DNA from: a virus
Length of the DNA: 64,000 nt
IMG/VR virus record: IMGVR_UViG_3300048915_000089
Location: 1 to 64,000 of that record
Reading direction: 5' to 3' (one strand)
In this document: piece after piece, positions 1 through 64,000 of the stretch
Numbering within the stretch: position 1 is the stretch's first letter
Layout of the letters: every line of letters starts with the position of its first letter
Made by a program: the position numbers and the translations under genes
The notes under the pieces: generated by a model
Databases searched by the model: none
Told to the model about the DNA's origin: nothing
The model's input: the letters and a program-made list of their open reading frames with translations, nothing else

Positions 1-1
1 A

Positions 2-496
2 AAGAAGCACCCTGACTTTTCCAGCGTGTTTACGTCGCAACTCAAAGCGACTGCAGAGCAGCGCAACATGACGCTCGCGCAGATCGCGGCGGCTGCATTG
101 AACTTCCACACGTTCGATGCTGCAGCGCCGCCGCTGAGCGACAAGGGCGTCGCCGCTCTCTGCAATGCGCTCAATCCGAAAGCCATGAATGCCGCGATCC
201 TCGACGCATTCGACGCCAAGGATTATTTCGAGAGCGTATCAAGCGAGATGCTGAAGCGCGCGATCAGCGAAGCCGGCTATTCCGAAGATCAGGCGAAGAC
301 GGCGCAAAAGACAAAGGGCGATCTCGCCAAGTTCGCGATTGCGAACGTGCCGAAGACTAGCTGGCTTCCGGTTCAGCTTCGGCTCGCTTCGTATGCGGGG
401 CCAAAGGCAGCGGCCGTAAAACCCGCGTCGAAGAAAAAGCCTGCGGACAAGCCGAAGAAGTCCGCTAAGAAGAAGGCGACCAAAAAGAAGAAGTGA
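2..496 (+). CDS. C-terminal part of a ParB/KorB-like DNA-binding protein with Lys-rich tail (5' end outside window)
   Basis: Frame is open from the window edge (no stop before 26). The segment ...KTSWLPVQLR... followed by the tail KKKPADKPKKSAKKKATKKKK resembles C-termini of large ParB-family proteins of plasmids/ICEs/phages (recollection, not searched). Confidence 0.5.
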   Translation, partial: KKHPDFSSVFTSQLKATAEQRNMTLAQIAAAALNFHTFDAAAPPLSDKGVAALCNALNPKAMNAAILDAFDAKDYFESVSSEMLKRAISEAGYSEDQAKTAQKTKGDLAKFAIANVPKTSWLPVQLRLASYAGPKAAAVKPASKKKPADKPKKSAKKKATKKKK

Positions 497-528
497 GCTT
501 GCGGGCCGATTCACGCTACTGGCCCCAC

Positions 529-578
529 GGTGCGGCGCATCCTGAAGCACGCCGGTGCAAGCGCCGCACCGATTTTTA
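529..578 (+). terminator. Putative rho-independent terminator
   Basis: GGTGCGGCGC (529-538) pairs with GCGCCGCACC (561-570), followed by GATTTTTA, just after the stop at 494-496. Confidence 0.45.
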
Positions 579-599
579 ATCCGATGAAGGAAAGACATC

Positions 600-1217
600 A
601 TGGCCAAACTCGACACTTCGATCAAAGCGTTTCCGCTTTCATGGCCGGACAATTGGCCGCGCACAGCGCCGGCCGATCGGCTCGGGCATTCCGCGTACAA
701 AGTGAGCGCGAACAAAGCGCGTGCTCAATTAGTCGACGAGCTCCGCAAGCTTGGCGCGGAAGACGTGATTATCTCGTCGAATGCCGAAGTGCGGCCGGAC
801 GGCATGCCGTATGCGAACGCGGCGCGGCGCGCTGAGAAAGACCCCGGAGTCGCGGTCTTCTTCACGATGGACGGCAAGCCGAATTCAATGGCGCGCGATG
901 CATACGTGCGACTCGATGACAATCTGCGGATGCTCGGCCTGGCATTGAAAGACATGCGATCGCTGAGGCTGCACGGCGGCGACTTTATGATGCGCGCTGC
1001 CTTCAGCGGCTTCGCCGCACTGCCGCCACCGCCGACGTGCTGGCAAGTGTTGGGCATTGCTCCGCTGAAGCGAGACGACAGCGAAGCGCGCAACAAGATC
1101 ATAGCCGCGCACCGCGAGCTCTACCGATCGGCGAGCGCCAGTCAGAACGGCGAGCATCTGCAAGCGCAATTGAACGCCGCGCGCGACGAGGCTTTGAATT
1201 TGATAGGTGAAGCGTGA
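600..1217 (+). CDS. Phage protein with C-terminal degenerate J-domain-like segment
   Basis: RBS AAGGAAAGA lies 4 nt upstream. The N-terminus FPLSWPDNWPRT... is typical of a widespread prophage family. The C-terminus WQVLGIAP...IIAAHRELYRS...LNAARDEA is J-domain-like but lacks HPD. Confidence 0.6.
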   Translation: MAKLDTSIKAFPLSWPDNWPRTAPADRLGHSAYKVSANKARAQLVDELRKLGAEDVIISSNAEVRPDGMPYANAARRAEKDPGVAVFFTMDGKPNSMARDAYVRLDDNLRMLGLALKDMRSLRLHGGDFMMRAAFSGFAALPPPPTCWQVLGIAPLKRDDSEARNKIIAAHRELYRSASASQNGEHLQAQLNAARDEALNLIGEA

Positions 1218-1633
1218 GAGCTTTACCCATTGCCGCTTTAATCGCCGCGCTCGTCACCGTCTCTTACGATCAGCGTGTCGAGATCATGTTTGATCCGGCA
1301 CGCGACGGGCCGATCAGACTACCAGCCCGCGAGCGCAAAACTGGCATGGACCTGATTAACGATGTCAATGCCAAAACTGCCAGCGTCTCAGAGTCGACGA
1401 TCATTGGGCGCGGCGGGCCATTTACGACGGAGCAGTTTCTTCGCGACCTGGAAGCTGCGGGCGCCGGCTTGCCGCGCGTGCAAAAGTCCGGCTCAGAGAA
1501 GCGCACATATACAAGCGCCGCCCCGCCACCATCGCCGGCGGTCGGCATGTTTTGGTGCGACACGACAATCAATATGCTGAGGCTGTACGACGGCAAGACG
1601 TGGTCGGACCCAAGCGGAGCAAGATGCAATTAG
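1214..1633 (+). CDS. Membrane-anchored protein ending in a tail-fibre N-terminal-type motif
   Basis: GTGA overlap with the upstream stop. N-terminal hydrophobic helix MRALPIAALIAALVTV. The C-terminus PPPSPAVGMFWCDTTINMLRLYDGKTWSDP matches the motif in fibre ORFs 8286-9563 and 6044-8272. Confidence 0.55.
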   Translation: MRALPIAALIAALVTVSYDQRVEIMFDPARDGPIRLPARERKTGMDLINDVNAKTASVSESTIIGRGGPFTTEQFLRDLEAAGAGLPRVQKSGSEKRTYTSAAPPPSPAVGMFWCDTTINMLRLYDGKTWSDPSGARCN

Positions 1634-1759
1634 AGAACGGCTGTCGCGCGCGCTGGCTTTCCTCCATCGTTGCACGACACGCCGGGGGCGAAGTGAACGG
1701 CACCGTCACTGTCGCGCTTCGCCCCACAAAATTTTCGGATCAGGAAAGGATCTGAAGCG

Positions 1760-2050
1760 GTGCCATACGAGAGCAAGCGACAATTTCACCAGCGCGCATT
1801 TCTTCGAAGCATAGCGATCGCCAGGCCGGAGCTTCGCCAGCAACCGAAATATGTCGAAGTGTCGCAACGATTGCCGGACAACGGCCGCGAATGTGAAGCG
1901 TGGGCTTGTGATTCGAGCGGCGTCTACCGGATACCCTTCAAGGTGATCTTCAAAGACGGCGCTTGGATTAACGCGAAGCATCAGAGCAAGATCGAAGCTC
2001 GCGTCGTCGGATGGAATTACATAACGCAAGATCAGGGAGAGACAGCATGA
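1760..2050 (+). CDS. Hypothetical protein
   Basis: GTG start preceded by AGGAAAGGA. ATGA overlap with the next ORF. No recognisable domain. Confidence 0.45.
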   Translation: MPYESKRQFHQRAFLRSIAIARPELRQQPKYVEVSQRLPDNGRECEAWACDSSGVYRIPFKVIFKDGAWINAKHQSKIEARVVGWNYITQDQGETA

Positions 2051-2313
2051 CCAGCGGCGACAGAAGCGGCGGACTCGACGAGCGGGATTTTTACTTTCAC
2101 GATCTCAGCGTCGGCTGGACGTACTTTCATTGCGGCGAGACTTTTCATTCCGTGGCTACCGCGACGCAACACTTCGGCGCGAAGCCGGATGCTGAGCCTG
2201 GCTGTCTACTGAGAGTCAAACGTCCCGAGCTCAGCATGCTGTACGCGCTGCGCGTAGCGGAGCAAGATCGCGACGAAGCGCTTGTGCGGCTCGCCGCGTG
2301 CGCCTTGGCCTAA
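2047..2313 (+). CDS. Hypothetical protein with CxxxxH...H zinc-finger-like segment
   Basis: ATG at 2047 overlaps the upstream stop (ATGA). Contains YFHCGETFHSVATATQHFG. Confidence 0.5.
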   Translation: MTSGDRSGGLDERDFYFHDLSVGWTYFHCGETFHSVATATQHFGAKPDAEPGCLLRVKRPELSMLYALRVAEQDRDEALVRLAACALA

Positions 2314-2657
2314 GCACTGAAGACGAAGAGGAATCTGTCGCAAGATACCGCGCACAGCGCGACATCATGTTTGCCGGACTGAAGGGCCTTTCGACGGCCG
2401 AAGCATTCAAGCCGTTCGCCGACTACATGGCCGGAGGCAGCTTTAGTGCTCTGCCGGACGGCATGCCGCTCACGCCCGGCTCGCCGATGGCCAGGCGACA
2501 GATCACGATCGGCGATCTGCGCAAGCTTGCGGCGTCGATCGAAGCCGCTCCGGCCGGCTTCGTCTCAGTGGAACTTTTGAACTTGGAACGCGGCATATCC
2601 GATCGATTGAGGACGGAACTCGCGGAACTTCGCCGGAGCATGGCACAGACGCCGTAG
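2298..2657 (+). CDS. Hypothetical protein
   Basis: GTG start overlapping the end of the previous ORF. Last gene of the plus block, followed by a terminator hairpin. Confidence 0.45.
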   Translation: MRLGLSTEDEEESVARYRAQRDIMFAGLKGLSTAEAFKPFADYMAGGSFSALPDGMPLTPGSPMARRQITIGDLRKLAASIEAAPAGFVSVELLNLERGISDRLRTELAELRRSMAQTP

Positions 2658-2666
2658 CGCGGCCGT

Positions 2667-2700
2667 ACAGCGTGCGCTGGCCGCGCACGCTGTCTTTGTG
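2667..2700 (+). terminator. Rho-independent terminator of the left plus-strand block
   Basis: Perfect 11-bp inverted repeat ACAGCGTGCGC (2667-2677) / GCGCACGCTGT (2683-2693), 5-nt loop, then CTTTGTG. Confidence 0.55.
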
Positions 2701-2771
2701 CCGGGGCTGGCGAATAGCACGCCCTGGCCCTGTCTGGCGCGATCTGAGCAGCCAAAAAATGAGGGGAAAGG

Positions 2772-2803
2772 GGACCCGCCTGCCGGATGCAACAGGCGGG
2801 CCC
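2772..2803 (-). terminator. Putative terminator of the late (minus) operon
   Basis: CCCGCCTG (2775-2782) pairs with CAGGCGGG (2793-2800), extendable to GGG/CCC with one bulge. On the minus strand it is followed by a T-rich tract (...CATTTTTTGG). Confidence 0.45.
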
Positions 2804-2877
2804 AAGTCTAGGGAGGAAACGCCCAAGGAGGGCAGCGATAGCGCAAGGCGCTACCGCACAGCGGAACTCTTACCATC

Positions 2878-3300
2878 TCAACTCAGAGAGAGCAACGTCA
2901 GAGTCGTGAGGGCGACAGTCATAACGATCGTCACGGCCGTTGCCAGGAGCCAAGGTGTGTTGCCGTCGTTTGGGTATGTCAAAGCGCGAATCTTGCACAA
3001 CAGCCCGATCGTAATCAGCAGCCCGCCGGCTATCAGTCCGGCCGCTTGCGCAGAGTTGAAATCGCCTTCTCCGAAGAAACGCCAGGCCCATGTGATGACT
3101 GATCGTGCGAATAAGCCGATGTCGCAAATGAACATCGCCAGTATCAAGTCCATGTGCGGCGGAAGGTGAAACCAGTCGAGCGGGCTTAGGCCGTACTCTC
3201 GCGACGTTCGCATGAGATACCGCGTCAAGATCAGAAGAAGCAACAACTCCGGAGTGATCGCTGAGCCGTTCAAAACTTCCAGCAAAATGTTGGAGCTCAT
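2878..3300 (-). CDS. Multi-pass membrane protein (distal accessory 'moron' candidate)
   Basis: Several hydrophobic helices (LLLLLILT, ILAMFICDIGLF, LIAGGLLITIGLL, LLATAVTIVMTVALTTLTLL). Last gene of the late operon. Visibly more A/T at third codon positions than neighbouring genes. Confidence 0.6.
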   Translation of the reverse strand: MSSNILLEVLNGSAITPELLLLLILTRYLMRTSREYGLSPLDWFHLPPHMDLILAMFICDIGLFARSVITWAWRFFGEGDFNSAQAAGLIAGGLLITIGLLCKIRALTYPNDGNTPWLLATAVTIVMTVALTTLTLLSLS

Positions 3301-3572
3301 AATTTCTTCTTCTCGGGCGGAGCATGCGCTTCGGTATACCCGAGCAGCGGCGTCTTCATTTCAGTGACAGCTTCATGAACAGTCGCCACCAGCGGAATAT
3401 TATGGCGCTGCAGCCATAGCGTCGCTATCACCCCCCGCACAGCATCCGTTGAAGTCGAAAATTCTCGCATCTGATTCAGCAAATCACCGCTCTCATCCAT
3501 CGCGGCCGCATACGCGGAGCCGCCGCCCGATTCTGCTGAGCGACAAAGAAGACGGTTCAGAAAACCCATCAT
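3297..3572 (-). CDS. Hypothetical small protein, translationally coupled to the membrane protein
   Basis: ATGA overlap at 3297-3300 with the downstream ORF. No recognisable domain. Confidence 0.5.
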   Translation of the reverse strand: MMGFLNRLLCRSAESGGGSAYAAAMDESGDLLNQMREFSTSTDAVRGVIATLWLQRHNIPLVATVHEAVTEMKTPLLGYTEAHAPPEKKKL

Positions 3573-3781
3573 GTTTTACGCTCATTGAACAAGAAGGTTT
3601 TTAGCTCTGCCGCAATAACGATTACGCGCTCTGCCAAAGCTTCTACCTTTGCCGTCTCTGCCTTGAGATCAGCGATCAGGCGGTTGCGGTCCGCATTCAT
3701 CCAAAGCAGCGCGCCGAGCTCAAGGACAGCGGCGATCGCGCCGCCTTTCGCTACCATATCGAACCACCACTCGATCGGCAT
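3569..3781 (-). CDS. Small N-terminal-TM plus coiled-coil protein (i-spanin- or holin-like)
   Basis: Helix GGAIAAVLELGALLW followed by LIADLKAETAKVEALAERV. Lies in the lysis-gene neighbourhood. Confidence 0.5.
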   Translation of the reverse strand: MPIEWWFDMVAKGGAIAAVLELGALLWMNADRNRLIADLKAETAKVEALAERVIVIAAELKTFLFNERKT

Positions 3782-3865
3782 GCATGTTCTCCACGATCAC
3801 GGCCTCGCCAGCGTGTTCAATTTTGAACACACTGGCGATCACTTTTTCTGTCAGGCCGCGCACGC

Positions 3866-4204
3866 TTACTTCTTGCCAGCCGCCGCCATGTCTTCGGCGA
3901 GCGCTGCAGCAGCAGCTTCGTCGAATTCGGCGTCGAGGATCGCTTCGGCCTTTTCGAGCTCAGCGATTTGATCCGGCAACGCCGCGGGATCGGACTTCAG
4001 CGCCGTGATAACGTTCCCGATCATTGGCTTAAGGTCCTTGTAGGATGACGCGACGACGGGCGCCAAGGCAACAACAGCCTTGACGGCCATGCCGATCGCC
4101 GGCGACGAGCCTGCGATCTGCGGGAGGAATTGCTGCAGCAATCCGAGGATCGCTGGCGTGGCAGTAACAAGGCCGCTGCCCAGGGTGGCTAAAATTGCAT
4201 TCAT
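3866..4204 (-). CDS. Small membrane protein (holin candidate)
   Basis: Two hydrophobic segments and a charged C-terminus. ATGA-type coupling to the upstream lipoprotein gene. Confidence 0.5.
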   Translation of the reverse strand: MNAILATLGSGLVTATPAILGLLQQFLPQIAGSSPAIGMAVKAVVALAPVVASSYKDLKPMIGNVITALKSDPAALPDQIAELEKAEAILDAEFDEAAAAALAEDMAAAGKK

Positions 4205-4704
4205 CGGCTTGCTCCGGCCGGGACGGCCGCCCCCACGTTGTAAGTCGCGAAGATTTCCTTGATCGTCGCGACGGATGAAATGACGCCGTCATAAAGACCA
4301 CTCGGGCCAAGCTTGCCCGGATGCTTCTTGACGAAGTCGAGAGCCGCATTCCGTGCGGCGCGGCCTGACTTGATCGCGTTGATGATCGGAATCGTCGCGC
4401 GCGAGTCGCGGCACACCGGCCCGTTGCTGCCAGTGCAGCGCGGAAGCTTCAGATAGATTTTTGCCGTCGCCTGCACGGCATCGAAGCTGTTCGCTGCAAT
4501 GAGGATGATCTTCGGGTCGATCGTCGCGTCACTGACTTTCGCGGCGATACTTCCGGCTTGCGCAATAAGCCCGCCGCTATCCGCGACGAGCGACGCAGCC
4601 GCACCGATCCTCTCGCCGAACTCCCGCGCTGGCGCGCAGCCGGCGCTCGACGTGGCGACAATCGCCATGACGCACAGCGCCGCAATCCTGTTGATGATCT
4701 TCAT
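4201..4704 (-). CDS. Lipoprotein (possible o-spanin-like or accessory)
   Basis: Signal peptide with lipobox MKIINRIAALCVMAIVATSSAGC. Located directly downstream of the endolysin. Confidence 0.6.
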   Translation of the reverse strand: MKIINRIAALCVMAIVATSSAGCAPAREFGERIGAAASLVADSGGLIAQAGSIAAKVSDATIDPKIILIAANSFDAVQATAKIYLKLPRCTGSNGPVCRDSRATIPIINAIKSGRAARNAALDFVKKHPGKLGPSGLYDGVISSVATIKEIFATYNVGAAVPAGASR

Positions 4705-4725
4705 TTCAGTTTTACCTCCTTGGCT

Positions 4726-5523
4726 TTAGGCCTCGCTGGCCATCACTGCGTTTGCAGTAGCGCCATGTTTAGGCCCGGTTGTGGGAATTGGGAAGTGAAT
4801 TCCCCACCTGACGGCGACGACGGCGCGGGACTTCGGTATCTTCGTGACGCAAATCGAGTCGGATTGATTGGCGCCACGGCAATAATAGTGCGTCTCGTCT
4901 TCACTCTCATAGGCTGTGACGTGATGGCCGCCCACTCGGCTGTAGACGAACACCGCGCCAGGCGTGCGCTGCGAAAGACTCATGTGCTGGCCGAAGTTCG
5001 CCCAATTGCCGGCACCCAGCAATCCGGCCGGCGGCTTCTCGCCGCCGCGAGTCGCGCAGATCCCCATACCCAATCCGCACCACGCGATCGAATCGTGCGT
5101 GTACCAAAGAACGTCAGGCCCGAGATCGGGATACTTGTTCGCGATCTCTCGCGGCCAAGCCAGGATTGCCGGGTTGTCGAGATTGCCGACGCCTTCGTGC
5201 AAGCCATTCATGGCGCGCATCTGCGAAAGCCACGGCGCGACTTTCAAGACGGACGGCAACGGCGCAACGATCGATTTGACGCTCTCCGGTATCGCATCGA
5301 GCGCAGCGGCCGTCTTCGGACCGATGAACCCGAGCGGCTGCAGGCCGTGATCCATCTGGAATTTTGTCACGGCTGTGACTGTGATCGTGAGGTAGTCACC
5401 ATCGGCTACAAGCTCGCGGCCGTCGCGCAACAAAGCTTGCTGCGCAATCATCACGGCCGGATTTTTTAACATGCCAAACTGAAGCGGGCCGTGCGCCTGG
5501 ACGTACTGCAGAAGACCGGACAT
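4726..5523 (-). CDS. Endolysin: PG_binding_1 domain plus TIGR02594-type (NlpC/P60-CHAP-like) hydrolase
   Basis: N-terminus AVTKFQMDHGLQPLGFIGPKTAAAL is a peptidoglycan-binding repeat. The C-terminus DSIAWCGLG...GAVFVYSRVGGHHVTAY...RGANQSD matches the TIGR02594 pattern. Confidence 0.75.
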   Translation of the reverse strand: MSGLLQYVQAHGPLQFGMLKNPAVMIAQQALLRDGRELVADGDYLTITVTAVTKFQMDHGLQPLGFIGPKTAAALDAIPESVKSIVAPLPSVLKVAPWLSQMRAMNGLHEGVGNLDNPAILAWPREIANKYPDLGPDVLWYTHDSIAWCGLGMGICATRGGEKPPAGLLGAGNWANFGQHMSLSQRTPGAVFVYSRVGGHHVTAYESEDETHYYCRGANQSDSICVTKIPKSRAVVAVRWGIHFPIPTTGPKHGATANAVMASEA

Positions 5524-5527
5524 AGGG

Positions 5528-5962
5528 CTAATCCTTCTTTGCTGGGACAGTCTCGCCTAAGAGCTCTGCCGCTCGAAAGGCGATAATCGGAGAATACATT
5601 TTCGCGATCTGCTTCTTGATCGTTGACACTTCTTCGGAGGTGAGTTGCGCGCCTGTGGACTTGTAGACGCTGAGCGCAAGCTGACCGCGCATCTGCGACG
5701 CCGTTTGATCGAGTCCCTGTTCGGGGAGATTGAGTGCGCGCTGCGCGATAAGGCCCAGGGTGTAAGCGACCTTTTTGAACTCGCGGCACTCTTTCCGGCC
5801 ATCGGCCATTGTCACAGTGTCAGTTGGGTCAACGCATTCCATGACGACGATCGGCTTGTCGTCGGGATCAAGAATCGGCTGGGTGAAATCGATCTTGCCG
5901 CCTGCTACGGCATAGGCCGGCGCGAGCAAGACAAGCGCAGCAATCAACAGAAACTTTTTCAT
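5528..5962 (-). CDS. Secreted/periplasmic hypothetical protein
   Basis: Start at MKKFLLIAALVLLAPAYAVA (Sec signal) with RBS GGAGAA. Lies between the fibre genes and the endolysin. Confidence 0.55.
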   Translation of the reverse strand: MKKFLLIAALVLLAPAYAVAGGKIDFTQPILDPDDKPIVVMECVDPTDTVTMADGRKECREFKKVAYTLGLIAQRALNLPEQGLDQTASQMRGQLALSVYKSTGAQLTSEEVSTIKKQIAKMYSPIIAFRAAELLGETVPAKKD

Positions 5963-6043
5963 CTTCAGGTTCTCCATTCAGGTTTGGATTTTAATGCTTA
6001 GTGCCCGCACCATATCCCATCACCGCCGCGCGATCCACGCGTT

Positions 6044-8272
6044 TTAGTTATACTGGCCGCCCGTCGACGTTGAGCCTGCAGCATTGCCGGGGAGGTAAGT
6101 CGTGCTTGCGCCACCAGTGTACAGCACGCCGTTGCCTGCCACCGTGTAGCGCGTGCCGGTAGCGCTTCCGGAGAAGGTGTTGGAGTCGACAAAGGCGACG
6201 CCGACATTGCTGATGTTGGCGAAGGCGCCAGAATAGGCCGGTGTACCAGTAAGGGTGATGGTGACGCCCTCTACGGCAATCGAACCTCCCGCGGAAGCGA
6301 ACCAATGCGTGGTAGCGCTCCCGCTGATCGAATAGCTTCCGGTGCCGGTTATGCTGGCCCCACCTGAAGCCTGCATCTGTCGGCTGCACGTTCCAAAGTC
6401 GACGCTATCGAAGAGAATAGAGCTAGCCGAGATGGCGACTAGGCAGCCCGCCCCCGCCCCGCCACCGCTGGCAACGAGTTGCACACCCCTCACCGTAAGA
6501 TTGCCACCAGCTTGTACTTTGACCTGCGAAGTCGCTGCCGTGGAAGTGGTGAGCACAACGCTTGTCGGTGTGCCCGTGTTGCCCAACACGGTTACTGTCC
6601 CCGAGCCGACCCAAGGTCCGGTCACCAACACCGTTCCCGTGTATGTGCCGTTAGCGATCTGGATGGTGACCGCAAAAGTTTGAATGTCGAGACCGGCCAC
6701 CGTATCGATGGCTTTCTGCACGGTGAGGAATGCGCCCCCCGCCGTGTTGGCCAGGCCGTTGTTCGAGTTCGATCCGTCAGTTCGAACGTAATAGGTGCGG
6801 TTGGCTGTCAGCTTTTCGCGATATACGGACGTGACGGCGGGGAAAGCCGAACTTATAAAATTCGTTCCGTCACCCAAAAGCAGATTGCCGCTCGGCGCGG
6901 CGTTGGCGACGCGAAACCCAACGCCAGCCGTGACAACTCCATTTGTCGGATCAACGACGCTGCCAACTGAAAAGCCGCCGCTTCCGAAGAATGCAAATTT
7001 TGGTGACGAACTCACCGAGGCGTCCGCAGTCGTCAAAACCTCGAGACGCGTTCCTGCGTTGCCGGTAGAGAACGCTTGATTGGCGACCATTTGAATGCCG
7101 GCGCCACCATTGTAAGACGACGTTGCTCCGGCATAGCCGAAGCCGAAAAAACCGCCGATGATATTTCCGGAGCTCAGCGCCGTCTTCGAGCCGATCGTGT
7201 TGTTCGCGCGGAAAATGTTGACGACAGGATTGCTCGCAAAGCCCTGCAGGTTCGCGCTGATCGGCCCACCGCTGTCGGCGCCGATCAGGCCCAAGCCGAC
7301 GTTGCCGAACGGGTCCGCGATTCCCGTCGCCGCGTTGGCGCTGTACACAAGACCGTACTGCGGATTGCTTTCGTTGCCGAAGCCGGCTTTCTGATTCTTG
7401 AACGTCCCGAAATTTACGAGATCGATCGTGTTGTCGTTGATGCCGTAAAAAGTGAAATAGTATCCATGATGGGTCGACGTCCACGCCTGGCTTGCGAAGC
7501 CGCCGATCGCGCCGCCTTGCTGCATTGTCGTCGAGCCGGCCGTATCGATGCCGACGCCAATGAGGCCCATCACCTGATCGTTCGCCGCCAAAGGCTGCGG
7601 CGACGCGAACGTGTTGTTCAATCGGCCGAACACCGCGACCGAGTCGGAATTGGCCGCAGTCCATTCGATTCGCGCCTCGCCATTGTCCGCGCCAGCGATG
7701 TGCAGCGACGTTGTGCCGGCGGCGACCCATGTCGTTGCGTTACGGCTTAACGTCAGTCGCGTGCTGGCCGGAAGGAACCTTGCCCAGCTTCCTGCGTAAA
7801 GCGGCGGCGTCGCAACTCCGCCCGAGATCAGGGGCTGTCCGGACGCAACGTCCGGAAGCTTTGCAAGCGTCGTCGCGCCACTGGCATAGAGCAGATCGCC
7901 AACCGTGTAAGACGAATTGCCAGTGCCGCCGTTAGCCACCGGGATCGAAAAGGTATGCGCCGATATATCAAGCGAGCCGATCGCAACCCAGCTTGTGCCG
8001 TCGTAAATACTCAGAACGTCGGTTGGCGAGCCCGACGTATTGAGCCACCACTGGCCGAAGGCCGCCGCGCCGCCTGGCCCGTTCGCTGGCGCGCTGGGTC
8101 CCCAGTTGTTCGTAAACGTCGATAGCAGCGCCGGATTCAGGTAAAGGCTGGTGAACGTCGACGCCGACATGGGTCCCGACGTTGGCGTTAAGATCGGGGA
8201 TTGATGCTGCGCGTTAGCCTGAGAAAATATCGACGCCAGTAGCGCCGCTGCGGCTAGGAACCTCTTCAACAT
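6044..8272 (-). CDS. Tail fibre / tailspike with C-terminal parallel beta-helix-like domain
   Basis: Start MLKRFLAAAALLASIF. N-terminal motif GQWWLNTSGSPTDVLSIYDGTSWV. Gly/Ser/Thr-rich. The C-terminal YYVRTDGSNSNNG...TVQKAIDTV is typical of beta-helix (pectate-lyase-like) domains. Confidence 0.7.
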   Translation of the reverse strand: MLKRFLAAAALLASIFSQANAQHQSPILTPTSGPMSASTFTSLYLNPALLSTFTNNWGPSAPANGPGGAAAFGQWWLNTSGSPTDVLSIYDGTSWVAIGSLDISAHTFSIPVANGGTGNSSYTVGDLLYASGATTLAKLPDVASGQPLISGGVATPPLYAGSWARFLPASTRLTLSRNATTWVAAGTTSLHIAGADNGEARIEWTAANSDSVAVFGRLNNTFASPQPLAANDQVMGLIGVGIDTAGSTTMQQGGAIGGFASQAWTSTHHGYYFTFYGINDNTIDLVNFGTFKNQKAGFGNESNPQYGLVYSANAATGIADPFGNVGLGLIGADSGGPISANLQGFASNPVVNIFRANNTIGSKTALSSGNIIGGFFGFGYAGATSSYNGGAGIQMVANQAFSTGNAGTRLEVLTTADASVSSSPKFAFFGSGGFSVGSVVDPTNGVVTAGVGFRVANAAPSGNLLLGDGTNFISSAFPAVTSVYREKLTANRTYYVRTDGSNSNNGLANTAGGAFLTVQKAIDTVAGLDIQTFAVTIQIANGTYTGTVLVTGPWVGSGTVTVLGNTGTPTSVVLTTSTAATSQVKVQAGGNLTVRGVQLVASGGGAGAGCLVAISASSILFDSVDFGTCSRQMQASGGASITGTGSYSISGSATTHWFASAGGSIAVEGVTITLTGTPAYSGAFANISNVGVAFVDSNTFSGSATGTRYTVAGNGVLYTGGASTTYLPGNAAGSTSTGGQYN

Positions 8273-8285
8273 AACTGATGATCCT

Positions 8286-9563
8286 TTACTGGCGGCCCGT
8301 GCAGTGAATGTCGAAAGCAACATCAGCGCCAGTCGGCGACGAGCCTAGCTGCACGGTATTTACTACGATCGTGGTTGATGTCTTTGTCCCGAAGTAAACC
8401 GTGTTATTTCCAACCGCCGTCCCGACACAAGAATAGTTGGCGCTTGAGAATCCGGTTGCAAAAGTCACCGTATAGACGCCATTCGAAGGATGAGCCGTCA
8501 CCGATGCGTTGTAGCTCGCCAGCGTTGATCCCGTATTGGTGGCGCTTAGCCATGCTTTTATCGCGCTATCGTGGTCTTGCTGGTGCAAGGGGGTGACGCC
8601 AACGACATTGCTTGAAGCCGACTGCTGATCGGACTTTGTAGCCGCGGCATTGAACACAAAACAGTTGAACAGAATCGCATTGCCGCTGTTCGTCAGACAT
8701 GTGCTCAGCGAAAACGCGCCAGTGAGTCCTGCAATCGATGTCACGCCGAAGATCGAAGAAACGTTTATATATTTGAGCGCGTTCGACGCGCCAGAGTCCC
8801 AGATCAGAAGCTTGTCAGTCCCGGCAGGCGAAGCTTTTTGCGTGAGCGACGGGCCGAAGATATCCGTCGGAGCGCCACGCGTGCCGGTAGCGTTGCCGAG
8901 CAGGGAGAAGCCGCCTACCTGCGGCGATCGCGCGCCAGCCATGTAACTGACGACTTGCCACGCGCTACCGCTGAGATGCACAGCGATCGCGATGTCGCCG
9001 CCAGCAGCCGCAATGTTCGTATTGCCTGGCAAGAAGAGGCTGCTGCTGTTCACCAGCGTTGGCGAGTCGCCGAAGTAAATGATTTTGACTGAGCCGATCT
9101 GTGCCGAGGATCCGAACGTGTTGATCGTGCTCGACCCGCTGACGATAACAAACGATTGCTTGACTGCACCAAGATCAGTCGTCGAAGCCGCGAGCACAGT
9201 CGCCGTCGTGATGCCGCCGCCGATCTCGCGCGTAATCAGGTGATTCGTTGCGTCGACAAACCAAAGATTGAGCCAAGTGGTGCCGTCGTATTCCTGAATG
9301 TACCCGGTCGACGTGTTGTACCAAAACATGCCGGCCGATGGCGAAGGCGGCGCTGTCGCTCCGGAGAACAGCGACAGAATCGATTGGTTGCATGCGTTGA
9401 TGTCGTTGACCAGCACTAGGCCGGAGACTGTGCCGGTGGTCGGCATGATGCACGAAGCTTGCGAAGCGAGCGCCGGCGCCGACGCAAGAATCACCGCGGC
9501 AAGAATCGCAACGCCGGCAATGATTGATCGCGCGCGCGCAGCGAGCTTGTAGAGATGCTGCAT
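8286..9563 (-). CDS. Tail fibre protein
   Basis: ATG at 9563 with RBS GGGAGTGG. Motif PPSPSAGMFWYNTSTGYIQEYDGTTWLNL. Positioned directly after the J-like gene. Confidence 0.65.
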   Translation of the reverse strand: MQHLYKLAARARSIIAGVAILAAVILASAPALASQASCIMPTTGTVSGLVLVNDINACNQSILSLFSGATAPPSPSAGMFWYNTSTGYIQEYDGTTWLNLWFVDATNHLITREIGGGITTATVLAASTTDLGAVKQSFVIVSGSSTINTFGSSAQIGSVKIIYFGDSPTLVNSSSLFLPGNTNIAAAGGDIAIAVHLSGSAWQVVSYMAGARSPQVGGFSLLGNATGTRGAPTDIFGPSLTQKASPAGTDKLLIWDSGASNALKYINVSSIFGVTSIAGLTGAFSLSTCLTNSGNAILFNCFVFNAAATKSDQQSASSNVVGVTPLHQQDHDSAIKAWLSATNTGSTLASYNASVTAHPSNGVYTVTFATGFSSANYSCVGTAVGNNTVYFGTKTSTTIVVNTVQLGSSPTGADVAFDIHCTGRQ

Positions 9564-9576
9564 TGAAACCACTCCC

Positions 9577-12500
9577 TCAGTAGCCTTCGACGACGATATC
9601 AACACCCGTGACCTGGACATGCAGCCCTGTACCATCTTCCATGTGAAACGTCACCTGCGATAGCGAGAGCGCGTCGATCACGTAGACTACACCCGCATGC
9701 CCGGCCCAATCCATCGACAAAGTCGGCAACGGGTGATTGAACGTCCCCGCCACCAGTGGGCCGCCGTTGAACGGCTTCGCCGCCGTCGCGTCGTCGGGCT
9801 CAAAGATGATCGTAAGGCCGCCAACCGGCACAGTGTTTCCGACATAGTGATCGATGCGAGCCGGAATCGAAACTTGGACGATAAGGCTCTGAAGGTACGC
9901 AATGATGTTGGGCTGCAGTGTGGAAAATTTCACCTGATATTCGATGTACTGCGCGCGATAAACGCCAGGCACGTAACGCTGCCACGGTCCCCATTCGATG
10001 CTTGAGTCGAAGAAGTCGCCTTCGGCAAACATGTCGCTGGGAGCGAACATGTCGTTGGTGGCGTTTGTCCCTGTCCTGATCTCGACCCACACTTCGACGA
10101 ACGCCGACGATCCGGTGCTGAGAATATCCGGATTATTGAGAATGTCCGGATCGGTCAAAACGTCAGAGCCTACGGGTATCCCCGCCGTGCTCCATGTGAT
10201 GTTGACTGAGCAATCCGCAACATAGCCGACATTGAGAACGGCCTCGACCGTGTTCGCGATGTACGTGCCGGAGAGCGCGATGCCGCCGCTGTTCAAGATG
10301 TCCGGATTCGTCAGAACGGAAGGATCGCTGAGAATGTCACCAGCGCCGGCCAAGCGCAGCACGGAATCAGGATCAACGCCCTCGCGGCCAACATTGAACA
10401 TCGCGCCAGGCCAGCCGATCGCTTTGAAGTCGACCGTCTGCACGATGTTCGTCGTGAGCATGTTGCCTTGAATCGTGATCGATACGGGGTCCTCGCCGTA
10501 CACGATCAAGCCGGCAACCGGCTGGCACGTCGGCATGATCCAGTAAGTGCCAGCGCCGAACGCGACGAGCGGCGGGTGAGCCTGTGTGCCGAGCTCTTGC
10601 CCGCCCTCGAATGAGTCACCTTTGCGAACGACGTAACGGATGCCCGATCTGAAGTCGTCGATCTCCTGCCACCAAATCTCGGCAAAGCCATCCTTGAAAA
10701 CAGTCCGCACTTGCGTCACTGGCGGAAGCGGCGACGCCAGCGCGACTCCGGTGATTTTGTAAGTGTACGCCGGCACGTCGGCGAGCGATTGGACTGTGAC
10801 GCCCCAAATATTGAAGGGGAGGAACTTCAAATAGATGGTGGCGCCGATGCGAGTCTGATCGAACGGCACGCGCATAATCCCATTGTCGATTCGCGCGAAC
10901 GGCTCGCCGGCCGCGTGATTCGCAATGATGTTTTCCGTGCCGTAAGCGCCGCGAACTAAATAGGTCAAATCGTATTTGTTCGGGCCTGTCAGCGTCGCCG
11001 TTTGATAGGACACGATCTCGCCGTTCACCCAGCACGCCGTATTTAGATTCAGCGCGTCGGCTTGCGTGCCGGACGCGAGCGCGCCGGCGCTTTCCGTAAG
11101 ATCAACGCTGAGCGTGTGAGCGGCATCGATCGTCTGGCCAGTCGGATTCGCCGGCACGGCCGCGAGCGGCGCTGTCAGATAGCCCATCCGCGCAGAGCCG
11201 AATTGCCGGCCGCCTGGCACTCGCGAATATGTCTCGCCGTCGTAAGAGATATAAGCATCGCAGCCGCCGTACAGCGTCGTGTTGACGCCGGAGACTGCGG
11301 CCCAAACCTCGAGACCGCCGGCAAGCTGATCGGTAGGCTCAAAAATAAACGGCGGGTTGACGCCGCCAGGATCGGCGCTGTAATTCGGCTTGCTGCCTTT
11401 CGCGACTTGCCGCCCATACTCCGGAGCGGAAGCGGTGCCTTGAAGATATTCTTCGACGAGAAAGTTGAGTGAGCGATCCTGATTCTCGGCAATGTCGATT
11501 ATGCGGACCCACTGCCGAAACAAGCCGAGTTTTTCATCGGTGATTGTAACGATGTCGCCGGGATCGAGCAGGATGTATCGCGGCCGGAGCGTGTAAGCAT
11601 ACTTGTTGCTGATCTGCTTTCTGCCGAGTCCAAGCTGCGCGGCCATCTGAGCGGCCGCGCCGTTCTGGAACCAATGCCATTGCTTAACGCCGTCAGAACA
11701 GCGCTCGCCGAACAGCAAGATCGCGCCGTCGTCCGGAGCCGACAGCGATGCTTGATTATAATCGGAGCTACGGTCCAGAAATTCGACTTTGACAACGTTG
11801 TCTTGCTTGCGCGATGGCGTCTGTTGCCCGGAGACAGGATCGGCGTTCGTGCCGCCGAAGCTCGCTTGATTCGGCAAAAAATCGGTATCGTCGTGATCGT
11901 AAATCGGCGCGTCGGGTGGATTGTAGACGTGCCCATTGCCGGCAACAGCCATGTCGCCGCGCGGGACGATCTTCAGCACGGACTCGGACCAAACAGGCAT
12001 CACGTTGAGCGATGTCAGAAATTCCTGCAGGAACGCCGAAGCCCTCGTCGGTGCCGTGAGCGCGTAAGAGACGAGAAGATTCGAAGCGAGAAGATAATTC
12101 TGCGCGTCCGTCCAGTCGCCGTTGTATTCGGCAAGCCAGCCGGCGACCCCGCTGTCGGCGTTCGTCAAAAAGTCCGCAGTCATCAACATTGCATCGGCGT
12201 CGGGTTGCCCCGGCACTGAGTTTGCGATCACGCCAGTGACCTCGAACGTCCAATTCGGCAACTCCGCTCCGGAGCCGAGATTGATGTTGCCGGCGAGATA
12301 CGCCGTCAGTCGATACGCGAACGCTTGATCCGGATGATTGCTCGTCAGATATGACCACGGCAACTGAGCTTGATCGCCAAGAAAGACACCGAAGTTTGTA
12401 TTGCTCACTGTCAGTCCGGATGGTGGCGGGGGAGGCCCGCCACCGCCGCCGGCAACGTCACTGATCGTTGTTCTCGCCTTGCTTGCCCACATGACGGGGC

Positions 12501-12789
12501 CGATCGCCGCGACGCGCTCGCCGATCGCGAGCTCAACGGATGCGAAGTAATTGAAAGAGCTACTTGTCGAAGCTGGCGCTCCGAACAAACCGCCCTTGCC
12601 GCCCGAGGATCCTCCGGACTGTACGGTTATGGCATAAAAATCGCCGTACCAAATCAGATTGCCGGCAACGCGCGTGACGCCCCAAATGCGCGCACGCGCC
12701 AGCCCTTCGATCGAAGTTTGAATTCTCAGCGACGCGTCAGGCGTCGGAGCGGGGGTGTCAGGCGCGGTTGTCCGGAAGATCGAAGTCAT
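9577..12789 (-). CDS. Host-specificity / central tail fibre protein (lambda gpJ / GTA g15-like)
   Basis: 1070 aa. N-terminus LRIQTSIEGLARARIWGVTRVAGNLIWYGDF is typical of Phage-tail_3-type proteins. Follows the DUF2460 / BR0599 / NlpC-P60 trio. Confidence 0.8.
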   Translation of the reverse strand: MTSIFRTTAPDTPAPTPDASLRIQTSIEGLARARIWGVTRVAGNLIWYGDFYAITVQSGGSSGGKGGLFGAPASTSSSFNYFASVELAIGERVAAIGPVMWASKARTTISDVAGGGGGPPPPPSGLTVSNTNFGVFLGDQAQLPWSYLTSNHPDQAFAYRLTAYLAGNINLGSGAELPNWTFEVTGVIANSVPGQPDADAMLMTADFLTNADSGVAGWLAEYNGDWTDAQNYLLASNLLVSYALTAPTRASAFLQEFLTSLNVMPVWSESVLKIVPRGDMAVAGNGHVYNPPDAPIYDHDDTDFLPNQASFGGTNADPVSGQQTPSRKQDNVVKVEFLDRSSDYNQASLSAPDDGAILLFGERCSDGVKQWHWFQNGAAAQMAAQLGLGRKQISNKYAYTLRPRYILLDPGDIVTITDEKLGLFRQWVRIIDIAENQDRSLNFLVEEYLQGTASAPEYGRQVAKGSKPNYSADPGGVNPPFIFEPTDQLAGGLEVWAAVSGVNTTLYGGCDAYISYDGETYSRVPGGRQFGSARMGYLTAPLAAVPANPTGQTIDAAHTLSVDLTESAGALASGTQADALNLNTACWVNGEIVSYQTATLTGPNKYDLTYLVRGAYGTENIIANHAAGEPFARIDNGIMRVPFDQTRIGATIYLKFLPFNIWGVTVQSLADVPAYTYKITGVALASPLPPVTQVRTVFKDGFAEIWWQEIDDFRSGIRYVVRKGDSFEGGQELGTQAHPPLVAFGAGTYWIMPTCQPVAGLIVYGEDPVSITIQGNMLTTNIVQTVDFKAIGWPGAMFNVGREGVDPDSVLRLAGAGDILSDPSVLTNPDILNSGGIALSGTYIANTVEAVLNVGYVADCSVNITWSTAGIPVGSDVLTDPDILNNPDILSTGSSAFVEVWVEIRTGTNATNDMFAPSDMFAEGDFFDSSIEWGPWQRYVPGVYRAQYIEYQVKFSTLQPNIIAYLQSLIVQVSIPARIDHYVGNTVPVGGLTIIFEPDDATAAKPFNGGPLVAGTFNHPLPTLSMDWAGHAGVVYVIDALSLSQVTFHMEDGTGLHVQVTGVDIVVEGY

Positions 12790-12795
12790 ACGCGC

Positions 12796-13233
12796 TCACC
12801 ATGCCGAAAAGATTTTCTTCCGTGCATGAACGATCAACCCGAATTCGGTTTCGGCGCCTTCGACGACGCAGCGTGACGGCGCGTAAGCGTGGACGATTCT
12901 CAGCGGCGAGAGCTCAGTCACGATCGCGCCATGCGCGAATTGCTTGCCCTGGAAGTAGAGAATGATATCGGCCGGCTTCGGCTCGCTCACTTCTTTGCCG
13001 CCGTTGTCGGCGATCGCCTTCTCATACAACGGATCGTCACTGTGCAGGTGCCATTGATCGGAATAGTGAGCGACATCGATCGGAGCCTTGACTCCGGCTT
13101 CGGTGAAGACGAGCGCCAGCAACGTAGCGCAATCGACGCCGACGCCCTTCAGCTTTCCGTTGCTGTGGTACTTCGTCCCGATATAACTGCGCGCCGTCGC
13201 TATGACGGCCGCGCGCTCTGCATCTTCGGACAT
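12796..13233 (-). CDS. NlpC/P60 family tail-tip peptidase (gpK / GTA g14-like)
   Basis: ARSYIGTKYHSNGK...GVDCATLL (catalytic Cys) and FAHGAIV (His). Conserved position before the J-like gene. Confidence 0.8.
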   Translation of the reverse strand: MSEDAERAAVIATARSYIGTKYHSNGKLKGVGVDCATLLALVFTEAGVKAPIDVAHYSDQWHLHSDDPLYEKAIADNGGKEVSEPKPADIILYFQGKQFAHGAIVTELSPLRIVHAYAPSRCVVEGAETEFGLIVHARKKIFSAW

Positions 13234-13235
13234 TT

Positions 13236-14144
13236 TTACACCGCCGTTTCGGCCGCAGGAATTTCAGTGAAGCCGCCATAATTGAGCTTGTTGTTGAACT
13301 TGTTGGTGCAAGTCGTAACCGATTTGTCGCAGCCGGGATAGGCCGTAACATGATCGCCATCGGCAATATTGAACGGCAACGGGGCGAGCAGCGTGAGCGC
13401 GCCAGTCGCGCCGACTGAGGATCTTATCATCATGCGAAGTCCCGCGTTGTCGCCGCTGGTAAAGACGAGATTGCCCAGCGCATAGTAATTGTCGGCGCGC
13501 GACAGATCGGAGATCGAAAGTAATTGCGTGCTGGTGTGCGAAGTGACGACGGCGTTCGTCGCGAACAGCGCTTTGTTCAAGGTGCATTGCGGACTGTAGA
13601 GCGCATAGCGGCATTGCGCCGTGTACAAATTGCGCGGCTGATCGCTGTCAAGCAACTCTCGCGGATCGTTGATGTTGATCTGCACAGAACTCCGGCCGAA
13701 GTCTATCTCCGCGGTGCGGCCGAAGAAAACGTTAATGATGCCGTCCGGAACGATTGAGAGCGTCGGCACAATGGGCCAGGCGGCGATATACCCACGATCA
13801 ACACGGCACGTCGACTCCTGAAGGATGCCGGCGCGCACGGCGTACAGCCACGGCAGAGCTCCCAACGTGTCGGTGTCGCGCGGCATCACAGTGAATGACC
13901 AAGACCCCGTATCGAGCCCAACTGTCCAATGTGCGCGCGGGCCGGAATCTCCGGCTTCGTCGATCGCGATGCCGCCTTGCGATCTCGCGCACAGCCATGT
14001 ATGGCCGCCAAACGAGACATCGAAAGCGCAGTTCGCATAGCGGAGCACAAGGCCCGACGACAGCGTGAACGTATAAAGATCAAACTGCTCGAAAGGCAGA
14101 TTCGACGCGAACAGCGCGAGCAACGCGGGACTGGCCGTCTTCAT
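13236..14144 (-). CDS. BR0599/DUF2163-type tail tip protein (gpL analogue)
   Basis: Start MKTASPALLALF at 14144 (ATGA overlap with the upstream stop). C-terminus YPGCDKSVTTCTNKFNNKLNYGGF is characteristic of the phage BR0599 family. Confidence 0.75.
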   Translation of the reverse strand: MKTASPALLALFASNLPFEQFDLYTFTLSSGLVLRYANCAFDVSFGGHTWLCARSQGGIAIDEAGDSGPRAHWTVGLDTGSWSFTVMPRDTDTLGALPWLYAVRAGILQESTCRVDRGYIAAWPIVPTLSIVPDGIINVFFGRTAEIDFGRSSVQININDPRELLDSDQPRNLYTAQCRYALYSPQCTLNKALFATNAVVTSHTSTQLLSISDLSRADNYYALGNLVFTSGDNAGLRMMIRSSVGATGALTLLAPLPFNIADGDHVTAYPGCDKSVTTCTNKFNNKLNYGGFTEIPAAETAV

Positions 14145-14770
14145 TGCGGCACCGAGGAAAACTTGACGGACTTCGCTTCCCACAGCCCCTTGCCGTTCAA
14201 GTATTGAAATTTCGAAAACTCTAGCTCGTCTTCGTCGAAGCAACACAGCCAATTGTAGGAAAAATCCGCAGTGATGACCGCGCCGACTGCAGGCGGCACA
14301 ACAAACCTGATCCCGTAAAAAGTGCCGTATTGCGAGGTGAGCAACTGCGTAGTGTCGCCTGGACCTGTCGCGACTCCATTTTTATAAACGGTTGTGGTCG
14401 CTCCTATAGCGTCCTGAATCGGAACAGCATTATTGACAATCGCCCGCACGAACCCGAAGTCCGTCGTCACACCGTCGCCGATGCCGATCGTTTGGCCAGC
14501 AATATGATTATCGTCCGGATCATTGAAGTGAAACGGCAAGCCTTGGCCGAGTCGGCTTTCGTAAAACGACATCAATGTCTGAATCTCTTGAAAAGCATCC
14601 GCTGCGCGCAAAAATTCAAACGGCAGATCGAACCGATAGATCGGATAAGGCTGGGGCGATTGGCGCGTCGAATTGCCGGCGACGGCTCTGTGAACGATCG
14701 TCGCGAATGCCGGCTTCTTCTTTACCGGGAAAGACAGGCCAGGCAGAGTTGGGAGCGAAGGAATGACCAT
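14141..14770 (-). CDS. DUF2460-type distal tail protein (gpM analogue / GTA g12-like)
   Basis: MVIPSLPTLPGLSFPVKKKPAFATIV...YRFDLPFEFL pattern. 1-nt overlap with the tape-measure stop. Confidence 0.7.
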   Translation of the reverse strand: MVIPSLPTLPGLSFPVKKKPAFATIVHRAVAGNSTRQSPQPYPIYRFDLPFEFLRAADAFQEIQTLMSFYESRLGQGLPFHFNDPDDNHIAGQTIGIGDGVTTDFGFVRAIVNNAVPIQDAIGATTTVYKNGVATGPGDTTQLLTSQYGTFYGIRFVVPPAVGAVITADFSYNWLCCFDEDELEFSKFQYLNGKGLWEAKSVKFSSVPQ

Positions 14771-16965
14771 TATCTCTTACTCGGGCTCAGCGACGCTTTT
14801 CCCTTTAGCGCATCTGCCATCAAGCCGGCATGATCGCGGAAGAGCCGCGCGATCGACGGCCCATCGATCAGCATGCCATGAAAATGCATGCCTCCGCCAC
14901 TACTGCCGTTCGGCCCACCGCCTTGCATCGCATCACGCACAGTGTCGGCGACGGGCTCGGGCAGAACCATCTCCCTCGGGTGAAGCTGCCACAGCCCGCC
15001 AGTGACATCATACGCGCCGCCTTCGGCTGAGCCGACGATCGATAACGCCGTTGCTTCGACGCCGGCCGCAACGCCAGCGGCGGCGCCCGGAGCGGCCGGA
15101 CCCATCAATGGGGCCAGGAAAGCCGACACGCCAGCAAAGACACTGCCGATGCTCGCGGCAATGTTTTTCAGTATCAGCGGAAGCTGCGCGGCGGCTTGCG
15201 CCGCTGAGCTCGCGGCGACAATCCCCGTCTTCGCGGCTTCCGCTTCCGTCGTCGTCGCGACTTCGGCCGCTTTGCCGAGAGCCCACTGCACAACCATCTT
15301 TTCGACGGCTTGAATGAAGAAGATAATCATGTCGCCGAGGATCGTCTTAAACGCCTGGCCGAACGACACTGTGCCGGCGAGCATACCGCGAAGCTGCGAA
15401 TTGAAAGACGACTGCAGCGCGTCCGTTACCTCTTTCCATTTCTCGACTTGGCTTTTGACCTGATCCTGAGTGATCTTCAGCGACTCCATCGCATATTTTT
15501 GGTCGAGCGCGAGCAGAGCCTTGTTGACTTCGGCTCGCTTCTCCGGCTGGCCGGCGTACAGCGCGAGCTTTTGAGTAAGCAGATTTTTCTCGGCTTCGTA
15601 CTCTTGCGAGAGCGCTTCGCGCAGCCGCGTCGTCTTCTCTCTTTGGCTGATCTGGAACGTGTCCAGATCAAACTGATAGATTGATTTTCGACGCTCGTAT
15701 GAGGACTGCATTAACGCGATCTGCGCATCTAGATTCGTCGCCAGCGCGGCGATCTGATTCGCAATGTTGAAATTGATCGCTCCGGCGTTCGCGCCGCCCT
15801 TCTCTTCGCTCGCCGGCTTCGGATTCAGACTTTCGACGACAGCTTGCGCGGCCATCTTGAATTTCAGCATAAGCAAGCCGAGCTCTCGCCGACGCTGTTC
15901 GAGTTTTTCGTTGCCTTCCGCTGCGGCCTGATCGGCGCTCAAATACTCAGCGCCGAACCAGCCGGCCAAGCCGCCGCCTACCGCGCCCAGCCCAGCGCCG
16001 ACAGGGCCGCCGACGACAAAGCCGCCTACAGCGCCGCCTGATGCGCCACCGGCTGCAGCCGCGGCCTTGTTGGCGAACGTGTCGAGCTTATTCGTCATTT
16101 GCTCGATCGCGCCCATGATCGTGATCGCGAACGTGCCGAGTGTCCCCATGATCGAAACGAGCGCTTCGGCGATCTTCTGTGCAGCTTTGACGATCGTCTC
16201 CGAATCGATGCTCTGCAGCAACTTGCTGAAGGCCGTGATCGCGGCATCGATCGCCGGCTTCAGTACAGTGAAGACGCGAGCGCCGAAGCTTTGCAGACTC
16301 AAGCCGAGAATGCTGATCTTCGTGTTCGTGTCTGCCATGCCTGGAATCGAAGCGGCCAGGCCTTGGCTCGCTTCTTTGATGATCGCTTGGTACTTATTCC
16401 AGCCTTCGACGCCCTCGCGCAGAATCGGGACCAAGTTCGCGAACGATCGTCCGCCGATTTGCATCAACGCGTTTGTCAGATTCAGGCTTGGATTAAACTT
16501 CTCGACAGCGCCGGCGATCTTCAGGAAATACTGATCGATCGGAAGCCCGACAAGATCCTTCGCGTTGAGCCCGAGCACCTTGAGCGCCTGCGCTGTCGGA
16601 TCAATTACGCTGCTCGCCGCGCGCTGCACGTTGAGCGTCATGCGCTCAACACTCATTGAGAGAGCTTCAAGCGACGTGCTTGTGATTCTCGCCATTCCGG
16701 AAAGCTGGACGATCTGTTCCGCGTTCGCGCCCAGGCGGTAGCCGGTCACTTCCAGCCGCTCGCCGAGCTCGCTCATTTTATTGACGAACTCGACAAAGCC
16801 GGCGAACGACAAGCCGATGCCGAAAATCTCGAGCATCGATTTTGCGCCTTCGGATACTTTATCCGTCGACTCTTTGATCGATGCGAGTTGGTTTTTTACT
16901 TCGGAGACGCCGTGAACGAGTCCATCGATCTTCGCGCCGAAACTAATCTGGACTTCATCTGCCAT
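14770..16965 (-). CDS. Tail tape measure protein
   Basis: 731 aa, Ala/Gly/Gln-rich, helical with Gly-rich hydrophobic stretches. Canonical position after the G/G-T chaperones. Confidence 0.85.
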   Translation of the reverse strand: MADEVQISFGAKIDGLVHGVSEVKNQLASIKESTDKVSEGAKSMLEIFGIGLSFAGFVEFVNKMSELGERLEVTGYRLGANAEQIVQLSGMARITSTSLEALSMSVERMTLNVQRAASSVIDPTAQALKVLGLNAKDLVGLPIDQYFLKIAGAVEKFNPSLNLTNALMQIGGRSFANLVPILREGVEGWNKYQAIIKEASQGLAASIPGMADTNTKISILGLSLQSFGARVFTVLKPAIDAAITAFSKLLQSIDSETIVKAAQKIAEALVSIMGTLGTFAITIMGAIEQMTNKLDTFANKAAAAAGGASGGAVGGFVVGGPVGAGLGAVGGGLAGWFGAEYLSADQAAAEGNEKLEQRRRELGLLMLKFKMAAQAVVESLNPKPASEEKGGANAGAINFNIANQIAALATNLDAQIALMQSSYERRKSIYQFDLDTFQISQREKTTRLREALSQEYEAEKNLLTQKLALYAGQPEKRAEVNKALLALDQKYAMESLKITQDQVKSQVEKWKEVTDALQSSFNSQLRGMLAGTVSFGQAFKTILGDMIIFFIQAVEKMVVQWALGKAAEVATTTEAEAAKTGIVAASSAAQAAAQLPLILKNIAASIGSVFAGVSAFLAPLMGPAAPGAAAGVAAGVEATALSIVGSAEGGAYDVTGGLWQLHPREMVLPEPVADTVRDAMQGGGPNGSSGGGMHFHGMLIDGPSIARLFRDHAGLMADALKGKASLSPSKR

Positions 16966-16975
16966 CGCGCAAACC

Positions 16976-17739
16976 TTAGTGACGTCCCGCTCCGGGTATC
17001 TTGCCCTGGGTTGCGGCCCACAGTCGCTCTGCCTCTTCGCGCGTCGTTATCAGGTTCGCCGGCTCGCTCCTCGCCTTATACACTCCGGAGAATGCAGCGA
17101 CCACCTTGAAAAGCGGTGGCGCTATTTTCCATGTGCGGCGGAGAGATGCGATCCTGCGCGAGTCGATCTGATCTAACACAGTATCCCACGACAGGCCCGT
17201 CTCTCTCACGATCTCCGAAATGAAATCGTCCCACTCGTCGTTAAATTGCTCAACGGTTAAGACTCTGTGGGCGCCGCCGGAGCTTCCCCCGTTATGGAAA
17301 CCCTTTCGAACTTCACGCCGGCCGCTTCGGCAATCGACATGAACGCTTCAAGCAATTCGTCCGGCAGGATGGGCAGATCATAAAAGGCGTCGAATTCGAG
17401 TTCGGGATAAGCCCGCTGCAGGCCGAAGTGAACGCCGCGGTAAAGCTTTTCAATGTTCTGCTCAATCTTCTCCGGCTCTGCCGGCCGCATCTGGCCAGTC
17501 ACCGGGTCGCGCTCGCCGCTCAGCAAGTTGCCGATGATATCCTTCATGCCGATCGTGTGAGCCGTGAACTTGGCGATCACGCGGCCTGACATCGGCGCGA
17601 TCGCCCATTCGTGCGGCTTCTTGTTGCGATCTTTGCCGAGCTTCACGCGCGGCGCGATCGTCTCGTCTTGCCACTCTGGAGGAATCGGATAGTCATCGAT
17701 CGTCTTCGGCTTCGCCGCCGCTTCAGGTTGCGTCGTCAA
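16976..17739 (-). CDS. Tail assembly chaperone G-T fusion via predicted -1 frameshift
   Basis: The frame of ORF 16976-17209 stays open upstream past the gpG-like stop (hand translation ...GGSSGGAHRVLTVEQFNDEWDDFISEIVRETGLSW...). It is -1 relative to G. Candidate slip site is the G5 run (C5 on plus strand, 17286-17290). Confidence 0.5.
17257..17739 (-). CDS. Tail assembly chaperone (gpG-like)
   Basis: 160-aa acidic protein between the major tail and tape measure genes. Ends just after a G5 run. Confidence 0.7.
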   Translation of the reverse strand: MTTQPEAAAKPKTIDDYPIPPEWQDETIAPRVKLGKDRNKKPHEWAIAPMSGRVIAKFTAHTIGMKDIIGNLLSGERDPVTGQMRPAEPEKIEQNIEKLYRGVHFGLQRAYPELEFDAFYDLPILPDELLEAFMSIAEAAGVKFERVSITGEAPAAPTES

Positions 17740-17758
17740 TTTTCAATCCTCCCGTGGG

Positions 17759-18529
17759 TTAGGAAATTTCAGGCCACACGAATTCATAAACATTGTCGGC
17801 GGCGTCGGCGCCCACGTCGAATTCCATGTCAGGCATAATGAAGTCTTCCAGCTTCGACGCCAGCGAAAATTTTGATCCGACACAGGAGAAGACGCGGCAC
17901 GCGAACGGCTTTTGCGTCGGCTGCGCAACCGAAGTCCAATAGTCGAGACGGAACGTCGGCGTTTGACCGATCGTGGCATTCTTCACGATCATGCTTTGCC
18001 CGGCCGTCGTCGTCTTAGTGTAGGTAATCTGCACAGCCGCGAGCGTGTCGCCGGCTGCGAAGACGTATTTGCCTTTGTTCGCTCCCGAGATCGTCACGCT
18101 GTAACTGCCGACAGCCTCAGAGCCGGCAGTGACGCGCTGAAGCGGAATGCCGGTCAAAGCATACTTCACGCCGAGATCGCCTTCGAACGTCGCGGCATCG
18201 GTTACGGTCACCGTGTAGGGCGTCCCCGGCACGGCTTGCGCTTCGTCGATATTCCAGACGAAGCCGCCAGGCGTGAAGCTCTGCCCAAAAAATACGTTGT
18301 TCCATGCGAGGCCAGACAACGTTGCTGCCTTGATCTTGCCGGTGACTTTGATCGTCCCCTGCGCGACGAGCAGCGCGAACTTCTTCTGTCCGAAAAGCGA
18401 TTTGTTCGTCGCCGTCGTGTCGAGAGAAAATTCCTGCGCAAAACCGATGTTGACGGCCGGCGCGTTGGCGATGTCCGTGCGTGTGACGATCAGGATACCG
18501 GGGCCGAATGCGGCGATAGGGCTTGACAT
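17759..18529 (-). CDS. Major tail (tube) protein
   Basis: 256 aa, beta-rich. Position immediately upstream of the chaperone genes. Confidence 0.7.
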   Translation of the reverse strand: MSSPIAAFGPGILIVTRTDIANAPAVNIGFAQEFSLDTTATNKSLFGQKKFALLVAQGTIKVTGKIKAATLSGLAWNNVFFGQSFTPGGFVWNIDEAQAVPGTPYTVTVTDAATFEGDLGVKYALTGIPLQRVTAGSEAVGSYSVTISGANKGKYVFAAGDTLAAVQITYTKTTTAGQSMIVKNATIGQTPTFRLDYWTSVAQPTQKPFACRVFSCVGSKFSLASKLEDFIMPDMEFDVGADAADNVYEFVWPEIS

Positions 18530-18554
18530 GAGCTCGTCTCCTTCGAAGCGATCT

Positions 18555-19088
18555 TCAGGGGATCAAGATTTTTACTGGGATAGTTTGCATCGTGAGTCCC
18601 GTCGGATCAATGTCACCGGAAATCAGTTCGCCGATGCCCTCAATCCAGCAATGCCGGCACAGCTTGCCCAGCGTGAGAGTATTGGTCGAAAAATCGTCCG
18701 GCGTAAATGTGCTTTCGACGAGCTCAACAAGATCGTTCAACGCCACTGAGCCGGCGACGGTGATATCCGCGCCGTCCGGCGTGTTCGCTTTCGGCTTCAG
18801 CGCATAGATCACAAGCGTAAAGTTGAGTGTGCGGACGGACACGCCGACGCCAGGCCCGCGCTGATCCCACTTCGTCTGCCCGCTCTCACCGAAGCCGACG
18901 CCTTCATAAAGATACAGCGCTGGGAACGCGGGCGGGTCCCCCTGATTCGAGCCTGTCAGCTTGGCCAGCAAATCGATATAGGTTTCGAACGTGCGGCTGT
19001 ACGTCGCGAAGTTAGCGCCACAAATCGACTGCTCGCGCGCGAGCAGTGCATCTGCGATCGGGTTACGCACCGGAATAATTGGCATCAC
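18555..19088 (-). CDS. Putative tail terminator / neck protein
   Basis: Assigned by position between the gp10-like and major tail genes. Size 177 aa. Confidence 0.5.
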   Translation of the reverse strand: MMPIIPVRNPIADALLAREQSICGANFATYSRTFETYIDLLAKLTGSNQGDPPAFPALYLYEGVGFGESGQTKWDQRGPGVGVSVRTLNFTLVIYALKPKANTPDGADITVAGSVALNDLVELVESTFTPDDFSTNTLTLGKLCRHCWIEGIGELISGDIDPTGLTMQTIPVKILIP

Positions 19089-19573
19089 GCCTCAATCGGT
19101 TTCATAATCGCGTCCGTCTCGCGCTGGCGAATCTCGGCCCACATGTCGTCAAGCGAAGATTGCATGTAGGAACGGCCGCCGAAGCCGGGGTGGTGTACGC
19201 GCTTGAACGCAACATGTACCCCAAGCTTAGCCCAAAAGAAATAGAGCACCTTGGCGTGCTTGGCCACGATCTCATGTGGGACAGAGCCGCTTTCCAGGGT
19301 GTGCGCAACGATGTTCGGAAAGCGATTGCCGTCAATGTAGACGGTGCCGAAAATCTCGCGCGTGTTCTCAACCATCTTCGCGCGCACCGCCGGCAGAATG
19401 TGAGTCGTCGTCTTGAACAGCACGCCTGGCTGCAGCTTCGCGCGGACGCGAGCCGCCAAGTCTTTCGTGAGCGACGGGATCTCTGCGCGCAGCGCCGCAC
19501 GAATGTCTTCCGGAAGCTTCGAATACTTCTTGACCGTCTTGCCGTCGACCGTGACGGTGAGCATGTCTACCAC
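19085..19573 (-). CDS. HK97 gp10-like head-tail joining / tail completion protein
   Basis: Size and sequence pattern (…VAHTLESG…HPGFGGRSYMQSSLD) are reminiscent of the HK97 gp10 family. Overlaps both neighbours. Confidence 0.55.
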   Translation of the reverse strand: MVDMLTVTVDGKTVKKYSKLPEDIRAALRAEIPSLTKDLAARVRAKLQPGVLFKTTTHILPAVRAKMVENTREIFGTVYIDGNRFPNIVAHTLESGSVPHEIVAKHAKVLYFFWAKLGVHVAFKRVHHPGFGGRSYMQSSLDDMWAEIRQRETDAIMKPIEA

Positions 19574-20055
19574 GTCGGACCCCTACCCGGCTCATTGCCC
19601 ACTTCGTTGTCGACAGGCGCGACAGGAAGCCAGTTATCGGTCAAGCCGATCATAAATTGCGGCATCACACGATCGGCGTCCGCATTCTGATCGCTCTTGT
19701 CCATGCGCGAGAGCCCACCGGCGATCGGCGCGCCCTTTCCGGTAAGCTTCGCGCGAATGTCGAGCTCGTCGGCTCGCGCGGCGAACGCGCGTTGCCTGGC
19801 GCTGTAAGTTTTGTGCAGCAAGCCTTCGGTGACATCAACGTCGCGAGAATACTTCGCCGCGATCATCCTGCAGCAATCGGCGGCTGCGGCGTAAATATTC
19901 GGGCGCCGCGCGACAGCAAAAGCGATCTGTTGATCCCAAAGAAGCTGATCTTTGAAGTTCACGTCGGCGATCAGCGTCCGGACTTGCATCAGTTTGTTCG
20001 TCGGCGACGTGCCGACAAGCTGGTCAGGATCGTAAGTCCAAACGCCGACTCCCAT
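19567..20055 (-). CDS. Putative head-tail adaptor protein
   Basis: RBS GAGGGTG. Assigned by position in the connector region. No motif recognised with certainty. Confidence 0.45.
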   Translation of the reverse strand: MGVGVWTYDPDQLVGTSPTNKLMQVRTLIADVNFKDQLLWDQQIAFAVARRPNIYAAAADCCRMIAAKYSRDVDVTEGLLHKTYSARQRAFAARADELDIRAKLTGKGAPIAGGLSRMDKSDQNADADRVMPQFMIGLTDNWLPVAPVDNEVGNEPGRGPTW

Positions 20056-20064
20056 GTAACACCC

Positions 20065-20535
20065 TCAGTTCGCCAACGGCACGCCGTTGATATCGATCGC
20101 CAGCGTCGTCGAGCCGGCATAGGTGCCGACTGTCGTATATTTGACGCGAAAAGACGTGCCGAGAATCCCATCCTTCGCCGTGTTCGCCGACAGCGTGCCA
20201 TCGGTCGCGACGTATTGCGTCGTCACTGGAGTCGACGACGATAGATTGTAGACAACGCGCGCGCTTGCCGTCGTGAAGTGACAGTTCGCGATATCGGTCC
20301 ACGTTGAACCATCGAGCGTCGTTTGAACCCATGCATCGGCCGAAGTGCCGCCCGAGCCATAAGTGAACTTGCACTGCACGCTGATCGATGGCGGCACAGA
20401 TCCTTTTGAGACCTGCAGCGCGGCCGTCGTCTGTGCGGAGACGGCCGTCGTTACCGCAATCGTGCCGAGACTTCGACCGATCGCCGGAGCAACCGTAAGA
20501 AGTGAGCACAGCAGCAAAACTAAAAAGCGTTTCAT
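20065..20535 (-). CDS. Secreted beta-rich protein inside the head-tail module
   Basis: Internal ATG at 20535 with RBS AAGGAG. Sec-type signal MKRFLVLLLCSLLTVAPAIG. The 288-aa track ORF upstream extension overlaps the real gene 20558-20941. Confidence 0.55.
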   Translation of the reverse strand: MKRFLVLLLCSLLTVAPAIGRSLGTIAVTTAVSAQTTAALQVSKGSVPPSISVQCKFTYGSGGTSADAWVQTTLDGSTWTDIANCHFTTASARVVYNLSSSTPVTTQYVATDGTLSANTAKDGILGTSFRVKYTTVGTYAGSTTLAIDINGVPLAN

Positions 20536-20557
20536 GCGACCCCGCTCCTTACAAAAA

Positions 20558-20941
20558 TCAGGCGCTCTTGACGCCCATGTTTGACTGCCACAGTCCGTTG
20601 CTGCTGCAGGTGTAGACACATCGATTGCCGTTCGTAAGCACGACGCCGACAGCGGTCGCAACGGCGTCGATCGTGTCGATGCCTTTGCCGAAAACCTGCG
20701 CGGCCGCCGCGCCGTCGTGAACAACGATGCACTCAAGCCCCGCGAGAGCCGGAGGCAGCAACACACTGTCGGCCGCCGTCGCGCACACGCTGATACGATT
20801 GAGTCCGTAAGCAAGCGCCGTCGCGCTCGCTTTGCCCCCGCCAGCGTGTGCCGTGATCGTGTCTTTCGACGCGCGCTGCAAAATTTGAATGAGAAGCCAC
20901 TTCTCAATCCTCTTGCCGAGTGAACGATCAAGCCAGCCCAT
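20558..20941 (-). CDS. Conserved small phage protein (unknown function)
   Basis: Strong RBS GAAGGAGAT. The pattern ITAHAGGGKASATAL...DSVLLPPALAGLECIVVHDG recalls a recurrent small phage family found after capsid genes. Confidence 0.55.
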   Translation of the reverse strand: MGWLDRSLGKRIEKWLLIQILQRASKDTITAHAGGGKASATALAYGLNRISVCATAADSVLLPPALAGLECIVVHDGAAAAQVFGKGIDTIDAVATAVGVVLTNGNRCVYTCSSNGLWQSNMGVKSA

Positions 20942-20970
20942 GACGAAATCTCCTTCGTTGGTTTTTGCTC

Positions 20971-21546
20971 TCAGGTTTCGATCGGCCCGTTCGGCTGCTG
21001 ATCTTCAGCGCCGGGCTCGGGCTTAGGCGGTGCTTTGGCGCGGCTAGTTCCAGCCTTCTTCGCGCGGCGAGTTCCGCGTTTTGCCGATCGCCGCTTCGAC
21101 TTCGCTTTACGCCGGGGCTTCTTGTCGTCGGAAGCGTCGCCAGACGGCTCAGCGGAAGCGCCAGGCTCGTTATTTTTCGCCGGCTGCAGCTTTGCCGTCT
21201 CGACTTCCGCAAGCGCCTGGGCCTCTTCTCTGCCAAGCCCTTCGGCTAAAATTGTGCCCTGCAGCACGGTGTACTTGCCGAACGCTTTCGCGAAGACGTG
21301 AATAGTGCCAGCCGACGCCGCGTCGGCGGCTGCCTGGCGCTTGCCGCCCTTGCTGCGAACTTCGACGTGCTTCGGAAAGACGCTGATCTTCCGGTTTTCG
21401 ATCAGCGCGTTGCGATTCGCGGCTGGCATCCTCTGCAGAACAGCAAGCGGTATCTCTTCGCCGTTCGTAAAGACGCGCGTGCCGGCAGTGATCTTCGCGT
21501 TCGCGACGCCGGACCCGATCTGCTCAATCGACATAGGTCGCAACAT
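20971..21546 (-). CDS. Hypothetical protein with strongly basic C-terminal tail
   Basis: Tail KKPRRKAKSKRRSAKRGTRRAKKAGTSRAKAPPKPEP. First gene after the capsid gene. Confidence 0.5.
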   Translation of the reverse strand: MLRPMSIEQIGSGVANAKITAGTRVFTNGEEIPLAVLQRMPAANRNALIENRKISVFPKHVEVRSKGGKRQAAADAASAGTIHVFAKAFGKYTVLQGTILAEGLGREEAQALAEVETAKLQPAKNNEPGASAEPSGDASDDKKPRRKAKSKRRSAKRGTRRAKKAGTSRAKAPPKPEPGAEDQQPNGPIET

Positions 21547-21569
21547 GATGAATCTCTCTCAGGTTTCAG

Positions 21570-21614
21570 GATTTTGAAAACGTGCCGCCCGCCTCCTGAA
21601 TGACGGACGGCACG
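21570..21614 (-). terminator. Putative partial terminator / attenuator after the major capsid gene
   Basis: GTGCCGCCCG (21582-21591) pairs with CGGACGGCAC (21604-21613) with one mismatch. On the minus strand it is followed by GTTTTCAAAAT. Confidence 0.4.
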
Positions 21615-21653
21615 CTCCACTTTGATCGGCCGCGCTCACAGCCGCTCAAAACC

Positions 21654-22637
21654 TCACGCAACGATATTGCTGAAGTAATAGCCGAGATCAGCGCCGACCA
21701 ATTGCATGTCGAAAGCCATCTCGGTTTCGGTGCGCACCGTCTTCACGCCGCGCCACGGCATCGGGATTTGATACGTCGCGACGCCCATGTTGTTCATGCC
21801 TTCGCCAAGTCCCGACCATGCGAACGTATAGCCGGCAGTCGGCACCATGATTCCAGGCGCGGGCGCCGTGTAGCAAAGCAGCGCGCTCTTGCCCATGACG
21901 AACGCCATGTTCGCCGCCTGGCCTTCGGCCGCCGTGTTGTAGACGGCTTTCGAGACGAGAATGCGATCGATGTCGAATGCTTCGGCGAGAAGCTGTGGCG
22001 TGATTTTTCCAGCGAACGCCGGGTTCGTGTACTTGATCCGATCGATGACCAGCGGATGTTTCCGGAGCGCCTGATACACCGGATAGGACATCACCAGCGT
22101 GTTGGGCTCCATTCCGGTATTTTGCAGAACGGTGGTTTGCCCAAGCGCGATGTCGGAGAACGGATCGCCGTTCGCGTCGTCGCTCCACAGATACACCGGC
22201 CCGCCGGCAGCGCCGACGACATCGGTGCCCCAAATGCCGGTCTTCATGTACGTTGCCATGAAGATACGATCGCGCCGGATCAGCATTTTCTGCATCAACT
22301 GCCGCGTCGCGACGATATCGAGATCAACAGATTCGTCGGCATTCGCGCGGACCTGCGCGCCGATGTCCTGATGCAGTGCCCAAACCTTAGCGGAGTAAGT
22401 CTGGGTCGCGAGATTGACGCCGGTGCCGGCCGACTCGGTAGCGTCGGCGCGCAACTGCGCTTCGTCGCGGAAGAAGTCAGCTTTCGACCACACGAAGTAA
22501 ACGTCGGTCTGATGCTTAACCGGGATCAGAGGAAAGACTTTGTCGGCGATGTAGACCGACTCATCTTGCCAATAGGCAACTGACACGTCCGTTAGCGCTC
22601 GGCTTACATGGACGTCACCCACTGTGGGCTGTGGCAT
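21654..22637 (-). CDS. Major capsid protein (lambda gpE-like / HK97-fold)
   Basis: 327 aa. N-terminus ALTDVSVAYWQDESVYIADKVFPLIPV is typical of Phage_cap_E-type coat proteins. Preceded by a decoration-like gene. Confidence 0.8.
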   Translation of the reverse strand: MPQPTVGDVHVSRALTDVSVAYWQDESVYIADKVFPLIPVKHQTDVYFVWSKADFFRDEAQLRADATESAGTGVNLATQTYSAKVWALHQDIGAQVRANADESVDLDIVATRQLMQKMLIRRDRIFMATYMKTGIWGTDVVGAAGGPVYLWSDDANGDPFSDIALGQTTVLQNTGMEPNTLVMSYPVYQALRKHPLVIDRIKYTNPAFAGKITPQLLAEAFDIDRILVSKAVYNTAAEGQAANMAFVMGKSALLCYTAPAPGIMVPTAGYTFAWSGLGEGMNNMGVATYQIPMPWRGVKTVRTETEMAFDMQLVGADLGYYFSNIVA

Positions 22638-22749
22638 TTTTCGACTCCAAGAGTTAAGCCACGCTTCAGGGGACGTAGCGGGATTGCTTGCCCAAGGCAG
22701 TTAGTTTTTCGGACGCCGCCGGGCGCGCGGCCGAAACATTCAAAAACGA

Positions 22750-23160
22750 TCAGGGCGCGACGACGCGCGCCTGCAGAACTTCGACGGTGCCGACATCGCT
22801 GAGCACGCCAGCGACGATCGCCTTTGCGCAAGCGAGTTGGCCTGTCGTCGCCGTCACAAGGCGGCCTGACGAGTCGGTTGTCAGAAAATCCTTCGCCGTG
22901 ACGGTGCCGCCGAAAACAGCTTTCGAGATGCCAGAATAGCAGACATCGGCGGCTTCGCCCTGCTTCGGCTTGTTCTGCAGGATGCCGTAAACATCCGTGT
23001 TCGCAGCGTTGGCCAGCAACACCGTGCGATCGGCCGCTGTCGATTGCTTGACGGCAAGAAACTGGCCACTGCCGTTCGGACCGGCCAGGCCAGCGGTATT
23101 CGACAAATCTTGTCCGGCGACTGAATTGCCATCGCGGATCATGACGCCTTCGACTGCCAT
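22750..23160 (-). CDS. Head decoration / cement protein (DUF2190-like)
   Basis: 136 aa, Gly/Ala/Val-rich beta protein immediately upstream of the capsid gene. Confidence 0.65.
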   Translation of the reverse strand: MAVEGVMIRDGNSVAGQDLSNTAGLAGPNGSGQFLAVKQSTAADRTVLLANAANTDVYGILQNKPKQGEAADVCYSGISKAVFGGTVTAKDFLTTDSSGRLVTATTGQLACAKAIVAGVLSDVGTVEVLQARVVAP

Positions 23161-23255
23161 GTCGTGTTCCTTTGTTTTCGATTGAAGCTCTAGCGTTTTG
23201 TCCTAGAAGCGGGGCGCAATCGGCGCGCCCCGCGGCGATCGTTGTTGACGGAAGA

Positions 23256-24377
23256 TCAGGCCGCGCGACGACGCGCGAGAGCTTCCTCTTTCTTGACTTC
23301 GGCGACGAGATCGGCATTCGCCGGGTTCGTCATCACCTTGGCCCTGGCCTGCTGCGGCGACAGCGACGGGTCGAGTTTGCGGAGCTCTTCGCCCTTCGCG
23401 ACGACTCGATCGTAAGCCGACGCGCCGGTCTTGTTGATGTTGTTGTCGCCGAACTCTTCGAAGATTTTGCCGGTGCGCGCCTGCTCGACCAGTCCCTTGA
23501 TGAACTCGCCGTGCTTCTTGATGGCATCGGCGTCGCCCTCGAACGCTTTCATCATGACTTCGCCGTGGCTCTCCGGCAAGCCGAGATCGGTAGCCTGCTT
23601 TTTGAAAGTGGCGAGCTTGTCGGCTTTCGTGAGCGTCGCAAGCTGCTCGCTCAGCGTCTTGAACAGCGGATTGTCGGCGAGCGCTTTCGCGACGAGCTTG
23701 CCCACATCCTTCTGTTCGTCAGGGTCGACAGCCGGCTTTTTCTTCGGCGGGAACTCTTTGATAAACGCGTCGCGCTCGTCGTCTTTCTTCGCCAGGAATT
23801 CGTCGAGCTTGGCGCCTTCGAGCTCAGCCTTCTTGATGTACTCCTGATGCTCCGACTTGGCTTTGAGCACCAGCACGCCGCGCTGCGCGTCGGTTGCGAC
23901 TTTCGTCAGATCGTCGATCGTCTTCTGCAGCCCGGCTTCCTTCAGTAGGGCCGCGGCCTTCTCCGCATCTGTCATGGTAGCTCCCTTGCTTACCGGGGTG
24001 ATGGCCGTAACCGCGGCCTTGAATGCATCGGACTTCGCGGCCGGCACAAGCTTGCCGAGAAATTCGATGCACTGATTCAGACTTGTTTCGAGCGCCGGCT
24101 GTTGCTCTGCTTCGGCAAAGTTCTTTTCGATCTCCGCAATGGACTTCGCCATTGCACTCTGCGCAGCCGCGACTTTCTGCACGTCGGCGCCGCACTGCAC
24201 GGCAACAGTGAAAATGTTGCTGCCATCCTTGCTGAGGAAGTTCGGCAAATCGAGCACGTCGCTTGCGCTGCGATCGATTTTCATCAGAACGATCTTGACG
24301 CCTTCGCCAGCGCCGCGCGCAACGCTGCTCACTTCGCCAATCTTCAAACGATGCAACAGGTTCACTTTGTCAGGCAT
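23256..24377 (-). CDS. Scaffolding-like protein
   Basis: Long Lys/Glu/Ala-rich coiled-coil sequence between the protease and decoration genes. N-terminal IGEVSSVARGAGEGVKIVLMK motif. Confidence 0.6.
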   Translation of the reverse strand: MPDKVNLLHRLKIGEVSSVARGAGEGVKIVLMKIDRSASDVLDLPNFLSKDGSNIFTVAVQCGADVQKVAAAQSAMAKSIAEIEKNFAEAEQQPALETSLNQCIEFLGKLVPAAKSDAFKAAVTAITPVSKGATMTDAEKAAALLKEAGLQKTIDDLTKVATDAQRGVLVLKAKSEHQEYIKKAELEGAKLDEFLAKKDDERDAFIKEFPPKKKPAVDPDEQKDVGKLVAKALADNPLFKTLSEQLATLTKADKLATFKKQATDLGLPESHGEVMMKAFEGDADAIKKHGEFIKGLVEQARTGKIFEEFGDNNINKTGASAYDRVVAKGEELRKLDPSLSPQQARAKVMTNPANADLVAEVKKEEALARRRAA

Positions 24378-24393
24378 GGCCCGCTCCCTGGGG

Positions 24394-25575
24394 TTAAAGA
24401 TTCATCAGATCGTCGACGGATATGCTCGCGCTCTTACCACCGATCGAAAATTCCTTCAATTCGCCGCTCTTGTGCCTGGCCCAAATATCGTCGCCGACTT
24501 TGTAGCCCACCCACCATCCGACGATCTGCTCTCCGCTCGCGGCATCTTTGATCGTGATGCCAAGTGCGGCCTGTTTCTCTTTCGTGAACACGATCGACTC
24601 GACGCATTTGCCGGTGCCAAGGATCTTGTGGCTGTCGCCGTGATCGCGAGCTTCCAGCATGTACTCATAAGCCGCCCGTTCTAGCTCTTCGGGCAGGATC
24701 ATGTCACCTTGCTTGTCAATCACCAAATAGTCGCCTTTTTGGACAACCGACGCCCAGCCGAAAATCAACTGCTGATCTTCGTCCGTTTTGCGGATTTGGA
24801 ACGGCAGTTCCCATTCGACTTCTTTCGCAAGCGACGCGTCTTCGCCTGATAGCCGGCAATATCTGCAGGCGATCGTGTTCTCGCCATCGAGCCACGACGC
24901 CGTTGCACGGTGGTTGCCGTCCGCGAGATAATTCTTGCTGTCATGCCGCACGACGACGGGGAGCTTGTCCGCGCCGTTCGTCCGTATCGATTCGACTTTG
25001 TCCGGCGATACGCGTGGCTGAATTGCGATCAGCGACTTGATCGGAACGTCGCGCTGCTCAAGATCATCGGGGCTTGTGAGCGCCGACAGGAAGCGACGCT
25101 TCTGCGCATCGGGGATTTTGTCGAGCGCTTGCGCGTCATACGGGAACGGGGTGTGAGCGCCGCCGTCTTTGTGGGGCTTCAGCACGCGCTCGGCTTTTGA
25201 GATATCGATGCCGTTCGCTGCAGCAAGAGCGTCGGAAAATAAGCCGGACGATCGACTCAGAACCTTCGCGACATCGGCCGGCACAATCAAGCTGTCGAAG
25301 TCGACGCCTTTCGCGAGCGTCGCCTGGCGAGCCTCAGCTTCGACATCGAAGGCCAGGGATTTGCCCTTTGGTTCAACGACGGCTTCGCCGTCAAGCGCCG
25401 TATTGAAGTCGACAACAGGAAGCTTCCGCTTGCTGTCGCCAGTGCTGGCAATGTGTACGTCGCCAACGCCGATTGTTTTGGCCGCAGCTTCTTCGCCGAT
25501 CGCGGCCGTGAGATACGACGCGAAGTTGGCGTCGCGCTGCCCGAGCACTTTCAAAAGATCAGGTGAGATGTTCAT
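24394..25575 (-). CDS. Fusion protein: N-terminal unknown region + ParB/Srx-like domain + XkdF-type prohead protease domain
   Basis: ParB-like segment VPIKSLIAIQPRVSPDKV...LPVVVRHDSKNYLADGNHRATASWL. XkdF-like segment QQLIFGWASVV...VIDKQGDMILPEELERAAYEYM...DHGDSH. ATGA overlap with MuF. Confidence 0.7.
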   Translation of the reverse strand: MNISPDLLKVLGQRDANFASYLTAAIGEEAAAKTIGVGDVHIASTGDSKRKLPVVDFNTALDGEAVVEPKGKSLAFDVEAEARQATLAKGVDFDSLIVPADVAKVLSRSSGLFSDALAAANGIDISKAERVLKPHKDGGAHTPFPYDAQALDKIPDAQKRRFLSALTSPDDLEQRDVPIKSLIAIQPRVSPDKVESIRTNGADKLPVVVRHDSKNYLADGNHRATASWLDGENTIACRYCRLSGEDASLAKEVEWELPFQIRKTDEDQQLIFGWASVVQKGDYLVIDKQGDMILPEELERAAYEYMLEARDHGDSHKILGTGKCVESIVFTKEKQAALGITIKDAASGEQIVGWWVGYKVGDDIWARHKSGELKEFSIGGKSASISVDDLMNL

Positions 25576-26639
25576 GCCGCTTCTTCCTCCACAGGGGTAT
25601 CAGGAACCATGTCGAGATCAGTTTCGTATTGCACGGTGCAGCGACAGTTCGGATGCACCGGAGGATCGTCAATCGGACCGTCCTCGCTTTCGAAGTCGTC
25701 ACTTAATCCCACCCCATCGGGGTTCATGTCAATGATTGAAAGGCAGATTGGGCAGGTTCTCTCGTCGCGATCGATAAGCCAAATACGCTTTACGGCCGCT
25801 TCCGGAATGACGCCGCGCTCTGCCGCCTGGGTGTAACTGTCTCTCAATCCGGCGTTACCGGCGCGCAGCGATTCGGTGCGCGCGATCGTTGATGCACGGT
25901 GGTCGAGGTAGTTTTCTAGGTACGCGTCGACAGCTTCTTGAATCAAACTATCGTCCAGAAACTCGCCGCTGTCGATCGCGTCCTGTATCGCGCTGTCAAA
26001 CGACGTGTCGCGCAGAGCTCGCCCAAGTGCGTTGCTGTCCAAGTCCTCGAGCGCGCGCCGGTAGCTCGCGACGGCTTGCGCCTGATTCGGCGTGAGCGAG
26101 ATCGTGTCGCGGATGTTGGCGGCGATCTCGTCGAAACTGTCGCCAGCACGAACGCCATCAATCACGACGCTGTTGATCGTGTCTCTCGCGCTATCGCCCA
26201 AGTCCGTGATTAGCGAGTCGACAAGATCCCGCAAACGCTTTTGCGTGCCGGCGTCGAAGCGATCGAAGTCGAAGCCGTCGCCCACATCCTTGCGAAATTG
26301 GCTTGGCCTGTAGCGCAGCCGCTTGCCACCGCGCAGCATCGCGCCAGCAAGCTTCACAGCGCCGTGACGGCCGGCCGCTTCGTAAACATCGCCAAGCAAG
26401 CCGATCGGCTCTTTAAGAACTTCGGCGTAATGATCGAACGCGATCGCGCTGATGACATGCGACGAATTGCCGTGCTGTAACGCATGCGCGACTTTGTCGA
26501 CCGGGACCAATGTCCGCAGATGCTTCAGCGCGCCGTGCATTTTGAGAGCAACGGCCGACTCGTGCTTCTCGGCTAACGCGCGAATCGCGTCGTCAGCAGG
26601 CTGAAAATTCTTCCGCGGTGTAAGTCGGCCACGTCGCAT
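25572..26639 (-). CDS. Head morphogenesis protein (Mu F / SPP1 gp7 family)
   Basis: C-terminal hallmark ERTCPICLS...DPPVHPNCRCTV. Directly follows the portal gene. Confidence 0.8.
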   Translation of the reverse strand: MRRGRLTPRKNFQPADDAIRALAEKHESAVALKMHGALKHLRTLVPVDKVAHALQHGNSSHVISAIAFDHYAEVLKEPIGLLGDVYEAAGRHGAVKLAGAMLRGGKRLRYRPSQFRKDVGDGFDFDRFDAGTQKRLRDLVDSLITDLGDSARDTINSVVIDGVRAGDSFDEIAANIRDTISLTPNQAQAVASYRRALEDLDSNALGRALRDTSFDSAIQDAIDSGEFLDDSLIQEAVDAYLENYLDHRASTIARTESLRAGNAGLRDSYTQAAERGVIPEAAVKRIWLIDRDERTCPICLSIIDMNPDGVGLSDDFESEDGPIDDPPVHPNCRCTVQYETDLDMVPDTPVEEEAA

Positions 26640-28313
26640 CTAGGCCCGCCGTCGTCGCTTGCGCAATCGGTACGTCGCCGCTGAGCCGCCGATCTTCAGC
26701 ACGCGGCGCGCGACTGCGGCGGCGATAGCTTTCTCTAGGTTTGTTTTACCCTGGGGCTCGTCTGTGCCGCCGTTCTGTGCGGCCTGCAGCGCCGCATCGG
26801 CGCCCGCCTGAAGCTGTTGCGTCTTCAGATCGGAGAGCAGCTCATAGTTCGGATCATCCGTCACGTCCGGCATGCCGGCGGCGTCGAGGATAAATTCTTG
26901 CAGCGTGTCGTTCGGGAACAGTGGCATGCCGGCTTGCTGCAGCCGGAGAATGAAATTCGACAGCGTGTCGAGATCGAGCCGCTGCGGCATGTCCGGCTTG
27001 ATGTTGGGGTTCCCCTCCGGGTCCAATCCGTTCAAGTCGCACAGCCGCGGGATGCCATGCCGATTGAGCACGTCGGCGTTCGCGCCCAAAAATCCATCCA
27101 TCGCCTGAAAAAACATATCCGTCTTTGAGACGGCAAGCGCTTGCGTGCCGCGCGACTCGTGCCCCAATTGAATGAAGTCGGCGAGAATACTCGACAGCAT
27201 GTTGACGTTGTAACGCGTGATCGCCTTGTCGGAGTCGACGGCCTGGCCACGGCCGCCGGCCGGAGTGACGAGCTCAAACTTGTAAGCTGGCGCGCCCGCG
27301 CCAGTGCCGCCTGTTTCCTGCAGATCGGACGGAATAATCAAACCCATCTGCTCGTCGACTCGCACGTTCGTCGCGATGCGCTTCCAAGTCTCGACTTGCT
27401 TCGTTGCCTCAACGTCGCCTTCAGCGGCCAAATCAAGCAATTGCTTCGGCACGCTCACAACTGGAATGCCGCCCATCCGTTCGAACAGGATCGATTCGAG
27501 CTCTTCCATGCGCTTGCCGAGATAGTAACTGCGATAGGCGGTGCGCAGGATTGAACGGCCTTCCGGATTGCCTTTGTGGACGCTGGCGCGGAACAACACC
27601 ATTTTTTCGATCGGTATGTCGACGATCGGCCCTGTCCAAGGCTGTTGCGTCATGCCGAGAATTTCGCCGTTGTCGCCGAAGAACCATTTCAAGATCGTGT
27701 CTTGCCCGCGCAACGGCATGCGACGCCAGCGAATCATCCCATCGTCGAATTGACTGCGCGGGAGCTCGCGGCCGTCCTGTCCGTTGCCAGGCCGGCGCCC
27801 GCGACTGCGCTTATAGACGAGTTCATGCGGCGCAAAGCCGTAGCCCAGCATCGAAAGCGATTCTTGAACGAAGTCACTCCAAGTGTGACTCATGTCGTTC
27901 ATGCAGCCTTCGATGAATTCGGCTTGGTACTGTCCGTCAGGCGAGTCGTTGCCTGGCTCTACCCGCCACTCGATTTTGCGAAGCGTCGCATTGATCGCAA
28001 ACATGATTGAGCCGACGACGGACGAATTGTCGAGCATTTCGCGATACACGCGCGCGGCTTCTCTGCCGGCAAGCTGCGGAAGAAACTCTTCGCGGACCCA
28101 GCCGGAGAATTGCCGAAGTCCCGACGAGCCGATGTCTGAGAACGTCATTCGCGTGTCGAATGTCGGGATGCTGTAGCCGCCCATCGTGCGGAGCCGCGGT
28201 GTTGCTGCAGTGGGCGCTGTCGGCAGTGGCGGCACGGCGCTGAAGTCCGCGCGCGGCGTCAAAGCTCGCTTGCGAACGCCATAGCTTGCGGAGACGGTTT
28301 GTTTATATGCCAT
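26640..28313 (-). CDS. Portal protein
   Basis: 557 aa between TerL and MuF, with an acidic/helical C-terminus. Confidence 0.8.
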   Translation of the reverse strand: MAYKQTVSASYGVRKRALTPRADFSAVPPLPTAPTAATPRLRTMGGYSIPTFDTRMTFSDIGSSGLRQFSGWVREEFLPQLAGREAARVYREMLDNSSVVGSIMFAINATLRKIEWRVEPGNDSPDGQYQAEFIEGCMNDMSHTWSDFVQESLSMLGYGFAPHELVYKRSRGRRPGNGQDGRELPRSQFDDGMIRWRRMPLRGQDTILKWFFGDNGEILGMTQQPWTGPIVDIPIEKMVLFRASVHKGNPEGRSILRTAYRSYYLGKRMEELESILFERMGGIPVVSVPKQLLDLAAEGDVEATKQVETWKRIATNVRVDEQMGLIIPSDLQETGGTGAGAPAYKFELVTPAGGRGQAVDSDKAITRYNVNMLSSILADFIQLGHESRGTQALAVSKTDMFFQAMDGFLGANADVLNRHGIPRLCDLNGLDPEGNPNIKPDMPQRLDLDTLSNFILRLQQAGMPLFPNDTLQEFILDAAGMPDVTDDPNYELLSDLKTQQLQAGADAALQAAQNGGTDEPQGKTNLEKAIAAAVARRVLKIGGSAATYRLRKRRRRA

Positions 28314-28316
28314 CGT

Positions 28317-29882
28317 TCACCCCGGAAACTCTCTGGGACTGCCTACCACAATCGCGCCGGATAGCACAGCCTCGGCACCGCTTTGCCCGAATGCATAAAT
28401 GATCGCTTCGCCCTCGTCTGGCGATCGTCCGATGCGTTCTTTTGTCTCTTCCTTTTCTTCGACCTTAATGCCGCGTGCTGTCAATTCATAGCGCGGCGCG
28501 GCGAGATCAGTCAGGACTGTGCGCTCCGGCGGCAGAGCAATATCCATCCCGCTCGTCGGGTCGAGCGCTTCGCGCAACCGCCATATCCACAGCGCGCGCA
28601 TGTTGAAAAACCGAAGCTTCGTTCCCTTGGCAAGAGCCCCGGTCTTCTTTCTTCCGTCCATTGAGCGAATCGGAAGCTTGAACAGTTTGCCGATGTCTAC
28701 CGGCGAGGATCCGATGCCGATCACGTCGACATGTATCGGAGCGATCTCCCCTCCTAGAATGTTGACGACATCGCGGATCACAGCAACGCCGTCAGGAGTC
28801 GTGCGGCCAGGCTTCTTGACGACGCGAGAAAACCAATTGTGGTAACGCTTACAGATCGTCGTCTTGTCGATACCGCCGCGCGCTGGGTCGCACCCGACTT
28901 GACTGAGCTTGCCGCGTTTGCTCGCCGGCAGATCAACCCATCGCTTTTGCGCGGCTTCGATCCACGCTGTCGGAATGATCTGCCACGGGTGGTCAACTTG
29001 GCCCAAGCCGAACTTGCCGTAAAGCATCAACGATCGGAGCGGTTCGGGGAACGCCTGCAGCGTCGCTTTATAGCCGGACGCCATCAAGATCGGATTGTCT
29101 TCGACGCGCGACGGAAAGAACGTGCGCGACTTCGGCTCTATAAGCTCTTCAGTGCCGTCTTCGTTACGCCACCAGAACGGCAAGCCGTTGCGCACCTCGC
29201 GCTCAGCGCCGCCCAGCATCGCGTACCAGCGGAGCTCGCCAGGCATCGCCGGCCGTGGGTGCTTCTCGTCAAGCCACGGCCCGAAATAGCCGATAACCCA
29301 ATCGCCTTCCGCTGTCGTTGGCGGATTGAAGCCGGCGACGATTCGCGATCGTTGATGCTGTCGCGTTGTTCGGTTCCAGCCCGAGAGGTAGCGAAACTGA
29401 TATTCGGTAAAGAACGGAAGTTCGTCGAAGCCCTTCAGATCGTGAGCGCGGCCCTGATACTTGCCGACGTCCTTTTCTTCGTTGACGCCGCCGAACTCGA
29501 CCATGCGGCCGTCGAATTCGTCCAGCCACCATCTGTGCTTCTGGCCATTGAAGCGGCCCTTGCCGTTAAACAATTCGTAAGCTCGCGACTCCAAGCCTTC
29601 AAGCTGCGCTTTGTCGCGACGAAAAATAATAGATCGGTAATGCGCCGTGTGCGCCAAGCCGAGCATAAGATCAGTCTTGCCACCGCCGGCGGCGCCACCG
29701 AAGCCGGTTACATCAGCTTCGCTTTGATAGGCTGCTTCCTGGGGACTGCCCGGGAACGGTTCCCACGGCACCTCCGCGATCAGAAGCGCGTCGAGTTCTG
29801 CGCGCTCGCGCGGTGTCAAGAAGTCCAACAATTCGCTGAACTCTTTCGGCGTTTGTGATTCCTGCAGTGTTGAATTCAGCAT
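28317..29882 (-). CDS. terL: Terminase large subunit
   Basis: Walker A GFGGAAGGGKTDL. Start taken at MLNSTLQ (29882); an alternative ATG lies at 29921. Overlaps the TerS frame by about 170 nt. Confidence 0.85.
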   Translation of the reverse strand: MLNSTLQESQTPKEFSELLDFLTPRERAELDALLIAEVPWEPFPGSPQEAAYQSEADVTGFGGAAGGGKTDLMLGLAHTAHYRSIIFRRDKAQLEGLESRAYELFNGKGRFNGQKHRWWLDEFDGRMVEFGGVNEEKDVGKYQGRAHDLKGFDELPFFTEYQFRYLSGWNRTTRQHQRSRIVAGFNPPTTAEGDWVIGYFGPWLDEKHPRPAMPGELRWYAMLGGAEREVRNGLPFWWRNEDGTEELIEPKSRTFFPSRVEDNPILMASGYKATLQAFPEPLRSLMLYGKFGLGQVDHPWQIIPTAWIEAAQKRWVDLPASKRGKLSQVGCDPARGGIDKTTICKRYHNWFSRVVKKPGRTTPDGVAVIRDVVNILGGEIAPIHVDVIGIGSSPVDIGKLFKLPIRSMDGRKKTGALAKGTKLRFFNMRALWIWRLREALDPTSGMDIALPPERTVLTDLAAPRYELTARGIKVEEKEETKERIGRSPDEGEAIIYAFGQSGAEAVLSGAIVVGSPREFPG

Positions 29883-30333
29883 CGTCAGGGCGACGCCCCT
29901 CTTCGGACAAGCTAAGATCAACTTGCTCGCGCAAGCCTAGCCTCGTCTTCATAAGAAAAATCAAAACGGCCTTATCCGGCAATACCTCAGCGCGCATCAC
30001 TTTGCCAGCGTGAACGTGGCCAGGCGGGTAATACTGCACTGGCGAGCCGAGCGCCATCGTGAGTCCGGCTTCGCCCAGCTTCGCCTGCACCTTGGCATCG
30101 CCGATCATCAACTCTTTGCCGTAGTGCTTGCGCAGCGTCGGCGCTGAGATGCCGATGAACGCCGCAATCGCGCGATGCTTCAAGCCGTAGCCGGCGAGGA
30201 CTTCGACGTTCGTTCGCTGCTGTGCTGTCGGCTCATGTTCCGGACGGCCACCAGTATCGATCTCGTCGGCGTCAATCTGCTCGCTCTCGTCGACGATCTC
30301 GCCGTCGATCGGCGTTTGCGTTTTCTTAACCAT
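29713..30333 (-). CDS. terS: Terminase small subunit (HTH)
   Basis: First gene of the late block. HTH-like LKHRAIAAFIGISAPTLRKHYGKEL. Position upstream of TerL. Confidence 0.65.
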   Translation of the reverse strand: MVKKTQTPIDGEIVDESEQIDADEIDTGGRPEHEPTAQQRTNVEVLAGYGLKHRAIAAFIGISAPTLRKHYGKELMIGDAKVQAKLGEAGLTMALGSPVQYYPPGHVHAGKVMRAEVLPDKAVLIFLMKTRLGLREQVDLSLSEEGRRPDDAEFNTAGITNAERVQRIVGLLDTARARRTRRASDRGGAVGTVPGQSPGSSLSKRS

Positions 30334-30613
30334 TCGTCGCTATCGATGCCGCTTCACTCAGGACTGAAGCGGAGAAACCTATGCGAACATTCTGCCCTTG
30401 TCACCCCGCCCCGGACGTGCCGTGCGGCTGTTGCCATGCCGGATGCATCTGTCCGGAACACCGGATTCGGCCAAAACCGGCCGATTCGGGCGCCTGGTCA
30501 GCCGGAACGGCCGCTAACCGCTTGAAAACCCCACCTATATCAGGGGTTGAATTCTCTTTACCCGGCCGGGACACACCCCTATATTGAGCACGTTCAAACG
30601 GAGGAAAGACGTA
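30334..30613. promoter_or_regulatory. Divergent control region between the late operon and plus block iii
   Basis: Contains hairpin CCGCTTCA-N8-TGAAGCGG (~30345-30368), palindrome AACCCC-N10-GGGGTT (~30527-30548), CCCGGCCGGG (30561-30570) and a direct repeat CCC(A)CCTATAT (30530-30540 and 30576-30585). Confidence 0.4.
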
Positions 30614-30895
30614 ATGAACAGCATGACCCTAAGTATCGGTCGCCGCTTCCGCGCGACTGTCCAATCATTCGAAGCCGCGAGCAAGCTTTACGCTGAAAAG
30701 CGCAACGCGAGCGGCGAAGGCGGAAGCACATGGCCGGAAGGCCGCATTATTCAGAACGACAAACTGATCGCGCGCGTCTCTTACAACTCGCGGATATGGC
30801 CAGCCGAAGAGTGGACGACTGAGCAAAAGCCGCTCTTCGTTCCGGCGTGCCATCATTGCGGCGGCACGCCTTGCTGTTGCGAGGTGAAGTCATGA
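30614..30895 (+). CDS. Hypothetical protein (Cys-rich C-terminus CHHCGGTPCCC)
   Basis: ATG at 30614 preceded by GGAGGAAAGA. Confidence 0.5.
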   Translation: MNSMTLSIGRRFRATVQSFEAASKLYAEKRNASGEGGSTWPEGRIIQNDKLIARVSYNSRIWPAEEWTTEQKPLFVPACHHCGGTPCCCEVKS

Positions 30896-31365
30896 ACAGC
30901 GATCGTCCGAATTGCTACAGCCGCGCTCTTGGTGCAGCGCGCAACAGCAAGCGCGCTGCGAAGAAGCCGCACCCCGCAGAGATCGCGGCCGAAGCGGCCA
31001 TGATCGAAGCAATCCGCAATGCAGATCACTTCCTAGCGTCGCTGTTCGTTGGCCGTGGCGAATATCAAGTTCGCAGCGCGCGCAACGTCAGGGAAGCTCT
31101 AACGATCGCTCCGCTCCTCGAGACGGCATTCCCGACGACTCGCAAGTGCATCATTTACGCCGTTGCGAAAGACGGCGTTGCAACGATGCTGACTTACGAT
31201 CTTCTCGACAAGCAACTGGCGCTGGTCGCTTTGCCGAAGGGTTTCGAGATCGTCGCCGGCAAACATGCCGGACTGCTCACGCTCATGCGCGGGCCGACTG
31301 AGATCGCGGCGAGCGCACAGCGCGCCGATCTGATCGAAGTCGCACGCCGAAAGGCCGCGTCATGA
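30892..31365 (+). CDS. Hypothetical protein
   Basis: ATGA overlap with the upstream stop. No recognised domain. Confidence 0.5.
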   Translation: MNSDRPNCYSRALGAARNSKRAAKKPHPAEIAAEAAMIEAIRNADHFLASLFVGRGEYQVRSARNVREALTIAPLLETAFPTTRKCIIYAVAKDGVATMLTYDLLDKQLALVALPKGFEIVAGKHAGLLTLMRGPTEIAASAQRADLIEVARRKAAS

Positions 31366-31565
31366 ACATGATGGTCCGATCAGACAACGCGCGCGATCTT
31401 CTCGACTTCGCGCGCGGCGGCTCAAAGCATGACAGCCACGTCCAGCTTTGGCGCGAGCACACTTGGCTTGCGGCAACGCGAGCCGAGTTCGCAGCGCGCA
31501 CAGCGAACGTGCTGGCGTGGATGCAACAAGAATCCGCCGCACGCAAAGCGGCGCGGAAGTCGTGA
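31362..31565 (+). CDS. Hypothetical protein
   Basis: ATGA overlap with the upstream stop. Confidence 0.45.
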   Translation: MNMMVRSDNARDLLDFARGGSKHDSHVQLWREHTWLAATRAEFAARTANVLAWMQQESAARKAARKS

Positions 31566-31639
31566 GTCCATCGCAGCGGGGCGCACGCCGCCCCGTCACG
31601 ATGCACTTGAGGCATCTTCACAGTGAGAGGAAAGATCAC

Positions 31640-32347
31640 ATGACTATCGGACAATTGAACTCGTCAACGGCCGTTGTTGCGCCCCCGGCCGATCTGTCGG
31701 CGCTCTCGGCAAAAGGCTACACGGACCCCGGAAGCTGCAGGCGCGCACGCCGCGCCGCTGCGGAAGCGGCCGGATTGCCGTCAGATGCTTTCGAGAACGT
31801 CAAGCAAGGCGGCTTATGGCACTTCCGTCTGAAGGCGAGCGGCACCGCGGCCGAAACGCCAGCGCCAGCCAATGCGGACGGCCTCGACATTCCGGCCGCG
31901 TTCAAGATACCGCAAGAGCAGCGCGACGCCGCTTGGGTGAAGAACCCGCCGCGCACGTCGGCGCGCGCCAGCGCAACGGAACCGAAAGACCCGAAGCGCG
32001 CAGCGGCCGAAGCCGAGCTTCGCGCGCAAATCTCTGCAGCCAGCAAGAAGCCGCCGAAGGTCGCCGCGACGAAGCGCACGCCGAAGACGGCTCGCACGCG
32101 TTACGATTGGGATGCCGCCGAAGCCAAAGCGCGCACTGGCGTTCTGCCGACAGCGCCGGACATGAGCGCGCCTACCCACAAATACTACAAGCCGAAGCTT
32201 GACGAAGTTCTGAAGCTGGCGCGCGCCAACGATCTGAGGGGACTGCAGAGCTACAAAGTCGGCGATCGTAACAACGGCTCTCCCGGCATGGTGAAGCAAT
32301 ATCAGCGTATCGCAATCATTGCCGTGAAGGCGAAGGCGGCGCTCTGA
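31640..32347 (+). CDS. Hypothetical protein (Ala/Lys/Pro-rich middle)
   Basis: ATG at 31640 preceded by GAGAGGAAAGATCA. The longer track ORF from 31448 lacks an RBS. Confidence 0.55.
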   Translation: MTIGQLNSSTAVVAPPADLSALSAKGYTDPGSCRRARRAAAEAAGLPSDAFENVKQGGLWHFRLKASGTAAETPAPANADGLDIPAAFKIPQEQRDAAWVKNPPRTSARASATEPKDPKRAAAEAELRAQISAASKKPPKVAATKRTPKTARTRYDWDAAEAKARTGVLPTAPDMSAPTHKYYKPKLDEVLKLARANDLRGLQSYKVGDRNNGSPGMVKQYQRIAIIAVKAKAAL

Positions 32348-32432
32348 AGATTGCGACCTTATGCGCAGCGGCGTTCATTCGTCCGCTGCGTATCGGGACG
32401 CAATCATGCGTCGTCATTGAGAGGAAAGATCA

Positions 32433-32645
32433 ATGTCAGAAGGCTTTGAATTCGACGTTGAAGTCACTGTGCGGAAGCGCATACACGTAGCAGGCCCAAC
32501 TGATCGCGAGACGGCCAGGCGATATCTGAAGACGGCCATTGAGGGACTCGGCTTCGGGCCGTTCGCCAAGCATGACGCTACCGGCCACCCGATCGAGATC
32601 GTTATCAGCAACGACTTTGATCTTGTCGACGTTGAGGCGAGCTAA
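32433..32645 (+). CDS. Hypothetical small acidic protein
   Basis: ATG preceded by the identical GAGAGGAAAGATCA. Confidence 0.55.
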   Translation: MSEGFEFDVEVTVRKRIHVAGPTDRETARRYLKTAIEGLGFGPFAKHDATGHPIEIVISNDFDLVDVEAS

Positions 32646-32649
32646 GATC

Positions 32650-33126
32650 ATGGCAACCGAAACGAAGGCCGTATATCTCGGCCGCCACGCTACCGACAGC
32701 AAGAAGACGGCGCACCTGTTCGTTACGGTGCATCACTTCAATGAGATCGCCGACGCCGACGCGCTGCGCGACAAGGCGTCTGCGTTCGAATTCAAGAAGT
32801 CGCCGCCGAAGATCGTCGGCGGCGTGTACACCATTCACGGCGATCTCGACTCGGACGGCCGCTTTAACAAGCTCATCGTCGCTGGCGACAAAGCCCCGCT
32901 CTTCACTGGCGAGCGCGCCGGCAAGCGCGAGCTCGTCGGCATATTCGAGGCCAGGGACAAAGCGTTCGGCGTCGCCGATCGCGCGCGCAAGCTCACTGAG
33001 CAGATGAAAGACGATCTGGAGTTGCCTAAGCTGCTGAAGCGAATGCGCCAGCGCTTCGGTGCTACGGATGCGATCGGACGGCTTGCGCTTGAAGTTGTCA
33101 TCCTCGACGCGCTTCGGCGCCCATGA
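32650..33126 (+). CDS. Hypothetical protein
   Basis: ATG at 32650, 5 nt after the previous stop. Confidence 0.55.
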   Translation: MATETKAVYLGRHATDSKKTAHLFVTVHHFNEIADADALRDKASAFEFKKSPPKIVGGVYTIHGDLDSDGRFNKLIVAGDKAPLFTGERAGKRELVGIFEARDKAFGVADRARKLTEQMKDDLELPKLLKRMRQRFGATDAIGRLALEVVILDALRRP

Positions 33127-33201
33127 AACAGGGGCGGCGCTCCGGCATAGTGCCACGATTTGCGCCGCCACGTCATCAATCCATCACTGAGGAAAGCAGC
33201 A

Positions 33202-33660
33202 ATGGACGGACATCGAATCACAGACGCGAAGGCGGCGAAAGACTTCGTGTTCGCCGGCAAGGCGCTCTTCACACTGAAGAGCCTCAAAAGCGGCAAACAT
33301 GCGACATTCAAAGTCAAGGTGCCGAAGAGTTCCCCGCCGAACTCGCCTATAACGCATTTCGTTTCCGTGCGCGACGACGCGGACGGCATCGGCTCTTACA
33401 GCTATCTCGGCACAATCAATCGCGAAGGCGTCTTCTGGCACGGCCGCAAATCGATGGTGCCGGAAGACGACTTCAAGACGACGGCCGCGCGCTGGTTGTT
33501 TAACCAGCTTGCAAACAACAATCTGCCGGACACTTGCCAGTTATGGCACGAAGGCCGTTGCGGACGTTGCGGCCGTCGTCTCACAGTCCCCGAATCGATC
33601 GCATCCGGCATAGGGCCGGAGTGCGCAGCGAAGAGCGCAGGAAAGGCGCGAGCAGCATGA
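33202..33660 (+). CDS. DUF6011-like protein
   Basis: ATG preceded by GAGGAAAGC. The C-terminus GRCGRCGRRLTVPESIASGIGPECAAK matches the CxxC...GIGPxC signature. Confidence 0.6.
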   Translation: MDGHRITDAKAAKDFVFAGKALFTLKSLKSGKHATFKVKVPKSSPPNSPITHFVSVRDDADGIGSYSYLGTINREGVFWHGRKSMVPEDDFKTTAARWLFNQLANNNLPDTCQLWHEGRCGRCGRRLTVPESIASGIGPECAAKSAGKARAA

Positions 33661-33884
33661 CGCAAAAACATAAACCCGTAACACCTCCGCGGCTCCCGCA
33701 GCCGTCGCGGCGCGACTGTCCGGCGTGCGATCAAGAGATGCACGCCGACAATGCGCTTAACAAGCGCTCGCGCTTCGTCAATGTTTACATCTGTGCCGCG
33801 TGCGACGCGCGTGAAGCCAAAGAGCGTTTCTTTTGGCGTGATCTCGCGGAAGCTCAATCTCTCGACATCAAGGGGCGATCATGA
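33657..33884 (+). CDS. Small zinc-ribbon-like protein
   Basis: ATGA overlap with the upstream stop. CPACD...CAACD cysteine pairs. Confidence 0.5.
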   Translation: MTQKHKPVTPPRLPQPSRRDCPACDQEMHADNALNKRSRFVNVYICAACDAREAKERFFWRDLAEAQSLDIKGRS

Positions 33885-34654
33885 CTAAGCAACGACTCGT
33901 TACCGAAGACGGCGCGCATGTCGCTGATCTTAACGACGGCAGAATCACAAACGGACACCATCGCATTCACGCAATGCAGCAAGCCGGCATTCCGCTTTTT
34001 CTCGACTGCGGAGACGGACGGCCGCGCGCGCAAGCCAATCTCGACTATGGCGAGATCGCGCGCCAAGTCGGCGCTGCTATCGAAGCGGCGGCGAGAACGG
34101 ACTTCTGCGGGCCGCAATGCACCTGTAGAGATCGCTTCGGGGAAGTCCGTTGCGTCAAGCTTCTGCCTGGCATTGACGAATGGTGGCGCACCGTCAGTGT
34201 GGAGGGCATCGACGCACAGAACCCGGCCGATCTCGTCGCGGCGCTGAATCGGCTATGGCGTCAGACAAGCTCCGCGCTGGACGAAGACGATCATCTTTGG
34301 GACGCACGCGGGGCGCTAGAACACGCGCGGCAAGAGATCGTCCTGGCGATCGCGTTCCTCGGCCGCGATGGCGGCACAGAGCGCGCACCGCAGACGATCA
34401 AAACGCTGATCGAACGTCTCGCTGAAGCCGACGCGACGATTCGCAAGGCGCTCTCCGGCAAGATACCGGAGCCGAAGAAGCCGCCGCTCGATGCAACGAT
34501 CGAATTGTGGCGCGGCATTGAACGACTGCTGTCGGCCGAATATCGGCGTGTCGCCGACGATCCAACGGAGGTTAGGCCGGGGCGCGCGAAGATGGCCGCG
34601 TTTAACGTCTACGTCACTCTTCGATCGTTCAAGGATGCGATCGAAGAGCTTTGA
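33881..34654 (+). CDS. Hypothetical protein (N-terminal NGHHRIHAMQQAGIP, ParB-like DGHHR remnant?)
   Basis: ATGA overlap with the upstream stop. Last gene before the terminator. Confidence 0.5.
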   Translation: MTKQRLVTEDGAHVADLNDGRITNGHHRIHAMQQAGIPLFLDCGDGRPRAQANLDYGEIARQVGAAIEAAARTDFCGPQCTCRDRFGEVRCVKLLPGIDEWWRTVSVEGIDAQNPADLVAALNRLWRQTSSALDEDDHLWDARGALEHARQEIVLAIAFLGRDGGTERAPQTIKTLIERLAEADATIRKALSGKIPEPKKPPLDATIELWRGIERLLSAEYRRVADDPTEVRPGRAKMAAFNVYVTLRSFKDAIEEL

Positions 34655-34689
34655 CTGAGGCTCACGATCGGCGTCGCGTCGGAGATCAG

Positions 34690-34718
34690 CCCCGCCTTCA
34701 GGCGGGGTTTTTCTTTTT
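34690..34718 (+). terminator. Rho-independent terminator of plus block iii
   Basis: CCCCGCC (34690-34696), loop TTCA, GGCGGGG (34701-34707), then TTTTTCTTTTT. The loop contains the stop codon of the convergent ParB-MTase gene. Confidence 0.7.
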
Positions 34719-36230
34719 GAAGATCACGATCACTTCGCCGTCCTCGCTCAGCGTCTTGTTGTAATTGTTAATCATGCCGGTGCCGCGCGTCTCGGCATAT
34801 TCGAGGCCGCATGTACCGGCGATCTCTTTCGCCGTCGACTCCAATGGATGCGTTTGATTGCCGATCTGCAACGCGAAGCTCGCGCTTGGCTTCAGCGCTC
34901 GCGCTACCGATTGGATCATCGGCGCATAAAATCCAGCCACCCATTTGTCGAAGTCCGGATAGAGCTTCCACGAACTCTCGTCGCCGCCGTACTTCTCAGT
35001 GTTGAAATACGGCGGGCTCGTCATGGCGAAATCGATCGATGCCGATTTCGGCTTGGCGCGTTCGAACGGCTCGCAAACAAGCTGAGCCGTCTTGTCGAAT
35101 GCGGCCAGCTTGCGGAGATCGCGGTACATGTCGTTAACGCCGCGATACGTCTTCGGGTCAACGTCATATCCGGTGTAGTGGCTCACGTTCTTTGCGAGCA
35201 GGAAGCCGAGCATGCGGCCGCCCCACCCATGGCACGGATCAAGCACGCTCGCGCCTGGCGTCGTGCAGAACTCGTCGTAAAGCGAGCGCGCGAGATCAAC
35301 TGGAAACTCACCCGGCAATCTGTGCCGATGAATCGCGAGCGTTTGGCCAAGCATCTTGTCCAGCTTCGGCTGGCCTTGGCATAGGAACATGAGCGACTTG
35401 ATAAACTCGTCGCGCCGGCCGCACGTCGCCAGAAAGTCGCTGAGCGACCCTTGCGTGTCGCCGTTGATGTCGACGCGGTGCGGCGTATAGGCCAGGGTGG
35501 CGGCAGACGGAATGCTGTTGCCGTAGAATCGCGCGCGCAGAAAGTAAACGGCGAGCGCGCCCTTCGTGTAGCTCGTCGAAACGAAGCCGAGAGACTCGCG
35601 CTTCGCCAAGATCCCGGTCCACTCTTTTGTCATCACTCGCCAGGCGCTCAGCAACACCGCCAGTTCGGCTTCGGTGAGATCGCGATCCTGTGCGCCGTCA
35701 CCGCCGGCCGGCGCTTGCGCCGTCTTGCCGTCGCCAAGGCCGGAGACGAATTCAACAAGTTCAAGCTCCGGAAAGCCGAGCAAGTCGAGATCGAAATTCA
35801 GCTTCTTCAATTCGACGACTTGGCCCTTCAAGATCGCTTCGTCCCATCCGGCCGTCAACGCGATCTGATTATCGGCGATCACGATCGCCATCTTGTCGGC
35901 GTCGGACAAGCCGGCGCGAACGACGACAGGCACTTCGTCGAGCCCGAGCAACATCGCCGCTTCGGCGCGGCCGTGACCGGCGAGAATCATATCGTGCTCG
36001 TCAATCAACATCGGCTGGGTGAAGCCGAATGTCTTGATAAGCTTCGCGAGCGTTTCGATCTGCGCTTGATCGTGCGTCCGCGGGTTGTTCGGATACGGTT
36101 TTAGCTCTGAGAGTTTGCGCCGCTCAGTCGGCCCCGCCATCCAGATCGCGAGGGACTTCGCGCCGTCCGACCACTCCGCAGTTTGAATCTGCACGGCTTT
36201 ACTTTTTGCAGCTTTGTCGGCTGAAGGCAT
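34698..36230 (-). CDS. ParB N-terminal domain fused to SAM-dependent DNA methyltransferase (N6-A/N4-C type)
   Basis: ParB segment LKPYPNNPRTHDQAQIETLAKLIKTFGFTQPMLIDEHDMILAGHGR. MTase motif I VLDPCHGWGGR and motif IV AMTSPPYFN. Confidence 0.85.
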   Translation of the reverse strand: MPSADKAAKSKAVQIQTAEWSDGAKSLAIWMAGPTERRKLSELKPYPNNPRTHDQAQIETLAKLIKTFGFTQPMLIDEHDMILAGHGRAEAAMLLGLDEVPVVVRAGLSDADKMAIVIADNQIALTAGWDEAILKGQVVELKKLNFDLDLLGFPELELVEFVSGLGDGKTAQAPAGGDGAQDRDLTEAELAVLLSAWRVMTKEWTGILAKRESLGFVSTSYTKGALAVYFLRARFYGNSIPSAATLAYTPHRVDINGDTQGSLSDFLATCGRRDEFIKSLMFLCQGQPKLDKMLGQTLAIHRHRLPGEFPVDLARSLYDEFCTTPGASVLDPCHGWGGRMLGFLLAKNVSHYTGYDVDPKTYRGVNDMYRDLRKLAAFDKTAQLVCEPFERAKPKSASIDFAMTSPPYFNTEKYGGDESSWKLYPDFDKWVAGFYAPMIQSVARALKPSASFALQIGNQTHPLESTAKEIAGTCGLEYAETRGTGMINNYNKTLSEDGEVIVIFKKKNPA

Positions 36231-36523
36231 GGCACGAATGTCCCTGTCAGGTTGATGTACTGTTGTTCAATGTACGCGGCGAAGCCGGCGTCAAAAGCCG
36301 GCTCGTCGAAGGGAACGTCTGGCACGTCGCAACAGCCACCGCCGCGATCAAGCTGCTCTTTCGTCCATTGCAGTTTGTACGCGCGCATGAACGTTCGAAC
36401 GTTTGGAATGCGCGGCCAGTAATTGAGCGCGTCCCTGGCCTTCGGCCCAAGCTTATCGAACATGCGCATTTGCGCATCGCTCTCAGCGGCCGTGCTTGAT
36501 AGCTCGCGCTGCATTCCGATCAT
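36101..36523 (-). CDS. Hypothetical protein
   Basis: ATGA overlap at 36520-36523. The 3' end overlaps the ParB-MTase start region by about 130 nt, so the true end is uncertain. Confidence 0.45.
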   Translation of the reverse strand: MIGMQRELSSTAAESDAQMRMFDKLGPKARDALNYWPRIPNVRTFMRAYKLQWTKEQLDRGGGCCDVPDVPFDEPAFDAGFAAYIEQQYINLTGTFVPCLQPTKLQKVKPCRFKLRSGRTARSPSRSGWRGRLSGANSQS

Positions 36524-36747
36524 GCGTGAGCCTTTTGTTTCTCGACACGATCGCGCAACGCTTCGATCGCGGCATCTTCGGAACCAAATTCGGCAATCCA
36601 TCCACCTATGACAGCATCGAGCGCCGCCGCAGATAAGCCGTCACGATTAAAATATAGCGCGTACAAAGTGAGGCACTGCACGCGCTCATTGCTCGTCATG
36701 CGCTCAACTGGCAGAGAGAAAAACATTTCGATCGGACGCGGCGTCAT
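36520..36747 (-). CDS. Hypothetical protein
   Basis: ATGA overlaps on both sides. Confidence 0.45.
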   Translation of the reverse strand: MTPRPIEMFFSLPVERMTSNERVQCLTLYALYFNRDGLSAAALDAVIGGWIAEFGSEDAAIEALRDRVEKQKAHA

Positions 36748-36977
36748 CTTGTCATCTCAGCTTCGATCAGAGCGCGCGCCGATCGTGCAGCGCCGATCAT
36801 GGCTTCACAGACGTTGCCGCGCTTCGCATTCTCGCATACGCAAGGCCGGCAGTTCGCTCGCCGGCAAATCACATAAGCGATTCTTGTGCTCAGCGTTACC
36901 TCGCGCGGCGGCGCCACAGCAAGAGCCGCCTTGCGCTTGTCTCGTCGACTCGGCCCTATGCGATTCGCGTTCACCAT
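36744..36977 (-). CDS. Hypothetical Cys-rich small protein
   Basis: Internal ATG at 36977 overlapping the stop of 36971-37198. Contains VICRRANCRPCVCENAKRGNVCE. The upstream part of the track ORF is Arg-rich and looks non-coding. Confidence 0.3.
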   Translation of the reverse strand: MVNANRIGPSRRDKRKAALAVAPPREVTLSTRIAYVICRRANCRPCVCENAKRGNVCEAMIGAARSARALIEAEMTR

Positions 36978-37198
36978 TGATCGGCAATCCCCGCGCCGAT
37001 GCAATGCTGTTTGATATGCGCGAATGCTTCGGCAAGCACAGCGCGGCCGTCGAAGTTTCGCTTTGCCGTCTCGTTTCGTCGTATCGATCGCATACCGGCG
37101 CGCGTCCATTCGTGAGGCCAATGCGTCAAATATCCCGCGTCGATTAGCACGGCCATCGAAGGCGCGGAAATGCTCTCGTCGTTTCTGTGCAACCGCAC
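36971..37198 (-). CDS. Hypothetical protein
   Basis: More protein-like composition than the competing frames. Fits the stop/start chain. Confidence 0.35.
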   Translation of the reverse strand: MRLHRNDESISAPSMAVLIDAGYLTHWPHEWTRAGMRSIRRNETAKRNFDGRAVLAEAFAHIKQHCIGAGIADQW

Positions 37199-37216
37199 GG
37201 CGCAAGCTCCGGAATG

Positions 37217-37504
37217 TCACCCATCGCACAGCCGCCGACACGCCTGCGCGGAAAGCCGATCTATAGCCCTACGCCCAATCGGGGGGTCACCAAACAGGAA
37301 CGCTTGAAAGTCTGCCCAGCACAGCGGCCCGTCGCGGTGCGGATTGTACTTCGCGTCGCGGACGTATTCGGCGAAAGGGATAGGCTGCTCTCTCACGACA
37401 TGCCGGCCGGCGGCGATCGCGTCCCGCCGCTCGCGCGCATACTGCCGTTTGTGCGCAAGGTCTTCTTCGCGACTCCGGTAGTTTGTGCGAGGACGGCCCG
37501 CCAT
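37217..37504 (-). CDS. Hypothetical protein
   Basis: Start taken at MAGRPRTNY (37504). The upstream extension is Arg/Ser-rich. Confidence 0.4.
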   Translation of the reverse strand: MAGRPRTNYRSREEDLAHKRQYARERRDAIAAGRHVVREQPIPFAEYVRDAKYNPHRDGPLCWADFQAFLFGDPPIGRRAIDRLSAQACRRLCDG

Positions 37505-37607
37505 ACTGGTATCACTCGCTTTGCTTTCTCTGGCGCAACTTCTCCGCCTCTTCCTCGAGACGCACCAGGCGCGCGACGAGCTCTGCACCGCGGCCGATCG
37601 CCAGAAC

Positions 37608-37635
37608 GTCCGGCACGCTCAAAATGTCCGGCACG
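37608..37635. repeat. Direct repeat GTCCGGCACG x2 (18-bp register) in an intergenic region
   Basis: Copies at 37608-37617 and 37626-37635, next to AT-rich GTATATCGAT. Lies upstream of gene 37217-37504. Confidence 0.45.
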
Positions 37636-37660
37636 TCGTATATCGATCTCCGGCTCGCCT

Positions 37661-38209
37661 TCATTTCTGCGGCTTCTGTCCGATCATGAGCGCTTCGAAG
37701 GGCGGCATATTCGGAGATCGCGCCATTTCCATGATCTTGACGTTGAGTCGACCGTTCGTTGCGGCGTCGATCGCGGCCTTCAGCACTGGCGACGACGTTG
37801 AGATACCGACGACGTGCTCAGTGTTGAGGAACGGCTTTTCCAGCCGCGTTTGCCAGTGCGCCGACTCGAAGGCGTTGTCGAAGTTCAATTGCAGATCGCC
37901 GCAAAGCAAGTCTTCGGCGCAATAGATCACGACTTCGACTTTGTCTTTAGTGAGCAGCAACGCCGTGAGATCGTTGATCTCTTTCTGATCCAACTCTTCC
38001 CACTGCCTGGCAGCTTGCCGCCGCTCTCTCTGCGGCAAAGAATCAAGCGGCAAATTCTTCGCAAGGGGCTTACCTTCCGCGTTGATCGTCACCGTGGGCT
38101 GATAGAACACGGGCGTCGGCTTGTAGTGCGTCGCGACGAGAAACGAGACAAGCGCGGCGATCGCGCCGCATGCGCACCAATTGACTACCGTCTTCCAATA
38201 CGAACCCAT
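37661..38209 (-). CDS. N-terminally membrane-anchored protein
   Basis: ATG at 38209 with RBS GAGGGAGA. Helix VVNWCACGAIAALVSFLVA. Confidence 0.55.
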   Translation of the reverse strand: MGSYWKTVVNWCACGAIAALVSFLVATHYKPTPVFYQPTVTINAEGKPLAKNLPLDSLPQRERRQAARQWEELDQKEINDLTALLLTKDKVEVVIYCAEDLLCGDLQLNFDNAFESAHWQTRLEKPFLNTEHVVGISTSSPVLKAAIDAATNGRLNVKIMEMARSPNMPPFEALMIGQKPQK

Positions 38210-38238
38210 CGCGAATCTCCCTCTGATCTGTAGACCTG

Positions 38239-38269
38239 AAAAAGGCCGGCGCAACTTAATACGCCGGCC
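38239..38269 (-). terminator. Rho-independent terminator inside the minus block
   Basis: GGCCGGCG (38244-38251) pairs with CGCCGGCC (38262-38269). On the minus strand it is followed by TTTTT (A-run 38239-38243). Confidence 0.6.
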
Positions 38270-38296
38270 CTTTCCTTAGTTCAATCCGTTTGAAGA

Positions 38297-38719
38297 TCAG
38301 CCCTGCGGCTGATCGGCGCCCTTGCTGGCGTCCGTGTTCGCCGGGGTAGCAGCCTGCAACTGCACGGCCGTATCGTGCAGATCGGCCGTCGCCTGGGTGA
38401 GCGCGGCGAGGTCTTCAGCACTGGACGTGCCGGCGTTGACCTTGTTCTGCAGTTCGTTCGCCTGCTGTTTGAGGGTGGCCGTCTGGCCGACAAGCTGCTG
38501 AAGAGCAGCGGCGGAAGCTTGCGCAATCGACTTCATATTCTTGACTTCGTCGATCATCGCCTGTGCCTGTGCGGAAATCATATCTAGCTTCTCCTGGGTT
38601 TCTTTGTGTTGACGGGATTGCTCGCGGCCGTTCGACTCGACGAGGGCTTTGAGCTCTTCAATCGATGCATGCGCGCGATCGTGGTGTCTACTCAAAAAGT
38701 CGAAGACTGAGAATTTCAT
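38297..38719 (-). CDS. Coiled-coil protein
   Basis: ATGA overlap with the GIY-YIG stop. Gln/Ala-rich heptad-like sequence. Confidence 0.55.
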   Translation of the reverse strand: MKFSVFDFLSRHHDRAHASIEELKALVESNGREQSRQHKETQEKLDMISAQAQAMIDEVKNMKSIAQASAAALQQLVGQTATLKQQANELQNKVNAGTSSAEDLAALTQATADLHDTAVQLQAATPANTDASKGADQPQG

Positions 38720-39033
38720 CGCACGCCTCCATCGATTGTTACTGCGCACGGCGCGGGCCGGCGCTTTGTTTGCGGATTACAGATCGGGCACAGCGGCCTG
38801 GCGCTACGGCCCTTTAGCCTGTTCTCATACTTGCGAGGGACGCCAAGCCATACCCTGGCCAGCTTTAGCTCACTTCCGGCGTTGACTGCGGCGCGGCACA
38901 ACACAGCGCCGCGCCCTGTTCTATGCTCTTCGATACGCTCGTCAACATCGTTGCGCGTCGTGTAACCGATATAGTGCGCCGCGTGCTTATACGCCGGTTC
39001 AATGTGAATCAGGTAAACGTTGCTCCCGCTCAC
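38716..39033 (-). CDS. GIY-YIG nuclease domain protein
   Basis: VYLIHIEP...HYIGYTTRNDVDERIEEHRTGRGA...ENRLK plus C-terminal CPICN. GTGA overlap upstream. Confidence 0.7.
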   Translation of the reverse strand: MSGSNVYLIHIEPAYKHAAHYIGYTTRNDVDERIEEHRTGRGAVLCRAAVNAGSELKLARVWLGVPRKYENRLKGRSARPLCPICNPQTKRRPAPCAVTIDGGVR

Positions 39034-39413
39034 TGCGCGCGCTTTCCGTGATACGACGCGAGGATCGCTTCGTAAGTGTCGAAGTCGCCGGACATCAGAG
39101 CGTCGAAGATGCGCCGCTTATCTTCCATGCTGTAGCGATCCGGCGTCAACGAACAACGGCAGTTCGGTGTGAAGTGAAGCCATGGCACTGGCGTAACGGG
39201 CAATTCGCCCCAACTGTCGAAGCGCAGCGGATCCTCGTCGCCGCTTTTAATAGGGATGCGCTGTCGACGGCCGCGCCGATCGCCGCAGTCGTCATGCTCG
39301 CGCTCAATGCGCATCACGGGCAAGATCAGCACAAGCGCCGACTCGGCTTTCGTCTCGCGAGGCCGCGGATTGCCGCTAAACGCTATGACTTGCGCAGTCA
39401 CTACCGACTCCAT
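39030..39413 (-). CDS. Hypothetical protein
   Basis: Start uncertain (39413 or 39449). Confidence 0.45.
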   Translation of the reverse strand: MESVVTAQVIAFSGNPRPRETKAESALVLILPVMRIEREHDDCGDRRGRRQRIPIKSGDEDPLRFDSWGELPVTPVPWLHFTPNCRCSLTPDRYSMEDKRRIFDALMSGDFDTYEAILASYHGKRAQ

Positions 39414-39661
39414 TGAAGCGGCGGAAGCCACCCGGCGAAATACGCCCACGCGAGCAGTAACACTAAGGCCGTGGTGACGATATGGAAGACGATCACGAGT
39501 CCGGCCTGATCTGACGGCTCAGCGAAGATGCCCCGGCCGAAGCCGAGCACCCAGCCCGCGACGATAACGGGCGACGTGAGAAAGCTCACAACGACGAAGT
39601 AAAGCGCCGGCAAAGCCGCCAGCGAAGAAAGGAAACTGAACGTCTCCGCTACCGCTCTCAT
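39401..39661 (-). CDS. Small multi-TM membrane protein
   Basis: Three hydrophobic segments. Confidence 0.5.
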   Translation of the reverse strand: MRAVAETFSFLSSLAALPALYFVVVSFLTSPVIVAGWVLGFGRGIFAEPSDQAGLVIVFHIVTTALVLLLAWAYFAGWLPPLQWSR

Positions 39662-40083
39662 TTCGGCACCTTGCTCATATCAACGCGGCTGTAGTCAACC
39701 TGCAGGCCGCGCCGAATGTCGGAAGGGGTGATTCTCAAATCTTCGATGTTGATCGTGATGCCTGGCGCAACACCGTAATCAACGCCCACCCACTCAAAAA
39801 CCGCCGCTGGGTAAGTTGCTGTCCGGAACGCTTCGGTCATCCACCAGTCGTGCGAGCGCTGCGCTGCGCGCGTCCAGCCTTTGGCGTATATGAGAACGCT
39901 ATCCCAGCCGCTCACAGTGATGCCGATAAGCTGCATGCCGAATTGCGAGTAAACGAAGACGGGTTCGAGCTCAGACACCCACAAGCCGAGCAGGCGCCGG
40001 CGCTCGTCTTCCTGCTCGCGCAAGAAGTTCTTCACAGCCTCCCACGCCGCAAGTCTTCCAAGTTCGTTCAATGGCAAAGCCAT
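39658..40083 (-). CDS. Hypothetical protein
   Basis: Start at MALPLNELG (40083). ATGA-type coupling downstream. Confidence 0.5.
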   Translation of the reverse strand: MALPLNELGRLAAWEAVKNFLREQEDERRRLLGLWVSELEPVFVYSQFGMQLIGITVSGWDSVLIYAKGWTRAAQRSHDWWMTEAFRTATYPAAVFEWVGVDYGVAPGITINIEDLRITPSDIRRGLQVDYSRVDMSKVPK

Positions 40084-40259
40084 CACTGCACCTCGTCGCG
40101 GCATCGCGCGCGCTGATATGGACTGAGCGACTTGGCCATGCACGCCGATCGTTCGGCCGTCGTCACCGGCTTGTCGGCGACGTAGCGCGCAAAGCCGAAC
40201 GCCAAGCCCAGCATGAGCAGCCACGATCCGAAGGCCAGGCCGCGCGCAATCGCTGTCAT
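40083..40259 (-). CDS. Small single-TM protein, paralogue A
   Basis: MTAIARGLAFGSWLLMLGLAFGF...ERSACMAKSLSPYQRARCRDE. ATGA overlap with paralogue B. Confidence 0.5.
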   Translation of the reverse strand: MTAIARGLAFGSWLLMLGLAFGFARYVADKPVTTAERSACMAKSLSPYQRARCRDEVQ

Positions 40260-40456
40260 CGGAACTCGCGCATACAGCGCGCCTTCTGCACTGGCAACAT
40301 CGCTTGCCGCAAGCACGTCGCTTGATCCGGCGCGTCGACTCTGCGCTCTGATTCGTACCACGCGAAGCCGAGAAGAAACGCCAGCACGCCGACCCATGCC
40401 CAATTGAGAACGGCGACGATCGCGCGCCTAGTCCAGCGCCGGGTCATAGCTCCCAC
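40256..40456 (-). CDS. Small single-TM protein, paralogue B
   Basis: ...AIVAVLNWAWVGVLAFLLGF...DQATCLRQAMLPVQKARCMRE shares architecture and the C-X11-12-ARC motif with paralogue A. Confidence 0.5.
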   Translation of the reverse strand: MGAMTRRWTRRAIVAVLNWAWVGVLAFLLGFAWYESERRVDAPDQATCLRQAMLPVQKARCMREFR

Positions 40457-40851
40457 CCATAGGTAACGGCAGCGAAGCGGCGAAGAGCCGCGCTTGCGTA
40501 CTCTGCAGCTTCGCGCATTGAAGCAAAGGCGGGTTCAAACGGCACTCTGTCGCTTTGCTTACGCGCGATCTCGACAAGCGCGCTGATATCCGTGTCGCGG
40601 TCAACAGCCGGCCGGAAGCAAACTATGTCGAATGAAAGGTTCATCTTGCCGCGCGGCGGATACTCGACAAGGCTGATTTGCGTCATTTCGCAAAATGCGG
40701 AAGTCGTGAAGCCGTCGACTGTATAGACGCCGTGCAATGCCGGCATCGGCAAGAATGCCGCGCAAGCTGCCAACGTCATTGGGCAGCGATTCCAATCGTC
40801 GCGAATGCAAACGACTTTCTGACTTCTGCGATAAATGCCGGACATTCGCAC
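40444..40851 (-). CDS. Hypothetical protein
   Basis: 135-aa ORF in the operon chain. Confidence 0.5.
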   Translation of the reverse strand: MRMSGIYRRSQKVVCIRDDWNRCPMTLAACAAFLPMPALHGVYTVDGFTTSAFCEMTQISLVEYPPRGKMNLSFDIVCFRPAVDRDTDISALVEIARKQSDRVPFEPAFASMREAAEYASAALRRFAAVTYGWEL

Positions 40852-41017
40852 GTCGCCTTCAAAAAGAGCGGAGCCGGTGCGAGCGTTTCACGCGCTGGCC
40901 CTAACCCAGCAGCCCGGCTCCCTCGGGGAGAACTCAGACTCAGCAATAGTCACACCAAAAGCCGGGTGCAAGCTGGCCCCTGCCGGATTGCAGGGGCCGC
41001 TACCAGTGCGCCCGCGC

Positions 41018-41641
41018 TTATCCGACTACGGGACCGTTCCGCTGATCGGCCGGCTGTTGCACGGGGCCGCGCGGCGTGCGCCGAACAGCCACAACGTTGT
41101 CGTCGGCGTCCATGTCCGTGTGGATCGTGTCGCCGGTAATCGGCTCGATGCGGTCAACGGTGCGATAGACTGAGCCGGTCTTGACGCCAGCATTCGTCCT
41201 GTCGGCCGGCAAGCTCGCACCGCTTCCGCCGAAGCCTTCAGCGCGCGAAGCGTCCGGCTCTGGCACCTTGCCGCCAGCGCCAGCGCTCAGCGCGTCGGAC
41301 GGATGCATTTTGTGGCCGCTCATGTCGCGGCCGCCCGCCGGGTTGCCGTGCTCTTCGGCTGCAGCGGCAGACATCGTGCCGCCAAGCGACGGGCGATCGG
41401 CGGGCTTGTTCGGCGTCTCGCCTGGCCCGAGGTTCGTCTGCGTTCCGGACAAGCCGGCTTCGACTGAGCCGATCAGTTCGTTTTTAACCTCGCGCAGATG
41501 CGCAACGAACGCGTCGCGATCTGCTGAGCTTCCGATGCCGGCAATGGCGCTCGCGATCGTGTCGAGAAGCGCATGCATGGACTGGTGACGATTCGGGTTT
41601 GCGCCGATGATATGAACGGCGTCGCGAAGATCGATTGGCAT
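41018..41641 (-). CDS. Hypothetical protein (Gly/Ala/Pro-rich, low-complexity middle)
   Basis: RBS AGGAGA upstream of the ATG at 41641. Confidence 0.5.
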   Translation of the reverse strand: MPIDLRDAVHIIGANPNRHQSMHALLDTIASAIAGIGSSADRDAFVAHLREVKNELIGSVEAGLSGTQTNLGPGETPNKPADRPSLGGTMSAAAAEEHGNPAGGRDMSGHKMHPSDALSAGAGGKVPEPDASRAEGFGGSGASLPADRTNAGVKTGSVYRTVDRIEPITGDTIHTDMDADDNVVAVRRTPRGPVQQPADQRNGPVVG

Positions 41642-41694
41642 TTTGTGTCTCCTGGGGTGTTTCGAGTTGGGCAGTTCTGCAAATCGCCGACGAG

Positions 41695-41967
41695 CTACTT
41701 CACTTCGTTCGGCTTCGCGGGCTCAGGCTCAGGAAACGTGCCCCGCTGTGCAAGCGAAGCGCGGCGCGCTTCAGCTTCTTCTTTCACACGCTCAGCGGGG
41801 TCAAACGGCTCTGACCAAACGAAGTTCCCGTGGCCCGTGTGAATCTTCTCGCGAATGTAGTGCGGCGGCACTACCCGCTTCTCGTCGGCGTCGTTGGCGA
41901 TCGTGCCTGCAGCGGTAGCCGGCCGCGACAGCGCCGCTGATACGTCCGTCTGTGGCTTTTCGTCCAT
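41695..41967 (-). CDS. Hypothetical protein
   Basis: Internal ATG at 41967 with strong RBS AAAGGAGGAG. The upstream part of the 206-aa track ORF overlaps gene 42047-42328 in another frame. Confidence 0.5.
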   Translation of the reverse strand: MDEKPQTDVSAALSRPATAAGTIANDADEKRVVPPHYIREKIHTGHGNFVWSEPFDPAERVKEEAEARRASLAQRGTFPEPEPAKPNEVK

Positions 41968-42046
41968 CGTGGTCTCTCCTCCTTTGCGATGCATGGTGCA
42001 TCGCGCACCAAAATCGACGAGAGCGGCCGAAGTGTCAAGGTGTCGC

Positions 42047-42328
42047 TTACTGGCCGTGTCCGCGCGCGTGCATCTGCAGCCACTCGCGATCTTCGTCGCT
42101 GAGCCACGCCGCATGGTCAACGACAATGCTTTGCACGCCAGCAAGCTCGCGCAGCGCATAGCGCGGATGACAGACGAGATCAGTTCGGCCGACTCGGCGC
42201 GCGAGCTCTTTCGCATGTTCGGCGTTGTCCGTGCACCAAATGAAGTGAGCGCCGCGCGGCGCATCGAGCATGAGTCGTGATGTCCGGCCGGTGCCGCCTT
42301 CCGGACGGATGCCAACGTTAGCCGCCAT
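42047..42328 (-). CDS. Hypothetical protein
   Basis: Protein-like composition. Fits the operon chain. Confidence 0.5.
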   Translation of the reverse strand: MAANVGIRPEGGTGRTSRLMLDAPRGAHFIWCTDNAEHAKELARRVGRTDLVCHPRYALRELAGVQSIVVDHAAWLSDEDREWLQMHARGHGQ

Positions 42329-42644
42329 TGTCGTCGCCCTCCCTTCGCTTCAGTGCAGCCGCGCGTCTGCGCGCTTTACGATTCGTCACTCCAAGCCGCT
42401 CCGGCTCTTTCGGATCACGCTGCAGCGGCTTGCGGTCCTCTAAACGCTCTTTGCGCATCGCGTGCTCAGTGTCCGCGTGCGCCTGCAGCGCGTCATACTC
42501 GGCCGCGCCGAAGCGCGTCACTTCGTCGACGAAGAAAACTGGTGGTTCTAGGGTCTTGTCGTCGTGCTCAACAAACATGCGACGCACCCAATTGCCGTCG
42601 TTCGTCGGAGCGCCAGTCACCAGCACGATCTCGCGGGCTCGCAT
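42318..42644 (-). CDS. Hypothetical protein
   Basis: ORF chain. Basic C-terminus. Confidence 0.5.
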   Translation of the reverse strand: MRAREIVLVTGAPTNDGNWVRRMFVEHDDKTLEPPVFFVDEVTRFGAAEYDALQAHADTEHAMRKERLEDRKPLQRDPKEPERLGVTNRKARRRAAALKRREGDDNGG

Positions 42645-42645
42645 T

Positions 42646-43461
42646 TTAGTTCTTGCTCCCGTTGCCAGGCAGGATCAGTTTGCCTCTTGTCGCCGGCTCG
42701 CCGTCCGGCGTGAGCACTTTGCGCACGCCGCCAGCGACCGCGCGCTCAATGTTGCGCCGCCTGGCGCCTTCCGCCATCAACATCTTGCCAGCGGCAATCG
42801 CGTCTTCGCTGCTAAAGGCATAAATCGTTTCGATATCCGTTTCGTGGTTCAAGATCAGCAGCACGCCTTTCGTGCCCTGCGCATGTCCGACGACATACTT
42901 GCCAGCCAGCGTTGCCGCCGCGAGCTCAGCGCCAGCGTTCGCCGCGTTCGCCGTCGCTTTCTTCTTCGCCGCTTGCGCGACAGTGAGCAAGTCGACGAGC
43001 AGCGGGAACGTGACGTGCAACTGCACGCGCTGCGTTGCTGTCGTCGCCTGGATTAGCGCGTCTTGTCCGTCTTCGGAGACGCCCCATGCGTCAATGCTCT
43101 TCAGCGCCATGACCGGAAGCTTTGGCGTGCCGTCGTCGCTCATACTGCTCTCCTCGTAAAGCTGCTCAGCTTCTTCGCGCGTCAACGGGGCGCCGCCGAT
43201 CGCCGCGCGGACTTGGTCAAGCGCGATCGAGTCGCTAACGCCCTCGCCCTTGATAGCGATGCAATTTTTGGTGAACAGCCAAAATGTATAGGAACGGCCC
43301 CCTACGCGATAATCGTTGTGGACGGCGACTGTCCAGCCCCGCGCGCGGAGATCGTCCGGAGACGCCGCGGCGTCGCGTGCAGAAAGCGCGGCCTTCGCCG
43401 CAGCCGCATCTAGGTAAGCAAAAGGCGTCGCCTCGAAGCCACGCGCACGCCGGAGGCTCAA
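42646..43461 (-). CDS. Hypothetical protein
   Basis: 271 aa, no domain recognised. Confidence 0.55.
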   Translation of the reverse strand: MSLRRARGFEATPFAYLDAAAAKAALSARDAAASPDDLRARGWTVAVHNDYRVGGRSYTFWLFTKNCIAIKGEGVSDSIALDQVRAAIGGAPLTREEAEQLYEESSMSDDGTPKLPVMALKSIDAWGVSEDGQDALIQATTATQRVQLHVTFPLLVDLLTVAQAAKKKATANAANAGAELAAATLAGKYVVGHAQGTKGVLLILNHETDIETIYAFSSEDAIAAGKMLMAEGARRRNIERAVAGGVRKVLTPDGEPATRGKLILPGNGSKN

Positions 43462-43503
43462 TAACGAGCGTTCCTTTTTCAGGGGACAAAAAACCTCCGC
43501 ACG

Positions 43504-43734
43504 CTATCGGCCGGCTCCACTGCACATGGCATCGGCGAGATCGCGCGGGCCTAGCGTCCGCTTGCGCTTCTCGGCCTTTCGCTGGCGCTTGGCTTCGGCC
43601 GCTTCGAAGCGCTCGCCGCTACCCTGGACGCGCTGCGCGCTCCGCCCCCTCTCCCTCTCGCGCGCACGCTCTGCACGCTTGAACGCTTCCATCTGCTCGG
43701 GCAGCATCGTCAGTGCTTTGCGCAGTCCGTCCAT
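43504..43734 (-). CDS. Hypothetical basic helical protein
   Basis: ORF chain only. Confidence 0.4.
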   Translation of the reverse strand: MDGLRKALTMLPEQMEAFKRAERARERERGRSAQRVQGSGERFEAAEAKRQRKAEKRKRTLGPRDLADAMCSGAGR

Positions 43735-43756
43735 CGTCGCTCTCCTTCGGTTGATC

Positions 43757-44020
43757 TCATTCCATCATGCTCACGTCACAGCCGGCACCGTCGCAAGCGA
43801 AGTGCAGGTGATCTTTACGGCCGTTCAATGTGCCGTGCCAGTACCCATTCGGACAAAACGGGCACTTCGCACGGCCGCGCCGCATGCCGCGCTTCTGCAT
43901 CCCGGCCTTGAACTTCATTCCCTTGTCCAATATCGCGCCGGCTCGCTTCATAAAATCGGCGAGATCGCCCTTTGCTTTGGCCGCTGCCAATTCGTCGCGC
44001 GCGTCGTCAATTTTGGCCAT
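43757..44020 (-). CDS. Small zinc-ribbon-like protein
   Basis: Start MAKIDDARDEL (44020). Contains CPFCPNGYWHG...HFACDGAGC. Confidence 0.45.
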   Translation of the reverse strand: MAKIDDARDELAAAKAKGDLADFMKRAGAILDKGMKFKAGMQKRGMRRGRAKCPFCPNGYWHGTLNGRKDHLHFACDGAGCDVSMME

Positions 44021-44307
44021 CAATACCACCTCCTCGACTTCGGCGCCCGACACACTGCGCATTCGTCCTGCCGCCCACCGCGATACGTTCCGATCACGTT
44101 CTTACACTTCGGGCAGAGGCATCGATTGTCGTTCTCGCCGCTCCACGCCAAGCCGCCAAGCCAAGGGACGATCATTGCCGACACGATGTAGAACGGCTGC
44201 TGAAGCTCCGCTTTGCGGCGAGCTCGGGCGCGCTCACGCTGCTTTCGCAGGCGCTCTTCCCTCTTGTCCGGCGTCGCCGCTCCGGGTAGCCTTGTGATCT
44301 TCGACAT
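44020..44307 (-). CDS. Small protein with TM segment and CxxC...CxxC
   Basis: RBS GGAGGG. Contains CLCPKCKN...ECAVCR. First gene after the repeat-bearing intergenic region. Confidence 0.45.
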   Translation of the reverse strand: MSKITRLPGAATPDKREERLRKQRERARARRKAELQQPFYIVSAMIVPWLGGLAWSGENDNRCLCPKCKNVIGTYRGGRQDECAVCRAPKSRRWY

Positions 44308-44370
44308 GCGCGCGAGCCCTCCGGCGTTCTGATTCTCAGTTTACTGCGCTGTCACTCCGGGCGTCAGCAA

Positions 44371-44420
44371 GATACACGCTCCGGATACATTTCGGGTACA
44401 TCGCCGGGTACAGGGTACAT
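44371..44420 (-). promoter_or_regulatory. Cluster of five direct repeats, (A)TGTAYCC on the minus strand (putative regulator sites/iterons)
   Basis: Plus-strand copies: GATACAC 44371-77, GGATACAT 44383-90, GGGTACAT 44394-401, GGGTACA 44406-12, GGGTACAT 44413-20. Lies in the 180-bp gap between the C5-MTase stop and the next gene. Confidence 0.5.
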
Positions 44421-44486
44421 TCCGCAATCTAAGCCATTGAAAAAGGCGATGTTTCGCCGCGTTCGGCCGTTTCGCGTCGAAGCCGC

Positions 44487-45167
44487 TCAGCAGTCGCGCC
44501 AGCGCTGCGCTACCGCTTCACGGCCGCTCCGGAGCTCAGCGACGCGATTGCAGCGCGTCCGACGTATTCGGAGAAGGCTGGCGGAATCGCTTGCGTGAGA
44601 GCTTCCCACGGCATCCAATCGATACCCCATCGCCGCCTGGCCTTCGGCGAGCGATCTTGCCCGCAGCACGCGCTCAGTCGCGCCGCCCGAGTGACTGCCG
44701 TAGACGCCGATCGGCCGGATACCGTGCCGGCATGGAACCGGGTCAATCGGGAACGTCGTTTCGAACTTCCGATGTCGCCAAACGCGCAAGCCGAACGACG
44801 AGCCGCACAGGACAACCGGATTGAGCAGCGGCGCGTGCATCACGTTTTCGATCACATACGGCACGCGCGCCGCGCGCAGCATCTCGCGCACCGGCTCAAT
44901 CAGCTTCGGGTGTTCTTTTCGCTTCGTCGGGAACAGGGTAAACCCAATGTACGCCTGACACGGCGGCGACGCCCAAACTAGGTCAAATTTGCGGAGCTCG
45001 TCACGGTCAATCTGCAGTGCGTCGCGCAGCACAAACTTGAACGGATAATGCGGCTGCGCAACTTTGTCGACGCCGACGACTTCGAAGCCAGCGCGCGCGA
45101 GACCAACGGCGACACCGCCAGCGCCACAGAACAAGTCGAGAGCTCTAAATCTTCTTTTGCGCATCAC
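44487..45167 (-). pseudogene. DNA (cytosine-5)-methyltransferase with frameshifted 3' end
   Basis: Motif I DLFCGAGG, motif IV SPPCQ, motif VI ENV. After ...AEGQAAMG the conserved continuation IDWMPWEALTQAIPPAFSEYVGR is in the other frame (ORF 44510-44815). The switch point is the C4 run at 44625-44628 (G4 in gene sense). Confidence 0.75.
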
Positions 45168-45321
45168 TGTTGCCGCGATCGTCCATAAAATCTTTCACGG
45201 CGTCCTCGAGCTCCATAAGAGCCGACGCGCAGCCTTGGTCATAAACCCAATCGACGGCCGCCTTCACAACGCGCTCGCGTTGCGCTTGGCGATCAATCGG
45301 TGCAGGCACAGTCGCCATCAT
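45145..45321 (-). CDS. Hypothetical small protein
   Basis: Start at MMATVPAPI. Overlaps both neighbours by about 25 nt. Confidence 0.4.
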   Translation of the reverse strand: MMATVPAPIDRQAQRERVVKAAVDWVYDQGCASALMELEDAVKDFMDDRGNSDAQKKI

Positions 45322-46156
45322 CTTCTTCGCCTTCGTCAAGATCAAAGTCGCCCTGCCGATCGATAACATCGAGCATCGCCGAATAGCTTGGCCGATCGGC
45401 ACGGAAGAGGGCCATTTCGGGAGCGCGCATTGTGCCGCGAGCTACCGCTTCGACTTCTTGCTTTGCCCACCAACAACCCGACTGCGGGCGTCGGCGCAGA
45501 AGACCCATGATCGTCGCTTTCGCTTTCAAAAAACACAGATCGCAATTACCCTCCGGCGTGCGGCCCCTGACATTCTCTAGCCGCAAGTCGAAATTCTGTT
45601 CACGCCAGAAATCCGAAACGGTTTGCTTCGTCGCCCTGGCCAGATCGAGCGGCATAATTGTTCGCCACAGATCCTTGCCGGCCGCATTTCGTTTCAGTTG
45701 TTTCTTAACGCGATGCTGCTCGTCATGCCGCAAGCCAACGACGCTCTGCCAATGCTGCCAGCCGAGATGGTGGACGGCGTACTCTCTGAAGCGTCTAATC
45801 TTTAGTTCGATTGTGCAGAACCTCATCACCGGGTTCGGGAGCATTTGTTTCGCGCGCAGCAACGCTTCGAACGGCTCGCCATTGCGGCTTGCGGTTTTGT
45901 AAGACACGATCGCCGTTCTTTGCGGCGCGTCCGGAGAGTATTCCAGCCAAACGATCTCAACGCCCCATCGCTCAGAAACCTCGTTAACGAAGTCGAGCGA
46001 CTCGCTGCGCTCCTTTCCGGTGTTGGCAAACACGACAACGATGTTCGCCGGCAACGTGCCGCGGTGCGCGTTGATGATTTGCTTCAGCAAGTAGCCGGAC
46101 GTTCTGCCTCCGCTGAAGCTTATCAGCGCAGGCCCTTCGAACAGGTATGGGTTCAT
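45293..46156 (-). CDS. PAPS-reductase-like PP-loop ATP pyrophosphatase (phage 'PAPS reductase'/DndC-like family)
   Basis: PP-loop ISFSGGRTSGYL, RFCTIELKI, GNCDLCFLK. ATGA overlap with the upstream MTase stop. Confidence 0.8.
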   Translation of the reverse strand: MNPYLFEGPALISFSGGRTSGYLLKQIINAHRGTLPANIVVVFANTGKERSESLDFVNEVSERWGVEIVWLEYSPDAPQRTAIVSYKTASRNGEPFEALLRAKQMLPNPVMRFCTIELKIRRFREYAVHHLGWQHWQSVVGLRHDEQHRVKKQLKRNAAGKDLWRTIMPLDLARATKQTVSDFWREQNFDLRLENVRGRTPEGNCDLCFLKAKATIMGLLRRRPQSGCWWAKQEVEAVARGTMRAPEMALFRADRPSYSAMLDVIDRQGDFDLDEGEEDDGDCACTD

Positions 46157-47157
46157 CTTCGCTTCCCAAGCCGACGCCGCGCCATGCGGCAGTATTCCGC
46201 GTTGATGTCAATGCCGATGCAATCGCGCCCGAGTTCGTTCGCGACGACGCCCGTCGTTCCGGAGCCGAAGAACGGATCAATCACCAAGCCGCCGCGCGGA
46301 CATCCGGCGAGTATCATCGGACGAATCAAAGCGGGCGGATAAGTCGCGAAGTGAGCGCCGTTGAATCCCGTCGTCGGCACGGTCCAAACCGATCGCGGAT
46401 GGCGCATTTCACGGATTGCGCGGAACGACTGTTCCGGATCGATCGGCCGGCGTTGCACAACGCCGCGCTTGCCGCCGCGCGTGCCCTTGGCTTCTTCAGC
46501 CCACCCGCAGCCAGGCGCGTACTTCGCCGGCTCTTTGATCGCGTCCATGTCATAGTAGTAATGCGGGGACTTCGAAAACACGTAAACGGTTTCGTGTGCT
46601 GGCGTTGTCCGATCGCGCGCGCTCGATGGTGTTGGGTTCGACTTTTTCCAGATAATCTCGTCGCGCAGAAACCAGCCTGCGGCTTGTAAGGCCAGCGCGA
46701 GCCGCGCCGGAATGAGCAAGCGTTGCTTTAGCCGATACGAATCGCCGATGACAATCCACAAAGTGCCGTCGTCGCGCAACACGCGATAAGCGCCAGCGAA
46801 CACGTCGACGAGCTCACTCACGTATTCGTCTGGCGCTTCTTCCATTCCGATCTGAGTATTGACGGCGACAGCATCGCAGCGCCGGCAACGACCTTGCGGC
46901 CGTAGCCACTGCGCAGCGGCGCCTTGGCGTTGATGCTTGCCGGAGCCGGTCAAGCTGCTGCCTATCTCGCGCGCTTTGTACCAGCGTTCGTCTGGCCGAT
47001 GATCGCAGTCCGGCCGGCCGCCGACCCATTTCGACGTCCCATAATCACGCTTGCGGAAGTAGGGCGGCGAAGTCATGAACATGTGCGCCGTCCGCGGTGC
47101 CAACCTGCGGAGCTCTTTGCGACTGTCGCCAGTGATAATCTCGCAGCCCACGGTCAT
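46153..47157 (-). CDS. Beta-class DNA methyltransferase (N6-adenine or N4-cytosine) with Cys-containing insertion
   Basis: Motif IV MTSPPYF near the N-terminus, motif I VIDPFFGSGTTGVVA near the C-terminus. Insertion CDHRPD...RCRRCDA...QIGMEEAPDEYV. Confidence 0.85.
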   Translation of the reverse strand: MTVGCEIITGDSRKELRRLAPRTAHMFMTSPPYFRKRDYGTSKWVGGRPDCDHRPDERWYKAREIGSSLTGSGKHQRQGAAAQWLRPQGRCRRCDAVAVNTQIGMEEAPDEYVSELVDVFAGAYRVLRDDGTLWIVIGDSYRLKQRLLIPARLALALQAAGWFLRDEIIWKKSNPTPSSARDRTTPAHETVYVFSKSPHYYYDMDAIKEPAKYAPGCGWAEEAKGTRGGKRGVVQRRPIDPEQSFRAIREMRHPRSVWTVPTTGFNGAHFATYPPALIRPMILAGCPRGGLVIDPFFGSGTTGVVANELGRDCIGIDINAEYCRMARRRLGKRR

Positions 47158-47372
47158 TTCGTCCGGAAGCCCCGCTTGATCTCAGAGAGCGGCACACCGT
47201 TGATGATCGCCAGCACGGCGCGTATCTCGCAACAAACGCCAGGCTCGTGAGCCGTGCCCTTCGTCGTCTTCACCAACTGCATTGTTGCTGCGCGCAGATT
47301 CGGCGCAAAGCCGATCGCGATCAGCGCAGCCTCAATCATCTCGTCTGTCGGCTCGGGGTCAACAATCATCAT
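47154..47372 (-). CDS. Hypothetical small protein
   Basis: ATGA overlaps on both sides. Confidence 0.45.
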   Translation of the reverse strand: MMIVDPEPTDEMIEAALIAIGFAPNLRAATMQLVKTTKGTAHEPGVCCEIRAVLAIINGVPLSEIKRGFRTK

Positions 47373-47557
47373 TTTGCTTTCGGCAAGAACGTCACGCGCA
47401 GCGCGATCGTGCGATGCATGCCGTTCTCTTCGACGAGTCGATCTTCGAACAGGCGAAGCGCTACTTCGCCGGCTTCGATTGCGTCGATCGTCGCGCGAAG
47501 CTCTCGCAAGCAACGCGCTGTCTGCGGATCAACTTCAAGCTTTGGTGCTTTGGACAT
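47369..47557 (-). CDS. Hypothetical small protein
   Basis: ORF chain only. Confidence 0.45.
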   Translation of the reverse strand: MSKAPKLEVDPQTARCLRELRATIDAIEAGEVALRLFEDRLVEENGMHRTIALRVTFLPKAK

Positions 47558-47954
47558 GCCGCCCTCCCTTCACCAGTGCCTCAGCAACGGCGAGCACGAC
47601 GCCGCGATCGGCGTTGTGCTCAATCGCCGCGTAAGATGTCACCACGTCCATAGCGTAAGGCAGCGCGAGAAACGCGATCAGCGTATCGTCGCCGTTCGCG
47701 GCTGGCTTGCTGTTATACCCAGGCGCGCCGACAAAGAACCATTCGACATGCCGATTGAGTATACCGGCGAGACGCACAAGCCGCGTCGGCGAACAGCGAT
47801 TTACACCAGCTTCGTATTTTTGCATTTACTGGTAAGTGACGCATGCAGCGTCGGCGCACTTCTCTTGCGAGAGCCCCATCACTTTGCGCGCGGCCGCAAT
47901 GCGCTTGCCGATATGAACATCGATCGGCTCTGGCGCTTTAATTTTCTTCGGCAT
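47535..47954 (-). pseudogene. XRE-family HTH regulator interrupted by an in-frame TAA
   Basis: Strong RBS GGGAGAGGAAC before the ATG at 47954. Reads IDVHIGKRIAAARKVMGLSQEKCADAACVTYQ-TAA-MQKYEAGVNRCSPTRLVRLAGILNRHVEWFF. The stop at 47826-47828 sits where homologues have Q, inside the recognition helix. Confidence 0.7.
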
Positions 47955-48132
47955 GTTCCTCTCCCTTCTCTGAGCACATTCTGCAAATCGGCATGTCGCC
48001 GACGCTTTCAACGACGGCGAAGTCTTCGACTTTAAGACCGCCGGTCGACGCCATGCGGCACGCGGTATCCGTGCCGTTCCAAATGTGAGCGCGCCGGCTC
48101 TTGCCGCGCTTCCGTATCAGATATTGCGTCAT
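47938..48132 (-). CDS. Small conserved phage protein (…HIWNGTDTACRM…ICRMC)
   Basis: ATGA overlap with the upstream stop. Confidence 0.45.
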   Translation of the reverse strand: MTQYLIRKRGKSRRAHIWNGTDTACRMASTGGLKVEDFAVVESVGDMPICRMCSEKGEEHAEEN

Positions 48133-48605
48133 GAGCACCCCGTTGTTGCGCCGCAGGCGTCACACTTCAGACAAGCGCCGTTGCGCACCATTGCGAAGTT
48201 TCCGCAATCGTTGCACATCTCGCCTTCGTAACCCTTGGCTTTGGCTTCCGCGCGCCGAAACTCTCGCGGCGGCTCAGCAGCCATCGCGAACGCTGCAGCG
48301 CGTGCTTCAAACGGCGCATGTGCGGGCGCTGGCGCTGTCGGCAATTTCGGCTCAGCGGCAATCCCCGGAGGATCTTCGCTTGGCCGTTTCATGATCGTGA
48401 TGTCGACGACATCGCCGGCCTTCAAGTCCGGCTCTTGCATGCCGAAGAATTGCGCATCACGGCCGCCCGAGAAGATAACCCACCATCCCGTGCTCTGCTC
48501 TTCGAACTTCGCTTCGTTCAATACGCCGCTCACCCACAGCCGGCGAGAACGCTCTTCGACGCGTAGCACTGTGTCAAAGAAACGATATCGGATTGGGTCA
48601 ACCAT
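48129..48605 (-). CDS. Protein with C-terminal zinc-ribbon resembling the class II ribonucleotide reductase (NrdJ) C-terminal tail
   Basis: The C-terminus GYEGEMCNDCGNFAMVRNGACLKCDACGATTGCS matches my recollection of alphaproteobacterial NrdJ tails. The N-terminal ~110 aa are unrelated. Confidence 0.55.
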   Translation of the reverse strand: MVDPIRYRFFDTVLRVEERSRRLWVSGVLNEAKFEEQSTGWWVIFSGGRDAQFFGMQEPDLKAGDVVDITIMKRPSEDPPGIAAEPKLPTAPAPAHAPFEARAAAFAMAAEPPREFRRAEAKAKGYEGEMCNDCGNFAMVRNGACLKCDACGATTGCS

Positions 48606-48888
48606 GTGTCCCCTCGTCGGGTTTGCCCAAGCCCAGGGCTGTCTCAACGGCTTCGAGCCGCGCCAGAATAGACGCGTCGTCACCGATATTGATCTTCACG
48701 CCGCCGTGCCTGGCCGCGCGTTCAATGTCGCGGCCAAGCTTCAGCAGCCGAAGCGTAGCCTCGGCTCGATTGATGTCGGCAACGCATCCGTGCCGCTGCG
48801 CTATAGCTGGCGCTTGCTCTGCATGTGCAATGATGCTGTCAACAAGCGCGTCGTATTTAGAATTCTGCATTGGCGCGCTCCGCTTCAT
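48598..48888 (-). CDS. Hypothetical protein
   Basis: ORF chain only. Confidence 0.45.
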   Translation of the reverse strand: MKRSAPMQNSKYDALVDSIIAHAEQAPAIAQRHGCVADINRAEATLRLLKLGRDIERAARHGGVKINIGDDASILARLEAVETALGLGKPDEGTHG

Positions 48889-49312
48889 AGCCTTTGACGA
48901 TCAGAGCGGCTGTGCGCTCCGGCGAAGCGAGCAAGTAGACGGCCGGCGGAGTTTGAGTCGTAACGTACAAGCCCAAGCCGTCGCCGTCGTCATCCGTGTG
49001 AACGATCGGGCCTGTTTTAATTTCTTCGCCGTCTTTGAAGCGAGGATCGCCATATACACGGCCGCCGATGCACCAAGATGGGTGTATCGTCCAAAGGTGC
49101 AGTTCGCCGTTGCGCGGACGCGGCGGCAAATCTTTTGCGATAAGCTCGCACCACTCTTGCGCGGCTTCCATCGTGCCGCGCGTGCCGACGTGCTTGCCGT
49201 TGACAGCGACGCCGAAACTCGCGCCGCCGATTATCGTCAGTTCGTGATGCTGGCCACACTCGGCATCCCAAACATTGTCCGCGTTCTCACGCTTTACCCA
49301 TTCGAGTGTCAT
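48857..49312 (-). CDS. Hypothetical protein
   Basis: ORF chain only. Confidence 0.5.
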   Translation of the reverse strand: MTLEWVKRENADNVWDAECGQHHELTIIGGASFGVAVNGKHVGTRGTMEAAQEWCELIAKDLPPRPRNGELHLWTIHPSWCIGGRVYGDPRFKDGEEIKTGPIVHTDDDGDGLGLYVTTQTPPAVYLLASPERTAALIVKGYEAERANAEF

Positions 49313-49512
49313 AGCTCAGCCTCCGTGACTCGCGTGTTCCATACTTCTAAAACTTCAGCCTCTCGGGCGCGATAGAGCCGCACGCAACCTTTAGAGCAGC
49401 TTGCGCGAAACTTCTCGCCGCTCACCAGCATGACGGCGTGCAGCCATCCGGCCGCTCCACAGAAAGGGCAACCCTTCATTTGGACTGCCGGCGTTACGAG
49501 CTCTGCTTTCAC
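49309..49512 (-). CDS. Lar-family restriction-alleviation-like protein
   Basis: MKGCPFCGAAG...C..GC...EVLEVWNTR matches the Lar/TIGR03655 pattern (CPFCG ... WNxR). Confidence 0.6.
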   Translation of the reverse strand: MKAELVTPAVQMKGCPFCGAAGWLHAVMLVSGEKFRASCSKGCVRLYRAREAEVLEVWNTRVTEAEL

Positions 49513-49892
49513 AGCAACCGCCTAAGCCGTATCACGGCGATTGCGCGCTCAGTGTCGCCGGATAGGCCCCACAAGATCAGCGCCATAAGAAACGGGTCAA
49601 TATGATGCTCTGCCCAAAACGCCAGTTCGTTTTTGCCGTGTTGCTTGGCGTGCAGATCGAAGCGCAGCGGCAAGCACCATCGATCGTCCGGCTTCTCGCG
49701 ATTGCCAGTGTACTCTTTGCCATGCTCTAGGCTCGACGCCCGCAAATGGCACGCCTGGACTCGCTCGCTTCGCTCAAATGTAATCAGACACGGCAAGTCT
49801 CTTATGAACTCGCGATGCTCAGAGACGAGCACGCGCGGCCGGCGCTGGCGCAAATCGGCGATGCGATCGGGATGAATCGGAACGCGCGCCAT
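49509..49892 (-). CDS. DUF968/Ref-like (HNH-superfamily) protein
   Basis: ACHLRASSLEHGKEYTGNREKPDDRWCLPLRFDLHAKQH. Start at MARVPIHPD overlaps the upstream stop by 1 nt. Confidence 0.5.
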   Translation of the reverse strand: MARVPIHPDRIADLRQRRPRVLVSEHREFIRDLPCLITFERSERVQACHLRASSLEHGKEYTGNREKPDDRWCLPLRFDLHAKQHGKNELAFWAEHHIDPFLMALILWGLSGDTERAIAVIRLRRLL

Positions 49893-50110
49893 CACTTTGC
49901 CTTCGATCGGTTGGCGAGCACGCGTAGGCCGTAGTTCGTCAACGACGCCGATCGGTAGCCGCCGCACAGCATGCCAGCGTTGACGAGATCGATCGCGGCG
50001 TTGGTTTCATCTTTCGTCCACCCTGGCCCTGTGAAGTCTTTCCTGCCGCCGTGCTCTTCGACGAACGTCAAAATCTTGTAGTGAGTGTCTGTCAACTGCA
50101 GCGTTGCCAT
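49892..50110 (-). CDS. Small wHTH-like protein
   Basis: Start MATLQLTDTHYKILTFVEEHGG. Confidence 0.45.
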   Translation of the reverse strand: MATLQLTDTHYKILTFVEEHGGRKDFTGPGWTKDETNAAIDLVNAGMLCGGYRSASLTNYGLRVLANRSKAK

Positions 50111-50123
50111 AGCGTCCCCTTTC

Positions 50124-52586
50124 TCAAAAAACCGTATCAGGTATGTCGCTGTCGCCGCCGTCAACGTCCGGCGGCAACTCGCGATCGTCAAGCAACGGCG
50201 CTGGCGCTTCCGGCTTCTCGGCTTTGCCTTGGCGCGGTGGCCAACTGAGGCCGCGGCCAAAGACGCGCTTGCCGAGAGGCCAGATCACGTCGACCGGCTC
50301 AGCGCCCTCAGTGAGAACAACCTTGTCGCCCGCGATTATGTTCGCCGCCATCAACATACGACGCCAGCGGCCGACTCGGCTCTTGAACGAAGCCGCGCGC
50401 TTCTCCGGCGTGTCGCCAAGCTCTTCGTTCGGCGTCACGCGTCGATAATGCGCGCGGACATCGGACCACTTCACAATTCGAGAGACGGACGGCGGAAGCT
50501 TCATGCTCGCCGGCGGAATGATCGCTTCTTCGTCAAGAGCCTTGAGGAAGGCGCGGAAGATCGTCGCATTGATCTCAGTCAACGCGAAGCCTTCCGGACG
50601 CTTGCCGTCCGTGCCGACCTTATCCAGCGCTTCGGCTGTCATGATATGAGGCTCAACAGTGACGCATGACGTAACAGGATCGCCGTCCGAGTCTTTGTTG
50701 ACTTCGACTTGCTTCAGAACGAAGTCCCAATAGTTGCCGGCGATGCCTTCGCTTTGCTTGCGCACCTTGGCGCGTCGGATCACGCGGCGATCGTCGTCAA
50801 GCAATTCGGTCGCGTTTTTTCCGTCGCTGTTCATGCGCGCGCCGATCTCTATCGTCGTCTCGATCGCATTCCATAAAACGAGACTGCCGCGAATCGTGCC
50901 GTGCGCATTCTTGTGATGAACAAACCACACGCCGGCGCCGGTGCGGTCCATTATTCGCTGCGCGCGCCGGTACATCGTTGTGACATCTTCGTCTTTGATG
51001 ATCGATGCGCCAGGCGTCGCGGCTTGATACGTGTCGAGTGCGACGACGCCAAGCGGCACGGGCCAATCTGCCGAGAGCGCTTCAATCTCTTCGATCAACG
51101 TGTCTGTCGTTTTGTCTTCGGACCACAGATCAAGCGACTTCGTGAGAACGGCAAAGGGAATATCGTTAGTGTTCCGCAGATCGTTGTGCTTGTCATAAGC
51201 GCGCATGCGCGTGACGAACGCTTCGCCTTTCTCCGCTGCGCAATAAATGACGCCAAGCTGCTGAGTCTTGTTGCCGGCAAACGGAATGCCGCGCGCGACA
51301 GCCATCGCCATGTCGTAAGTCTCGAATGATTTTCCGGACTGGCTTTCGCCGTATATCAGCACGGACTTTCCGCGCGGAATGATACCTTTGATAGCCCAAT
51401 CGTAAGCACGGACTGTGCCGGCATACCGATCGCGCCAGTGAACAGCGCCGAACTTCGATTTGTAGGGCTCCGGCTTCCACTCCGGAAGCTTGTCGACATG
51501 CGCCAGAAGACTGAAGCGATCGCCGCCGCCAAGATCCCGCCAGTCTTTCACGTCGCCGCGCGGCGGGCACTGCGGCCACACGCTCGCGAAGTTCAAGACG
51601 CGCACCCTGGCCCCGGCCTTGCGCAGCATCGGCGCGATTCTCGCCGTGCGTTGCTTACCGGCCGGATCGTTGTCCTCGAGAATCACAAGATCAGCAGCGC
51701 CCCGGAAAAACTCAGCGCACTCGACTGTGAAATTGTTCGCGCCGCCTGTGCCGCTGGCGGCGAGCAGCCCCCAACTCGTCAAGATATCGACTTTGCCTTC
51801 ACCCTCCGGCAAGAAGATCGTCCGCTGATCTGCCGCGTCTTCGCGCAACTCGTCGGCGATCTCGTCGGCATTGTAGAGCCAATAGTCGACGTTGCCGACG
51901 CCGGGGAACGTCCGGCGCTCCTTCCACTTCCATTTGACGAAGTTCTCTTGATCGAAGCGAGTCCAGTCTGTGCCTGGCCCCTTGCGCATGAACTCTTTCG
52001 GCTTGCTTGTCTCGCGATCAACGAAGTCGAGTCCCATCACCCAAGTGCCGTCGCCGTCCGGCGATCGGCGACGTTGCCAAAACGTTTTCCATATCTTGCC
52101 GGTCTTTGGATTGATCTCCCACGATCCATCCGGAAGCTCGCGCTGCACGCGCGCGACTTGATACAGAAACACGCCGCCTTTTTTAATCTCGAATGTCTCG
52201 ACTATTTTGTTCCTTGCGAATGCCGGCCGATCATGCGGCGCGTCGTCAAGGGGCGGCTCGTCTCGCGCTGCCTTTGCTTTCACCGGCTTGCCGCCCGGAA
52301 GCGGAATGCCGGCGCGCTGAGCCAACACTTCGACAGCCTCTTTGAAATCAGCGCAGCCGCCATGCTGCATTTCGAAGTCGAAGATATCACCGCCAGCGTC
52401 GTCTTTGCCGAAGTCGTGCCAGATACCCTTCTTGTCGTTCACGCTGATCGATGGGTCTTCGACAGCAACGAACTCAGCGCCGCGCTTCTTCAGCTTGAAC
52501 TTACGACCCACAACGTCACTCACCTTGAGCGCGCCGCGAACCTGATCTAAAAATGCTTTGTCGTAAGTCACTGCGTTTCCTGCCAA
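50124..52586 (-). CDS. Bifunctional DNA primase (DnaG-like ZBD + Toprim) / RepA-DnaB-like helicase
   Basis: Toprim IFLPEGEGKVD and LEDNDPAGKQ. Walker A VLIYGESQSGKS. The N-terminal primase zinc-binding-domain-like region lacks cysteines. Confidence 0.85.
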   Translation of the reverse strand: MAGNAVTYDKAFLDQVRGALKVSDVVGRKFKLKKRGAEFVAVEDPSISVNDKKGIWHDFGKDDAGGDIFDFEMQHGGCADFKEAVEVLAQRAGIPLPGGKPVKAKAARDEPPLDDAPHDRPAFARNKIVETFEIKKGGVFLYQVARVQRELPDGSWEINPKTGKIWKTFWQRRRSPDGDGTWVMGLDFVDRETSKPKEFMRKGPGTDWTRFDQENFVKWKWKERRTFPGVGNVDYWLYNADEIADELREDAADQRTIFLPEGEGKVDILTSWGLLAASGTGGANNFTVECAEFFRGAADLVILEDNDPAGKQRTARIAPMLRKAGARVRVLNFASVWPQCPPRGDVKDWRDLGGGDRFSLLAHVDKLPEWKPEPYKSKFGAVHWRDRYAGTVRAYDWAIKGIIPRGKSVLIYGESQSGKSFETYDMAMAVARGIPFAGNKTQQLGVIYCAAEKGEAFVTRMRAYDKHNDLRNTNDIPFAVLTKSLDLWSEDKTTDTLIEEIEALSADWPVPLGVVALDTYQAATPGASIIKDEDVTTMYRRAQRIMDRTGAGVWFVHHKNAHGTIRGSLVLWNAIETTIEIGARMNSDGKNATELLDDDRRVIRRAKVRKQSEGIAGNYWDFVLKQVEVNKDSDGDPVTSCVTVEPHIMTAEALDKVGTDGKRPEGFALTEINATIFRAFLKALDEEAIIPPASMKLPPSVSRIVKWSDVRAHYRRVTPNEELGDTPEKRAASFKSRVGRWRRMLMAANIIAGDKVVLTEGAEPVDVIWPLGKRVFGRGLSWPPRQGKAEKPEAPAPLLDDRELPPDVDGGDSDIPDTVF

Positions 52587-52592
52587 CGGCTT

Positions 52593-53189
52593 TTATGCCG
52601 CCTTGTCGAATTTCGCTATCTCGTCACCCCACGCAAGCCAGCCACGCCGACTCTCTCTGCTAAATACATCTGCGCGCCGCCATCCGGGCGTCAATCCACC
52701 AATCAAGTCGAACCACTCTTGCGGCTTGCGCGAATGCTCGCGCGCGATGCCGTCAAGGCCAAGCTGATCGAATGTCTCAATGAGATTGTAAGCGCGTCCG
52801 CGAGCTCGCAGCTTGTGGCCCTTCAGCGTACAGATCAAAAACGGCTCGCACACCGACCTGAAAATAAACCCGGTGCCTGGCCGAAGCTTGCCGGTCACCG
52901 TGCGCTTTGCCCACGCGCCGCCTGTGACGACTTTCAAGCCCCATGCATTCTCCGCAATCAAATGCTGCTGCCCGATCAGCGGCCATGTACACCACATGCC
53001 GAGGACGCCTTCCGGCGCGAGCAGTTCGGCAACCGGCAGCGCCGCGATCTGCGCGAGCGACATCGTTTTATATTTTGCGTTCGCCGACTTCTTCTCGCCC
53101 TGCGATGTACGCGAGACCCATTTCCAGGGACAATCGATCGATACAAAGTCCAAGCCGTATCGCGGCAACGGATCAAAATAAAACATCAA
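52593..53189 (-). CDS. MT-A70 family N6-adenine DNA methyltransferase
   Basis: Catalytic motif DCPW (DPPW variant), KYKTMSLAQIAALPV, MWCTWP, AWGLKVVTGGAWAK. Confidence 0.8.
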   Translation of the reverse strand: MMFYFDPLPRYGLDFVSIDCPWKWVSRTSQGEKKSANAKYKTMSLAQIAALPVAELLAPEGVLGMWCTWPLIGQQHLIAENAWGLKVVTGGAWAKRTVTGKLRPGTGFIFRSVCEPFLICTLKGHKLRARGRAYNLIETFDQLGLDGIAREHSRKPQEWFDLIGGLTPGWRRADVFSRESRRGWLAWGDEIAKFDKAA

Positions 53190-53479
53190 CGCTTACCCTT
53201 GTTCGCTGCTTTTGCCTCGCGCTCGCGCTGCTCTTCGATCCGCTTTAGCTCAGCGGCTTCGAGGTGATTCACCAAATTTAGAATGTCGTTTAACGCCGTC
53301 TGCCGCTCTCGCGCTTCTTTCGGGAGCTCCTGGCCGCGCTCAGTGAAGAGCGTTTCCCAGACATCGAGCGTGAACAACTCAGCGATAACGTACCTGTAGA
53401 TTCGATCGCGCGGCCGATCGGACGGCACAAACTGAATTACCTTACGCTCCGACTCCGGCCTGACAAACTCGTCACCCAC
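53186..53479 (-). CDS. Hypothetical protein
   Basis: ATGA-type coupling. Confidence 0.5.
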   Translation of the reverse strand: MGDEFVRPESERKVIQFVPSDRPRDRIYRYVIAELFTLDVWETLFTERGQELPKEARERQTALNDILNLVNHLEAAELKRIEEQREREAKAANKGKR

Positions 53480-54047
53480 TGGAGTCGGCCTGCCATGTTC
53501 GCGTTTCGAAGCCTTCCTGCATCGTGCCGTAGCTTGCGATCAGCATCGCTTCGGCGCGGTGCTCGTCTAACTGACGCTTCAAAAACGGCATCGCGCTTGG
53601 AAAGCTCTCGCGCGCCAATTCAAGAGCGCGGTTTTTTCGCGCCTTCTGATCTTTTATCGCGAGTAGACCAAGCCCTTTTTTCCAAGCGGCCGGCGTCACG
53701 TAATAGAGCGGCACGCCGCAGCCGTGAATCACACCCAGCAACGTGCCGTATGCGCGGCCGTAATTGAACGACGACGCGGCACCCATGCCGCGCTCTTCCT
53801 CTTCGCCGTCTTCGCTGTGGAAGCGCGGCATAGCCCATGCCTTTTCAATGAAGGCGACGTGCGGCTTGTTGTGAACGATGAAGCGGCGAAACGCGCTCAT
53901 ATCGATCACTTTTGTTTTCTCACCCTCGACATATACGGGGAGATCAACGATCGACTCCGGCGCAAACGGCACAATGCTGTAGCGACTATAGACAGCAGCA
54001 GCGCCGCGCGTGCCGGGATCGACACCCAGGACCCTCAGGATGGTCAT
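53472..54047 (-). CDS. RuvC-like Holliday junction resolvase
   Basis: ILRVLGVDPGTRGAAAV, VAFIEKAW, DEHRAEAMLIASYG. Confidence 0.75.
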   Translation of the reverse strand: MTILRVLGVDPGTRGAAAVYSRYSIVPFAPESIVDLPVYVEGEKTKVIDMSAFRRFIVHNKPHVAFIEKAWAMPRFHSEDGEEEERGMGAASSFNYGRAYGTLLGVIHGCGVPLYYVTPAAWKKGLGLLAIKDQKARKNRALELARESFPSAMPFLKRQLDEHRAEAMLIASYGTMQEGFETRTWQADSSG

Positions 54048-54056
54048 GGCCGTAGC

Positions 54057-54626
54057 TCAATGCTTCGTGTCGGGGTTCGTGCGCGCTTGATTGCCTTTCT
54101 CGGCAAGATCGGCGGCTTCCTCAACGCTGCGCTTCTTGGGATTGAGCGGCGTCACGCCAGTGCCGCCGGCGGCTTTGATTGCGTCGTCGATATCAGCGCC
54201 GCTCGCGCCCGGCTGTCGAAGATGGCGCGGCCGGAAATCACGATGATCGTCGTCGGCGGCGCCCGCTTCGTGCGTCTCCAAGTCTTCCGCGGTGATGCCT
54301 TCCGCCGCGCCCGGGGTGCCTGGCAATGTCGGAGACACGCCTTCGTCAAGCTTCAGCACGTCGATGTAGTGACGAAGATGCTCAATGCGCGCAACGCGCA
54401 TCGCGGCTGATTTTAATTTTCTGAGAGCTTTGACAGTTCGGAATGCCCAGGGATCGATATGCTTGTCCTTGGCGTACTCCTTCAATTGATCACCGGCTTC
54501 TTTTGTGATCTCCGCCGACTGCTCGTCGTAGCCTAGCTGATCGGTCATCAACGACTTGACGCTTGTGCCGGCTGGCAGCCGTGTAACTTTTTCTCCGGTC
54601 CCCGGCGCTTTTACTTCCTTGGCCAT
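54057..54626 (-). CDS. Hypothetical acidic protein, first gene of the minus block
   Basis: ATG at 54626 with RBS GAGGAT. The upstream extension of the 310-aa track ORF crosses the regulatory region. Confidence 0.55.
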   Translation of the reverse strand: MAKEVKAPGTGEKVTRLPAGTSVKSLMTDQLGYDEQSAEITKEAGDQLKEYAKDKHIDPWAFRTVKALRKLKSAAMRVARIEHLRHYIDVLKLDEGVSPTLPGTPGAAEGITAEDLETHEAGAADDDHRDFRPRHLRQPGASGADIDDAIKAAGGTGVTPLNPKKRSVEEAADLAEKGNQARTNPDTKH

Positions 54627-55147
54627 TTTAGATCCTCGCAAAAGAATGTTGACCGAACCCAGCGAGTCAGAGGGCCTTCGTTCCCGCTGGGTCCGGCCGT
54701 TATCCGCAACCCTTGCCTGGCGGCACGGCGCGAATGCGAATTCTGTTTTGTCAAAGATCGGCCCTCTCTGAGTCGTGAACGTAAACGACAACAGCAGGGC
54801 GGAGCAATGGGAGAAATTTTCAAGTTCCAGATCGCTGAGCGCGCTCGCGCGCGTCTCAGTTATATACACAGAAAGAAGTCGCGCGTGCCGCGCTCCTTTT
54901 GTGTCTGGCCGCACACTGTAACGCCGCGCGCGAGCCGACTCGATAGAAACCCGCAAAAGGGCTGTCAACGGATACGGGAGACAGAACAAAGCGGATACAG
55001 ATACATCCTGAGAGCGTTCTTATTGAAAAAACAGCAGAATCCCGGCGTTCCGATTTATTTCTAAGGCTTGCAACCATTCAACCTGTGATCTATACGTCTT
55101 GCCAGGCGGGCCGCTTCGGCCGCGCCGTTTTGCAGAGGAAAGATGCA
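54627..55147. promoter_or_regulatory. Divergent early control region (~520 bp, non-coding)
   Basis: Contains an imperfect inverted repeat GAGTCAGAGGGCC (~54664) / GGCCCTCTCTGAGTC (~54760). Also a palindrome CTGAGCGCGC..GCGCGTCTCAG (~54835-54860), AT-rich TTATATACAC, and three GATACA-type repeats (54970-55008) like those at 44371-44420. Confidence 0.5.
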
Positions 55148-56032
55148 ATGCACACCATCAATCAGACTTACGGAAAACGCGCGCGCTTCGACATCGATCG
55201 CGGTATGACCGAAGACGAGATTCGCAAGGCCGCGCCGTCTGTCTTCGCCGTGACGGCGCACGACAGCCGCAGCGAACGCTTCCAGCCGATCCCGACGATC
55301 GAAGTGCTGCGCGGCTTGCGGAAGGAAGGCTTTGAAGTCGTCGGCGCGCGCCAGTCGACGACGCGAGTCGACGGCAAAGAGAACTTCACGAAGCATCTGA
55401 TACGTCTCCGGCGCATGGATAACGTCGAAGCGTACAAGGTCGGCGATACGGTCGCCGAAATGCTGCTGAAGAATGCGAACGACGGCACGTCCGTTTACGA
55501 TCTCTTCGCCGGACTGTTCCGCATTCGTTGCTTGAACAGCATGGTGACCGATCTCGGCTCAATCGACAGCGTGAAAGTCCGGCACACTGGCCGCGACATT
55601 CAGGATCGTGTCATTGAAGGCACGTTCACTGTCATGGAAAAGGCGAAGCTCGCGCTCGCCGCTCCGCAGGACTGGTCAACTGTCGAATTGAACCGCGACG
55701 AACGCATGGCGTTCGCGGAAGCCGCACACGTTCTCCGCTTTGCCGACGCCGAAGGCAACGTCGACACGCCAATCAAGCCGGAGCAACTGCTGCAGGTGCG
55801 CCGCGCTGATGATAACGAGCGCAATCTCTGGACTGACTTCAATGTCGTTCAAGAGAACGTCATTCGCGGCGGGCTGAAGGGCCGCGTTCCGGCGACGGGT
55901 GGCGGAACGCGCCGCATGTCGACTCGCGGCATCAACGGCATTGACCAAGACGTGCGCTTGAACAAAGCGCTTTGGGTGCTTGGCCAGCGGATGGCCGCGC
56001 TGAAGGGTGTCGAAGTCAAGACTGCCGCCTAA
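55148..56032 (+). CDS. DUF932 domain protein
   Basis: ATG preceded by AGAGGAAAGA. FQPIPTIEVLRGLRKEGFEVV... pattern and ~295 aa size are typical of DUF932. Confidence 0.65.
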   Translation: MHTINQTYGKRARFDIDRGMTEDEIRKAAPSVFAVTAHDSRSERFQPIPTIEVLRGLRKEGFEVVGARQSTTRVDGKENFTKHLIRLRRMDNVEAYKVGDTVAEMLLKNANDGTSVYDLFAGLFRIRCLNSMVTDLGSIDSVKVRHTGRDIQDRVIEGTFTVMEKAKLALAAPQDWSTVELNRDERMAFAEAAHVLRFADAEGNVDTPIKPEQLLQVRRADDNERNLWTDFNVVQENVIRGGLKGRVPATGGGTRRMSTRGINGIDQDVRLNKALWVLGQRMAALKGVEVKTAA

Positions 56033-56128
56033 GTTCGAAGGTCGGCGACTCGATGGGGCCGCGTATTGCGCCGCCCCATCAGGGCGCTGATCTTGGCCGC
56101 GCCGCCGAACTTAGGAGAACCAAAGCGC

Positions 56129-56647
56129 ATGAACATTCTGTATTACGGGGTGCCCGCCTACGCTGAAGGCGGGCACATTGTGGTTCGCTTCATGGATCGA
56201 AGCGACGCAAAAGACATGGGGACCGATCTGCCGCTTCGCGACGATCTCGCGCAGCATGCGGAGCGCTTCGATTGGGGCAAGCCGATGATTGCCGGCAGAG
56301 AATCGAAGGCGCTCACGGCCGGAGCCGCGCAACTGGCGCTGGCGATCTGCGCTCACGCTCTCGCCAACGATCGCCGCGCGCTGGCGCTGTTCCAGCGCTT
56401 CAAGCATCGCGTTGTCACAAAGTGGAAAGTCGGCGAAGCGTGGGCTGTCACAGCCGACGAGGTCGCGGCGACGTGCGATCTGATCGAAGCCGAGCAGCTT
56501 TCGCCGTCCGAACTCGGCAAGATCGTGAAAGACGGCGAAGCTGAAGCGCGGCAAGTTGAGCACGAGACGGGCCGCGGTGTTGAGCGCGAGATCGTCTGGG
56601 ATACTGACGAGGGCGGCAACAGAATACGGCCAAGGGGTGCGGACTGA
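56129..56647 (+). CDS. Hypothetical protein (DUF6166-like pattern)
   Basis: RBS AGGAGAA. FDWG...GAAQLALAICAHALANDRRALALFQRFKHRVV recalls the DUF6166 family (recollection). Confidence 0.45.
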   Translation: MNILYYGVPAYAEGGHIVVRFMDRSDAKDMGTDLPLRDDLAQHAERFDWGKPMIAGRESKALTAGAAQLALAICAHALANDRRALALFQRFKHRVVTKWKVGEAWAVTADEVAATCDLIEAEQLSPSELGKIVKDGEAEARQVEHETGRGVEREIVWDTDEGGNRIRPRGAD

Positions 56648-56889
56648 TGAGCCGGGGAGTCGTCGAAAGCATCCGTAGGCTACGCGAGAAGCGAGAAGAG
56701 CGCCGCGACGCAATGCGCGAGCTCGCACGAACGGACAAACCCGCTGCGATTGAGCAGCTTCAAAAGGCGGTAAAGACCGCATCACGCAAGAAAGGAAAGC
56801 AACGTGGCAAAAAAGCAGCAAGACGAGCTCAAAAAACTAAGCGACGAAGCGAACGCAATGGCGGCGTCGACAAGTCTGATACGGACTGA
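56647..56889 (+). CDS. Hypothetical basic protein
   Basis: TGATG coupling. 3' end overlaps the next ORF by 86 nt. Confidence 0.35.
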   Translation: MSRGVVESIRRLREKREERRDAMRELARTDKPAAIEQLQKAVKTASRKKGKQRGKKAARRAQKTKRRSERNGGVDKSDTD

Positions 56890-56986
56890 AGAAGGCCGCG
56901 CGCTGATCGCGCTGAATCAGCGGCTCATTGAAGTGCTGTTGCACGGCGAGCCGAAGACGAAGCCGGTGAGCCGCAATCATGCGTGA
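56804..56986 (+). CDS. Hypothetical protein
   Basis: GTG start preceded by GAAAGGAAAG. Confidence 0.4.
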   Translation: MAKKQQDELKKLSDEANAMAASTSLIRTEEGRALIALNQRLIEVLLHGEPKTKPVSRNHA

Positions 56987-57110
56987 GCTTCTGACGATCG
57001 CCCGCGACGAGCTTCGGCTTGTCGCGGCAACGCCCCTGCAATCATTGATCGCCTATGCTGCGCTCGCGCTCATAGCCGCTGTTGCGTTTGGATTTTTGCC
57101 ATCGAATTGA
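56979..57110 (+). CDS. 43-aa ORF with C-terminal TM helix (not in ORF track)
   Basis: Hand translation gives MRELLTIARDELRLVAATPLQSLIAYAALALIAAVAFGFLPSN. Overlaps the previous stop. Confidence 0.3.
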   Translation: MRELLTIARDELRLVAATPLQSLIAYAALALIAAVAFGFLPSN

Positions 57111-57145
57111 ATTCACCATCAACCCGTCAAACTGGAGGAAAGACA

Positions 57146-58426
57146 GTGAAAGACAAGGTAGACGTCAACCCCGACAATGCGAAGTTCATTGAGCTTCGCA
57201 CGACGAATTATAAAAAGGTAAAGGCGTTTCGCGTTCGGCCGGACGGTGCCGGCGTCATCAAGATTATCGGCGACAACGATCAAGGCAAGACGAGCGCGAT
57301 CGAATCGCTCGCCGCCGTACTTGGCGGGCCGGACTTCACGCCGAAGAACCCCATCCGCAAAGGCCAGAACGAAGCCGAAGTGTTTGCCGATCTCGGCGTG
57401 CTGCGCGCTACTCGCACATGGAAGCGGCGCGAAGACAAGACGATCGCGATGACTCTCGCGGTTGAATTCGCCGACGGATCAAAGCCGAGCAAAAAGCAGA
57501 GTGTGCTTGACGAGCTTCGCGGCACTGATCTTGCGGCCGACCCGTTGGAATTCGCCTACATGCCGGCGAAAGCGCAGTTCGATATTCTGAAGGCGCTTGT
57601 GCCAGGCATCGATTTTGACGACGTGGCGCGCAGGCGTAAGGAGCTTTTCGACGACAGGACGCAAGCTGGCCGCGATCGCGATCGCGAAAAAGGCGCCGCC
57701 GACGCAATCGTTGTGCCGCAAGGCACGCCGCTGCAGCTTGTCGAGTCGACGGCGCTCGTCGCGCAGATAAGTGCTGGCGCAAACATGAACACGGCGATCG
57801 ATCGTGAGCGCGAACGGCGCGCGGCTGTCGAAGCTTCGGCCGAAGCCAAACTGAACGAAGCCGACGAATTGATGATACGCGCGCGCACCCTGGAAGCTGA
57901 AGCGAAACGCTTACGCGACAGCTTGGCCAGTCTGCCGCCGTTAGGAACGCCGGTTGATCTCTCCGAACTCGAGGAGAGAATCGCGAACGCCGACGCGACA
58001 AACGAAAACGTTCGGTTGCTGCAGCGTCAGGATGCGCATCGAGCCGCCGCGAAGGATGCGAGCCGCATATACGACGATCTGACAAGGCAGATCGAAGAGC
58101 TTGACGCGGCAAAAAACAAAGCGATTGAACAAGCGAAATTGCCGGTCAAGGGCATGTCGTTTGGCGACGACGAGATACTAATGAACGGCGAGCCGTTCAC
58201 CGAAGCGTCGCAAGCGCAAAAGATCATGGTGTCGATGGCTGTCGCGATGGCGCTGAAGCCGAAGCTTCGCGTGATCTCAATCAAAGATGGCTCGCTCCTA
58301 GATGCGAAGAGCATGAAGATCGTCGCCGAGATGGCCGTCAAAAACGACTTCGTTGTTTTGCTTGAACGCGTCGCCGTTGATGGCGAGCGCGACGGCATCA
58401 TTATCGAAAATGGGGAGATGGTTTGA
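57146..58426 (+). CDS. SMC/Rad50/RecF-like AAA ATPase (recombination/repair type)
   Basis: GTG at 57146 preceded by GGAGGAAAGA. Walker A GDNDQGKTS, long central coiled coil, C-terminal LRVISIKDGSLLD (Walker B/D-loop). Confidence 0.75.
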   Translation: MKDKVDVNPDNAKFIELRTTNYKKVKAFRVRPDGAGVIKIIGDNDQGKTSAIESLAAVLGGPDFTPKNPIRKGQNEAEVFADLGVLRATRTWKRREDKTIAMTLAVEFADGSKPSKKQSVLDELRGTDLAADPLEFAYMPAKAQFDILKALVPGIDFDDVARRRKELFDDRTQAGRDRDREKGAADAIVVPQGTPLQLVESTALVAQISAGANMNTAIDRERERRAAVEASAEAKLNEADELMIRARTLEAEAKRLRDSLASLPPLGTPVDLSELEERIANADATNENVRLLQRQDAHRAAAKDASRIYDDLTRQIEELDAAKNKAIEQAKLPVKGMSFGDDEILMNGEPFTEASQAQKIMVSMAVAMALKPKLRVISIKDGSLLDAKSMKIVAEMAVKNDFVVLLERVAVDGERDGIIIENGEMV

Positions 58427-58608
58427 TGGCTGACGCTGTACACCTTTTGGTATTGACGGCTCACACGGCAAAAACTGGTTGCGGCAAAACCGTCGTCGCG
58501 CACTACCCGCAGTCCGGTCAAGCAATGGTTGTCGGCGAGTCGGACAACATCAAAGTTACAATGGAGCCCAGCGAGGTGTCCGGATGCCATCTCTGCAAGC
58601 GCAGTTGA
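58423..58608 (+). CDS. Hypothetical small protein
   Basis: TGATG coupling. Confidence 0.4.
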   Translation: MMADAVHLLVLTAHTAKTGCGKTVVAHYPQSGQAMVVGESDNIKVTMEPSEVSGCHLCKRS

Positions 58609-58853
58609 CGAGCGAGCTTCGCCGGCTCGCGATCGTCGCGTCTACCACAACGCCTGGGCTGCGATGCCGCGTATGCGGCTCGCGATGGCCGTTCGCTACA
58701 CCGCACGGCCCCAAGCTTGAACAGCACACTTCCGATTGTCTTATCAGAGAGAGCTCGCCAGATGTCAAAGCAACCCGCAGGAAAGTTTCACCTATACCCC
58801 ACAGACGCGCCGTTTCTCGAAAGGATACCGGGACGATTCCGGCGAGCGCTTGA
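58584..58853 (+). CDS. Possible small Zn-finger protein
   Basis: Contains CRVCGSRW...H...H..C. Overlaps both neighbours; the tail looks non-coding. Confidence 0.3.
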   Translation: MPSLQAQLTSELRRLAIVASTTTPGLRCRVCGSRWPFATPHGPKLEQHTSDCLIRESSPDVKATRRKVSPIPHRRAVSRKDTGTIPASA

Positions 58854-59022
58854 AGCGATCGATGCGGACGGCCTCAGTTATGTCGACGCCGCGAAGAAAC
58901 TGACGGACGCCGGACGCGGCGTTGTTCACGTCGGCACGGTCAAGAGCCGCGTTCACCGCGCGCGCATGCGCATTCTGGCGATGCGCGAAGCTACTGCAGC
59001 GACGGAAGGGGCGAAGCCATGA
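58762..59022 (+). CDS. Sigma-70 region-4-only (ECF sigma r4.2 HTH-like) protein
   Basis: LERIPGRFRRALEAIDADGLSYVDAAKKL...GTVKSRVHRARMRIL is the canonical region 4 signature. No region 2 is present. Confidence 0.6.
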   Translation: MSKQPAGKFHLYPTDAPFLERIPGRFRRALEAIDADGLSYVDAAKKLTDAGRGVVHVGTVKSRVHRARMRILAMREATAATEGAKP

Positions 59023-59573
59023 ACAGCGAAGTCCCTGAAGAGCTCATTCCGCATTGGGCAGAGCGCCGATCGGATGGCAACTATTTGCAGCGCCGTGCCG
59101 TGCTTCCGACGCGCGACGGCCGCAGGAACGGCAACGCGACTGTGCGGAGCATTGATCGCGTGCCTGGCGTTGGCTTCGTCGCCAATTGCGAGACGGACGC
59201 TGGCAACAAAATGCGACTTTCGCTGAGAGAGATGCGCGAATTATTTTACCCTCCGGAGTGGATAAGGGCAGAGCCGGAGCCGCTGAAGCCGGGCGAGTGG
59301 TACGCGAACGGCTCGCTTCTGTTCACTGACGGCGCTGTCGTGATGGAAGCCGGTAGCGCGGCGCAAGCTGCTCAGATCGCCGCGCGCTGGAACGCGTGGC
59401 CTAGTCTAATTCAGCTTTTGAGGGATGCTCTTCCGGAGATCGAAAACGAAGCGGAAATGCGCGGCGAAGGCATCGCCGGGATCGATACGCCTTACCACAC
59501 TGTCATGGGCGAGCTCGTCGCGCGTTTCCGCGCCGCGCTGCTAGAGGCTGAAAGGGTGCGAGATGGCCGATAA
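59019..59573 (+). CDS. Hypothetical protein
   Basis: ATGA overlap with the upstream stop. Confidence 0.5.
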   Translation: MNSEVPEELIPHWAERRSDGNYLQRRAVLPTRDGRRNGNATVRSIDRVPGVGFVANCETDAGNKMRLSLREMRELFYPPEWIRAEPEPLKPGEWYANGSLLFTDGAVVMEAGSAAQAAQIAARWNAWPSLIQLLRDALPEIENEAEMRGEGIAGIDTPYHTVMGELVARFRAALLEAERVRDGR

Positions 59574-59745
59574 TGAAGACGACGCAACGGCTGCAGCTTT
59601 CGAGAGCTACATCAAAATGCGGTTTCCTCCGGACGATCGGCCGGAGAAAGACAGCCCGCGATGGCGCGACTTGCGATCGGCGTTCATGGCCGGCGCTCGT
59701 TTCGGCGTCGAAGCGATGGTTGAAGGTTGCACCGACCATGGCTGA
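59563..59745 (+). CDS. Hypothetical small acidic protein
   Basis: Overlapping start and stop with both neighbours. Confidence 0.45.
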   Translation: MADNEDDATAAAFESYIKMRFPPDDRPEKDSPRWRDLRSAFMAGARFGVEAMVEGCTDHG

Positions 59746-59956
59746 GCTCACAGAAACCGAATTGCGCCGCGCCAAAGACTTCGCGGACGCAATAGCCGAT
59801 CTGATCGGCGCTGAGCACCCGAGCATGCAACTGACGGTCCTTACGTTGGTTGCCGGCTCAGTCCTTTGCGCCAGCGTTTTTTCCGAGGACCGGCTTCCGG
59901 CTCTCGAAAAACATACGGATTATCTGCGCAAAAAGATTATGGAGAGCTTGGGGTGA
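59738..59956 (+). CDS. Hypothetical small protein
   Basis: ATG at 59738 overlapping the previous stop. Confidence 0.5.
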   Translation: MAELTETELRRAKDFADAIADLIGAEHPSMQLTVLTLVAGSVLCASVFSEDRLPALEKHTDYLRKKIMESLG

Positions 59957-60798
59957 AAAAGCGCGACGTGATCTTGAACACTGAAGCACACCGGCCGGCG
60001 TTCAATTCGTTCGCTGAGCACCTTGACGCTATTGAGCGCCGCGAGGGACTTCGGCCTGGCGAGATACTGAATCAGTGGCTTGAATTCTCTTATCGCGCTC
60101 AGCGCGCGGCGATCTTGAAGCTCGCCGGCAATGACGACGAGCTCGCCAAAAACGAAGCGGATTATATGCGCGGCGTCGCCAGACTCCGGCACAAGCAAGA
60201 GACAATGGCCGATTACGGATCAATGCTGGGCGCGCTTGTTCTGGCGCTCGAAGCCGACGACTGCGATTTTATCGGTCCCGTATTCTCAGCGCTGTCGGCG
60301 AGTGCTGGCATGGGGCAGTTCTTTACACCCTGGAGTCTATCGAAAGCGGCGGCAATGCTGATTATGCCGGAGTCGCGCGAAGCGTGCGCGGCACTCGCCG
60401 ACAGCGGCGCCCTATGGTGCCATGAGCCCGCGGCCGGCGTCGGCGGAATGATACTCGCGACAAATCAGATCCTTCGCGAACGCGGCTTCTCTCTGCACCG
60501 CGACGTTCATTGGATCGCTTTTGAAGTCGACTTCCGCGCAATGTGCGGCGCGTATCTGCAGTTAAATCTCACCGGCTCGTCTGCCGTCGTGACGCACGGC
60601 AATACGCTGTCGCTTGAAGCATGGCAGACGACGCCGACGCTTACGGCCGTTATGTATCCGAAGCGCAAGCCGGAGCGCGTCAAGCTTGAAATGGTCATTG
60701 AGTCGGCGAAACCCGAAGAGAGGATCGAACGTGGCAAAACGAGCGCAGTCAAAGTTTCCCGCGAAGTTCGTCGTCGTCAACGTGCGCCAGCCGGTTAA
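59953..60798 (+). CDS. HsdM/N6_Mtase-like SAM-binding protein lacking catalytic motif IV and any TRD
   Basis: GTGA overlap at the start. GQFFTPWSLSK (60313...), HEPAAGVGGM, AFEVDFRAMCGAYLQLNL and THGNTLS align with EcoKI HsdM. At the NPPF position the sequence is MYPKRK (60652...). The protein ends about 45 aa later. Confidence 0.65.
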   Translation: MKKRDVILNTEAHRPAFNSFAEHLDAIERREGLRPGEILNQWLEFSYRAQRAAILKLAGNDDELAKNEADYMRGVARLRHKQETMADYGSMLGALVLALEADDCDFIGPVFSALSASAGMGQFFTPWSLSKAAAMLIMPESREACAALADSGALWCHEPAAGVGGMILATNQILRERGFSLHRDVHWIAFEVDFRAMCGAYLQLNLTGSSAVVTHGNTLSLEAWQTTPTLTAVMYPKRKPERVKLEMVIESAKPEERIERGKTSAVKVSREVRRRQRAPAG

Positions 60799-61123
60799 GC
60801 GGCTAAAGAATGATGGCGACATTTGCCGCGTCTGCGGCTGCAGCGAGCACAACGCTTGCGAGCTCACAATGCGGCCGGCGAAGTGGCGCGGCGTCGGACA
60901 AATGATAAGCATCGGATGCTCTTGGGTGAGAAGGGAGCCGGATAGCCCGCCGCTTTGTTCGGCTTGCTCCGGCACCGCCGGCGATCTGCGCGAAGCATGC
61001 GCGCGCCTGGTCACGATTCTTGAAGATCACGCCGCCCATGACTTCGGGCGGTCCATAGCACGCGCCGCTGTGGCGCGCTTCGATAGGAGGAAGAAAGAAC
61101 ATGACCGGATCGCCGAAGCCTAA
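60731..61123 (+). CDS. Cys-rich (CxxCGC...C...C.W...CSAC) phage protein
   Basis: GTG at 60731 with RBS GAGAGGA. Contains CRVCGCSEHNAC...IGCSW...PLCSACS. Confidence 0.45.
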   Translation: MAKRAQSKFPAKFVVVNVRQPVKRLKNDGDICRVCGCSEHNACELTMRPAKWRGVGQMISIGCSWVRREPDSPPLCSACSGTAGDLREACARLVTILEDHAAHDFGRSIARAAVARFDRRKKEHDRIAEA

Positions 61124-61328
61124 AAAGGGATCGAAGGAGTACATCGGCGCGCAGATCAGAACGATTCGCGTGCTGAAGTCGAAGACGCAAGCTGAAGCCG
61201 GCGCTGTTCTCAACGTGTCGTGGCAACAGTTCGCGAAATACGAAACCGGCCGCAATCGCATCACGGCCGATGCAATCTGGAAACTCGCCAAGGCGTGGCG
61301 CTGTGCGCCTGGCGACTTCTTCGCGTGA
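61101..61328 (+). CDS. XRE-family HTH regulator (Cro-like, intact)
   Basis: RBS AGGAGGAAGAAAGAAC. IGAQIRTIRVLKSKTQAEAGAVLNVSWQQFAKYETGRNRI. Confidence 0.75.
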   Translation: MTGSPKPKKGSKEYIGAQIRTIRVLKSKTQAEAGAVLNVSWQQFAKYETGRNRITADAIWKLAKAWRCAPGDFFA

Positions 61329-61335
61329 GAAAGAA

Positions 61336-61572
61336 ATGGCAAGGCTCCCTGCCATTTTATTCCGCCGAAAGGTGTACGTGGGTGATCCGCGACATCTAGA
61401 CGCCATCAAAAAGGCGTTCGCTGGAATGTCTCACCATCAACAGCGTCGTATTAGCAACCGAATTGCGGACGGCAAAGAAAGCATGCTGTTCGGCTGGGTT
61501 GACGAAGGCGGCGAGTGGGAGCCGGAGCCGGAGTTTCAAGAGGCGCGCATGATTATGTATGGCTTCGAATAA
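61336..61572 (+). CDS. Hypothetical protein
   Basis: ATG at 61336 after the previous stop. Confidence 0.5.
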   Translation: MARLPAILFRRKVYVGDPRHLDAIKKAFAGMSHHQQRRISNRIADGKESMLFGWVDEGGEWEPEPEFQEARMIMYGFE

Positions 61573-61653
61573 TAAAAAGGTTCGCTTCCGAATTCAACTT
61601 GGTGTCGCTATAAGCCGATTCACATTCTCTCAATCCTGATCCGGAGAACTCAC

Positions 61654-62730
61654 ATGCCAGCTACCGCCCCGAAGACGCCCGCGCCAGTTATCAAGTGGCC
61701 GGAAAATATGCTGCCAGACGGCATCTACCTTGGCCTTGACGAAGACACGTACCACAATGACCCGGCGCTGGGCTCGTCGGATATCCGATCGCTGCTCAAA
61801 GGCGCCAACCGATATTGGCAACGATCGTGGATGAACCCGAAGCGGCCGGCGGAAAAGCTCACGCCGTCGAAAATCTTCGGCAAGGCAATGCACAAACTGT
61901 TGCTTGAAGGCCGCGAGCCGTTCCGCTGCATATACGTTCGCCGGCCGGATGACAGCGACGACGCGTCGCCATCGGAAAAGTCGAAGCTCACAAAAGCAAT
62001 GAACGACAAATTGCTTGAAGGACAGTTTTTGCTGAAGGCCCCGGAGTTCGACTTTATCGAAGACGTGAAGCTGATTATCGATGCCGACCCGGAGTTGAAT
62101 GGCTGTCTCGACAACGCACTGACTGAGGTGTCTGTTTTCTGGACTCGCAAAGACGGCACGCGATTGAAGTGTCGCTTCGATGCTTTGAAGCTGCGCGGCT
62201 ATGGCGACCTGAAATCGATCGCCAACGAACGCGATCGTGAGATGGGCGAAGCTTGCCGACAGCAGATCGTCACATACCGATACGACATGCAGATCGAACA
62301 TTACAACGAAGGGCGCTACATGCTGCCCAAGCTTTACGATCTCGGGCACGTCTTCGTTGGGACAACGCACTTCACCCACGCGAGCGTCGCCAAAAATACC
62401 GCCGTCAAAAACGCTCACAAGTTCCTCGGCGAGATCGCGCACTACGTCCCCGAGAATGCCGACGAGCCGGCATTCGCCGCGCAATTCGTCTTCGTGCCGA
62501 AGCTTGGCAACGATAACGTCGCGACGCAAGCGCCGGACGCGTGGTCAACGACGATCTCGCCGGAAAATCCGATCTTGAAAATCTCGCGCGACGACATTGA
62601 GACGGCGCTTATGATGCATCGCGACGCGCTGAAGAAATACGGCACGCAACTGCGCTGGTTGCCTGGCCGTGTCGTGAGCGAGCTCGACATAAGCGAGCTT
62701 CCTTGGGGACTGAGCAAGCGGGCCGCGTGA
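61654..62730 (+). CDS. PD-(D/E)XK exonuclease (RecE / exonuclease VIII-like)
   Basis: YHNDPALGSSDIRSLL...FGKAMHKLLLEG, CRFDAL...YGDLKSI, MQIEHY (QxxxY). RBS GGAGAA. Confidence 0.75.
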   Translation: MPATAPKTPAPVIKWPENMLPDGIYLGLDEDTYHNDPALGSSDIRSLLKGANRYWQRSWMNPKRPAEKLTPSKIFGKAMHKLLLEGREPFRCIYVRRPDDSDDASPSEKSKLTKAMNDKLLEGQFLLKAPEFDFIEDVKLIIDADPELNGCLDNALTEVSVFWTRKDGTRLKCRFDALKLRGYGDLKSIANERDREMGEACRQQIVTYRYDMQIEHYNEGRYMLPKLYDLGHVFVGTTHFTHASVAKNTAVKNAHKFLGEIAHYVPENADEPAFAAQFVFVPKLGNDNVATQAPDAWSTTISPENPILKISRDDIETALMMHRDALKKYGTQLRWLPGRVVSELDISELPWGLSKRAA

Positions 62731-62734
62731 TAAC

Positions 62735-62929
62735 GTGGCCGACTTCCGCACGATCGAAGCCGAGTTCGTCGCGTTTATCGAAACACGCGGCGACTCGGAC
62801 TTGCACGTCAAACAAGATCACGCCACCGGCGACAAGCTTCTATATCTCTCAACAGTTTCGCCGGCCGGCAACGGCTATCGCAACAAAGTTTTGAACATCA
62901 CTTACCTCGCGAAATGTCTCGCGGATTGA
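62735..62929 (+). CDS. Hypothetical small protein
   Basis: GTG start 5 nt after the previous stop. Confidence 0.4.
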   Translation: MADFRTIEAEFVAFIETRGDSDLHVKQDHATGDKLLYLSTVSPAGNGYRNKVLNITYLAKCLAD

Positions 62930-62943
62930 AGGAGCAAAGTCAC

Positions 62944-64000
62944 ATGAACGATCCACAGTACGGCGATCACGGCGAAGTTCTAGACAACGATACCGGCGAG
63001 TCGTTGCCGGCGATCGCCACCAATCAAGGGCTGCAGGCGATCACTGTAGCCGAGATCGATCAGGCCGTTGCGACGGCGAAGCGCTATCCGCGCCGACGCG
63101 ACAAAGAAATTTCAAACGAGATCATGGGGCGCGCGACGCTGGACGAAGACACAGCGGACAAGTGCAACTATCTCTTGCCGCGCGGCGGAAAGAAAATCCC
63201 CGGCCCGAGCATTCGCTTTGCCGAGATCGTCCGCGCGTCATACTGGAATATCCGCGTTGCCGCGCGCTTCGTTGCGCTCGACACGACGGACATGGAACGT
63301 GCCGCGACGATCGTCGAAGCGATCGCGCTTGATCTTGAAACGAATCAGTCCGAAGTCATTCCGATTCGTCGAAGCATCATGACGAGCGGCAAGCGCGGCG
63401 AGCGGCCGCAAATCTACAGCGCGGACATGATCGCGCAGACGACGCAAGCCGCGATATCGTTCGCCAGGCGCAACGCAATCTTGACAGTCGTTCCGCAGGT
63501 TTTGTGGATGGCCGGTTATCGGCGCGTCGTCGAAGTGCTGCGCGGCACAGTCGAGACGCTGGGTGCGCGACGTGTCGCAATGATCGAAGCGTTCGGCCGC
63601 GCTGGCGTCTCGCCGCAAGCGCTCTTCGACGCGCTCGATATCCGCGACGAGAACGACATCAACATCGATCACATGCCGACAATCCGCGCGATGTTGACGG
63701 CGATCAAAGAGGGCGAGCCCGTCGACTCAGTGCTGAGCCGGTCCAGCTTGACCGAAGCACAGCCGCACCGCCGCGTTGCCAGCCCGCCGCTGCAGGATCG
63801 TCCCTCGACAAAGACGGACGCCCCCGACGAACGTCGCGAGGTTCCGGCCGGCAGTGACCCGCGCGCCGGAACGAAAGACGATCCGATCTCTTCAGGACCG
63901 GCTAGGGCGGCCGTACAGCAGCCGGCCGAAGCTGAGCCGGCGAAGCCCCAGGGTTCGGCCGAACCCGCTCAGAAGCCCGCTGCAGCGCCGGCAAAGCAGC
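62944..64000 (+). CDS. Putative single-strand annealing / recombination protein (3' end outside window)
   Basis: Not in the ORF track because no stop is reached. ATG at 62944 with RBS AAGGAG. Hand translation MNDPQYGDHGEV...LLPRGGKKIPGPSIRFAEIVRASYWNIRV..., with a Pro/Ala-rich tail. Function is inferred mainly from its position after the RecE-like exonuclease. Confidence 0.5.
   Translation, partial: MNDPQYGDHGEVLDNDTGESLPAIATNQGLQAITVAEIDQAVATAKRYPRRRDKEISNEIMGRATLDEDTADKCNYLLPRGGKKIPGPSIRFAEIVRASYWNIRVAARFVALDTTDMERAATIVEAIALDLETNQSEVIPIRRSIMTSGKRGERPQIYSADMIAQTTQAAISFARRNAILTVVPQVLWMAGYRRVVEVLRGTVETLGARRVAMIEAFGRAGVSPQALFDALDIRDENDINIDHMPTIRAMLTAIKEGEPVDSVLSRSSLTEAQPHRRVASPPLQDRPSTKTDAPDERREVPAGSDPRAGTKDDPISSGPARAAVQQPAEAEPAKPQGSAEPAQKPAAAPAKQ

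Follow-up and report, generated by a model that had tools for sequence, protein, structure and literature searches.

The internal proteins of phage T4 and its Alt protein carry an N-terminal capsid-targeting sequence that is cut by the gp21 prohead protease, and the cargo is delivered with the DNA. The polyvalent proteins of phages are likewise packaged in the head. ParB-superfamily domains are their hubs, and assemblin-like peptidases stand at their C-termini (Iyer, Burroughs, Anand, de Souza and Aravind 2017, J Bacteriol, PMC5512222).

Here we analyze a protein of 393 residues, ORF393, that is encoded in a 64,000-nucleotide stretch of viral DNA (positions 1 to 64,000 of IMG/VR record IMGVR_UViG_3300048915_000089; hereafter the window). 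Our preferred reading, to which we assign a probability of about 0.5, is that ORF393 is an XkdF-family head-maturation (prohead) protease, in a siphophage-like genome with a lambda-like order of head genes, and that it is fused to a packaged, nucleotide-acting effector that reaches the next cell. A preliminary description of the locus had implied that such a fusion is new. It is less new than that: this kind of protein was already outlined in 2017 (PMC5512222), and cultured Rhizobium phages have the same architecture. Our literature search found no study of an XkdF and ParB fusion, and for this family no proteomic analysis of virions, no mapped cleavage and no enzymatic assay.

The Head Module

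ORF393 lies in a head module with the order TerL, Mu-type portal, MuF, ORF393, scaffold, a protein of about 130 residues and an E-like capsid protein (Table 1). The order from TerL to the major capsid protein, with a homologue of ORF393 between MuF and scaffold, is also found in three metagenomic loci, and in Rhizobium phage RHph_Y5A the protease is followed by scaffold, small protein and major capsid protein. A Pfam and PHROG scan of seven neighboring head-module proteins yielded no second protease.

The preliminary description was right that the gene is ATGA-coupled to MuF: its ATG overlaps the MuF TGA (the junction reads GCGGCATGAACATC), and GGAGGA lies upstream. The start codon is supported by the N-termini of about 20 full-length proteins among the 132 homologues, which are conserved. 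MuF itself is a gene of its own here, connected to ORF393 only by translational coupling. INPHARED contains no near-identical phage, NCBIfam gave no match to ORF393, and a scan of a genome collection with ORF393 as the single query gave no confirmed relative. Comparing the whole protein and the profiles of both its domains with PDB sequences returned nothing meaningful.

Table 1. Features of the locus, with positions in the window
Feature	Position	Strand	Basis or remark
Gene for N-motif / ParB-Srx / XkdF protein, 393 aa (putative prohead protease with cargo domain)	24394..25575	(-)	ORF list, homologues, conserved synteny
MuF-family minor head protein	25572..26639	(-)	PF04233 E=3.7e-14; phrog_3517 E=6e-51
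Scaffold-like protein, 373 aa	23256..24377	(-)	begins 16 nt past protease stop codon
Major capsid protein, E-like	21654..22637	(-)	phrog_1005 E=3.9e-85
Conserved N-terminal motif, aa 32-53 (AKTIGVGDVHIASTGDSKRKLP)	25417..25482	(-)	VGDVH core, then K/R patch
N-terminal extension of ParB/Srx domain, aa 131-171 (LKPHKDGGAHTPFPYD...RRFLSALT)	25063..25185	(-)	block-mean pLDDT 94-98; subfamily-specific
ParB/Srx core, aa 172-241	24853..25062	(-)	Foldseek vs PDB and BFVD; Pfam clan matches in homologues; hhalign
QxR motif (Q186, R188)	25012-25020	(-)	box I-like
DGNHR motif, aa 219-223	24907-24921	(-)	box II-like DG(N/H)HR
Interdomain linker, aa 242-257	24805..24852	(-)	partly disordered, pLDDT <50 for aa 245-256; conserved L-x(6)-[LMV]-K...W
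XkdF (Peptidase_S78_2), aa 258-385	24421..24804	(-)	Pfam; PHROG head-maturation-protease families; invariant columns
Invariant H316	24628-24630	(-)	column alignment
Invariant S377 in FSIGG	24445-24447	(-)	column alignment
Scaffold N-terminus, aa 8-35 (LHRLKIGEVSSVARGAGEGVKIVLMKID)	24273-24356	(-)	like last strands of S78 protease
Capsid-protein N-terminus MPQPTVGDVHVSRALT	22590-22637	(-)	has the protease's N-terminal motif

The ParB/Srx Domain

The middle domain has a ParB/Srx fold, judged by its AF2 model. The core (aa 173-241) has the topology beta-beta-alpha-beta-beta-alpha-beta, and the 10-residue blocks spanning aa 131-240 average pLDDT values of 94-98 (at least 95 over aa 171-240). All 50 of the PDB matches listed by Foldseek belong to the ParB/Srx superfamily or are annotated as ParB-like; they include Noc (7nfu, E=2.7e-4), ParB, sulfiredoxin, SerK, SbnI, PadC, KorB and Atu1540, and the match to Arabidopsis sulfiredoxin reaches a TM score of 0.63 on the target. 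Structure search hence bears out the ParB/Srx-like segment that the preliminary description had seen. Profile search does so for relatives only: the sole Pfam match of the window's copy, PF23719 ("VapB-like"), stays below threshold (21.8-24.6 bits against a cut-off of 27), and no ParB-clan family exceeds its curated cut-off. Among 33 homologous domains, PF23719 is found in 28, PF08857 (ParBc_2) in 23 and DUF1015 in 15. Some relatives do pass the curated cut-offs, for ParBc_2 with 27.9 (P0023), 29.7 (P0125) and 40.5 bits (P0196); P0196 also scores 45.2 bits against PF23719.

The three parts that had been described are all present, and the boundary between the first two moves. A 40-residue extension (PFPYD...ALT) belongs to the ParB/Srx domain, which therefore begins at about aa 131 instead of about 170, so that the N-terminal part once thought to be about 170 residues of unknown sequence shrinks to about 127, and these hold a conserved motif. 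Within the extension, P143 and T167 are invariant and F144, A165, Q158 and R161 nearly so; distant "core-only" relatives begin after it. Where ParB proteins have boxes I and II, the core carries polar residues that vary little or not at all. G220 of DG(N/H)HR is invariant and R223 nearly invariant across the domain alignment, and in hhalign the motif falls on AGHGR of the window's canonical ParB_N domain. The domain thus retains QxR and DG(N/H)HR, the motifs with which the superfamily binds phosphate, together with the conserved Q158 and R161.

Is the domain still functional? It might be a degenerate relic, retained merely as a spacer, as the sub-threshold Pfam score of the window's copy and residue 221 (N in the window's clade, H in most relatives) could indicate. 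Against this stand the very high confidence of the model and the pocket residues, which remain invariant or nearly so in homologues of 34-77% identity to the window's copy. We regard an inert domain as extremely improbable.

Two familiar functions of the superfamily were considered and rejected. First, no conserved Cys is present in the homologous domains, and N221 (or H) takes the place of the catalytic Cys of sulfiredoxin; without that residue the domain is not a sulfinic-acid reductase. Second, it has no HTH, no box III and no C-terminal dimerization domain: aa 241 is its last residue, and only a 16-residue linker separates it from XkdF. A role as partition or clamp protein is hence ruled out. 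A DdrB-like ParB assignment also found no match (PF18763, E<=0.05, in the 33 homologous domains), and the extra helix with a conserved Tyr typical of DdrB is absent from the model between the helix at 221-229 and the strand at 234-241.

A function directed at DNA, as the preliminary description suggested, would make the domain a ParB-like nickase or a protein that binds DNA ends and so protects or modifies the genome as it enters. It would agree with the non-specific nuclease or nicking activity reported for some ParB-superfamily domains (reviewed in PMC5512222). It would also agree with the GenBank label "DNA methyltransferase/prohead protease protein" that the Rhizobium phage homologue QIG73366.1 and its relatives in cultured Rhizobium phages carry. 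The "methyltransferase" in this label is, however, an annotation artefact that stems from similarity to the ParB part of ParB-methyltransferases. The domain is of Srx size and lacks an HTH or any other DNA-binding domain, and the window encodes a separate canonical ParB_N-methyltransferase at 34698-36230. For polyvalent ParB domains in general, Iyer et al. favored NTP sensing or degradation over DNase activity (PMC5512222). An action on DNA is very unlikely in our view.

The XkdF Domain and the Scaffold

The C-terminal domain is XkdF, as had been described. The match to PF14550 spans aa 260-384 and profile positions 4-124 of 126, and it scores 57.6 bits (E=1.7e-15) where the cut-off is 24. The invariant H316 and S377 are the candidate catalytic pair of an assemblin/HK97-like serine protease. 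To our knowledge, the large XkdF family has neither a solved structure nor an assayed activity, and our literature search found no experimental report of XkdF proteolysis on scaffold or capsid proteins. The domain had no match among PDB sequences, and a Foldseek search of the PDB with the XkdF-only model, in which the region of the putative catalytic serine is poorly modelled, found neither a protease nor any other significant fold (best E=0.17). With the scaffold N-terminus appended, XkdF shows weak collinear similarity to PF04586 (S78; E=0.05). The label "protease" for ORF393 draws on the family name, the PHROG labels, the gene order and this weak S78 similarity.

The N-terminus of the scaffold-like protein resembles the final strands of an S78 protease. 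A fusion of protease and scaffold by read-through or frameshift was rejected, since 16 nt and a change of frame lie between the two ORFs. In relatives, too, protease and scaffold are encoded separately, by ORFs that adjoin each other or share a few bases.

A Variable Slot in XkdF Proteins

Basal XkdF proteins (216-270 aa) consist of the N-terminal "VGDVH + K/R" motif and XkdF, and nothing else. In relatives the slot between the two is taken up by one or two copies of ParB/Srx, by Acb1, InPase, a His-phosphatase or ChaB. These proteins share a plan in which a short motif at the N-terminus and XkdF at the C-terminus enclose a slot of variable content. The ParB/Srx domain is not required by XkdF proteases generally: besides being absent from the basal proteins, it occurs in none of 68 XkdF loci from species-representative genomes (scanned with an XkdF alignment). 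Among cluster representatives of the full-length domain, 81 of 106 (76%) also contain XkdF in one chain.

Acb1, a family of anti-CBASS phosphodiesterases, fills the slot in P0094 and P0100, and in P0165 it adjoins a ParB/Srx domain in a protein that also has XkdF. InPase precedes the ParB/Srx domain in P0049, and His_Phos_1, ChaB and PBECR1, like Acb1, are found alongside it in relatives. The family is also fused, without XkdF, to an ADP-ribosyltransferase (ART) toxin and to a Zeta toxin; a search of viral contigs for the ART fusion, P0151, gave no match. In proteins of about 1600-4600 aa the domain is often multicopy, with up to five copies, and of these proteins three bear further domains: MuF, a 2H phosphoesterase, or NUDIX together with ART-PolyVal. 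Most partners are enzymes of nucleotides and phosphates (InPase, NUDIX, phosphatase, phosphodiesterases). That the domain is swapped for, or stands beside, effector domains, and that it occurs in giant MuF, NUDIX and ART proteins, fits the cargo concept of Iyer and Aravind. The idea of polyvalent cargo in the preliminary description is upheld in this part: the domain is exchangeable with or found next to Acb1, InPase, His-phosphatase, ART, Zeta toxin and PBECR1.

The same survey bears on a role within the head itself. The domain could be a nucleotide-gated dimerization module or a pro-domain switch that silences the protease before its entry into the procapsid, or it could dock onto scaffold, portal or MuF. 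ParB N-domains dimerize when they bind CTP, and the PDB matches include ParB bound to CTP or CDP. The high proportion of XkdF fusions among full-length domains and the subfamily's own N-terminal extension would suit such a module, and as an adaptor might, ParB/Srx also precedes ART and Zeta. Yet most of the sampled XkdF proteases lack it. Tandem duplication, positions hundreds of residues from XkdF and up to five copies per giant protein are atypical of a dedicated regulator, and the conserved polar pocket suggests ligand chemistry. Moreover, the model gives no sign of a fixed contact between the domains (pTM is 0.47 for the whole protein, with both domains confident). Taken together, we think that a function in assembly is unlikely.

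Our preferred reading is that of an effector: the ParB/Srx domain is probably an accessory passenger of this kind riding on the protease, as the known anti-immunity enzymes in the same slot of related phages suggest. Most likely its ligand or substrate is a nucleotide, either an NTP or a signal molecule, and it stands outside the assembly machinery. Where it would act is a separate matter. Phage prohead proteases have recently been reported to cleave and activate CD-NTases (Hobbs and Kranzusch 2026; bioRxiv 10.64898/2026.03.04.709575), which would make prohead proteases triggers of CBASS and makes the Acb1-XkdF fusions topical. The domain might then be a late-acting antidote in the cytoplasm of the producing cell. 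There it would act on a nucleotide signal, or on the precursor of one, by binding or degradation. If the protease sets off CBASS, the fusion would supply a signal-removing enzyme at the same time, in the same place and in the same dose. The presence of Acb1 in the slot and beside ParB/Srx and the nucleotide and phosphate enzymes among the partners would be expected of an antidote. The association of the ParB/Srx family with MuF, and with toxins of the kind that phages inject, points elsewhere, and ORF393 has to enter the procapsid regardless. Antidote and packaging are compatible. We consider an exclusively cytoplasmic antidote somewhat unlikely.

The N-Terminal Motif and a Possible Route into the Head

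The N-terminal motif is strongly conserved; H41, for example, is kept in 57 of 59 aligned sequences, and the motif is shared with basal XkdF proteins that have no ParB domain. Its core is identical to the N-terminus of the capsid protein. A six-frame search of the 64-kb window with the motif pattern gave two matches only, the protease and the capsid protein.

The protease and capsid versions of the motif co-vary across loci (8 partly related loci, p about 0.006). We propose, from these alignments, that the motif may be a capsid-targeting or recognition element. The Rhizobium phage version of the protease has no such motif; hence the motif cannot be the sole targeting route.

Under our preferred reading, ORF393 would enter the procapsid with the protease, possibly by means of an N-terminal motif that mimics the capsid N-arm. 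The protease would then free the compact ParB/Srx domain at the flexible linkers of aa 54-130 and 242-257, the second of which is a candidate autoprocessing site. The freed domain would remain in the head and accompany the DNA into the next cell. Self-digestion and exit from the capsid are common among prohead proteases, however, and the fused domain could disappear with the protease.

Should the domain travel with the genome, or work at the side of the protease, then a nucleotide enzyme of ParB/Srx type would join the short list of phage counter-defense activities, and the prohead protease itself would be an effector vehicle. The interchangeable slot (ParB/Srx, Acb1, InPase, phosphatase) suggests a simple way of mining for anti-defense domains: take whatever separates the VGDVH motif from XkdF. 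A broader generalization is conceivable, although we hold it to be quite unlikely. XkdF phages may possess a programmable capsid-delivery device of three parts: a peptide that mimics the capsid N-arm, a slot for any small effector, and a protease fold that the scaffold's first strands complete in trans. ParB/Srx would then represent a new enzyme class, delivered in the virion or tethered to the protease, which blunts immunity based on nucleotide signalling by depleting or sequestering nucleotides.

Comparison with Known Systems

How does ORF393 compare with described proteins? In fold, in the size of Srx, in the strand-Gly-x-x-Arg-helix phosphate-binding motif and in QxR, its domain resembles sulfiredoxin and the N-terminal CTPase domain of ParB, Noc and KorB. 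It differs from Srx in having DG[N/H]HR for GGCHR, and from all of them in its additional N-terminal extension of 40 residues. A cultured counterpart is the 245-aa QIG73366.1 of RHph_Y5A, which is 32% identical over aa 127-380, combines ParB/Srx with XkdF and is followed by a scaffold-like gene, a small gene and capsid protein E, but lacks the N-terminal 127 residues including VGDVH. The Acb1-XkdF fusions (P0094, P0100, P0165) share the layout of N-motif, slot and XkdF, and P0165 has ParB/Srx too; their slot family has a known anti-CBASS activity, whereas none is known for the ParB/Srx domain. Phage 7-7-1, whose ParB and HK97-type protease are separate, was set aside as irrelevant.

As proposed for ORF393, DdrB of phage P1 is head-associated and joins a ParB-superfamily domain to a peptidase, and its processing is tied to packaging (the processed form is found in heads). 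However, its ParB domain is of another family, its peptidase is a zincin-like metallopeptidase instead of XkdF, and it is not the capsid maturation protease. The internal proteins and Alt of T4 have an N-terminal targeting peptide followed by cargo, an order that ORF393 would share if its motif does target the capsid; in ORF393, cargo and protease form a single polypeptide.

The polyvalent proteins of Iyer et al. (2017), who do not mention XkdF, offer a further parallel in architecture. ORF393 fits their pattern of unrelated domains in one chain, a packaging context and a shared network of domains. It has in common with them the late-gene setting in a head module, a ParB-superfamily domain with a C-terminal virion-maturation peptidase, putative in ORF393, and a repertoire of partners that comprises MuF, ART, Zeta, 2H, InPase, PBECR1 and NUDIX. 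Unlike them, its ParB domain has no DdrB-like (PF18763) match in our scans, and it is a minimal version with two domains that apparently serves as the phage's only prohead protease.

Results

ORF393, the 393-residue reading frame under study, carries an XkdF domain: over residues 260–384 it scores far above the curated cut-off of PF14550 (Peptidase_S78_2, 'putative phage serine protease XkdF'; E=1.7e-15). PHROG head-maturation-protease families are also matched by this domain. On this evidence ORF393 is a putative prohead protease of the XkdF family, as the preliminary description had it. A search of the PDB with the XkdF domain gave no match by sequence, and a model of the domain alone (pTM 0.74) gave no fold match there (best E=0.17); its pLDDT drops below 50 precisely at the invariant FSIGG.

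The translational coupling to MuF that had been described also holds: the ATG of ORF393 overlaps the TGA of the upstream MuF gene (junction GCGGCATGAACATC), and GGAGGA lies a few bases upstream of this ATG. The window also contains tail genes, a tape measure gene, a primase-helicase, methyltransferases and an exonuclease, which marks it as a siphophage-like genome or prophage. Among deposited phages we found no close relative. Two annotations near the terminase deserve comment. The TTG start listed for the large terminase makes it overlap a terminase-small-like ORF by about 200 nt, and the true start is probably further downstream. The tRNA call antisense within the same ORF is probably a false positive.

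Features of the window discussed in the text
Feature	Positions	Strand	Details
Major capsid protein, E-like	21654..22637	-	phrog_1005 E=3.9e-85
Capsid N-terminal motif	22590-22637		aa 1-16
136-aa protein	22750..23160		downstream of ORF393
Scaffold-like protein	23256..24377	-	373 aa; start 16 nt past ORF393 stop codon
Scaffold N-terminal motif	24273-24356		aa 8-35
ORF393, putative prohead protease	24394..25575	-	393 aa
Protease N-terminal motif	25453-25467		VGDVH, aa 37-41
MuF-family minor head protein	25572..26639	-	PF04233 E=3.7e-14; phrog_3517 E=6e-51
Mu-type portal	26640..28313		upstream of MuF gene
Large terminase	28317..29921		upstream of ORF393, beyond portal
tRNA-Ala (cgc), ARAGORN call	29310-29394	+	antisense within large terminase ORF
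Terminase-small-like ORF	29713-30333		overlap 29713-29921
Second, canonical ParB	34698-36230	-	ParB_N (aa 40-121, E=6e-8); N6/N4 DNA methylase (aa 399-508)

An AlphaFold2 model of ORF393, built with 61 homologues, places the middle domain at about aa 131 to 241, with pLDDT of 94–98 (10-residue block means). The three-part layout proposed for the protein stands, but the middle domain is longer than claimed: a 40-residue extension (PFPYD...ALT) precedes its core. The core topology is strand-strand-helix-strand-strand-helix-strand. In Foldseek, all 50 PDB matches listed are ParB/Srx-superfamily or ParB-like proteins, including Noc (E=2.7e-4), ParB with CDP or CTPgammaS, the serine kinase SerK, SbnI, PadC, KorB, Atu1540, and human and plant sulfiredoxin (target-normalised TM 0.63). 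Matches in BFVD include phage 'ParB/Sulfiredoxin' proteins as well as several viral proteins whose alignment spans both domains. Structure thus bears out the proposed ParB-like segment, whereas Pfam on the window's own copy remains below threshold (PF23719 'VapB-like', 21.8–24.6 vs 27 bits). The homologues add support: among 33 homologous domains PF23719 was matched in 28, ParBc_2 in 23 and DUF1015 in 15, and some relatives' middle domains exceed the curated cut-offs.

Conserved polar residues lie in the extension (Q158/R161) and in the core, where Q186 and R188 (IQPRV) resemble the 'QPR' of ParB box I, and D219-G220-x-H222-R223 resembles GERR of box II or GGCHR of Srx. The nucleotide-pocket residues are kept across sequences merely 34–77% identical to the window's copy. 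The phage also encodes a second, canonical ParB, in which ParB_N is fused to an N6/N4 DNA methylase, and in a profile comparison DG(N/H)HR falls on AGHGR of its ParB_N domain. We rejected two more specific identities, sulfiredoxin and partition ParB: the middle domain lacks the Cys at the Srx position, and also the HTH, box III and dimerisation domain that a partition ParB has. One could also argue for a role directed at DNA, but the domain carries no DNA-binding element of any kind.

A word-indexed search returned 132 relatives of ORF393. XkdF is present in all 120 listed, and local HMMs find the middle domain in 72 of these. We also searched a middle-domain profile against 1.84 billion cluster representatives, which gave 2178 proteins at E<=1e-3, 98 of them at E<=1e-30. 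Among the matches listed, 81 of 106 representatives with a full-length middle domain bear XkdF further along the same chain. The gene order TerL-portal-MuF-[ParB/Srx-XkdF]-scaffold-small protein-capsid protein repeats in metagenomic loci and, from the protease onward, in cultured Rhizobium phages, where the homologue, 245 aa long, carries the annotation 'DNA methyltransferase/prohead protease protein'. We also examined 68 XkdF loci drawn from species-representative genomes, a sample made up mostly of Clostridia prophages and biased by the search patterns used; none carries the middle domain.

The shortest, basal XkdF proteins (216–270 aa) have no more than a linker between the N-terminal motif and XkdF. 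Judged from these sequences, the middle domain is an insert in a slot between motif and XkdF and is dispensable for the family, in line with the earlier view that it lies outside the canonical assembly pathway. Several relatives (P0121-P0126, P0023, P0174, P0034) have two copies in tandem before XkdF. In others XkdF is preceded by His_Phos_1, ChaB, PBECR1, or Acb1 together with ParB/Srx. Other XkdF architectures occur in P0049 (InPase + ParB/Srx + XkdF), P0070 (XkdF and MuF in one chain), locus L006 (XkdF then a Zeta-toxin domain, 7338-9503) and P0093. Since some XkdF proteins lack the domain and others have it duplicated or displaced, we consider an assembly or regulatory role, for example in nucleotide-gated dimerisation or as a pro-domain, less likely.

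Away from XkdF, the full-length middle domain has as its fusion partner an ADP-ribosyltransferase exotoxin domain in P0151 and a Zeta toxin in P0171. Its core, often in multiple copies, occurs in proteins of about 1600–4600 aa; proteins of 2072 and 4638 aa (P0196, P0206) hold four to five core-only copies. Three informative giant proteins carry MuF; NUDIX with ParB_N and ART-PolyVal; and 2H phosphoesterase, respectively. The effector domains exchanged with or accompanying the middle domain mostly act on nucleotides or phosphates.

The N-terminal part, described earlier as unknown sequence, is shorter than stated. Its 127 residues are modelled mainly with low confidence and hold a strongly conserved motif at aa 32–53, in which K/R residues and Pro come after a V-G-D-V-H core; of 59 sequences, 57 have H41. 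Translated in all six frames, the window yields just two matches to the pattern [GAS]D[VAT]H[VIAM], one in this motif (TIGVGDVHIAST) and the other right at the N-terminus of the major capsid protein (MPQPTVGDVHVSRALT). In related loci the two motifs are closer within a locus than across loci, as in the pairs MSQPNFSNVHVNAP / MSQPSASAVHVDSP and MPNPTAGDVHVNVP / MSDPGSGDVHVPGV (permutation p ~0.006; n=8 loci, partly related). This likeness suggests that the protease imitates the capsid N-arm to become incorporated, or else that the two proteins share a recognition site.

The scaffold-like protein opens with ...KIGEVSSVARGAGEGVKIVLMK. The same motif, E-V/I-S-x-V-D-x-P/G-A-N..., begins the gene after XkdF in related loci with a scaffold-like gene there and in non-Clostridia genome loci (E-V-S-x-V-x-x-G/P-A in L001, L002, L003, L015, L017, L019, L021, L022, L027-L029, L060, L069, L087 and L092). 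Below threshold (E=0.0065 and 0.13), this motif resembles the end of the HK97-type Peptidase_S78 profile (positions ~128–159 of 165), and when XkdF domain and scaffold N-terminus are joined artificially, a sub-threshold match (E=0.05) spans the junction. The scaffold may supply in trans what completes the XkdF protease fold, which would then be split between two genes; this would account for the poor model at FSIGG.

Discussion

The observation of a ParB-like domain in a putative head protease is confirmed, and its interpretation as a packaged, co-injected effector is partly supported. From the domain identities, pocket conservation, head-module position, dispensability for the XkdF family and effector partners, we infer that the ParB/Srx domain is an accessory nucleotide-binding or -hydrolysing effector, carried as cargo on the putative protease. 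We give this reading as a whole about an even chance (roughly 0.5). Since the protease has to be incorporated into the procapsid, its cargo would enter as well. If the flexible segments (aa 54–130 and 242–257) were then cleaved, this would release a compact domain of 12–13 kDa, which could remain in the head and then exit with the DNA. This injection step is less certain than the reading as a whole.

The main rival is a late role in the cytoplasm. Prohead proteases are reported, in a 2026 preprint, to cleave and thereby activate CBASS CD-NTases (Hobbs and Kranzusch, bioRxiv 10.64898/2026.03.04.709575), so fusing Acb1, and perhaps the ParB/Srx domain, to the protease would be sensible without packaging. 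Acb1 (anti-CBASS family PF23474) indeed occupies the slot in P0094 and P0100, and is N-terminally fused to XkdF putative prohead proteases in these two as well as in P0101, P0095 and P0165. These fusions, of which we found no mention in the preprint, are notable given its report of CBASS being triggered by prohead proteases.

The effector-cargo reading has a precedent in the polyvalent proteins that Iyer et al. 2017 (PMC5512222) defined in phages and in conjugative elements. Assemblin-like peptidases are placed by these authors at the C-termini of such proteins. ParB-superfamily domains and MuF are among the hubs of their network, the phage proteins are argued to be packaged in the head, and NTP sensing or degradation is the role favoured for the ParB domains. 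XkdF is unmentioned there, and in the scans run the ParB family of ORF393 did not match their DdrB-like ParB family. We found no paper on the ParB/Srx-XkdF fusion, nor an experiment on any family member. Hence, the protein is a small, previously unexamined member of an already described polyvalent class.

Follow-up and report, generated by a model that had tools for sequence, protein, structure and literature searches.

The window, a stretch of 64,000 nucleotides covering positions 1 to 64,000 of the IMG/VR virus record IMGVR_UViG_3300048915_000089, contains five tightly packed minus-strand genes that form one operon. They are listed here from the 5' end of the operon, together with a hairpin that follows them:

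47154..47372, minus strand: 72-aa ORF, present in the ORF list and called as a gene in an identical contig (L082); its stop overlaps the start of the methyltransferase gene (ATGA)
46153..47157, minus strand: beta-class N6-adenine/N4-cytosine DNA methyltransferase, 334 aa (PF01555, E=6.4e-51; phrog_67, E=1.6e-64; PADLOC MTase_II, E=2.5e-80)
45293..46156, minus strand: NinC-family, SspD-like PP-loop protein, 287 aa (phrog_424, E=4.5e-44; PF01507, 23.8 bits with a cut-off of 22.5; PADLOC SspD, E=2e-16)
45145..45321, minus strand: conserved 58-aa ORF, called as a gene in L082, with a 29-nt overlap with the 3' end of the PP-loop gene
44487..45134 or 45167, minus strand: C5-cytosine methyltransferase-like gene, 215-226 aa (PF00145, E=1.6e-9; phrog_363, E=1.1e-29; the gene call gives 215 aa)
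44445..44458, minus strand: weak terminator-like hairpin followed by a T-run, just past the C5-like gene

The plus strand reads TCAT at 46153-46156 and at 47154-47157, so both ATGA stop/start overlaps are real. An earlier note on this DNA, made from its letters alone, had described the methyltransferase as coupled in this way both to the PP-loop gene and to the gene upstream of it, which is the 72-aa ORF. The same note had placed a small ORF and a C5-methyltransferase directly downstream, and with them the PP-loop gene between two methyltransferases; the 58-aa ORF and the C5-like gene bear this out within a single operon. A GGGAAG ribosome-binding site, read from the sequence, lies 5 nt 5' of the PP-loop ATG. 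The hairpin possibly marks the end of the operon, and it is weak evidence of this because a promoter and terminator scan of the region yielded no more sites than expected from shuffled sequence. No near-identical DNA was found among GenBank phages.

In the beta-class methyltransferase, motif IV (TSPPYF, residues ~28-33) comes before motif I (DPFFGSGTTG, near residue 300), a permuted order in which the two are separated by a Cys-rich insertion of ~70 aa, and the PF01555 match spans profile positions 2-220 of 221. We take the SPPY form of motif IV to suggest N4-cytosine specificity. The protein is not a CcrM equivalog (97.8 bits, cut-off 830). The C5-like gene carries the motifs FCGAGG, PPCQ and ENV; its PF00145 match is limited to residues 7-73, which hold the N-terminal motifs, and the C-terminal half of the family could not be detected in the Pfam profile search. 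Neither small ORF resembles a known family, the 72-aa ORF having no match in Pfam or PHROG and the 58-aa ORF none in Pfam, PHROG or PADLOC. The latter has a conserved core motif (RER..AA..W..D..C..AL.ELE) and homologues at the same position in loci L003, L084 and L093 (phmmer E 1e-7 to 1e-11) and in 8 of 80 genome loci. We considered a sulfur carrier and rejected it, as the protein is without a C-terminal GG and without a family match.

Further methyltransferase genes lie elsewhere in the phage genome:

34698..36230, minus strand: fusion of a ParB_N domain and an N6_N4 methyltransferase domain (PF02195, E=6.3e-8; PF01555, E=1.1e-9), not adjacent to the operon
52593..53189, minus strand: MT-A70 family DNA methyltransferase (PF05063, E=6.1e-21; PADLOC MTase_II, E=1.1e-32), in the same early leftward transcription unit

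Two ParB fusion proteins and a ParB/KorB-like fragment had been reported for this phage and read as pointing to an IbrA/IbrB-like pairing. One fusion is there, at 34698-36230, but neither the second fusion nor the fragment was found by Pfam searches of ~45 ORFs or by phmmer with ParB_N against all frames. The proposed pairing does not hold: the PP-loop protein has PF01507 only and no DUF3440 domain, its neighbours are methyltransferases and small ORFs, and the sole ParB domain found lies 9 kb off, fused to a methyltransferase.

Of particular interest is the PP-loop protein. The motifs SFSGGRTSG, RFCTIELK and GNCDLCF, picked out earlier as a phage signature, are all three present in its translation. 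Its PP-loop is formed by S15-G16-G17...S20 and is followed by K119 and by R143-x-D145-E146-x-x-R149. The cysteines form a triad, C114 and C205-x-x-C208, and a C-terminal pair, C283-x-C285, on an acidic disordered tail. The protein ends in ...GDCACTD, and in an alignment of homologues this pair is invariant, with the family consensus C-x-C-[TH]-D. The AF2 model is confident (pLDDT 91) outside residues 272-282 of the tail (<50). Its nearest folds in Foldseek are the PAPS/APS reductases (CysH/APS reductase, E ~3e-5) and the Fe-S sulfur transferases TtuA, LarE and NcsA, with TM-scores of 0.4-0.5 that cover the PP-loop core alone. In alignments, the three invariant cysteines occupy positions equivalent to those of APS reductase and SspD, and the fold resembles [4Fe-4S] sulfur transferases of the TtuA/NcsA/TtcA type. 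A BFVD fold search returned nothing past 'PAPS reductase' labels, neither the protein by itself nor a profile of its close clade found anything significant among PDB sequences, and no NCBIfam family was significant for the protein.

By sequence, the PP-loop protein belongs with lambda NinC in phrog_424, a large family found in phages and on plasmids. The phrog_424 match covers its full length (residues 7-285), and tblastn also matches genes annotated as NinC in lambda-like and P22-like phages. More than 7,794 homologues were found, lambda ninC among them, and the family is also present on 150 conjugative plasmids. Because of this number of homologues and the strength of the phrog_424 match, the gene is not a chance ORF. 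We aligned the protein with lambda NinC, Chi gp007, p0018 of Vibrio phage 44E38.1, a Burkholderia phage protein and four more homologues; SGGxxS, TGxE, C..K, RxDExxR, NCxxC and the C-terminal cysteine pair are common to the window protein, lambda NinC, Chi gp007 and p0018.

Many annotations, and some papers, assume that such genes are auxiliary metabolic genes encoding a true PAPS/APS reductase that raises sulfate assimilation during infection. The profile search and fold comparison suggested in the earlier note give this view some support: the PF01507 match, although marginal, is above its cut-off, the fold core is that of CysH/APS reductase, the cysteine triad sits at APS-reductase-like positions, and a flexible C-terminal tail bears cysteines. 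The equivalog models, however, fall far below their cut-offs (CysH PRK02090, 12.3 bits vs 154; APS reductase TIGR02055, 15.6 vs 235.3), and the PP-loop is the canonical ATP-binding SGGxxS, whereas the PDB sequences of CysH/APS reductases align there with degenerate forms (SSSFG, SFSGAED). The gene also stands in an early anti-restriction context, and in one phage the domain is fused to Dam. A metabolic role thus appears very improbable, in agreement with the earlier note, and the routine sulfur-metabolism annotation of NinC-type genes is probably wrong. That note had further seen no CysH-type C-terminal motif; ECGLH is indeed absent, but an invariant cysteine pair (DCACTD) does exist on the tail.

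The fold comparison also raises the idea that the protein thiolates or otherwise modifies tRNA or other RNA, a nucleotide or a cofactor, like TtuA, NcsA, TtcA, LarE or QueC, and so tunes translation or nucleotide pools. In Foldseek, TtuA, NcsA and LarE score as well as CysH, and in phage Chi the family gene adjoins a nucleoside 2-deoxyribosyltransferase and ThyX. We regard this as quite unlikely: the TM-scores reflect the PP-loop core alone, the TilS, QueC and TtcA models have no significant match, SspD matches much better in sequence and motif architecture, and the genomic linkage of the family is to DNA methyltransferases, not to RNA-modification genes. Membership in the QueC and TilS families found no support in Pfam, NCBIfam or PADLOC searches.

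By sequence comparison, the closest defined cellular relative is SspD of the SspABCD system of single-strand DNA phosphorothioation. Beyond the PADLOC model (PDLC02782), BLASTP gives E=5e-13 at 27% identity and hhalign a probability of 99.05% (E=2e-18); the reference SspD sequences were taken from sspA-DUF4007-ATPase-sspD clusters, and the BLASTP target comes from a complete sspABCD(+FGH-like) cluster. SspD is a sister family, since NinC-family clades score higher among themselves (71-114 bits) than against SspD (39-54 bits). Its operon partners do not accompany the phage genes. Not one of 80 genome loci has a homologue of SspB (DUF4007) or the SspC ATPase within 10 kb, and neither is among the top neighbour Pfam families of NinC-like genes. 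No sspA, sspB or sspC lies near the window gene, no Dnd or Ssp gene was found in its flanks, and no SspB, SspC or Dnd model of PADLOC matched the window ORFs scanned, where the remaining matches were to methyltransferases, plus weak, low-scoring ones (E >= 5.8e-5) on two ORFs. No partner resembling SspB, SspC or DndD/E was found among the early ORFs; the only matches, weak (E >= 3e-4) and to assorted defence models, were on the ORF at 38297-38749, and we took them to be coiled-coil noise. Phosphorothioate synthesis requires an NTPase and a DNA-recognition partner besides the PAPS-reductase-like subunit (PMC12914056), and neither is encoded near the gene, which counts against the reading that we prefer below.

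Methyltransferases do lie beside some NinC-like genes. A methyltransferase lies within 500 bp in 17 of 80 viral loci (10 of 56 after dereplication) and in 28 of 80 genome loci (9 of 46 clusters), so that in ~20% of independent lineages one is adjacent, from several classes. Within 500 bp there are 2-5 methyltransferases per 10 kb, and at distances above 3 kb 0.04-0.16 per 10 kb; the local enrichment is 15- to 50-fold. NinC adjoins a methyltransferase in Salmonella phage Oslo and Vibrio phage 1.184.A, and in one protein, discussed below, the two are fused. The neighbourhood census proposed in the earlier note therefore upholds a linkage, while a fixed module has to be given up: no methyltransferase lies within 3.5-4 kb in any of the five closest relatives examined, and the linked enzymes belong to at least four unrelated families (PF00145, PF01555, PF05063, PF05869). 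We accordingly retain the statistical linkage and reject an obligate pairing.

These data bear on the possibility that a non-canonical DNA modification is written by the methyltransferase and the PP-loop enzyme on their own, as a two-enzyme pathway in which the 58-aa protein perhaps takes part and the methyltransferase would supply sequence recognition or a methylated intermediate. The ATGA coupling of the two genes, the fusion and adjacencies in Vibrio and Salmonella phages, and the strong, distance-dependent enrichment are what such a pathway would lead one to expect. It is nevertheless rather unlikely, as ~80% of lineages, including the closest relatives, have no adjacent methyltransferase, lambda NinC stands alone, and the mixture of unrelated partner families is better explained if genes of analogous role are placed together than by a fixed pathway. 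A bolder idea, which we consider a long shot, is that phages carry a minimal system for marking DNA with sulfur, as phosphorothioate or as another thio-modification, whose catalytic core is the NinC family and in which the neighbouring or fused methyltransferase, and here perhaps the 58-aa protein, replaces SspB/SspC or DndD/DndE in the choice of sequence. If so, the window operon would need no other genes to put an epigenetic mark other than methylation on phage DNA.

The fusion protein links the family to a phenotype. In Vibrio phage 44E38.1, p0018 is a single polypeptide with PF01507 at its N-terminus and a Dam domain (PF05869) at its C-terminus, and over the N-terminal domain it shares 59% identity with lambda NinC. 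Moving p0018 and p0019 into a sister phage allowed infection of a Dnd+ host (Piel et al., preprint 10.1101/2021.05.05.442762), a result cited as an anti-Dnd function (PMC13551039; PMC10945359). A role against host defence, one of the options raised in the earlier note, thus has genetic support in a homologue, and the phage clade, for which that note knew of no experimentally assigned substrate, is not uncharacterised: it corresponds to lambda NinC and its relatives, is closely analogous to SspD, and includes a NinC-Dam fusion genetically tied to anti-Dnd activity. Several points temper this. The PAPS domain alone is not proven responsible, because two genes were transferred and a fusion protein is involved; in one study the phage gene did not correlate with infection of Dnd+ versus Dnd- hosts (PMC10945359); and the Vibrio host Dnd is of the DndC type and the phage domain of the SspD/NinC type, so a simple subunit substitution is not obvious.

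The phenotype would also be explained if the PP-loop protein acted by binding, as a decoy or dominant-negative mimic of host SspD or DndC that poisons the complex or soaks up persulfide. Its homology to a host subunit and its want of partner subunits of its own agree with this. We find it unlikely, if worth keeping in mind, since blocking host modification would not by itself protect unmodified phage DNA, and since the PP-loop, K119, RxDExxR, the triad and the cysteine pair have not changed between lambda and the phages of alphaproteobacteria, although overall identity is only 25-30%, which argues for retained catalysis.

Taken together, the operon is most likely anti-restriction equipment of a widespread and partly characterised kind and not a new system, so that the interpretation first offered is supported in part. 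Our preferred reading, to which we give a probability of roughly 0.5, is that this early phage operon disguises phage DNA as self or blunts modification-based immunity, with the PP-loop enzyme aimed at phosphorothioate-based defence. The methyltransferases would act against classical restriction-modification systems. The PP-loop protein would be a free-standing phage counterpart of SspD, which in SspABCD is the subunit for ATP pyrophosphatase activity and sulfur transfer: the phage protein may bind ATP at its canonical SGGxxS loop, carry a [4Fe-4S] cluster on C114/C205/C208, as the cysteine positions suggest, and receive sulfur on its C-terminal cysteine pair, probably from host IscS. It would then target DNA or the phosphorothioation machinery of the host and thereby free the phage from restriction by Dnd, Ssp or BREX type 4, most likely by taking part in the phosphorothioate marking of phage DNA in concert with the host's ATPase and DNA-recognition subunits. 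Lambda does not require ninC in the laboratory, which fits an accessory gene for counter-defence. Against this reading, NinC is present in phages whose hosts often have no phosphorothioation system, such as E. coli K-12, and neither a biochemical activity nor a substrate is known for any member of the NinC family.

Few unexplained accessory genes are as common in phages and conjugative plasmids as the NinC-type 'PAPS reductases'. Their products are stand-alone SspD look-alikes that keep all catalytic residues, and the genes show a strong, non-obligate linkage to methyltransferases and never one to other phosphorothioation subunits. The combination of SspD likeness, methyltransferase linkage and missing phosphorothioation partners makes it directly testable whether phages get past Dnd, Ssp and BREX type 4 by writing, copying or sabotaging phosphorothioate marks. 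The window locus brings no new principle and is a clean example in which the genes are separate.

Among known systems, SspD shares with the window protein its size (~280 aa), the PP-loop, TGxE, R[WF]CTxxLK, RADExxR, the C...CxxC triad and the C-terminal cysteine pair; NinC differs by an insertion of ~25-30 residues after strand 3, and SspD by one before the tail. DndC belongs to the same PP-loop/PAPS-reductase-like superfamily and has been described as a 3-Cys [4Fe-4S] protein in which an extra cysteine dyad is proposed as sulfur carrier (PMC10853773), the same cysteine logic as in the window protein. Membership in DndC itself was rejected, with no DndC model at E<=1 in NCBIfam or PADLOC and no dnd-like neighbour. 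BrxP of BREX type 4 is matched at E=5e-4 only, over the PP-loop, and both DndC and BrxP are much larger, multidomain proteins. The only solved structure that significantly matches a combined NinC and SspD profile, over nearly its full length, is 'PptA' (PDB 21fy chain C, 270 aa; E=1.4e-12), which the window protein alone does not detect in the PDB search. PptA also matches SspD directly (E=1.4e-7) and keeps the C...K and CxxC positions; its PP-loop, unlike that of the window protein, is degenerate (FSCGAPS).

Within its own family, the window protein is only ~25-29% identical to lambda NinC. The two share an early or nin-type location, beside primase-helicase, NinB, RusA and PD-(D/E)XK genes. 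Unlike lambda NinC, whose tail reads CxxxC (CSESCE), the window protein is one of an alphaproteobacterial subclade that has a CxC tail (DCACTD) and a conserved 58-aa ORF of its own downstream. The resemblance to p0018 of 44E38.1 extends over residues 11-268 (tblastn E=8e-16) and includes the same invariant residues. In both phages the PP-loop domain is physically coupled to a DNA methyltransferase: in 44E38.1 within one polypeptide, in the window as separate genes in the opposite order, with a methyltransferase of the PF01555 family.

The gene arrangement around the PP-loop gene, including the ATGA coupling described in the earlier note, is borne out by the ORF listing, the raw sequence and the concordant gene calls on the identical public contig L082:

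47154-47372 (-): upstream ORF, 72 aa (ORF listing, raw sequence)
46153-47157 (-): PF01555 methyltransferase gene, 334 aa (ORF listing, raw sequence)
45293-46156 (-): PP-loop gene, 287 aa (ORF listing, raw sequence)
45145-45321 (-): small ORF, 58 aa (L082 gene calls)
44487-45134/45167 (-): short C5-methyltransferase-like (PF00145-like) gene, 215-226 aa (215 aa by L082 gene calls)
44445-44458: weak hairpin and T-run 3' of the C5-like gene, not above chance

ATGA joins the methyltransferase stop to the PP-loop start (TCAT on the plus strand at 46153-46156), and a second ATGA (47154-47157) couples the 72-aa ORF to the methyltransferase gene. The 58-aa ORF overlaps the PP-loop gene 3' end by 29 nt, and the 215-aa gene starts 11 nt after it. 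This small ORF (core motif RER..AA..W..D..C..AL.ELE) matched no known family, and is kept at the same overlapping position in this subclade (related prophages L003, L084 and L093; 8/80 genome loci). The C5-like gene is unusually short yet carries FCGAGG, PPCQ and ENV motifs; the C-terminal half of PF00145 was undetectable, and it may be a minimal or split enzyme.

Taken as a whole, the window resembles the greater part of a single temperate-type tailed phage, with the following further features:

4726-5523: endolysin-like PG-binding protein
24394-25575: putative serine protease domain (Peptidase_S78_2, XkdF type)
25572-26639: Mu-F-like protein
26640-28313: Mu-type portal
34698-36230 (-): ParB_N and N6/N4 methyltransferase (PF01555) fusion, 510 aa, motif IV TSPPYF
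50124-52586: primase-helicase
52593-53189 (-): MT-A70 methyltransferase, directly downstream of the primase-helicase
55085-62730 (+): divergent operon, containing the next five genes
55085-56032 (+): DUF932
56066-56647 (+): DUF6166
57107-58426 (+): AAA_23/AAA_15 ATPase, weak LmuB/AriA-like matches
59866-60798 (+): weak N6_Mtase-like ORF
61654-62730 (+): DUF3799 PD-(D/E)XK protein

Four methyltransferase genes are thus present (PF01555, short PF00145-like, ParB_N-PF01555 fusion, MT-A70), and no Dnd or Ssp phosphorothioation component is encoded by the window ORFs scanned. Two ParB fusions and a ParB fragment had been proposed; one ParB domain was recovered, at 34698-36230, and the remainder were not confirmed. 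The same ParB_N-methyltransferase architecture lies directly downstream of a NinC-like gene in the viral locus L001 (5831-7240). ARAGORN called a tRNA-Ala(CGC) at 29310-29394 (+), inside and antisense to a 534-aa ORF (28317-29921), which is probably a false positive.

The PP-loop protein, whose translation contains all three motifs reported earlier (SFSGGRTSG, RFCTIELK, GNCDLCF), belongs to the NinC family, commonly annotated as phage 'PAPS reductase'. Its PHROG 424 match is strong (E=4.5e-44) and its Pfam PAPS_reduct match marginal (23.8 bits vs a cut-off of 22.5). A tblastn search of GenBank phages gave 262 records, among them NinC-annotated genes of lambda-like and P22-like phages, phage Chi gp007 and the 'Dam methyltransferase with PAPS reductase domain' of Vibrio phage 44E38.1; at least 7,794 homologue clusters fall below 1e-5. 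NinC-like genes also occur on 261 plasmid records (150 conjugative, 138 from Acinetobacter), and the family is therefore not phage-only; matches H72-H91 are Acinetobacter baumannii plasmids of about 70-89 kb. The nearest sequenced relatives are alphaproteobacterial (a proteobacterial MAG, 63%; Bradyrhizobium denitrificans, 60%), followed by Methylobacterium and Magnetospirillum prophages.

We aligned 45 close homologues and, separately, a set that takes in lambda NinC and the Chi, Vibrio and Burkholderia phage proteins. Despite only 25-30% identity, the same residues are invariant in both: the canonical PP-loop S15-G16-G17...S20, T46-G47-x-E49, C114, K119, R143-x-D145-E146-x-x-R149, N204-C205-x-x-C208-x-x-K211 and a C-terminal cysteine pair (DCACTD in the window protein, CSESCE in lambda). 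Confidence in the AlphaFold2 model is high (pLDDT 91.2) outside an acidic linker (272-282) before this pair. Among solved structures, the model comes closest in fold to CysH, APS reductase and the Fe-S/sulfur-transfer PP-loop enzymes TtuA, LarE and NcsA, with TM-scores of only 0.4-0.5, so that the likeness is limited to a common core. Thiolation of RNA or nucleotides, a role in keeping with the sulfur-transfer folds, ranks third among the four alternatives weighed here. CysH or APS reductase identity was rejected, the NCBIfam equivalogs scoring far under their cut-offs. Sulfate assimilation comes last and is very unlikely.

The earlier view that this phage clade is unstudied is outdated given the literature on anti-Dnd and related NinC-type proteins. 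Gene p0018 of 44E38.1 encodes a PAPS-domain/Dam fusion; a sister phage that received this gene together with the neighbouring p0019 was able to infect a Dnd-carrying Vibrio (Piel et al., preprint 10.1101/2021.05.05.442762). We confirmed the fusion by its matches to PF01507 and PF05869, and its PP-loop domain shares 59% identity with lambda NinC. Later papers cite this result as anti-Dnd activity, and describe phage PAPS reductases as predicted DndC/SspD homologues sited in anti-defence hotspots (PMC13551039; PMC10945359). The link to anti-Dnd activity, as drawn from this literature, is incompletely dissected. PADLOC 'SspD' matches are reported in Sinorhizobium prophages (PMC12429752), and lambda ninC is non-essential in the laboratory (PMC10695390).

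We surveyed 80 loci from IMG/VR and another 80 from species-representative genomes, counting linkage with HMMs iterated from the available methyltransferase sequences. A methyltransferase lies within 500 bp at 17/80 viral loci (10/56 dereplicated) and 28/80 genome loci (9/46 clusters dereplicated), with densities per 10 kb of 2.2-2.6 and 5.4, respectively, against 0.11-0.16 and 0.04-0.09 beyond 3 kb. Gaps to the PP-loop gene are mostly 0-12 nt, and the linked enzymes are of C5, N6/N4, MT-A70 and Dam type. By Pfam, upstream viral neighbours include methyltransferases (~13/78), primase/helicase domains (~8-14/78), RusA (3/78) and PD-(D/E)XK (3/78), and downstream ones methyltransferases (~3/73), DUF3310 (5/73) and NinB (2/73). 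Strong and genuine as it is, the linkage is confined to roughly a fifth of lineages, and was absent from the five closest relatives inspected; it is not obligate. The earlier observation was correct and its interpretation right in part. A self-sufficient, methyltransferase-guided modification pathway, its strong version, is the second likeliest alternative; an obligate two-step pathway fits the pattern less well than an anti-restriction islet of genes with analogous jobs, occasionally fused. In the Methylobacterium-type prophage loci L093 (2024-2830, -) and L094, an SRA_ScoMcrA and HNH gene, overlapping a 366-aa call on the opposite strand, lies two genes upstream of the NinC-like gene; these domains are typical of modification-dependent nucleases. 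Phage Chi (L087, 3379-3840) differs from the window in its nucleotide-metabolism context, a nucleoside 2-deoxyribosyltransferase following the NinC-like gene and ThyX lying nearby.

At roughly even odds (about 0.5), we propose that the operon protects phage DNA from modification-dependent immunity by marking or shielding it, the work being shared: the methyltransferases would counter classical restriction-modification systems and the NinC/SspD-like enzyme phosphorothioate-based ones. The latter would use ATP, probably carry an Fe-S cluster and accept persulfide on its cysteine pair for sulfur transfer, and may act on DNA or on the host's phosphorothioation machinery, probably with host partners. 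The analysis itself establishes the family to which the protein belongs, its conserved residues, the layout of the operon, the linkage to methyltransferases and the lack of partners encoded by the phage; the cluster, the use of ATP, the transfer of sulfur and the substrate are inferred.

In DNA phosphorothioation, the PP-loop ATP-pyrophosphatase/sulfur-transfer subunit is DndC or SspD; DndC carries a [4Fe-4S] cluster on three cysteines, and a cysteine dyad in it has been proposed as sulfur relay (PMC10853773; PMC12707154; PMC12914056). Phosphorothioate formation also requires an NTPase partner, and the modification is absent from isolates whose only such gene is PAPS-reductase-like (PMC12914056). 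The PADLOC SspD model matches residues 12-226 of the window protein (E=2e-16), BrxP only at 5e-4 and the DndC models not at all. Genuine SspD references came from two complete plasmid ssp clusters, each encoding a cysteine desulfurase, a DUF4007 protein, an ATPase of ~1,100 aa and a 'PAPS reductase family protein' of 278-279 aa; in one of them, helicase, ATPase and PLD genes come next. SspD from a complete cluster is 27% identical to the window protein (E=5e-13; profile-profile probability 99.05%) and has all invariant NinC residues, including the cysteine triad and terminal pair (...VCLACHK). The likeliest alternative to DNA marking or shielding is that the protein acts as a decoy or dominant-negative form of host SspD or DndC. 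In all-against-all BLASTP, NinC clades score 71-114 bits among themselves vs 39-54 bits to SspD; therefore NinC is a sister family of SspD on phages and plasmids and not an Ssp component, and SspB or SspC homologues lie within 10 kb at 0/80 genome loci. A wider NinC and SspD profile significantly matches a sole solved structure, PptA (PDB 21fy chain C, 270 aa; E=1.4e-12; SspD alone 1.4e-7), whose own PP-loop is degenerate (FSCGAPS). On plasmid CP049030 (L096, 1-363, -), a 'DNA phosphorothioation-associated putative methyltransferase' adjoins sspA of a complete ssp cluster, and methyltransferase linkage is therefore found in cellular phosphorothioation systems too. The PP-loop protein is one more member of a known, widespread and biochemically unsolved family and not a novel kind of system, and the interest of the locus lies mostly in the family-level question that it illustrates.

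Follow-up and report, generated by a model that had tools for sequence, protein, structure and literature searches.

The protein encoded at positions 59953–60798 (+ strand) of the window, the whole 64,000-nucleotide stretch of IMG/VR virus record IMGVR_UViG_3300048915_000089 that we analysed, was predicted to comprise a four-helix bundle followed by the AdoMet-binding subdomain of a gamma-class (HsdM-type) N6-adenine methyltransferase (MTase). In the structural model the fold stopped exactly at the start of motif IV, with motifs IV–VIII, the remaining Rossmann sheet and the DNA-recognition element absent, and because these parts are absent the protein, which we refer to as a half-MTase, would not be expected to methylate DNA alone. 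This architecture of ~260 residues is the normal form of the protein, common to more than 2,000 protein clusters. The homologues inspected, about 330, have no motif IV at that position and the site that replaces it is itself conserved, which indicates a stable, selected, non-catalytic form and not a decayed MTase. The invariant residues of the cofactor pocket suggest that the half-MTase has probably kept its ability to bind SAM or SAH.

The half-MTase gene and its neighbours in the window

The half-MTase ORF encodes 281 aa, starts with GTG and ends with a stop codon at 60796–60798. A gene caller gave the same boundaries on an independent contig, and the identical protein is carried by two independent contigs. 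The GTG start overlaps the stop codon of an upstream ORF of 72 aa (59738–59956, + strand) in the sequence GTGA, suggesting that translation of the half-MTase may be coupled to that ORF, and the 3' end of the gene overlaps a possible downstream ORF. Promoter and terminator scans gave results at or below the expectation from shuffled sequence. The protein matched the profile of phrog_5696 (E 1.5e-29) over nearly its full length, residues 14–235 corresponding to profile positions 17–226 of 250, and based on this match we assigned it to that family. Both phrog_5696 and phrog_23459, discussed below, are PHROGs families without functional annotation.

The first-pass annotation had placed the gene in an early-type block with a sigma r4 protein and recombination genes, and these neighbours were found: a Sigma70_r4_2 protein (58717–59022) and a PDDEXK/exonuclease VIII-like gene (61654–62730). 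The first gene of the same-strand early block (55085–56032, + strand) encodes a DUF932 protein that was 39% identical to the DUF932 protein adjoining a half-MTase in the leading region of plasmid pKpQIL. The neighbours in the window are those of a phage early region, with no linkage to hsdS or hsdR, and no ArdC gene was found within the window. Within the window, an (N/D/S)PP(F/Y/W) motif was confined to the ORFs of a tail protein and of two MTases, both of them complete. Since the phage already has true, complete MTases with SPPY motifs, the half-MTase gene is probably not its protective methylase.

Predicted fold, MTase motifs and the replaced catalytic site

The AF2 model of the protein (pLDDT 88.4, pTM 0.83) had four strands only. 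Order ended at approximately residue 240, residues 241–281 having pLDDT values of 42–52, and in this respect the protein is truncated, as had been claimed. The N-terminal residues 11–101 (59983–60255, + strand; pLDDT 96–99) formed a family-specific four-helix bundle that contains a conserved NExxYM motif (E68, Y71). A Foldseek search of the PDB with the bundle alone produced no significant match (best E 0.63), and the HsdM_N profile of Pfam matched none of 114 members; there was no detectable likeness to the N-domain of HsdM by Pfam, hhalign or Foldseek. The rest of the fold held motifs X, I, II and III on strands beta1–beta3 plus one hairpin strand, and neither a complete seven-stranded Rossmann fold nor motifs V–VIII were found in the protein. 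With the whole model, Foldseek ranked gamma-class MTases first; M.BseCI superposed at 2.4 Å (105 columns), with further matches to HsdM, PacII and lmo1582. Fold searches of the PDB and BFVD returned only MTases, and the protein had no similarity to ArdA, ArdB/KlcA, ArdC, Ocr, or SAM lyases or hydrolases in Pfam or among PDB and BFVD folds.

Profile searches pointed to the same family. The only Pfam match of the window protein at E<=10 was to N6_Mtase (PF02384; E 4.8e-4), restricted to profile positions 21–130 of 311 and, at 20.0 bits, just under the gathering cut-off of 20.4. All 114 aligned relatives matched this profile at E<=0.01 (best E 2.6e-13), PF02384 is given for most relatives in precomputed Pfam annotation, and sampled long members scored 23–36 bits, above the cut-off, with matches always confined to the N-terminal third of the profile. 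When the family profile was compared with the PDB, M.BseCI, EcoR124II HsdM and PacII M were matched at E 5e-7 to 9e-5. With the window protein as a single sequence, phmmer found nothing meaningful in the PDB and NCBIfam gave no match. Together, these data confirmed that homology to the N6-adenine MTase fold exceeds chance, and the HsdM-fold relationship proposed in the first-pass annotation was borne out by both fold and profile, with no family outside the MTases assigned.

The HsdM-like core motifs named in that annotation were all present. A DFIGPVF segment (residues 105–111) is followed by motif X, GQFFTP (residues 121–126, nt 60313–60330), the whole spanning 60265–60330 (+ strand) and aligning with the corresponding stretch in EcoKI, EcoR124II and M.BseCI; G121, Q122, F124 and T125 were invariant among the 114 aligned sequences. 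Motif I, EPAAGVGGM (residues 158–166; 60424–60450, + strand), forms the glycine-rich AdoMet loop that follows strand beta1, in which P159 and G162 were invariant and E158 was present in 112 of the 114, and it too aligned to M.BseCI, EcoR124II and EcoKI. The motif II region, FEVD (residues 190–193; 60520–60531, + strand), lies at the acidic end of strand beta2 (residues 185–191 in the model); position 191 was D in 109 of 114 sequences and E in the other five, and position 193 was D in 100 and E in nine. Motif III, HGNTLS (residues 215–220; 60595–60612, + strand), at the end of strand beta3, matches GNTLG of EcoKI; G216 did not vary, and N217 was present in 107 of the 114 sequences.

Since hhalign of the family profile with EcoKI HsdM aligned only motifs X–I (residues 102–174), we compared motifs III and IV directly by position to establish their register. 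GQFFTP, PAAG, GNTL and YPKR start at residues 121, 159, 216 and 235 of the window protein, and GQYFTP, PAAG, GNTL and NPPF at 147, 174, 247 and 266 of EcoKI HsdM. In both proteins the motif IV position follows GNTL by 19 residues, and therefore YPKR (residues 235–238; 60655–60666, + strand) stands exactly for NPPF, a conserved and non-catalytic replacement. The claim that the SAM-binding motifs were kept with YPKR in the place of NPPF was thus accurate. The lack of a TRD, which had been listed as a further departure from HsdM, is not one, as TRDs belong to HsdS.

The replacement proved to be a property of the family. At E<=1e-30 the family comprised 2,067 clusters at 50% identity, and proteins of the top 150 clusters were mostly 240–340 aa. 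Motif IV was found at the register position in none of 254 database members and none of 79 viral-contig members. One member (P0191) has a DPPW, which we rejected as motif IV because, at five residues beyond motif III, it is out of register. Across the family the site carries conserved replacements, either [FYH]PK[RK] or GGW. In the clade of the window protein it has an aromatic residue followed by P236 in 21 of 23 sequences, K237 in all 23, and R in 16 of 23, so the conservation of the degenerate motif among homologues, which the first-pass annotation had set as a check, was observed. The outcome that it had named as marking a decayed MTase, homologues with NPPF or NPPY retained, was not seen. 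The family carries the database label "N-6 DNA methylase", and literature searches found no published characterisation of it.

Genomic contexts and accessory modules of the family

Members of phrog_5696 are located in phage early replication/recombination blocks and in the leading or establishment regions of conjugative plasmids and ICEs. A relative was carried by more than 2,200 plasmid records, of which 1,513 were conjugative; in pKpQIL the relative sits in the leading region with psiA on one side and DUF932, traM and oriT on the other. Phage relatives were found in early modules among ERF/YqaJ, SSB, DnaD and exonuclease VIII genes. When 1,415 ORFs neighbouring the gene at 90 loci were clustered, no universal neighbour gene emerged. 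The commonest neighbour was a tyrosine integrase, confined to a gut-phage subclade, and co-occurrence of ArdC, DUF932, SSB and ParB with the family by tblastn was sporadic.

A link to ArdC was observed in some plasmid, ICE and prophage lineages only, and in none of 80 viral loci searched by tblastn. In several Pectobacterium species the half-MTase domain is fused to an ArdC module that has lost its HExxH motif. The fusion matched phrog_23459 end to end (E 6.6e-189), that family being an ArdC-fused version of the same domain, whereas the window copy has no ArdC module. ArdC adjoins the relative on the same strand in Skermanella pSR-4, lies two genes upstream of it in SGI4 with a DUF1281 gene between, and occurs with it within one ~2.8-kb tblastn place in a K. 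michiganensis plasmid and in a Leisingera plasmid. The anti-restriction protein ArdC of R388 combines an N-domain that binds ssDNA with a metalloprotease and is an established anti-type-I factor that counters hsdRMS (PMC7213743). It shares with the half-MTase family the niche of leading and establishment regions but has no sequence or fold similarity to the window protein. The fusion and adjacency suggest that the two act in a shared pathway.

The accessory feature found most often in the family, which had escaped the first-pass annotation, is a canonical beta-clamp-binding motif. A C-terminal motif of this kind (e.g., QLSLF) was present in 58 of the 70 closest relatives (83%), which form the window protein's own clade, and in 144 of 254 members (57%) of a wider sample, compared with 1.2 expected from shuffled tails. 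The motif conforms to the consensus QL[SD]LF or to a hexapeptide of the QLxLxL type and forms the very C-terminal end of the protein, preceded by a flexible linker, which in the window's own clade had a median length of 20 residues and was 26% Pro. The window copy has a disordered basic tail (residues 241–281; 60673–60795, + strand) in its place. This tail is unique, has lower GC3 and had no homologue in the 90 loci, and a search of all its frames for QLxLF, with a frameshift in mind, found none. Many enterobacterial plasmid members (e.g., those of pKpQIL and SGI4) have neither the clamp motif nor the ArdC fusion. Bacterial proteins with clamp-binding motifs include Pol II/IV/V, Hda, MutS and TrfA of RK2, and in eukaryotes DNMT1 with PCNA is a case of clamp-tethered DNA methylation. 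The C-terminal motif of the relatives is what the family shares with clamp-binding proteins; a tethered half-MTase would nevertheless be unable to methylate, and the window copy is without the motif.

Possible functions of the half-MTases

We favour, with a confidence that falls a little short of even, a reading in which the half-MTase, without catalysis of its own, binds SAM and serves in establishment or counter-restriction on DNA that is entering the cell or has just been replicated. The protein would still bind SAM or SAH through its invariant pocket and would act stoichiometrically, early after DNA entry. In most relatives the clamp motif on its Pro-rich linker may bring the protein to such DNA, and in the Pectobacterium/prophage lineage the N-terminal ArdC ssDNA-binding module, with its dead protease motif, might serve as the delivery device instead. 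There the half-MTase could interfere with, or redirect, SAM-dependent restriction-modification machinery of the HsdM type; the window copy, if it follows the same mode, would work untethered or via another contact. An anti-restriction role had been suggested in the first-pass annotation, and that part of its proposal fits the plasmid leading-region position and the fusion and adjacency to ArdC; the strict HsdM decoy that accompanied it was weakened, as described below.

Pseudo-MTases have a precedent in catalytically inactive paralogues that regulate active enzymes, namely DNMT3L with DNMT3A and METTL14 with METTL3. Like the half-MTases, DNMT3L and METTL14 have an MTase fold with the catalytic motifs lost, and they act by protein–protein contacts. 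They are eukaryotic and retain the complete fold, whereas the half-MTase has half the fold deleted and no partner MTase was found.

Some observations stand against the favoured reading. The window copy has no clamp motif and no ArdC nearby, the link to ArdC is limited to some lineages, many enterobacterial plasmid members have neither device, no neighbour is universally conserved, and the HsdS-binding elements of HsdM are missing. In addition, the N-terminal bundle resembles no known structure, and for this reason no specific target can be named.

The broader proposal, that half-MTases are a new and very widespread class of SAM-binding pseudo-MTase counter-defence or establishment factors, brought by the host clamp or an ArdC module to incoming or nascent DNA and disabling or redirecting SAM-dependent restriction (type I, type III, BREX-like), is tentative and on balance somewhat unlikely.

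We consider it unlikely that the family is instead a clamp-directed modulator of replication or repair with no role in restriction, in which the MTase-derived domain is only a scaffold or SAM sensor and the target is complementary-strand synthesis, mismatch repair, translesion synthesis or the control of DnaA by Hda during establishment. The canonical C-terminal motif of most relatives and the position of the genes among replication and recombination genes are consistent with such a role, and other mobile-element proteins use the clamp, an example being MuC of phage Mu (bioRxiv 10.1101/2025.01.04.631326). Against it, the motif is missing from the window copy and many plasmid members, but the SAM-pocket residues are invariant everywhere. 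Clamp binding is therefore not the core activity that the family conserves.

A strict HsdM decoy, in which the fragment replaces HsdM in M2S1 or R2M2S1 complexes (or PglX or DrmMI) and poisons them in a dominant-negative manner, seems distinctly unlikely. Type I M subunits are the closest relatives in sequence and fold, with DxxGxxF(E), GQFFTP, (D/E)PAxGxGG, an acidic motif II and GNTL shared at EcoKI-like spacing and an AdoMet-binding subdomain predicted to have the same fold, and the anti-defence neighbourhoods and the link to ArdC are also in keeping with a decoy. The subunit mimic suggested earlier holds in so far as the protein is an HsdM-type fragment. However, unlike HsdM, the half-MTase ends at motif IV without a catalytic C-terminal half, and the C-terminal helices that bind HsdS, and with them the surfaces for HsdS/HsdR contact, are absent. 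Its bundle has no detectable HsdM_N likeness, its genes lie on mobile elements without hsdS or hsdR neighbours, and one generic fragment would need to fit very diverse host HsdM partners.

We regard it as very unlikely that the protein is a genuine MTase, whether as half of a split enzyme, with motifs IV–VIII and target recognition coming from a partner, or with an active site of an unconventional kind. In its favour, the motifs for SAM binding show strict conservation, N-6 DNA methylase is the family's annotation in databases, and orphan MTases are common in leading regions (PMC11541004). A neighbouring ORF supplying the missing half was rejected as a candidate: the window contains no such ORF, its other MTases being complete with motifs of their own, and 90 loci revealed no conserved gene adjoining the half-MTase that could be its partner. 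AF2 modelled the protein as a confident, closed domain. In addition, the motif IV site has K in some clades and W in others, and therefore there is no common catalytic residue. The half-MTases resemble the orphan leading-region MTases in location and database label, and a supplementary gene-family table of PMC11541004 has an 'N-6 DNA methylase / type I R-M methyltransferase subunit' family, which may or may not be the half-MTase family. Orphan MTases protect incoming DNA by methylating it, but the catalytic half is absent from this family, and the methylase label is therefore probably wrong for it.

The suggestion that the protein is a SAM sponge, lowering free SAM so that SAM-dependent restriction or BREX is starved, with an outcome like that of T3 SAMase, has very little probability. 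The SAM pocket is conserved, and SAM depletion is a proven strategy against type I and BREX systems (bioRxiv 10.1101/2023.02.27.530186). But the binding would be stoichiometric, with no turnover chemistry, and SAM is abundant in the cell; tethering to the clamp or to ssDNA would make no sense for a bulk sponge, and there is no likeness to known SAM lyases or hydrolases. A decayed or truncated pseudogene in this phage, to which the sub-cut-off Pfam score and the unique tail with lower GC3 might point, was already refuted by family-wide conservation, with the same length and architecture in thousands of clusters and with invariant residues. The identical protein on two independent contigs, the coupled start and the confident fold also speak against it.

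If this assignment is right, thousands of genes labelled as 'N-6 DNA methylase' or as type I R-M methyltransferase subunits on phages, ICEs and clinically important conjugative plasmids are not methylases, and tallies of leading-region orphan MTases would be distorted by such mislabelling. The family may represent a new anti-restriction mechanism. As a conserved pseudo-enzyme that has retained its cofactor pocket and is often linked to the clamp or ArdC, the half-MTase makes a concrete and testable candidate for a hitherto unknown step by which incoming DNA becomes established. Experimentally tractable relatives occur in Vibrio phages, in Faecalibacterium phage FP_Taranis (gp23) and in pKpQIL, and pKpQIL-type Klebsiella resistance plasmids have a half-MTase in their leading region.

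Fold and motif register of the window protein

The half-MTase of the window, the AdoMet-binding part of an HsdM-type N6-adenine methyltransferase (MTase), is a 281-aa protein encoded by an 846-nt ORF at 59953-60798 (+). A small ORF precedes it, and the stop codon of that ORF and the GTG start of the half-MTase share nucleotides in GTGA. A gene caller reported the same protein with the same boundaries on two further contigs, an independent one of 59 kb and a second, short one. Pfam searches gave N6_Mtase as the sole match (profile positions 21-130 of 311, E 4.8e-4), at 20.0 bits just below the gathering cut-off of 20.4, and all 114 aligned relatives matched this profile at E<=0.01 (best E 2.6e-13). 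The family profile matched the solved gamma-class enzymes M.BseCI, EcoR124II HsdM and PacII M (E 4.7e-7 to 8.6e-5), always across the region from motif X to motif I, and the best PADLOC label was type I MTase.

The AlphaFold2 model, based on the alignment of 114 sequences, was confident (mean pLDDT 88.4, pTM 0.83). Residues 11-101 formed four long helices, after which came the GQFFTP loop, strands beta1 (154-158), beta2 (185-191) and beta3 (211-217), an additional strand (222-228) and a short helix; beyond about residue 240 the chain was disordered. In a Foldseek search of the PDB, gamma-class MTases ranked first (lmo1582, PacII M, the S. thermophilus and V. vulnificus HsdM, DrdV and M.BseCI), with a superposition on M.BseCI of 2.4 A over 105 columns, and a fold search of BFVD led to viral adenine MTases. 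Together, the Pfam and profile matches, the model and the Foldseek ranking indicated that the protein is the AdoMet-binding half of an HsdM-type enzyme, all from motif IV onward being missing.

The first-pass annotation had described a truncated HsdM in which YPKR replaced the catalytic NPPF, and direct position comparison with EcoKI HsdM of E. coli K-12 bore this out. The segments it had named (GQFFTP, EPAAGVGGM and GNTLS) were all present: motif X lies at 121 (GQYFTP at 147 in EcoKI), PAAG of motif I at 159 (174) and GNTL of motif III at 216 (247). The motif IV substitution maps to YPKR at 235, against NPPF at 266, and is in perfect register because the spacing from GNTL is 19 residues in both proteins.

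Conservation of the altered site and the C-terminal motif

The family to which the window protein belongs is very large, and the protein is an unremarkable member of it; the phenomenon is more general than was first supposed. A word-indexed search returned 120 relatives, nearly all of 240-300 aa. When 1.84 billion representatives were searched exhaustively with a profile, 2,067 clusters (50% identity) reached E<=1e-30 and 4,626 reached E<=1e-10; most of the top 150 had 240-340 aa. IMG/VR contained 302 relatives. Any (N/D/S)PP(F/Y/W) occurred in 1 of 254 full-length database members, five residues past motif III and out of register, and in 0 of 79 complete ORFs from viral contigs; homologues in these sets had therefore not retained NPPF. 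The replacement itself was kept. Across the 114 aligned sequences, the positions matching Y235-P236-K237-R238 held F/G/Y/H, P(70)/G(14), K(70)/W(35) and R/K, corresponding to two motifs, [FYH]PK[RK] and GGW, and within the window's own clade P236 was present in 21 and K237 in all of 23 sequences. The cofactor-pocket residues G121, Q122, F124, T125, E158, P159, G162, G164, D191, G216 and N217 were invariant or nearly so. Judged from these alignments, purifying selection is acting on the non-catalytic architecture of the family.

Most relatives end in QLSLF, QLELF, QLTLF, QLDLF, QLNLF or hexapeptides such as QLGFDF, at the C-terminus itself or a few residues before it. The beta-sliding-clamp-binding consensus, reportedly described by Dalrymple et al. 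in 2001, is QL[S/D]LF or QLxLxL. A strict match lay in the last 12 residues of 144 of the 254 members, against 1.2 expected from shuffled tails, a control used instead of whole-protein counts because the expression also matches a conserved internal helix, IQLSLLG. The motif was found in 58 of the 70 relatives closest to the window protein, in which it follows a linker with a median length of 20 residues and a proline content of 26%. The window copy is among the minority without it, ending ...SREVRRRQRAPAG, and the motif was absent from all frames of this tail.

Two variants of the C-terminus were also observed. P0184, a low-GC database member of 450 aa, has a PcfK-like domain (PF14058, E 3e-13) fused to its C-terminus, yet its last residues are a clamp-like QVSIF; PcfK takes its name from a gene of pCF10, a conjugative plasmid of Enterococcus. 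A 222-aa subclade from IMG/VR metagenomic viral contigs (loci L031, L038, L043, L050-L053, L056, L059-L061, L065, L073-L075 and others) ends in a conserved YPKERVxYTPAxxGxLI, not the clamp motif; in 32 loci a tyrosine recombinase of ~337 aa lies <=6 kb away on the same strand, usually downstream.

Early and leading gene blocks and the link to ArdC

The window encodes the terminase, portal, tape measure, tail proteins and primase-helicase of a tailed phage, and the half-MTase gene sits in a co-directional early block. This block begins with DUF932 (55085-56032, +) and DUF6166 genes and includes a 439-aa AAA_23/SbcC-like ATPase (57107-58426, +; phrog_1499, E 5e-76, no assigned function) two genes upstream of a sigma-70 region 4 gene (58717-59022). 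Two ORFs of no assigned function, the half-MTase, an XRE HTH gene and a PDDEXK/exonuclease VIII-like gene (61654-62730) follow, in agreement with the early-type setting of sigma and recombination genes noted on first reading. A Cys-rich 113-aa ORF (60782-61123, +; CRVCGCSEHNAC...CSWV...CSACSG) has a GTG start within the last 17 nt of the half-MTase gene and occupies a 300-nt stretch left uncalled on the twin contig (L009); it had no Pfam or PHROG match and no homologue among 90 fetched loci.

ERF/YqaJ recombination genes adjoin close relatives, and gp23 of Faecalibacterium phage FP_Taranis has SSB, DnaD, RuvC and ParB genes as neighbours. By tblastn, 1,800-2,200 PLSDB records carry relatives, about two thirds of them conjugative and predominantly from Klebsiella, Enterobacter, Acinetobacter and Pseudomonas. 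The leading region of pKpQIL contains a copy after ssb, ParB, psiB and psiA, with DUF932 and the SLT/traM (oriT) end directly downstream of it. Half-MTase genes thus belong to the early or leading blocks of mobile elements. Over 271 aa, the window DUF932 shares 39% identity with that of pKpQIL (L003 10510-11331), and the DUF932 and half-MTase genes travel together in phage and plasmid. On pF061_1 (P. aeruginosa, L001) a PRTRC cassette, made up of the genes for PRTRC ParB and proteins B, C and E and one of the ThiF family, lies a few kb upstream of the half-MTase; on pPZ03 (Paracoccus, L002) a ThiF-family gene only is nearby.

Some relatives are joined to ArdC. P0247, a 651-aa Pectobacterium family member (L095 566-2521), consists of an ArdC N-domain (PF08401, E 1.1e-13), an ArdC protease region and a C-terminal half-MTase; phrog_23459 matches it from end to end (E 6.6e-189), phrog_7245 ("anti-restriction protein") matches the ArdC part, and several Pectobacterium species have the fusion. 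As the HExxH of ArdC (HELVH) aligns to --LIR, the protease is probably dead, and both enzyme-derived modules look catalytically dead by their motifs. A weak CbtA_toxin-like match lies between them. Separate ArdC and half-MTase genes are adjacent on one strand beside a MobF relaxase on Skermanella pSR-4, share a strand with a DUF1281 gene between them in SGI4, and fall inside a single ~2.8-kb tblastn place on one K. michiganensis and one Leisingera plasmid. To overcome a type I hsdRMS system, ArdC must be present in the recipient (PMC7213743). Other half-MTase fusions were to PcfK and DUF968. The 90%-identity cluster holding the 227-aa SGI4 half-MTase also holds 456-aa "SPI-7-type island replicative DNA helicase" proteins, either a clustering artefact or a stretch common to both sequences.

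Candidate functions

The half-MTase is a conserved, folded, non-catalytic derivative of an HsdM-type MTase that keeps the cofactor pocket, and its relatives often carry a putative clamp-binding motif or are joined to ArdC. Our leading interpretation, held tentatively, is that it would bind SAM or SAH and, in stoichiometric amounts, help DNA that is entering the cell or newly made to become established or to counter restriction. Delivery may depend on the clamp motif or on the ssDNA-binding module of ArdC, the window copy acting untethered or through its basic tail. These links make the function open to specific, cheap experiments.

The clamp motif could instead mark a clamp-directed modulator of replication or repair, unrelated to restriction; with the window copy lacking the motif, we consider this rather unlikely. 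Somewhat less likely again is a strict HsdM subunit decoy, as first suggested. The protein is a real HsdM-type fragment without motif IV, but the proposal is structurally weakened: HsdM has a C-terminal half and helices holding HsdS, whereas the window protein has neither. The N-terminal four-helix bundle, modelled alone (pLDDT 95.8), had no significant PDB match (best E 0.63, no HsdM among the matches), no family member matched Pfam HsdM_N, and hhalign aligned EcoKI HsdM with residues 102-174 only. Nor did the fetched loci show a conserved partner gene, and ArdC linkage occurred at 0 of 80 viral loci.

A real or split methyltransferase would suit the source names, all generic ("N-6 DNA methylase", "SAM-dependent methyltransferase", "hypothetical"), but is improbable; the methylase annotation is probably wrong because the family is without the catalytic half. 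Literature searches found no published characterisation of the family. A leading-region survey treats orphan MTases as one functional group, and its supplementary gene-family table includes a family with a generic N-6 DNA methylase-type annotation that may be the half-MTase family (PMC11541004). The SAM sponge also suggested on first reading would use the retained pocket, and we regard it as very improbable. A pseudogene, given the selection apparent across the family, is scarcely credible.

The window also encodes three apparently complete DNA MTases, an N4/N6-type enzyme with SPPY (46153-47157, -), a ParB-MTase fusion (34698-36230, -) and a small MT-A70 protein (52593-53189, -), so that genuine methylation is a substantial investment of the phage, quite apart from the dead half-MTase.
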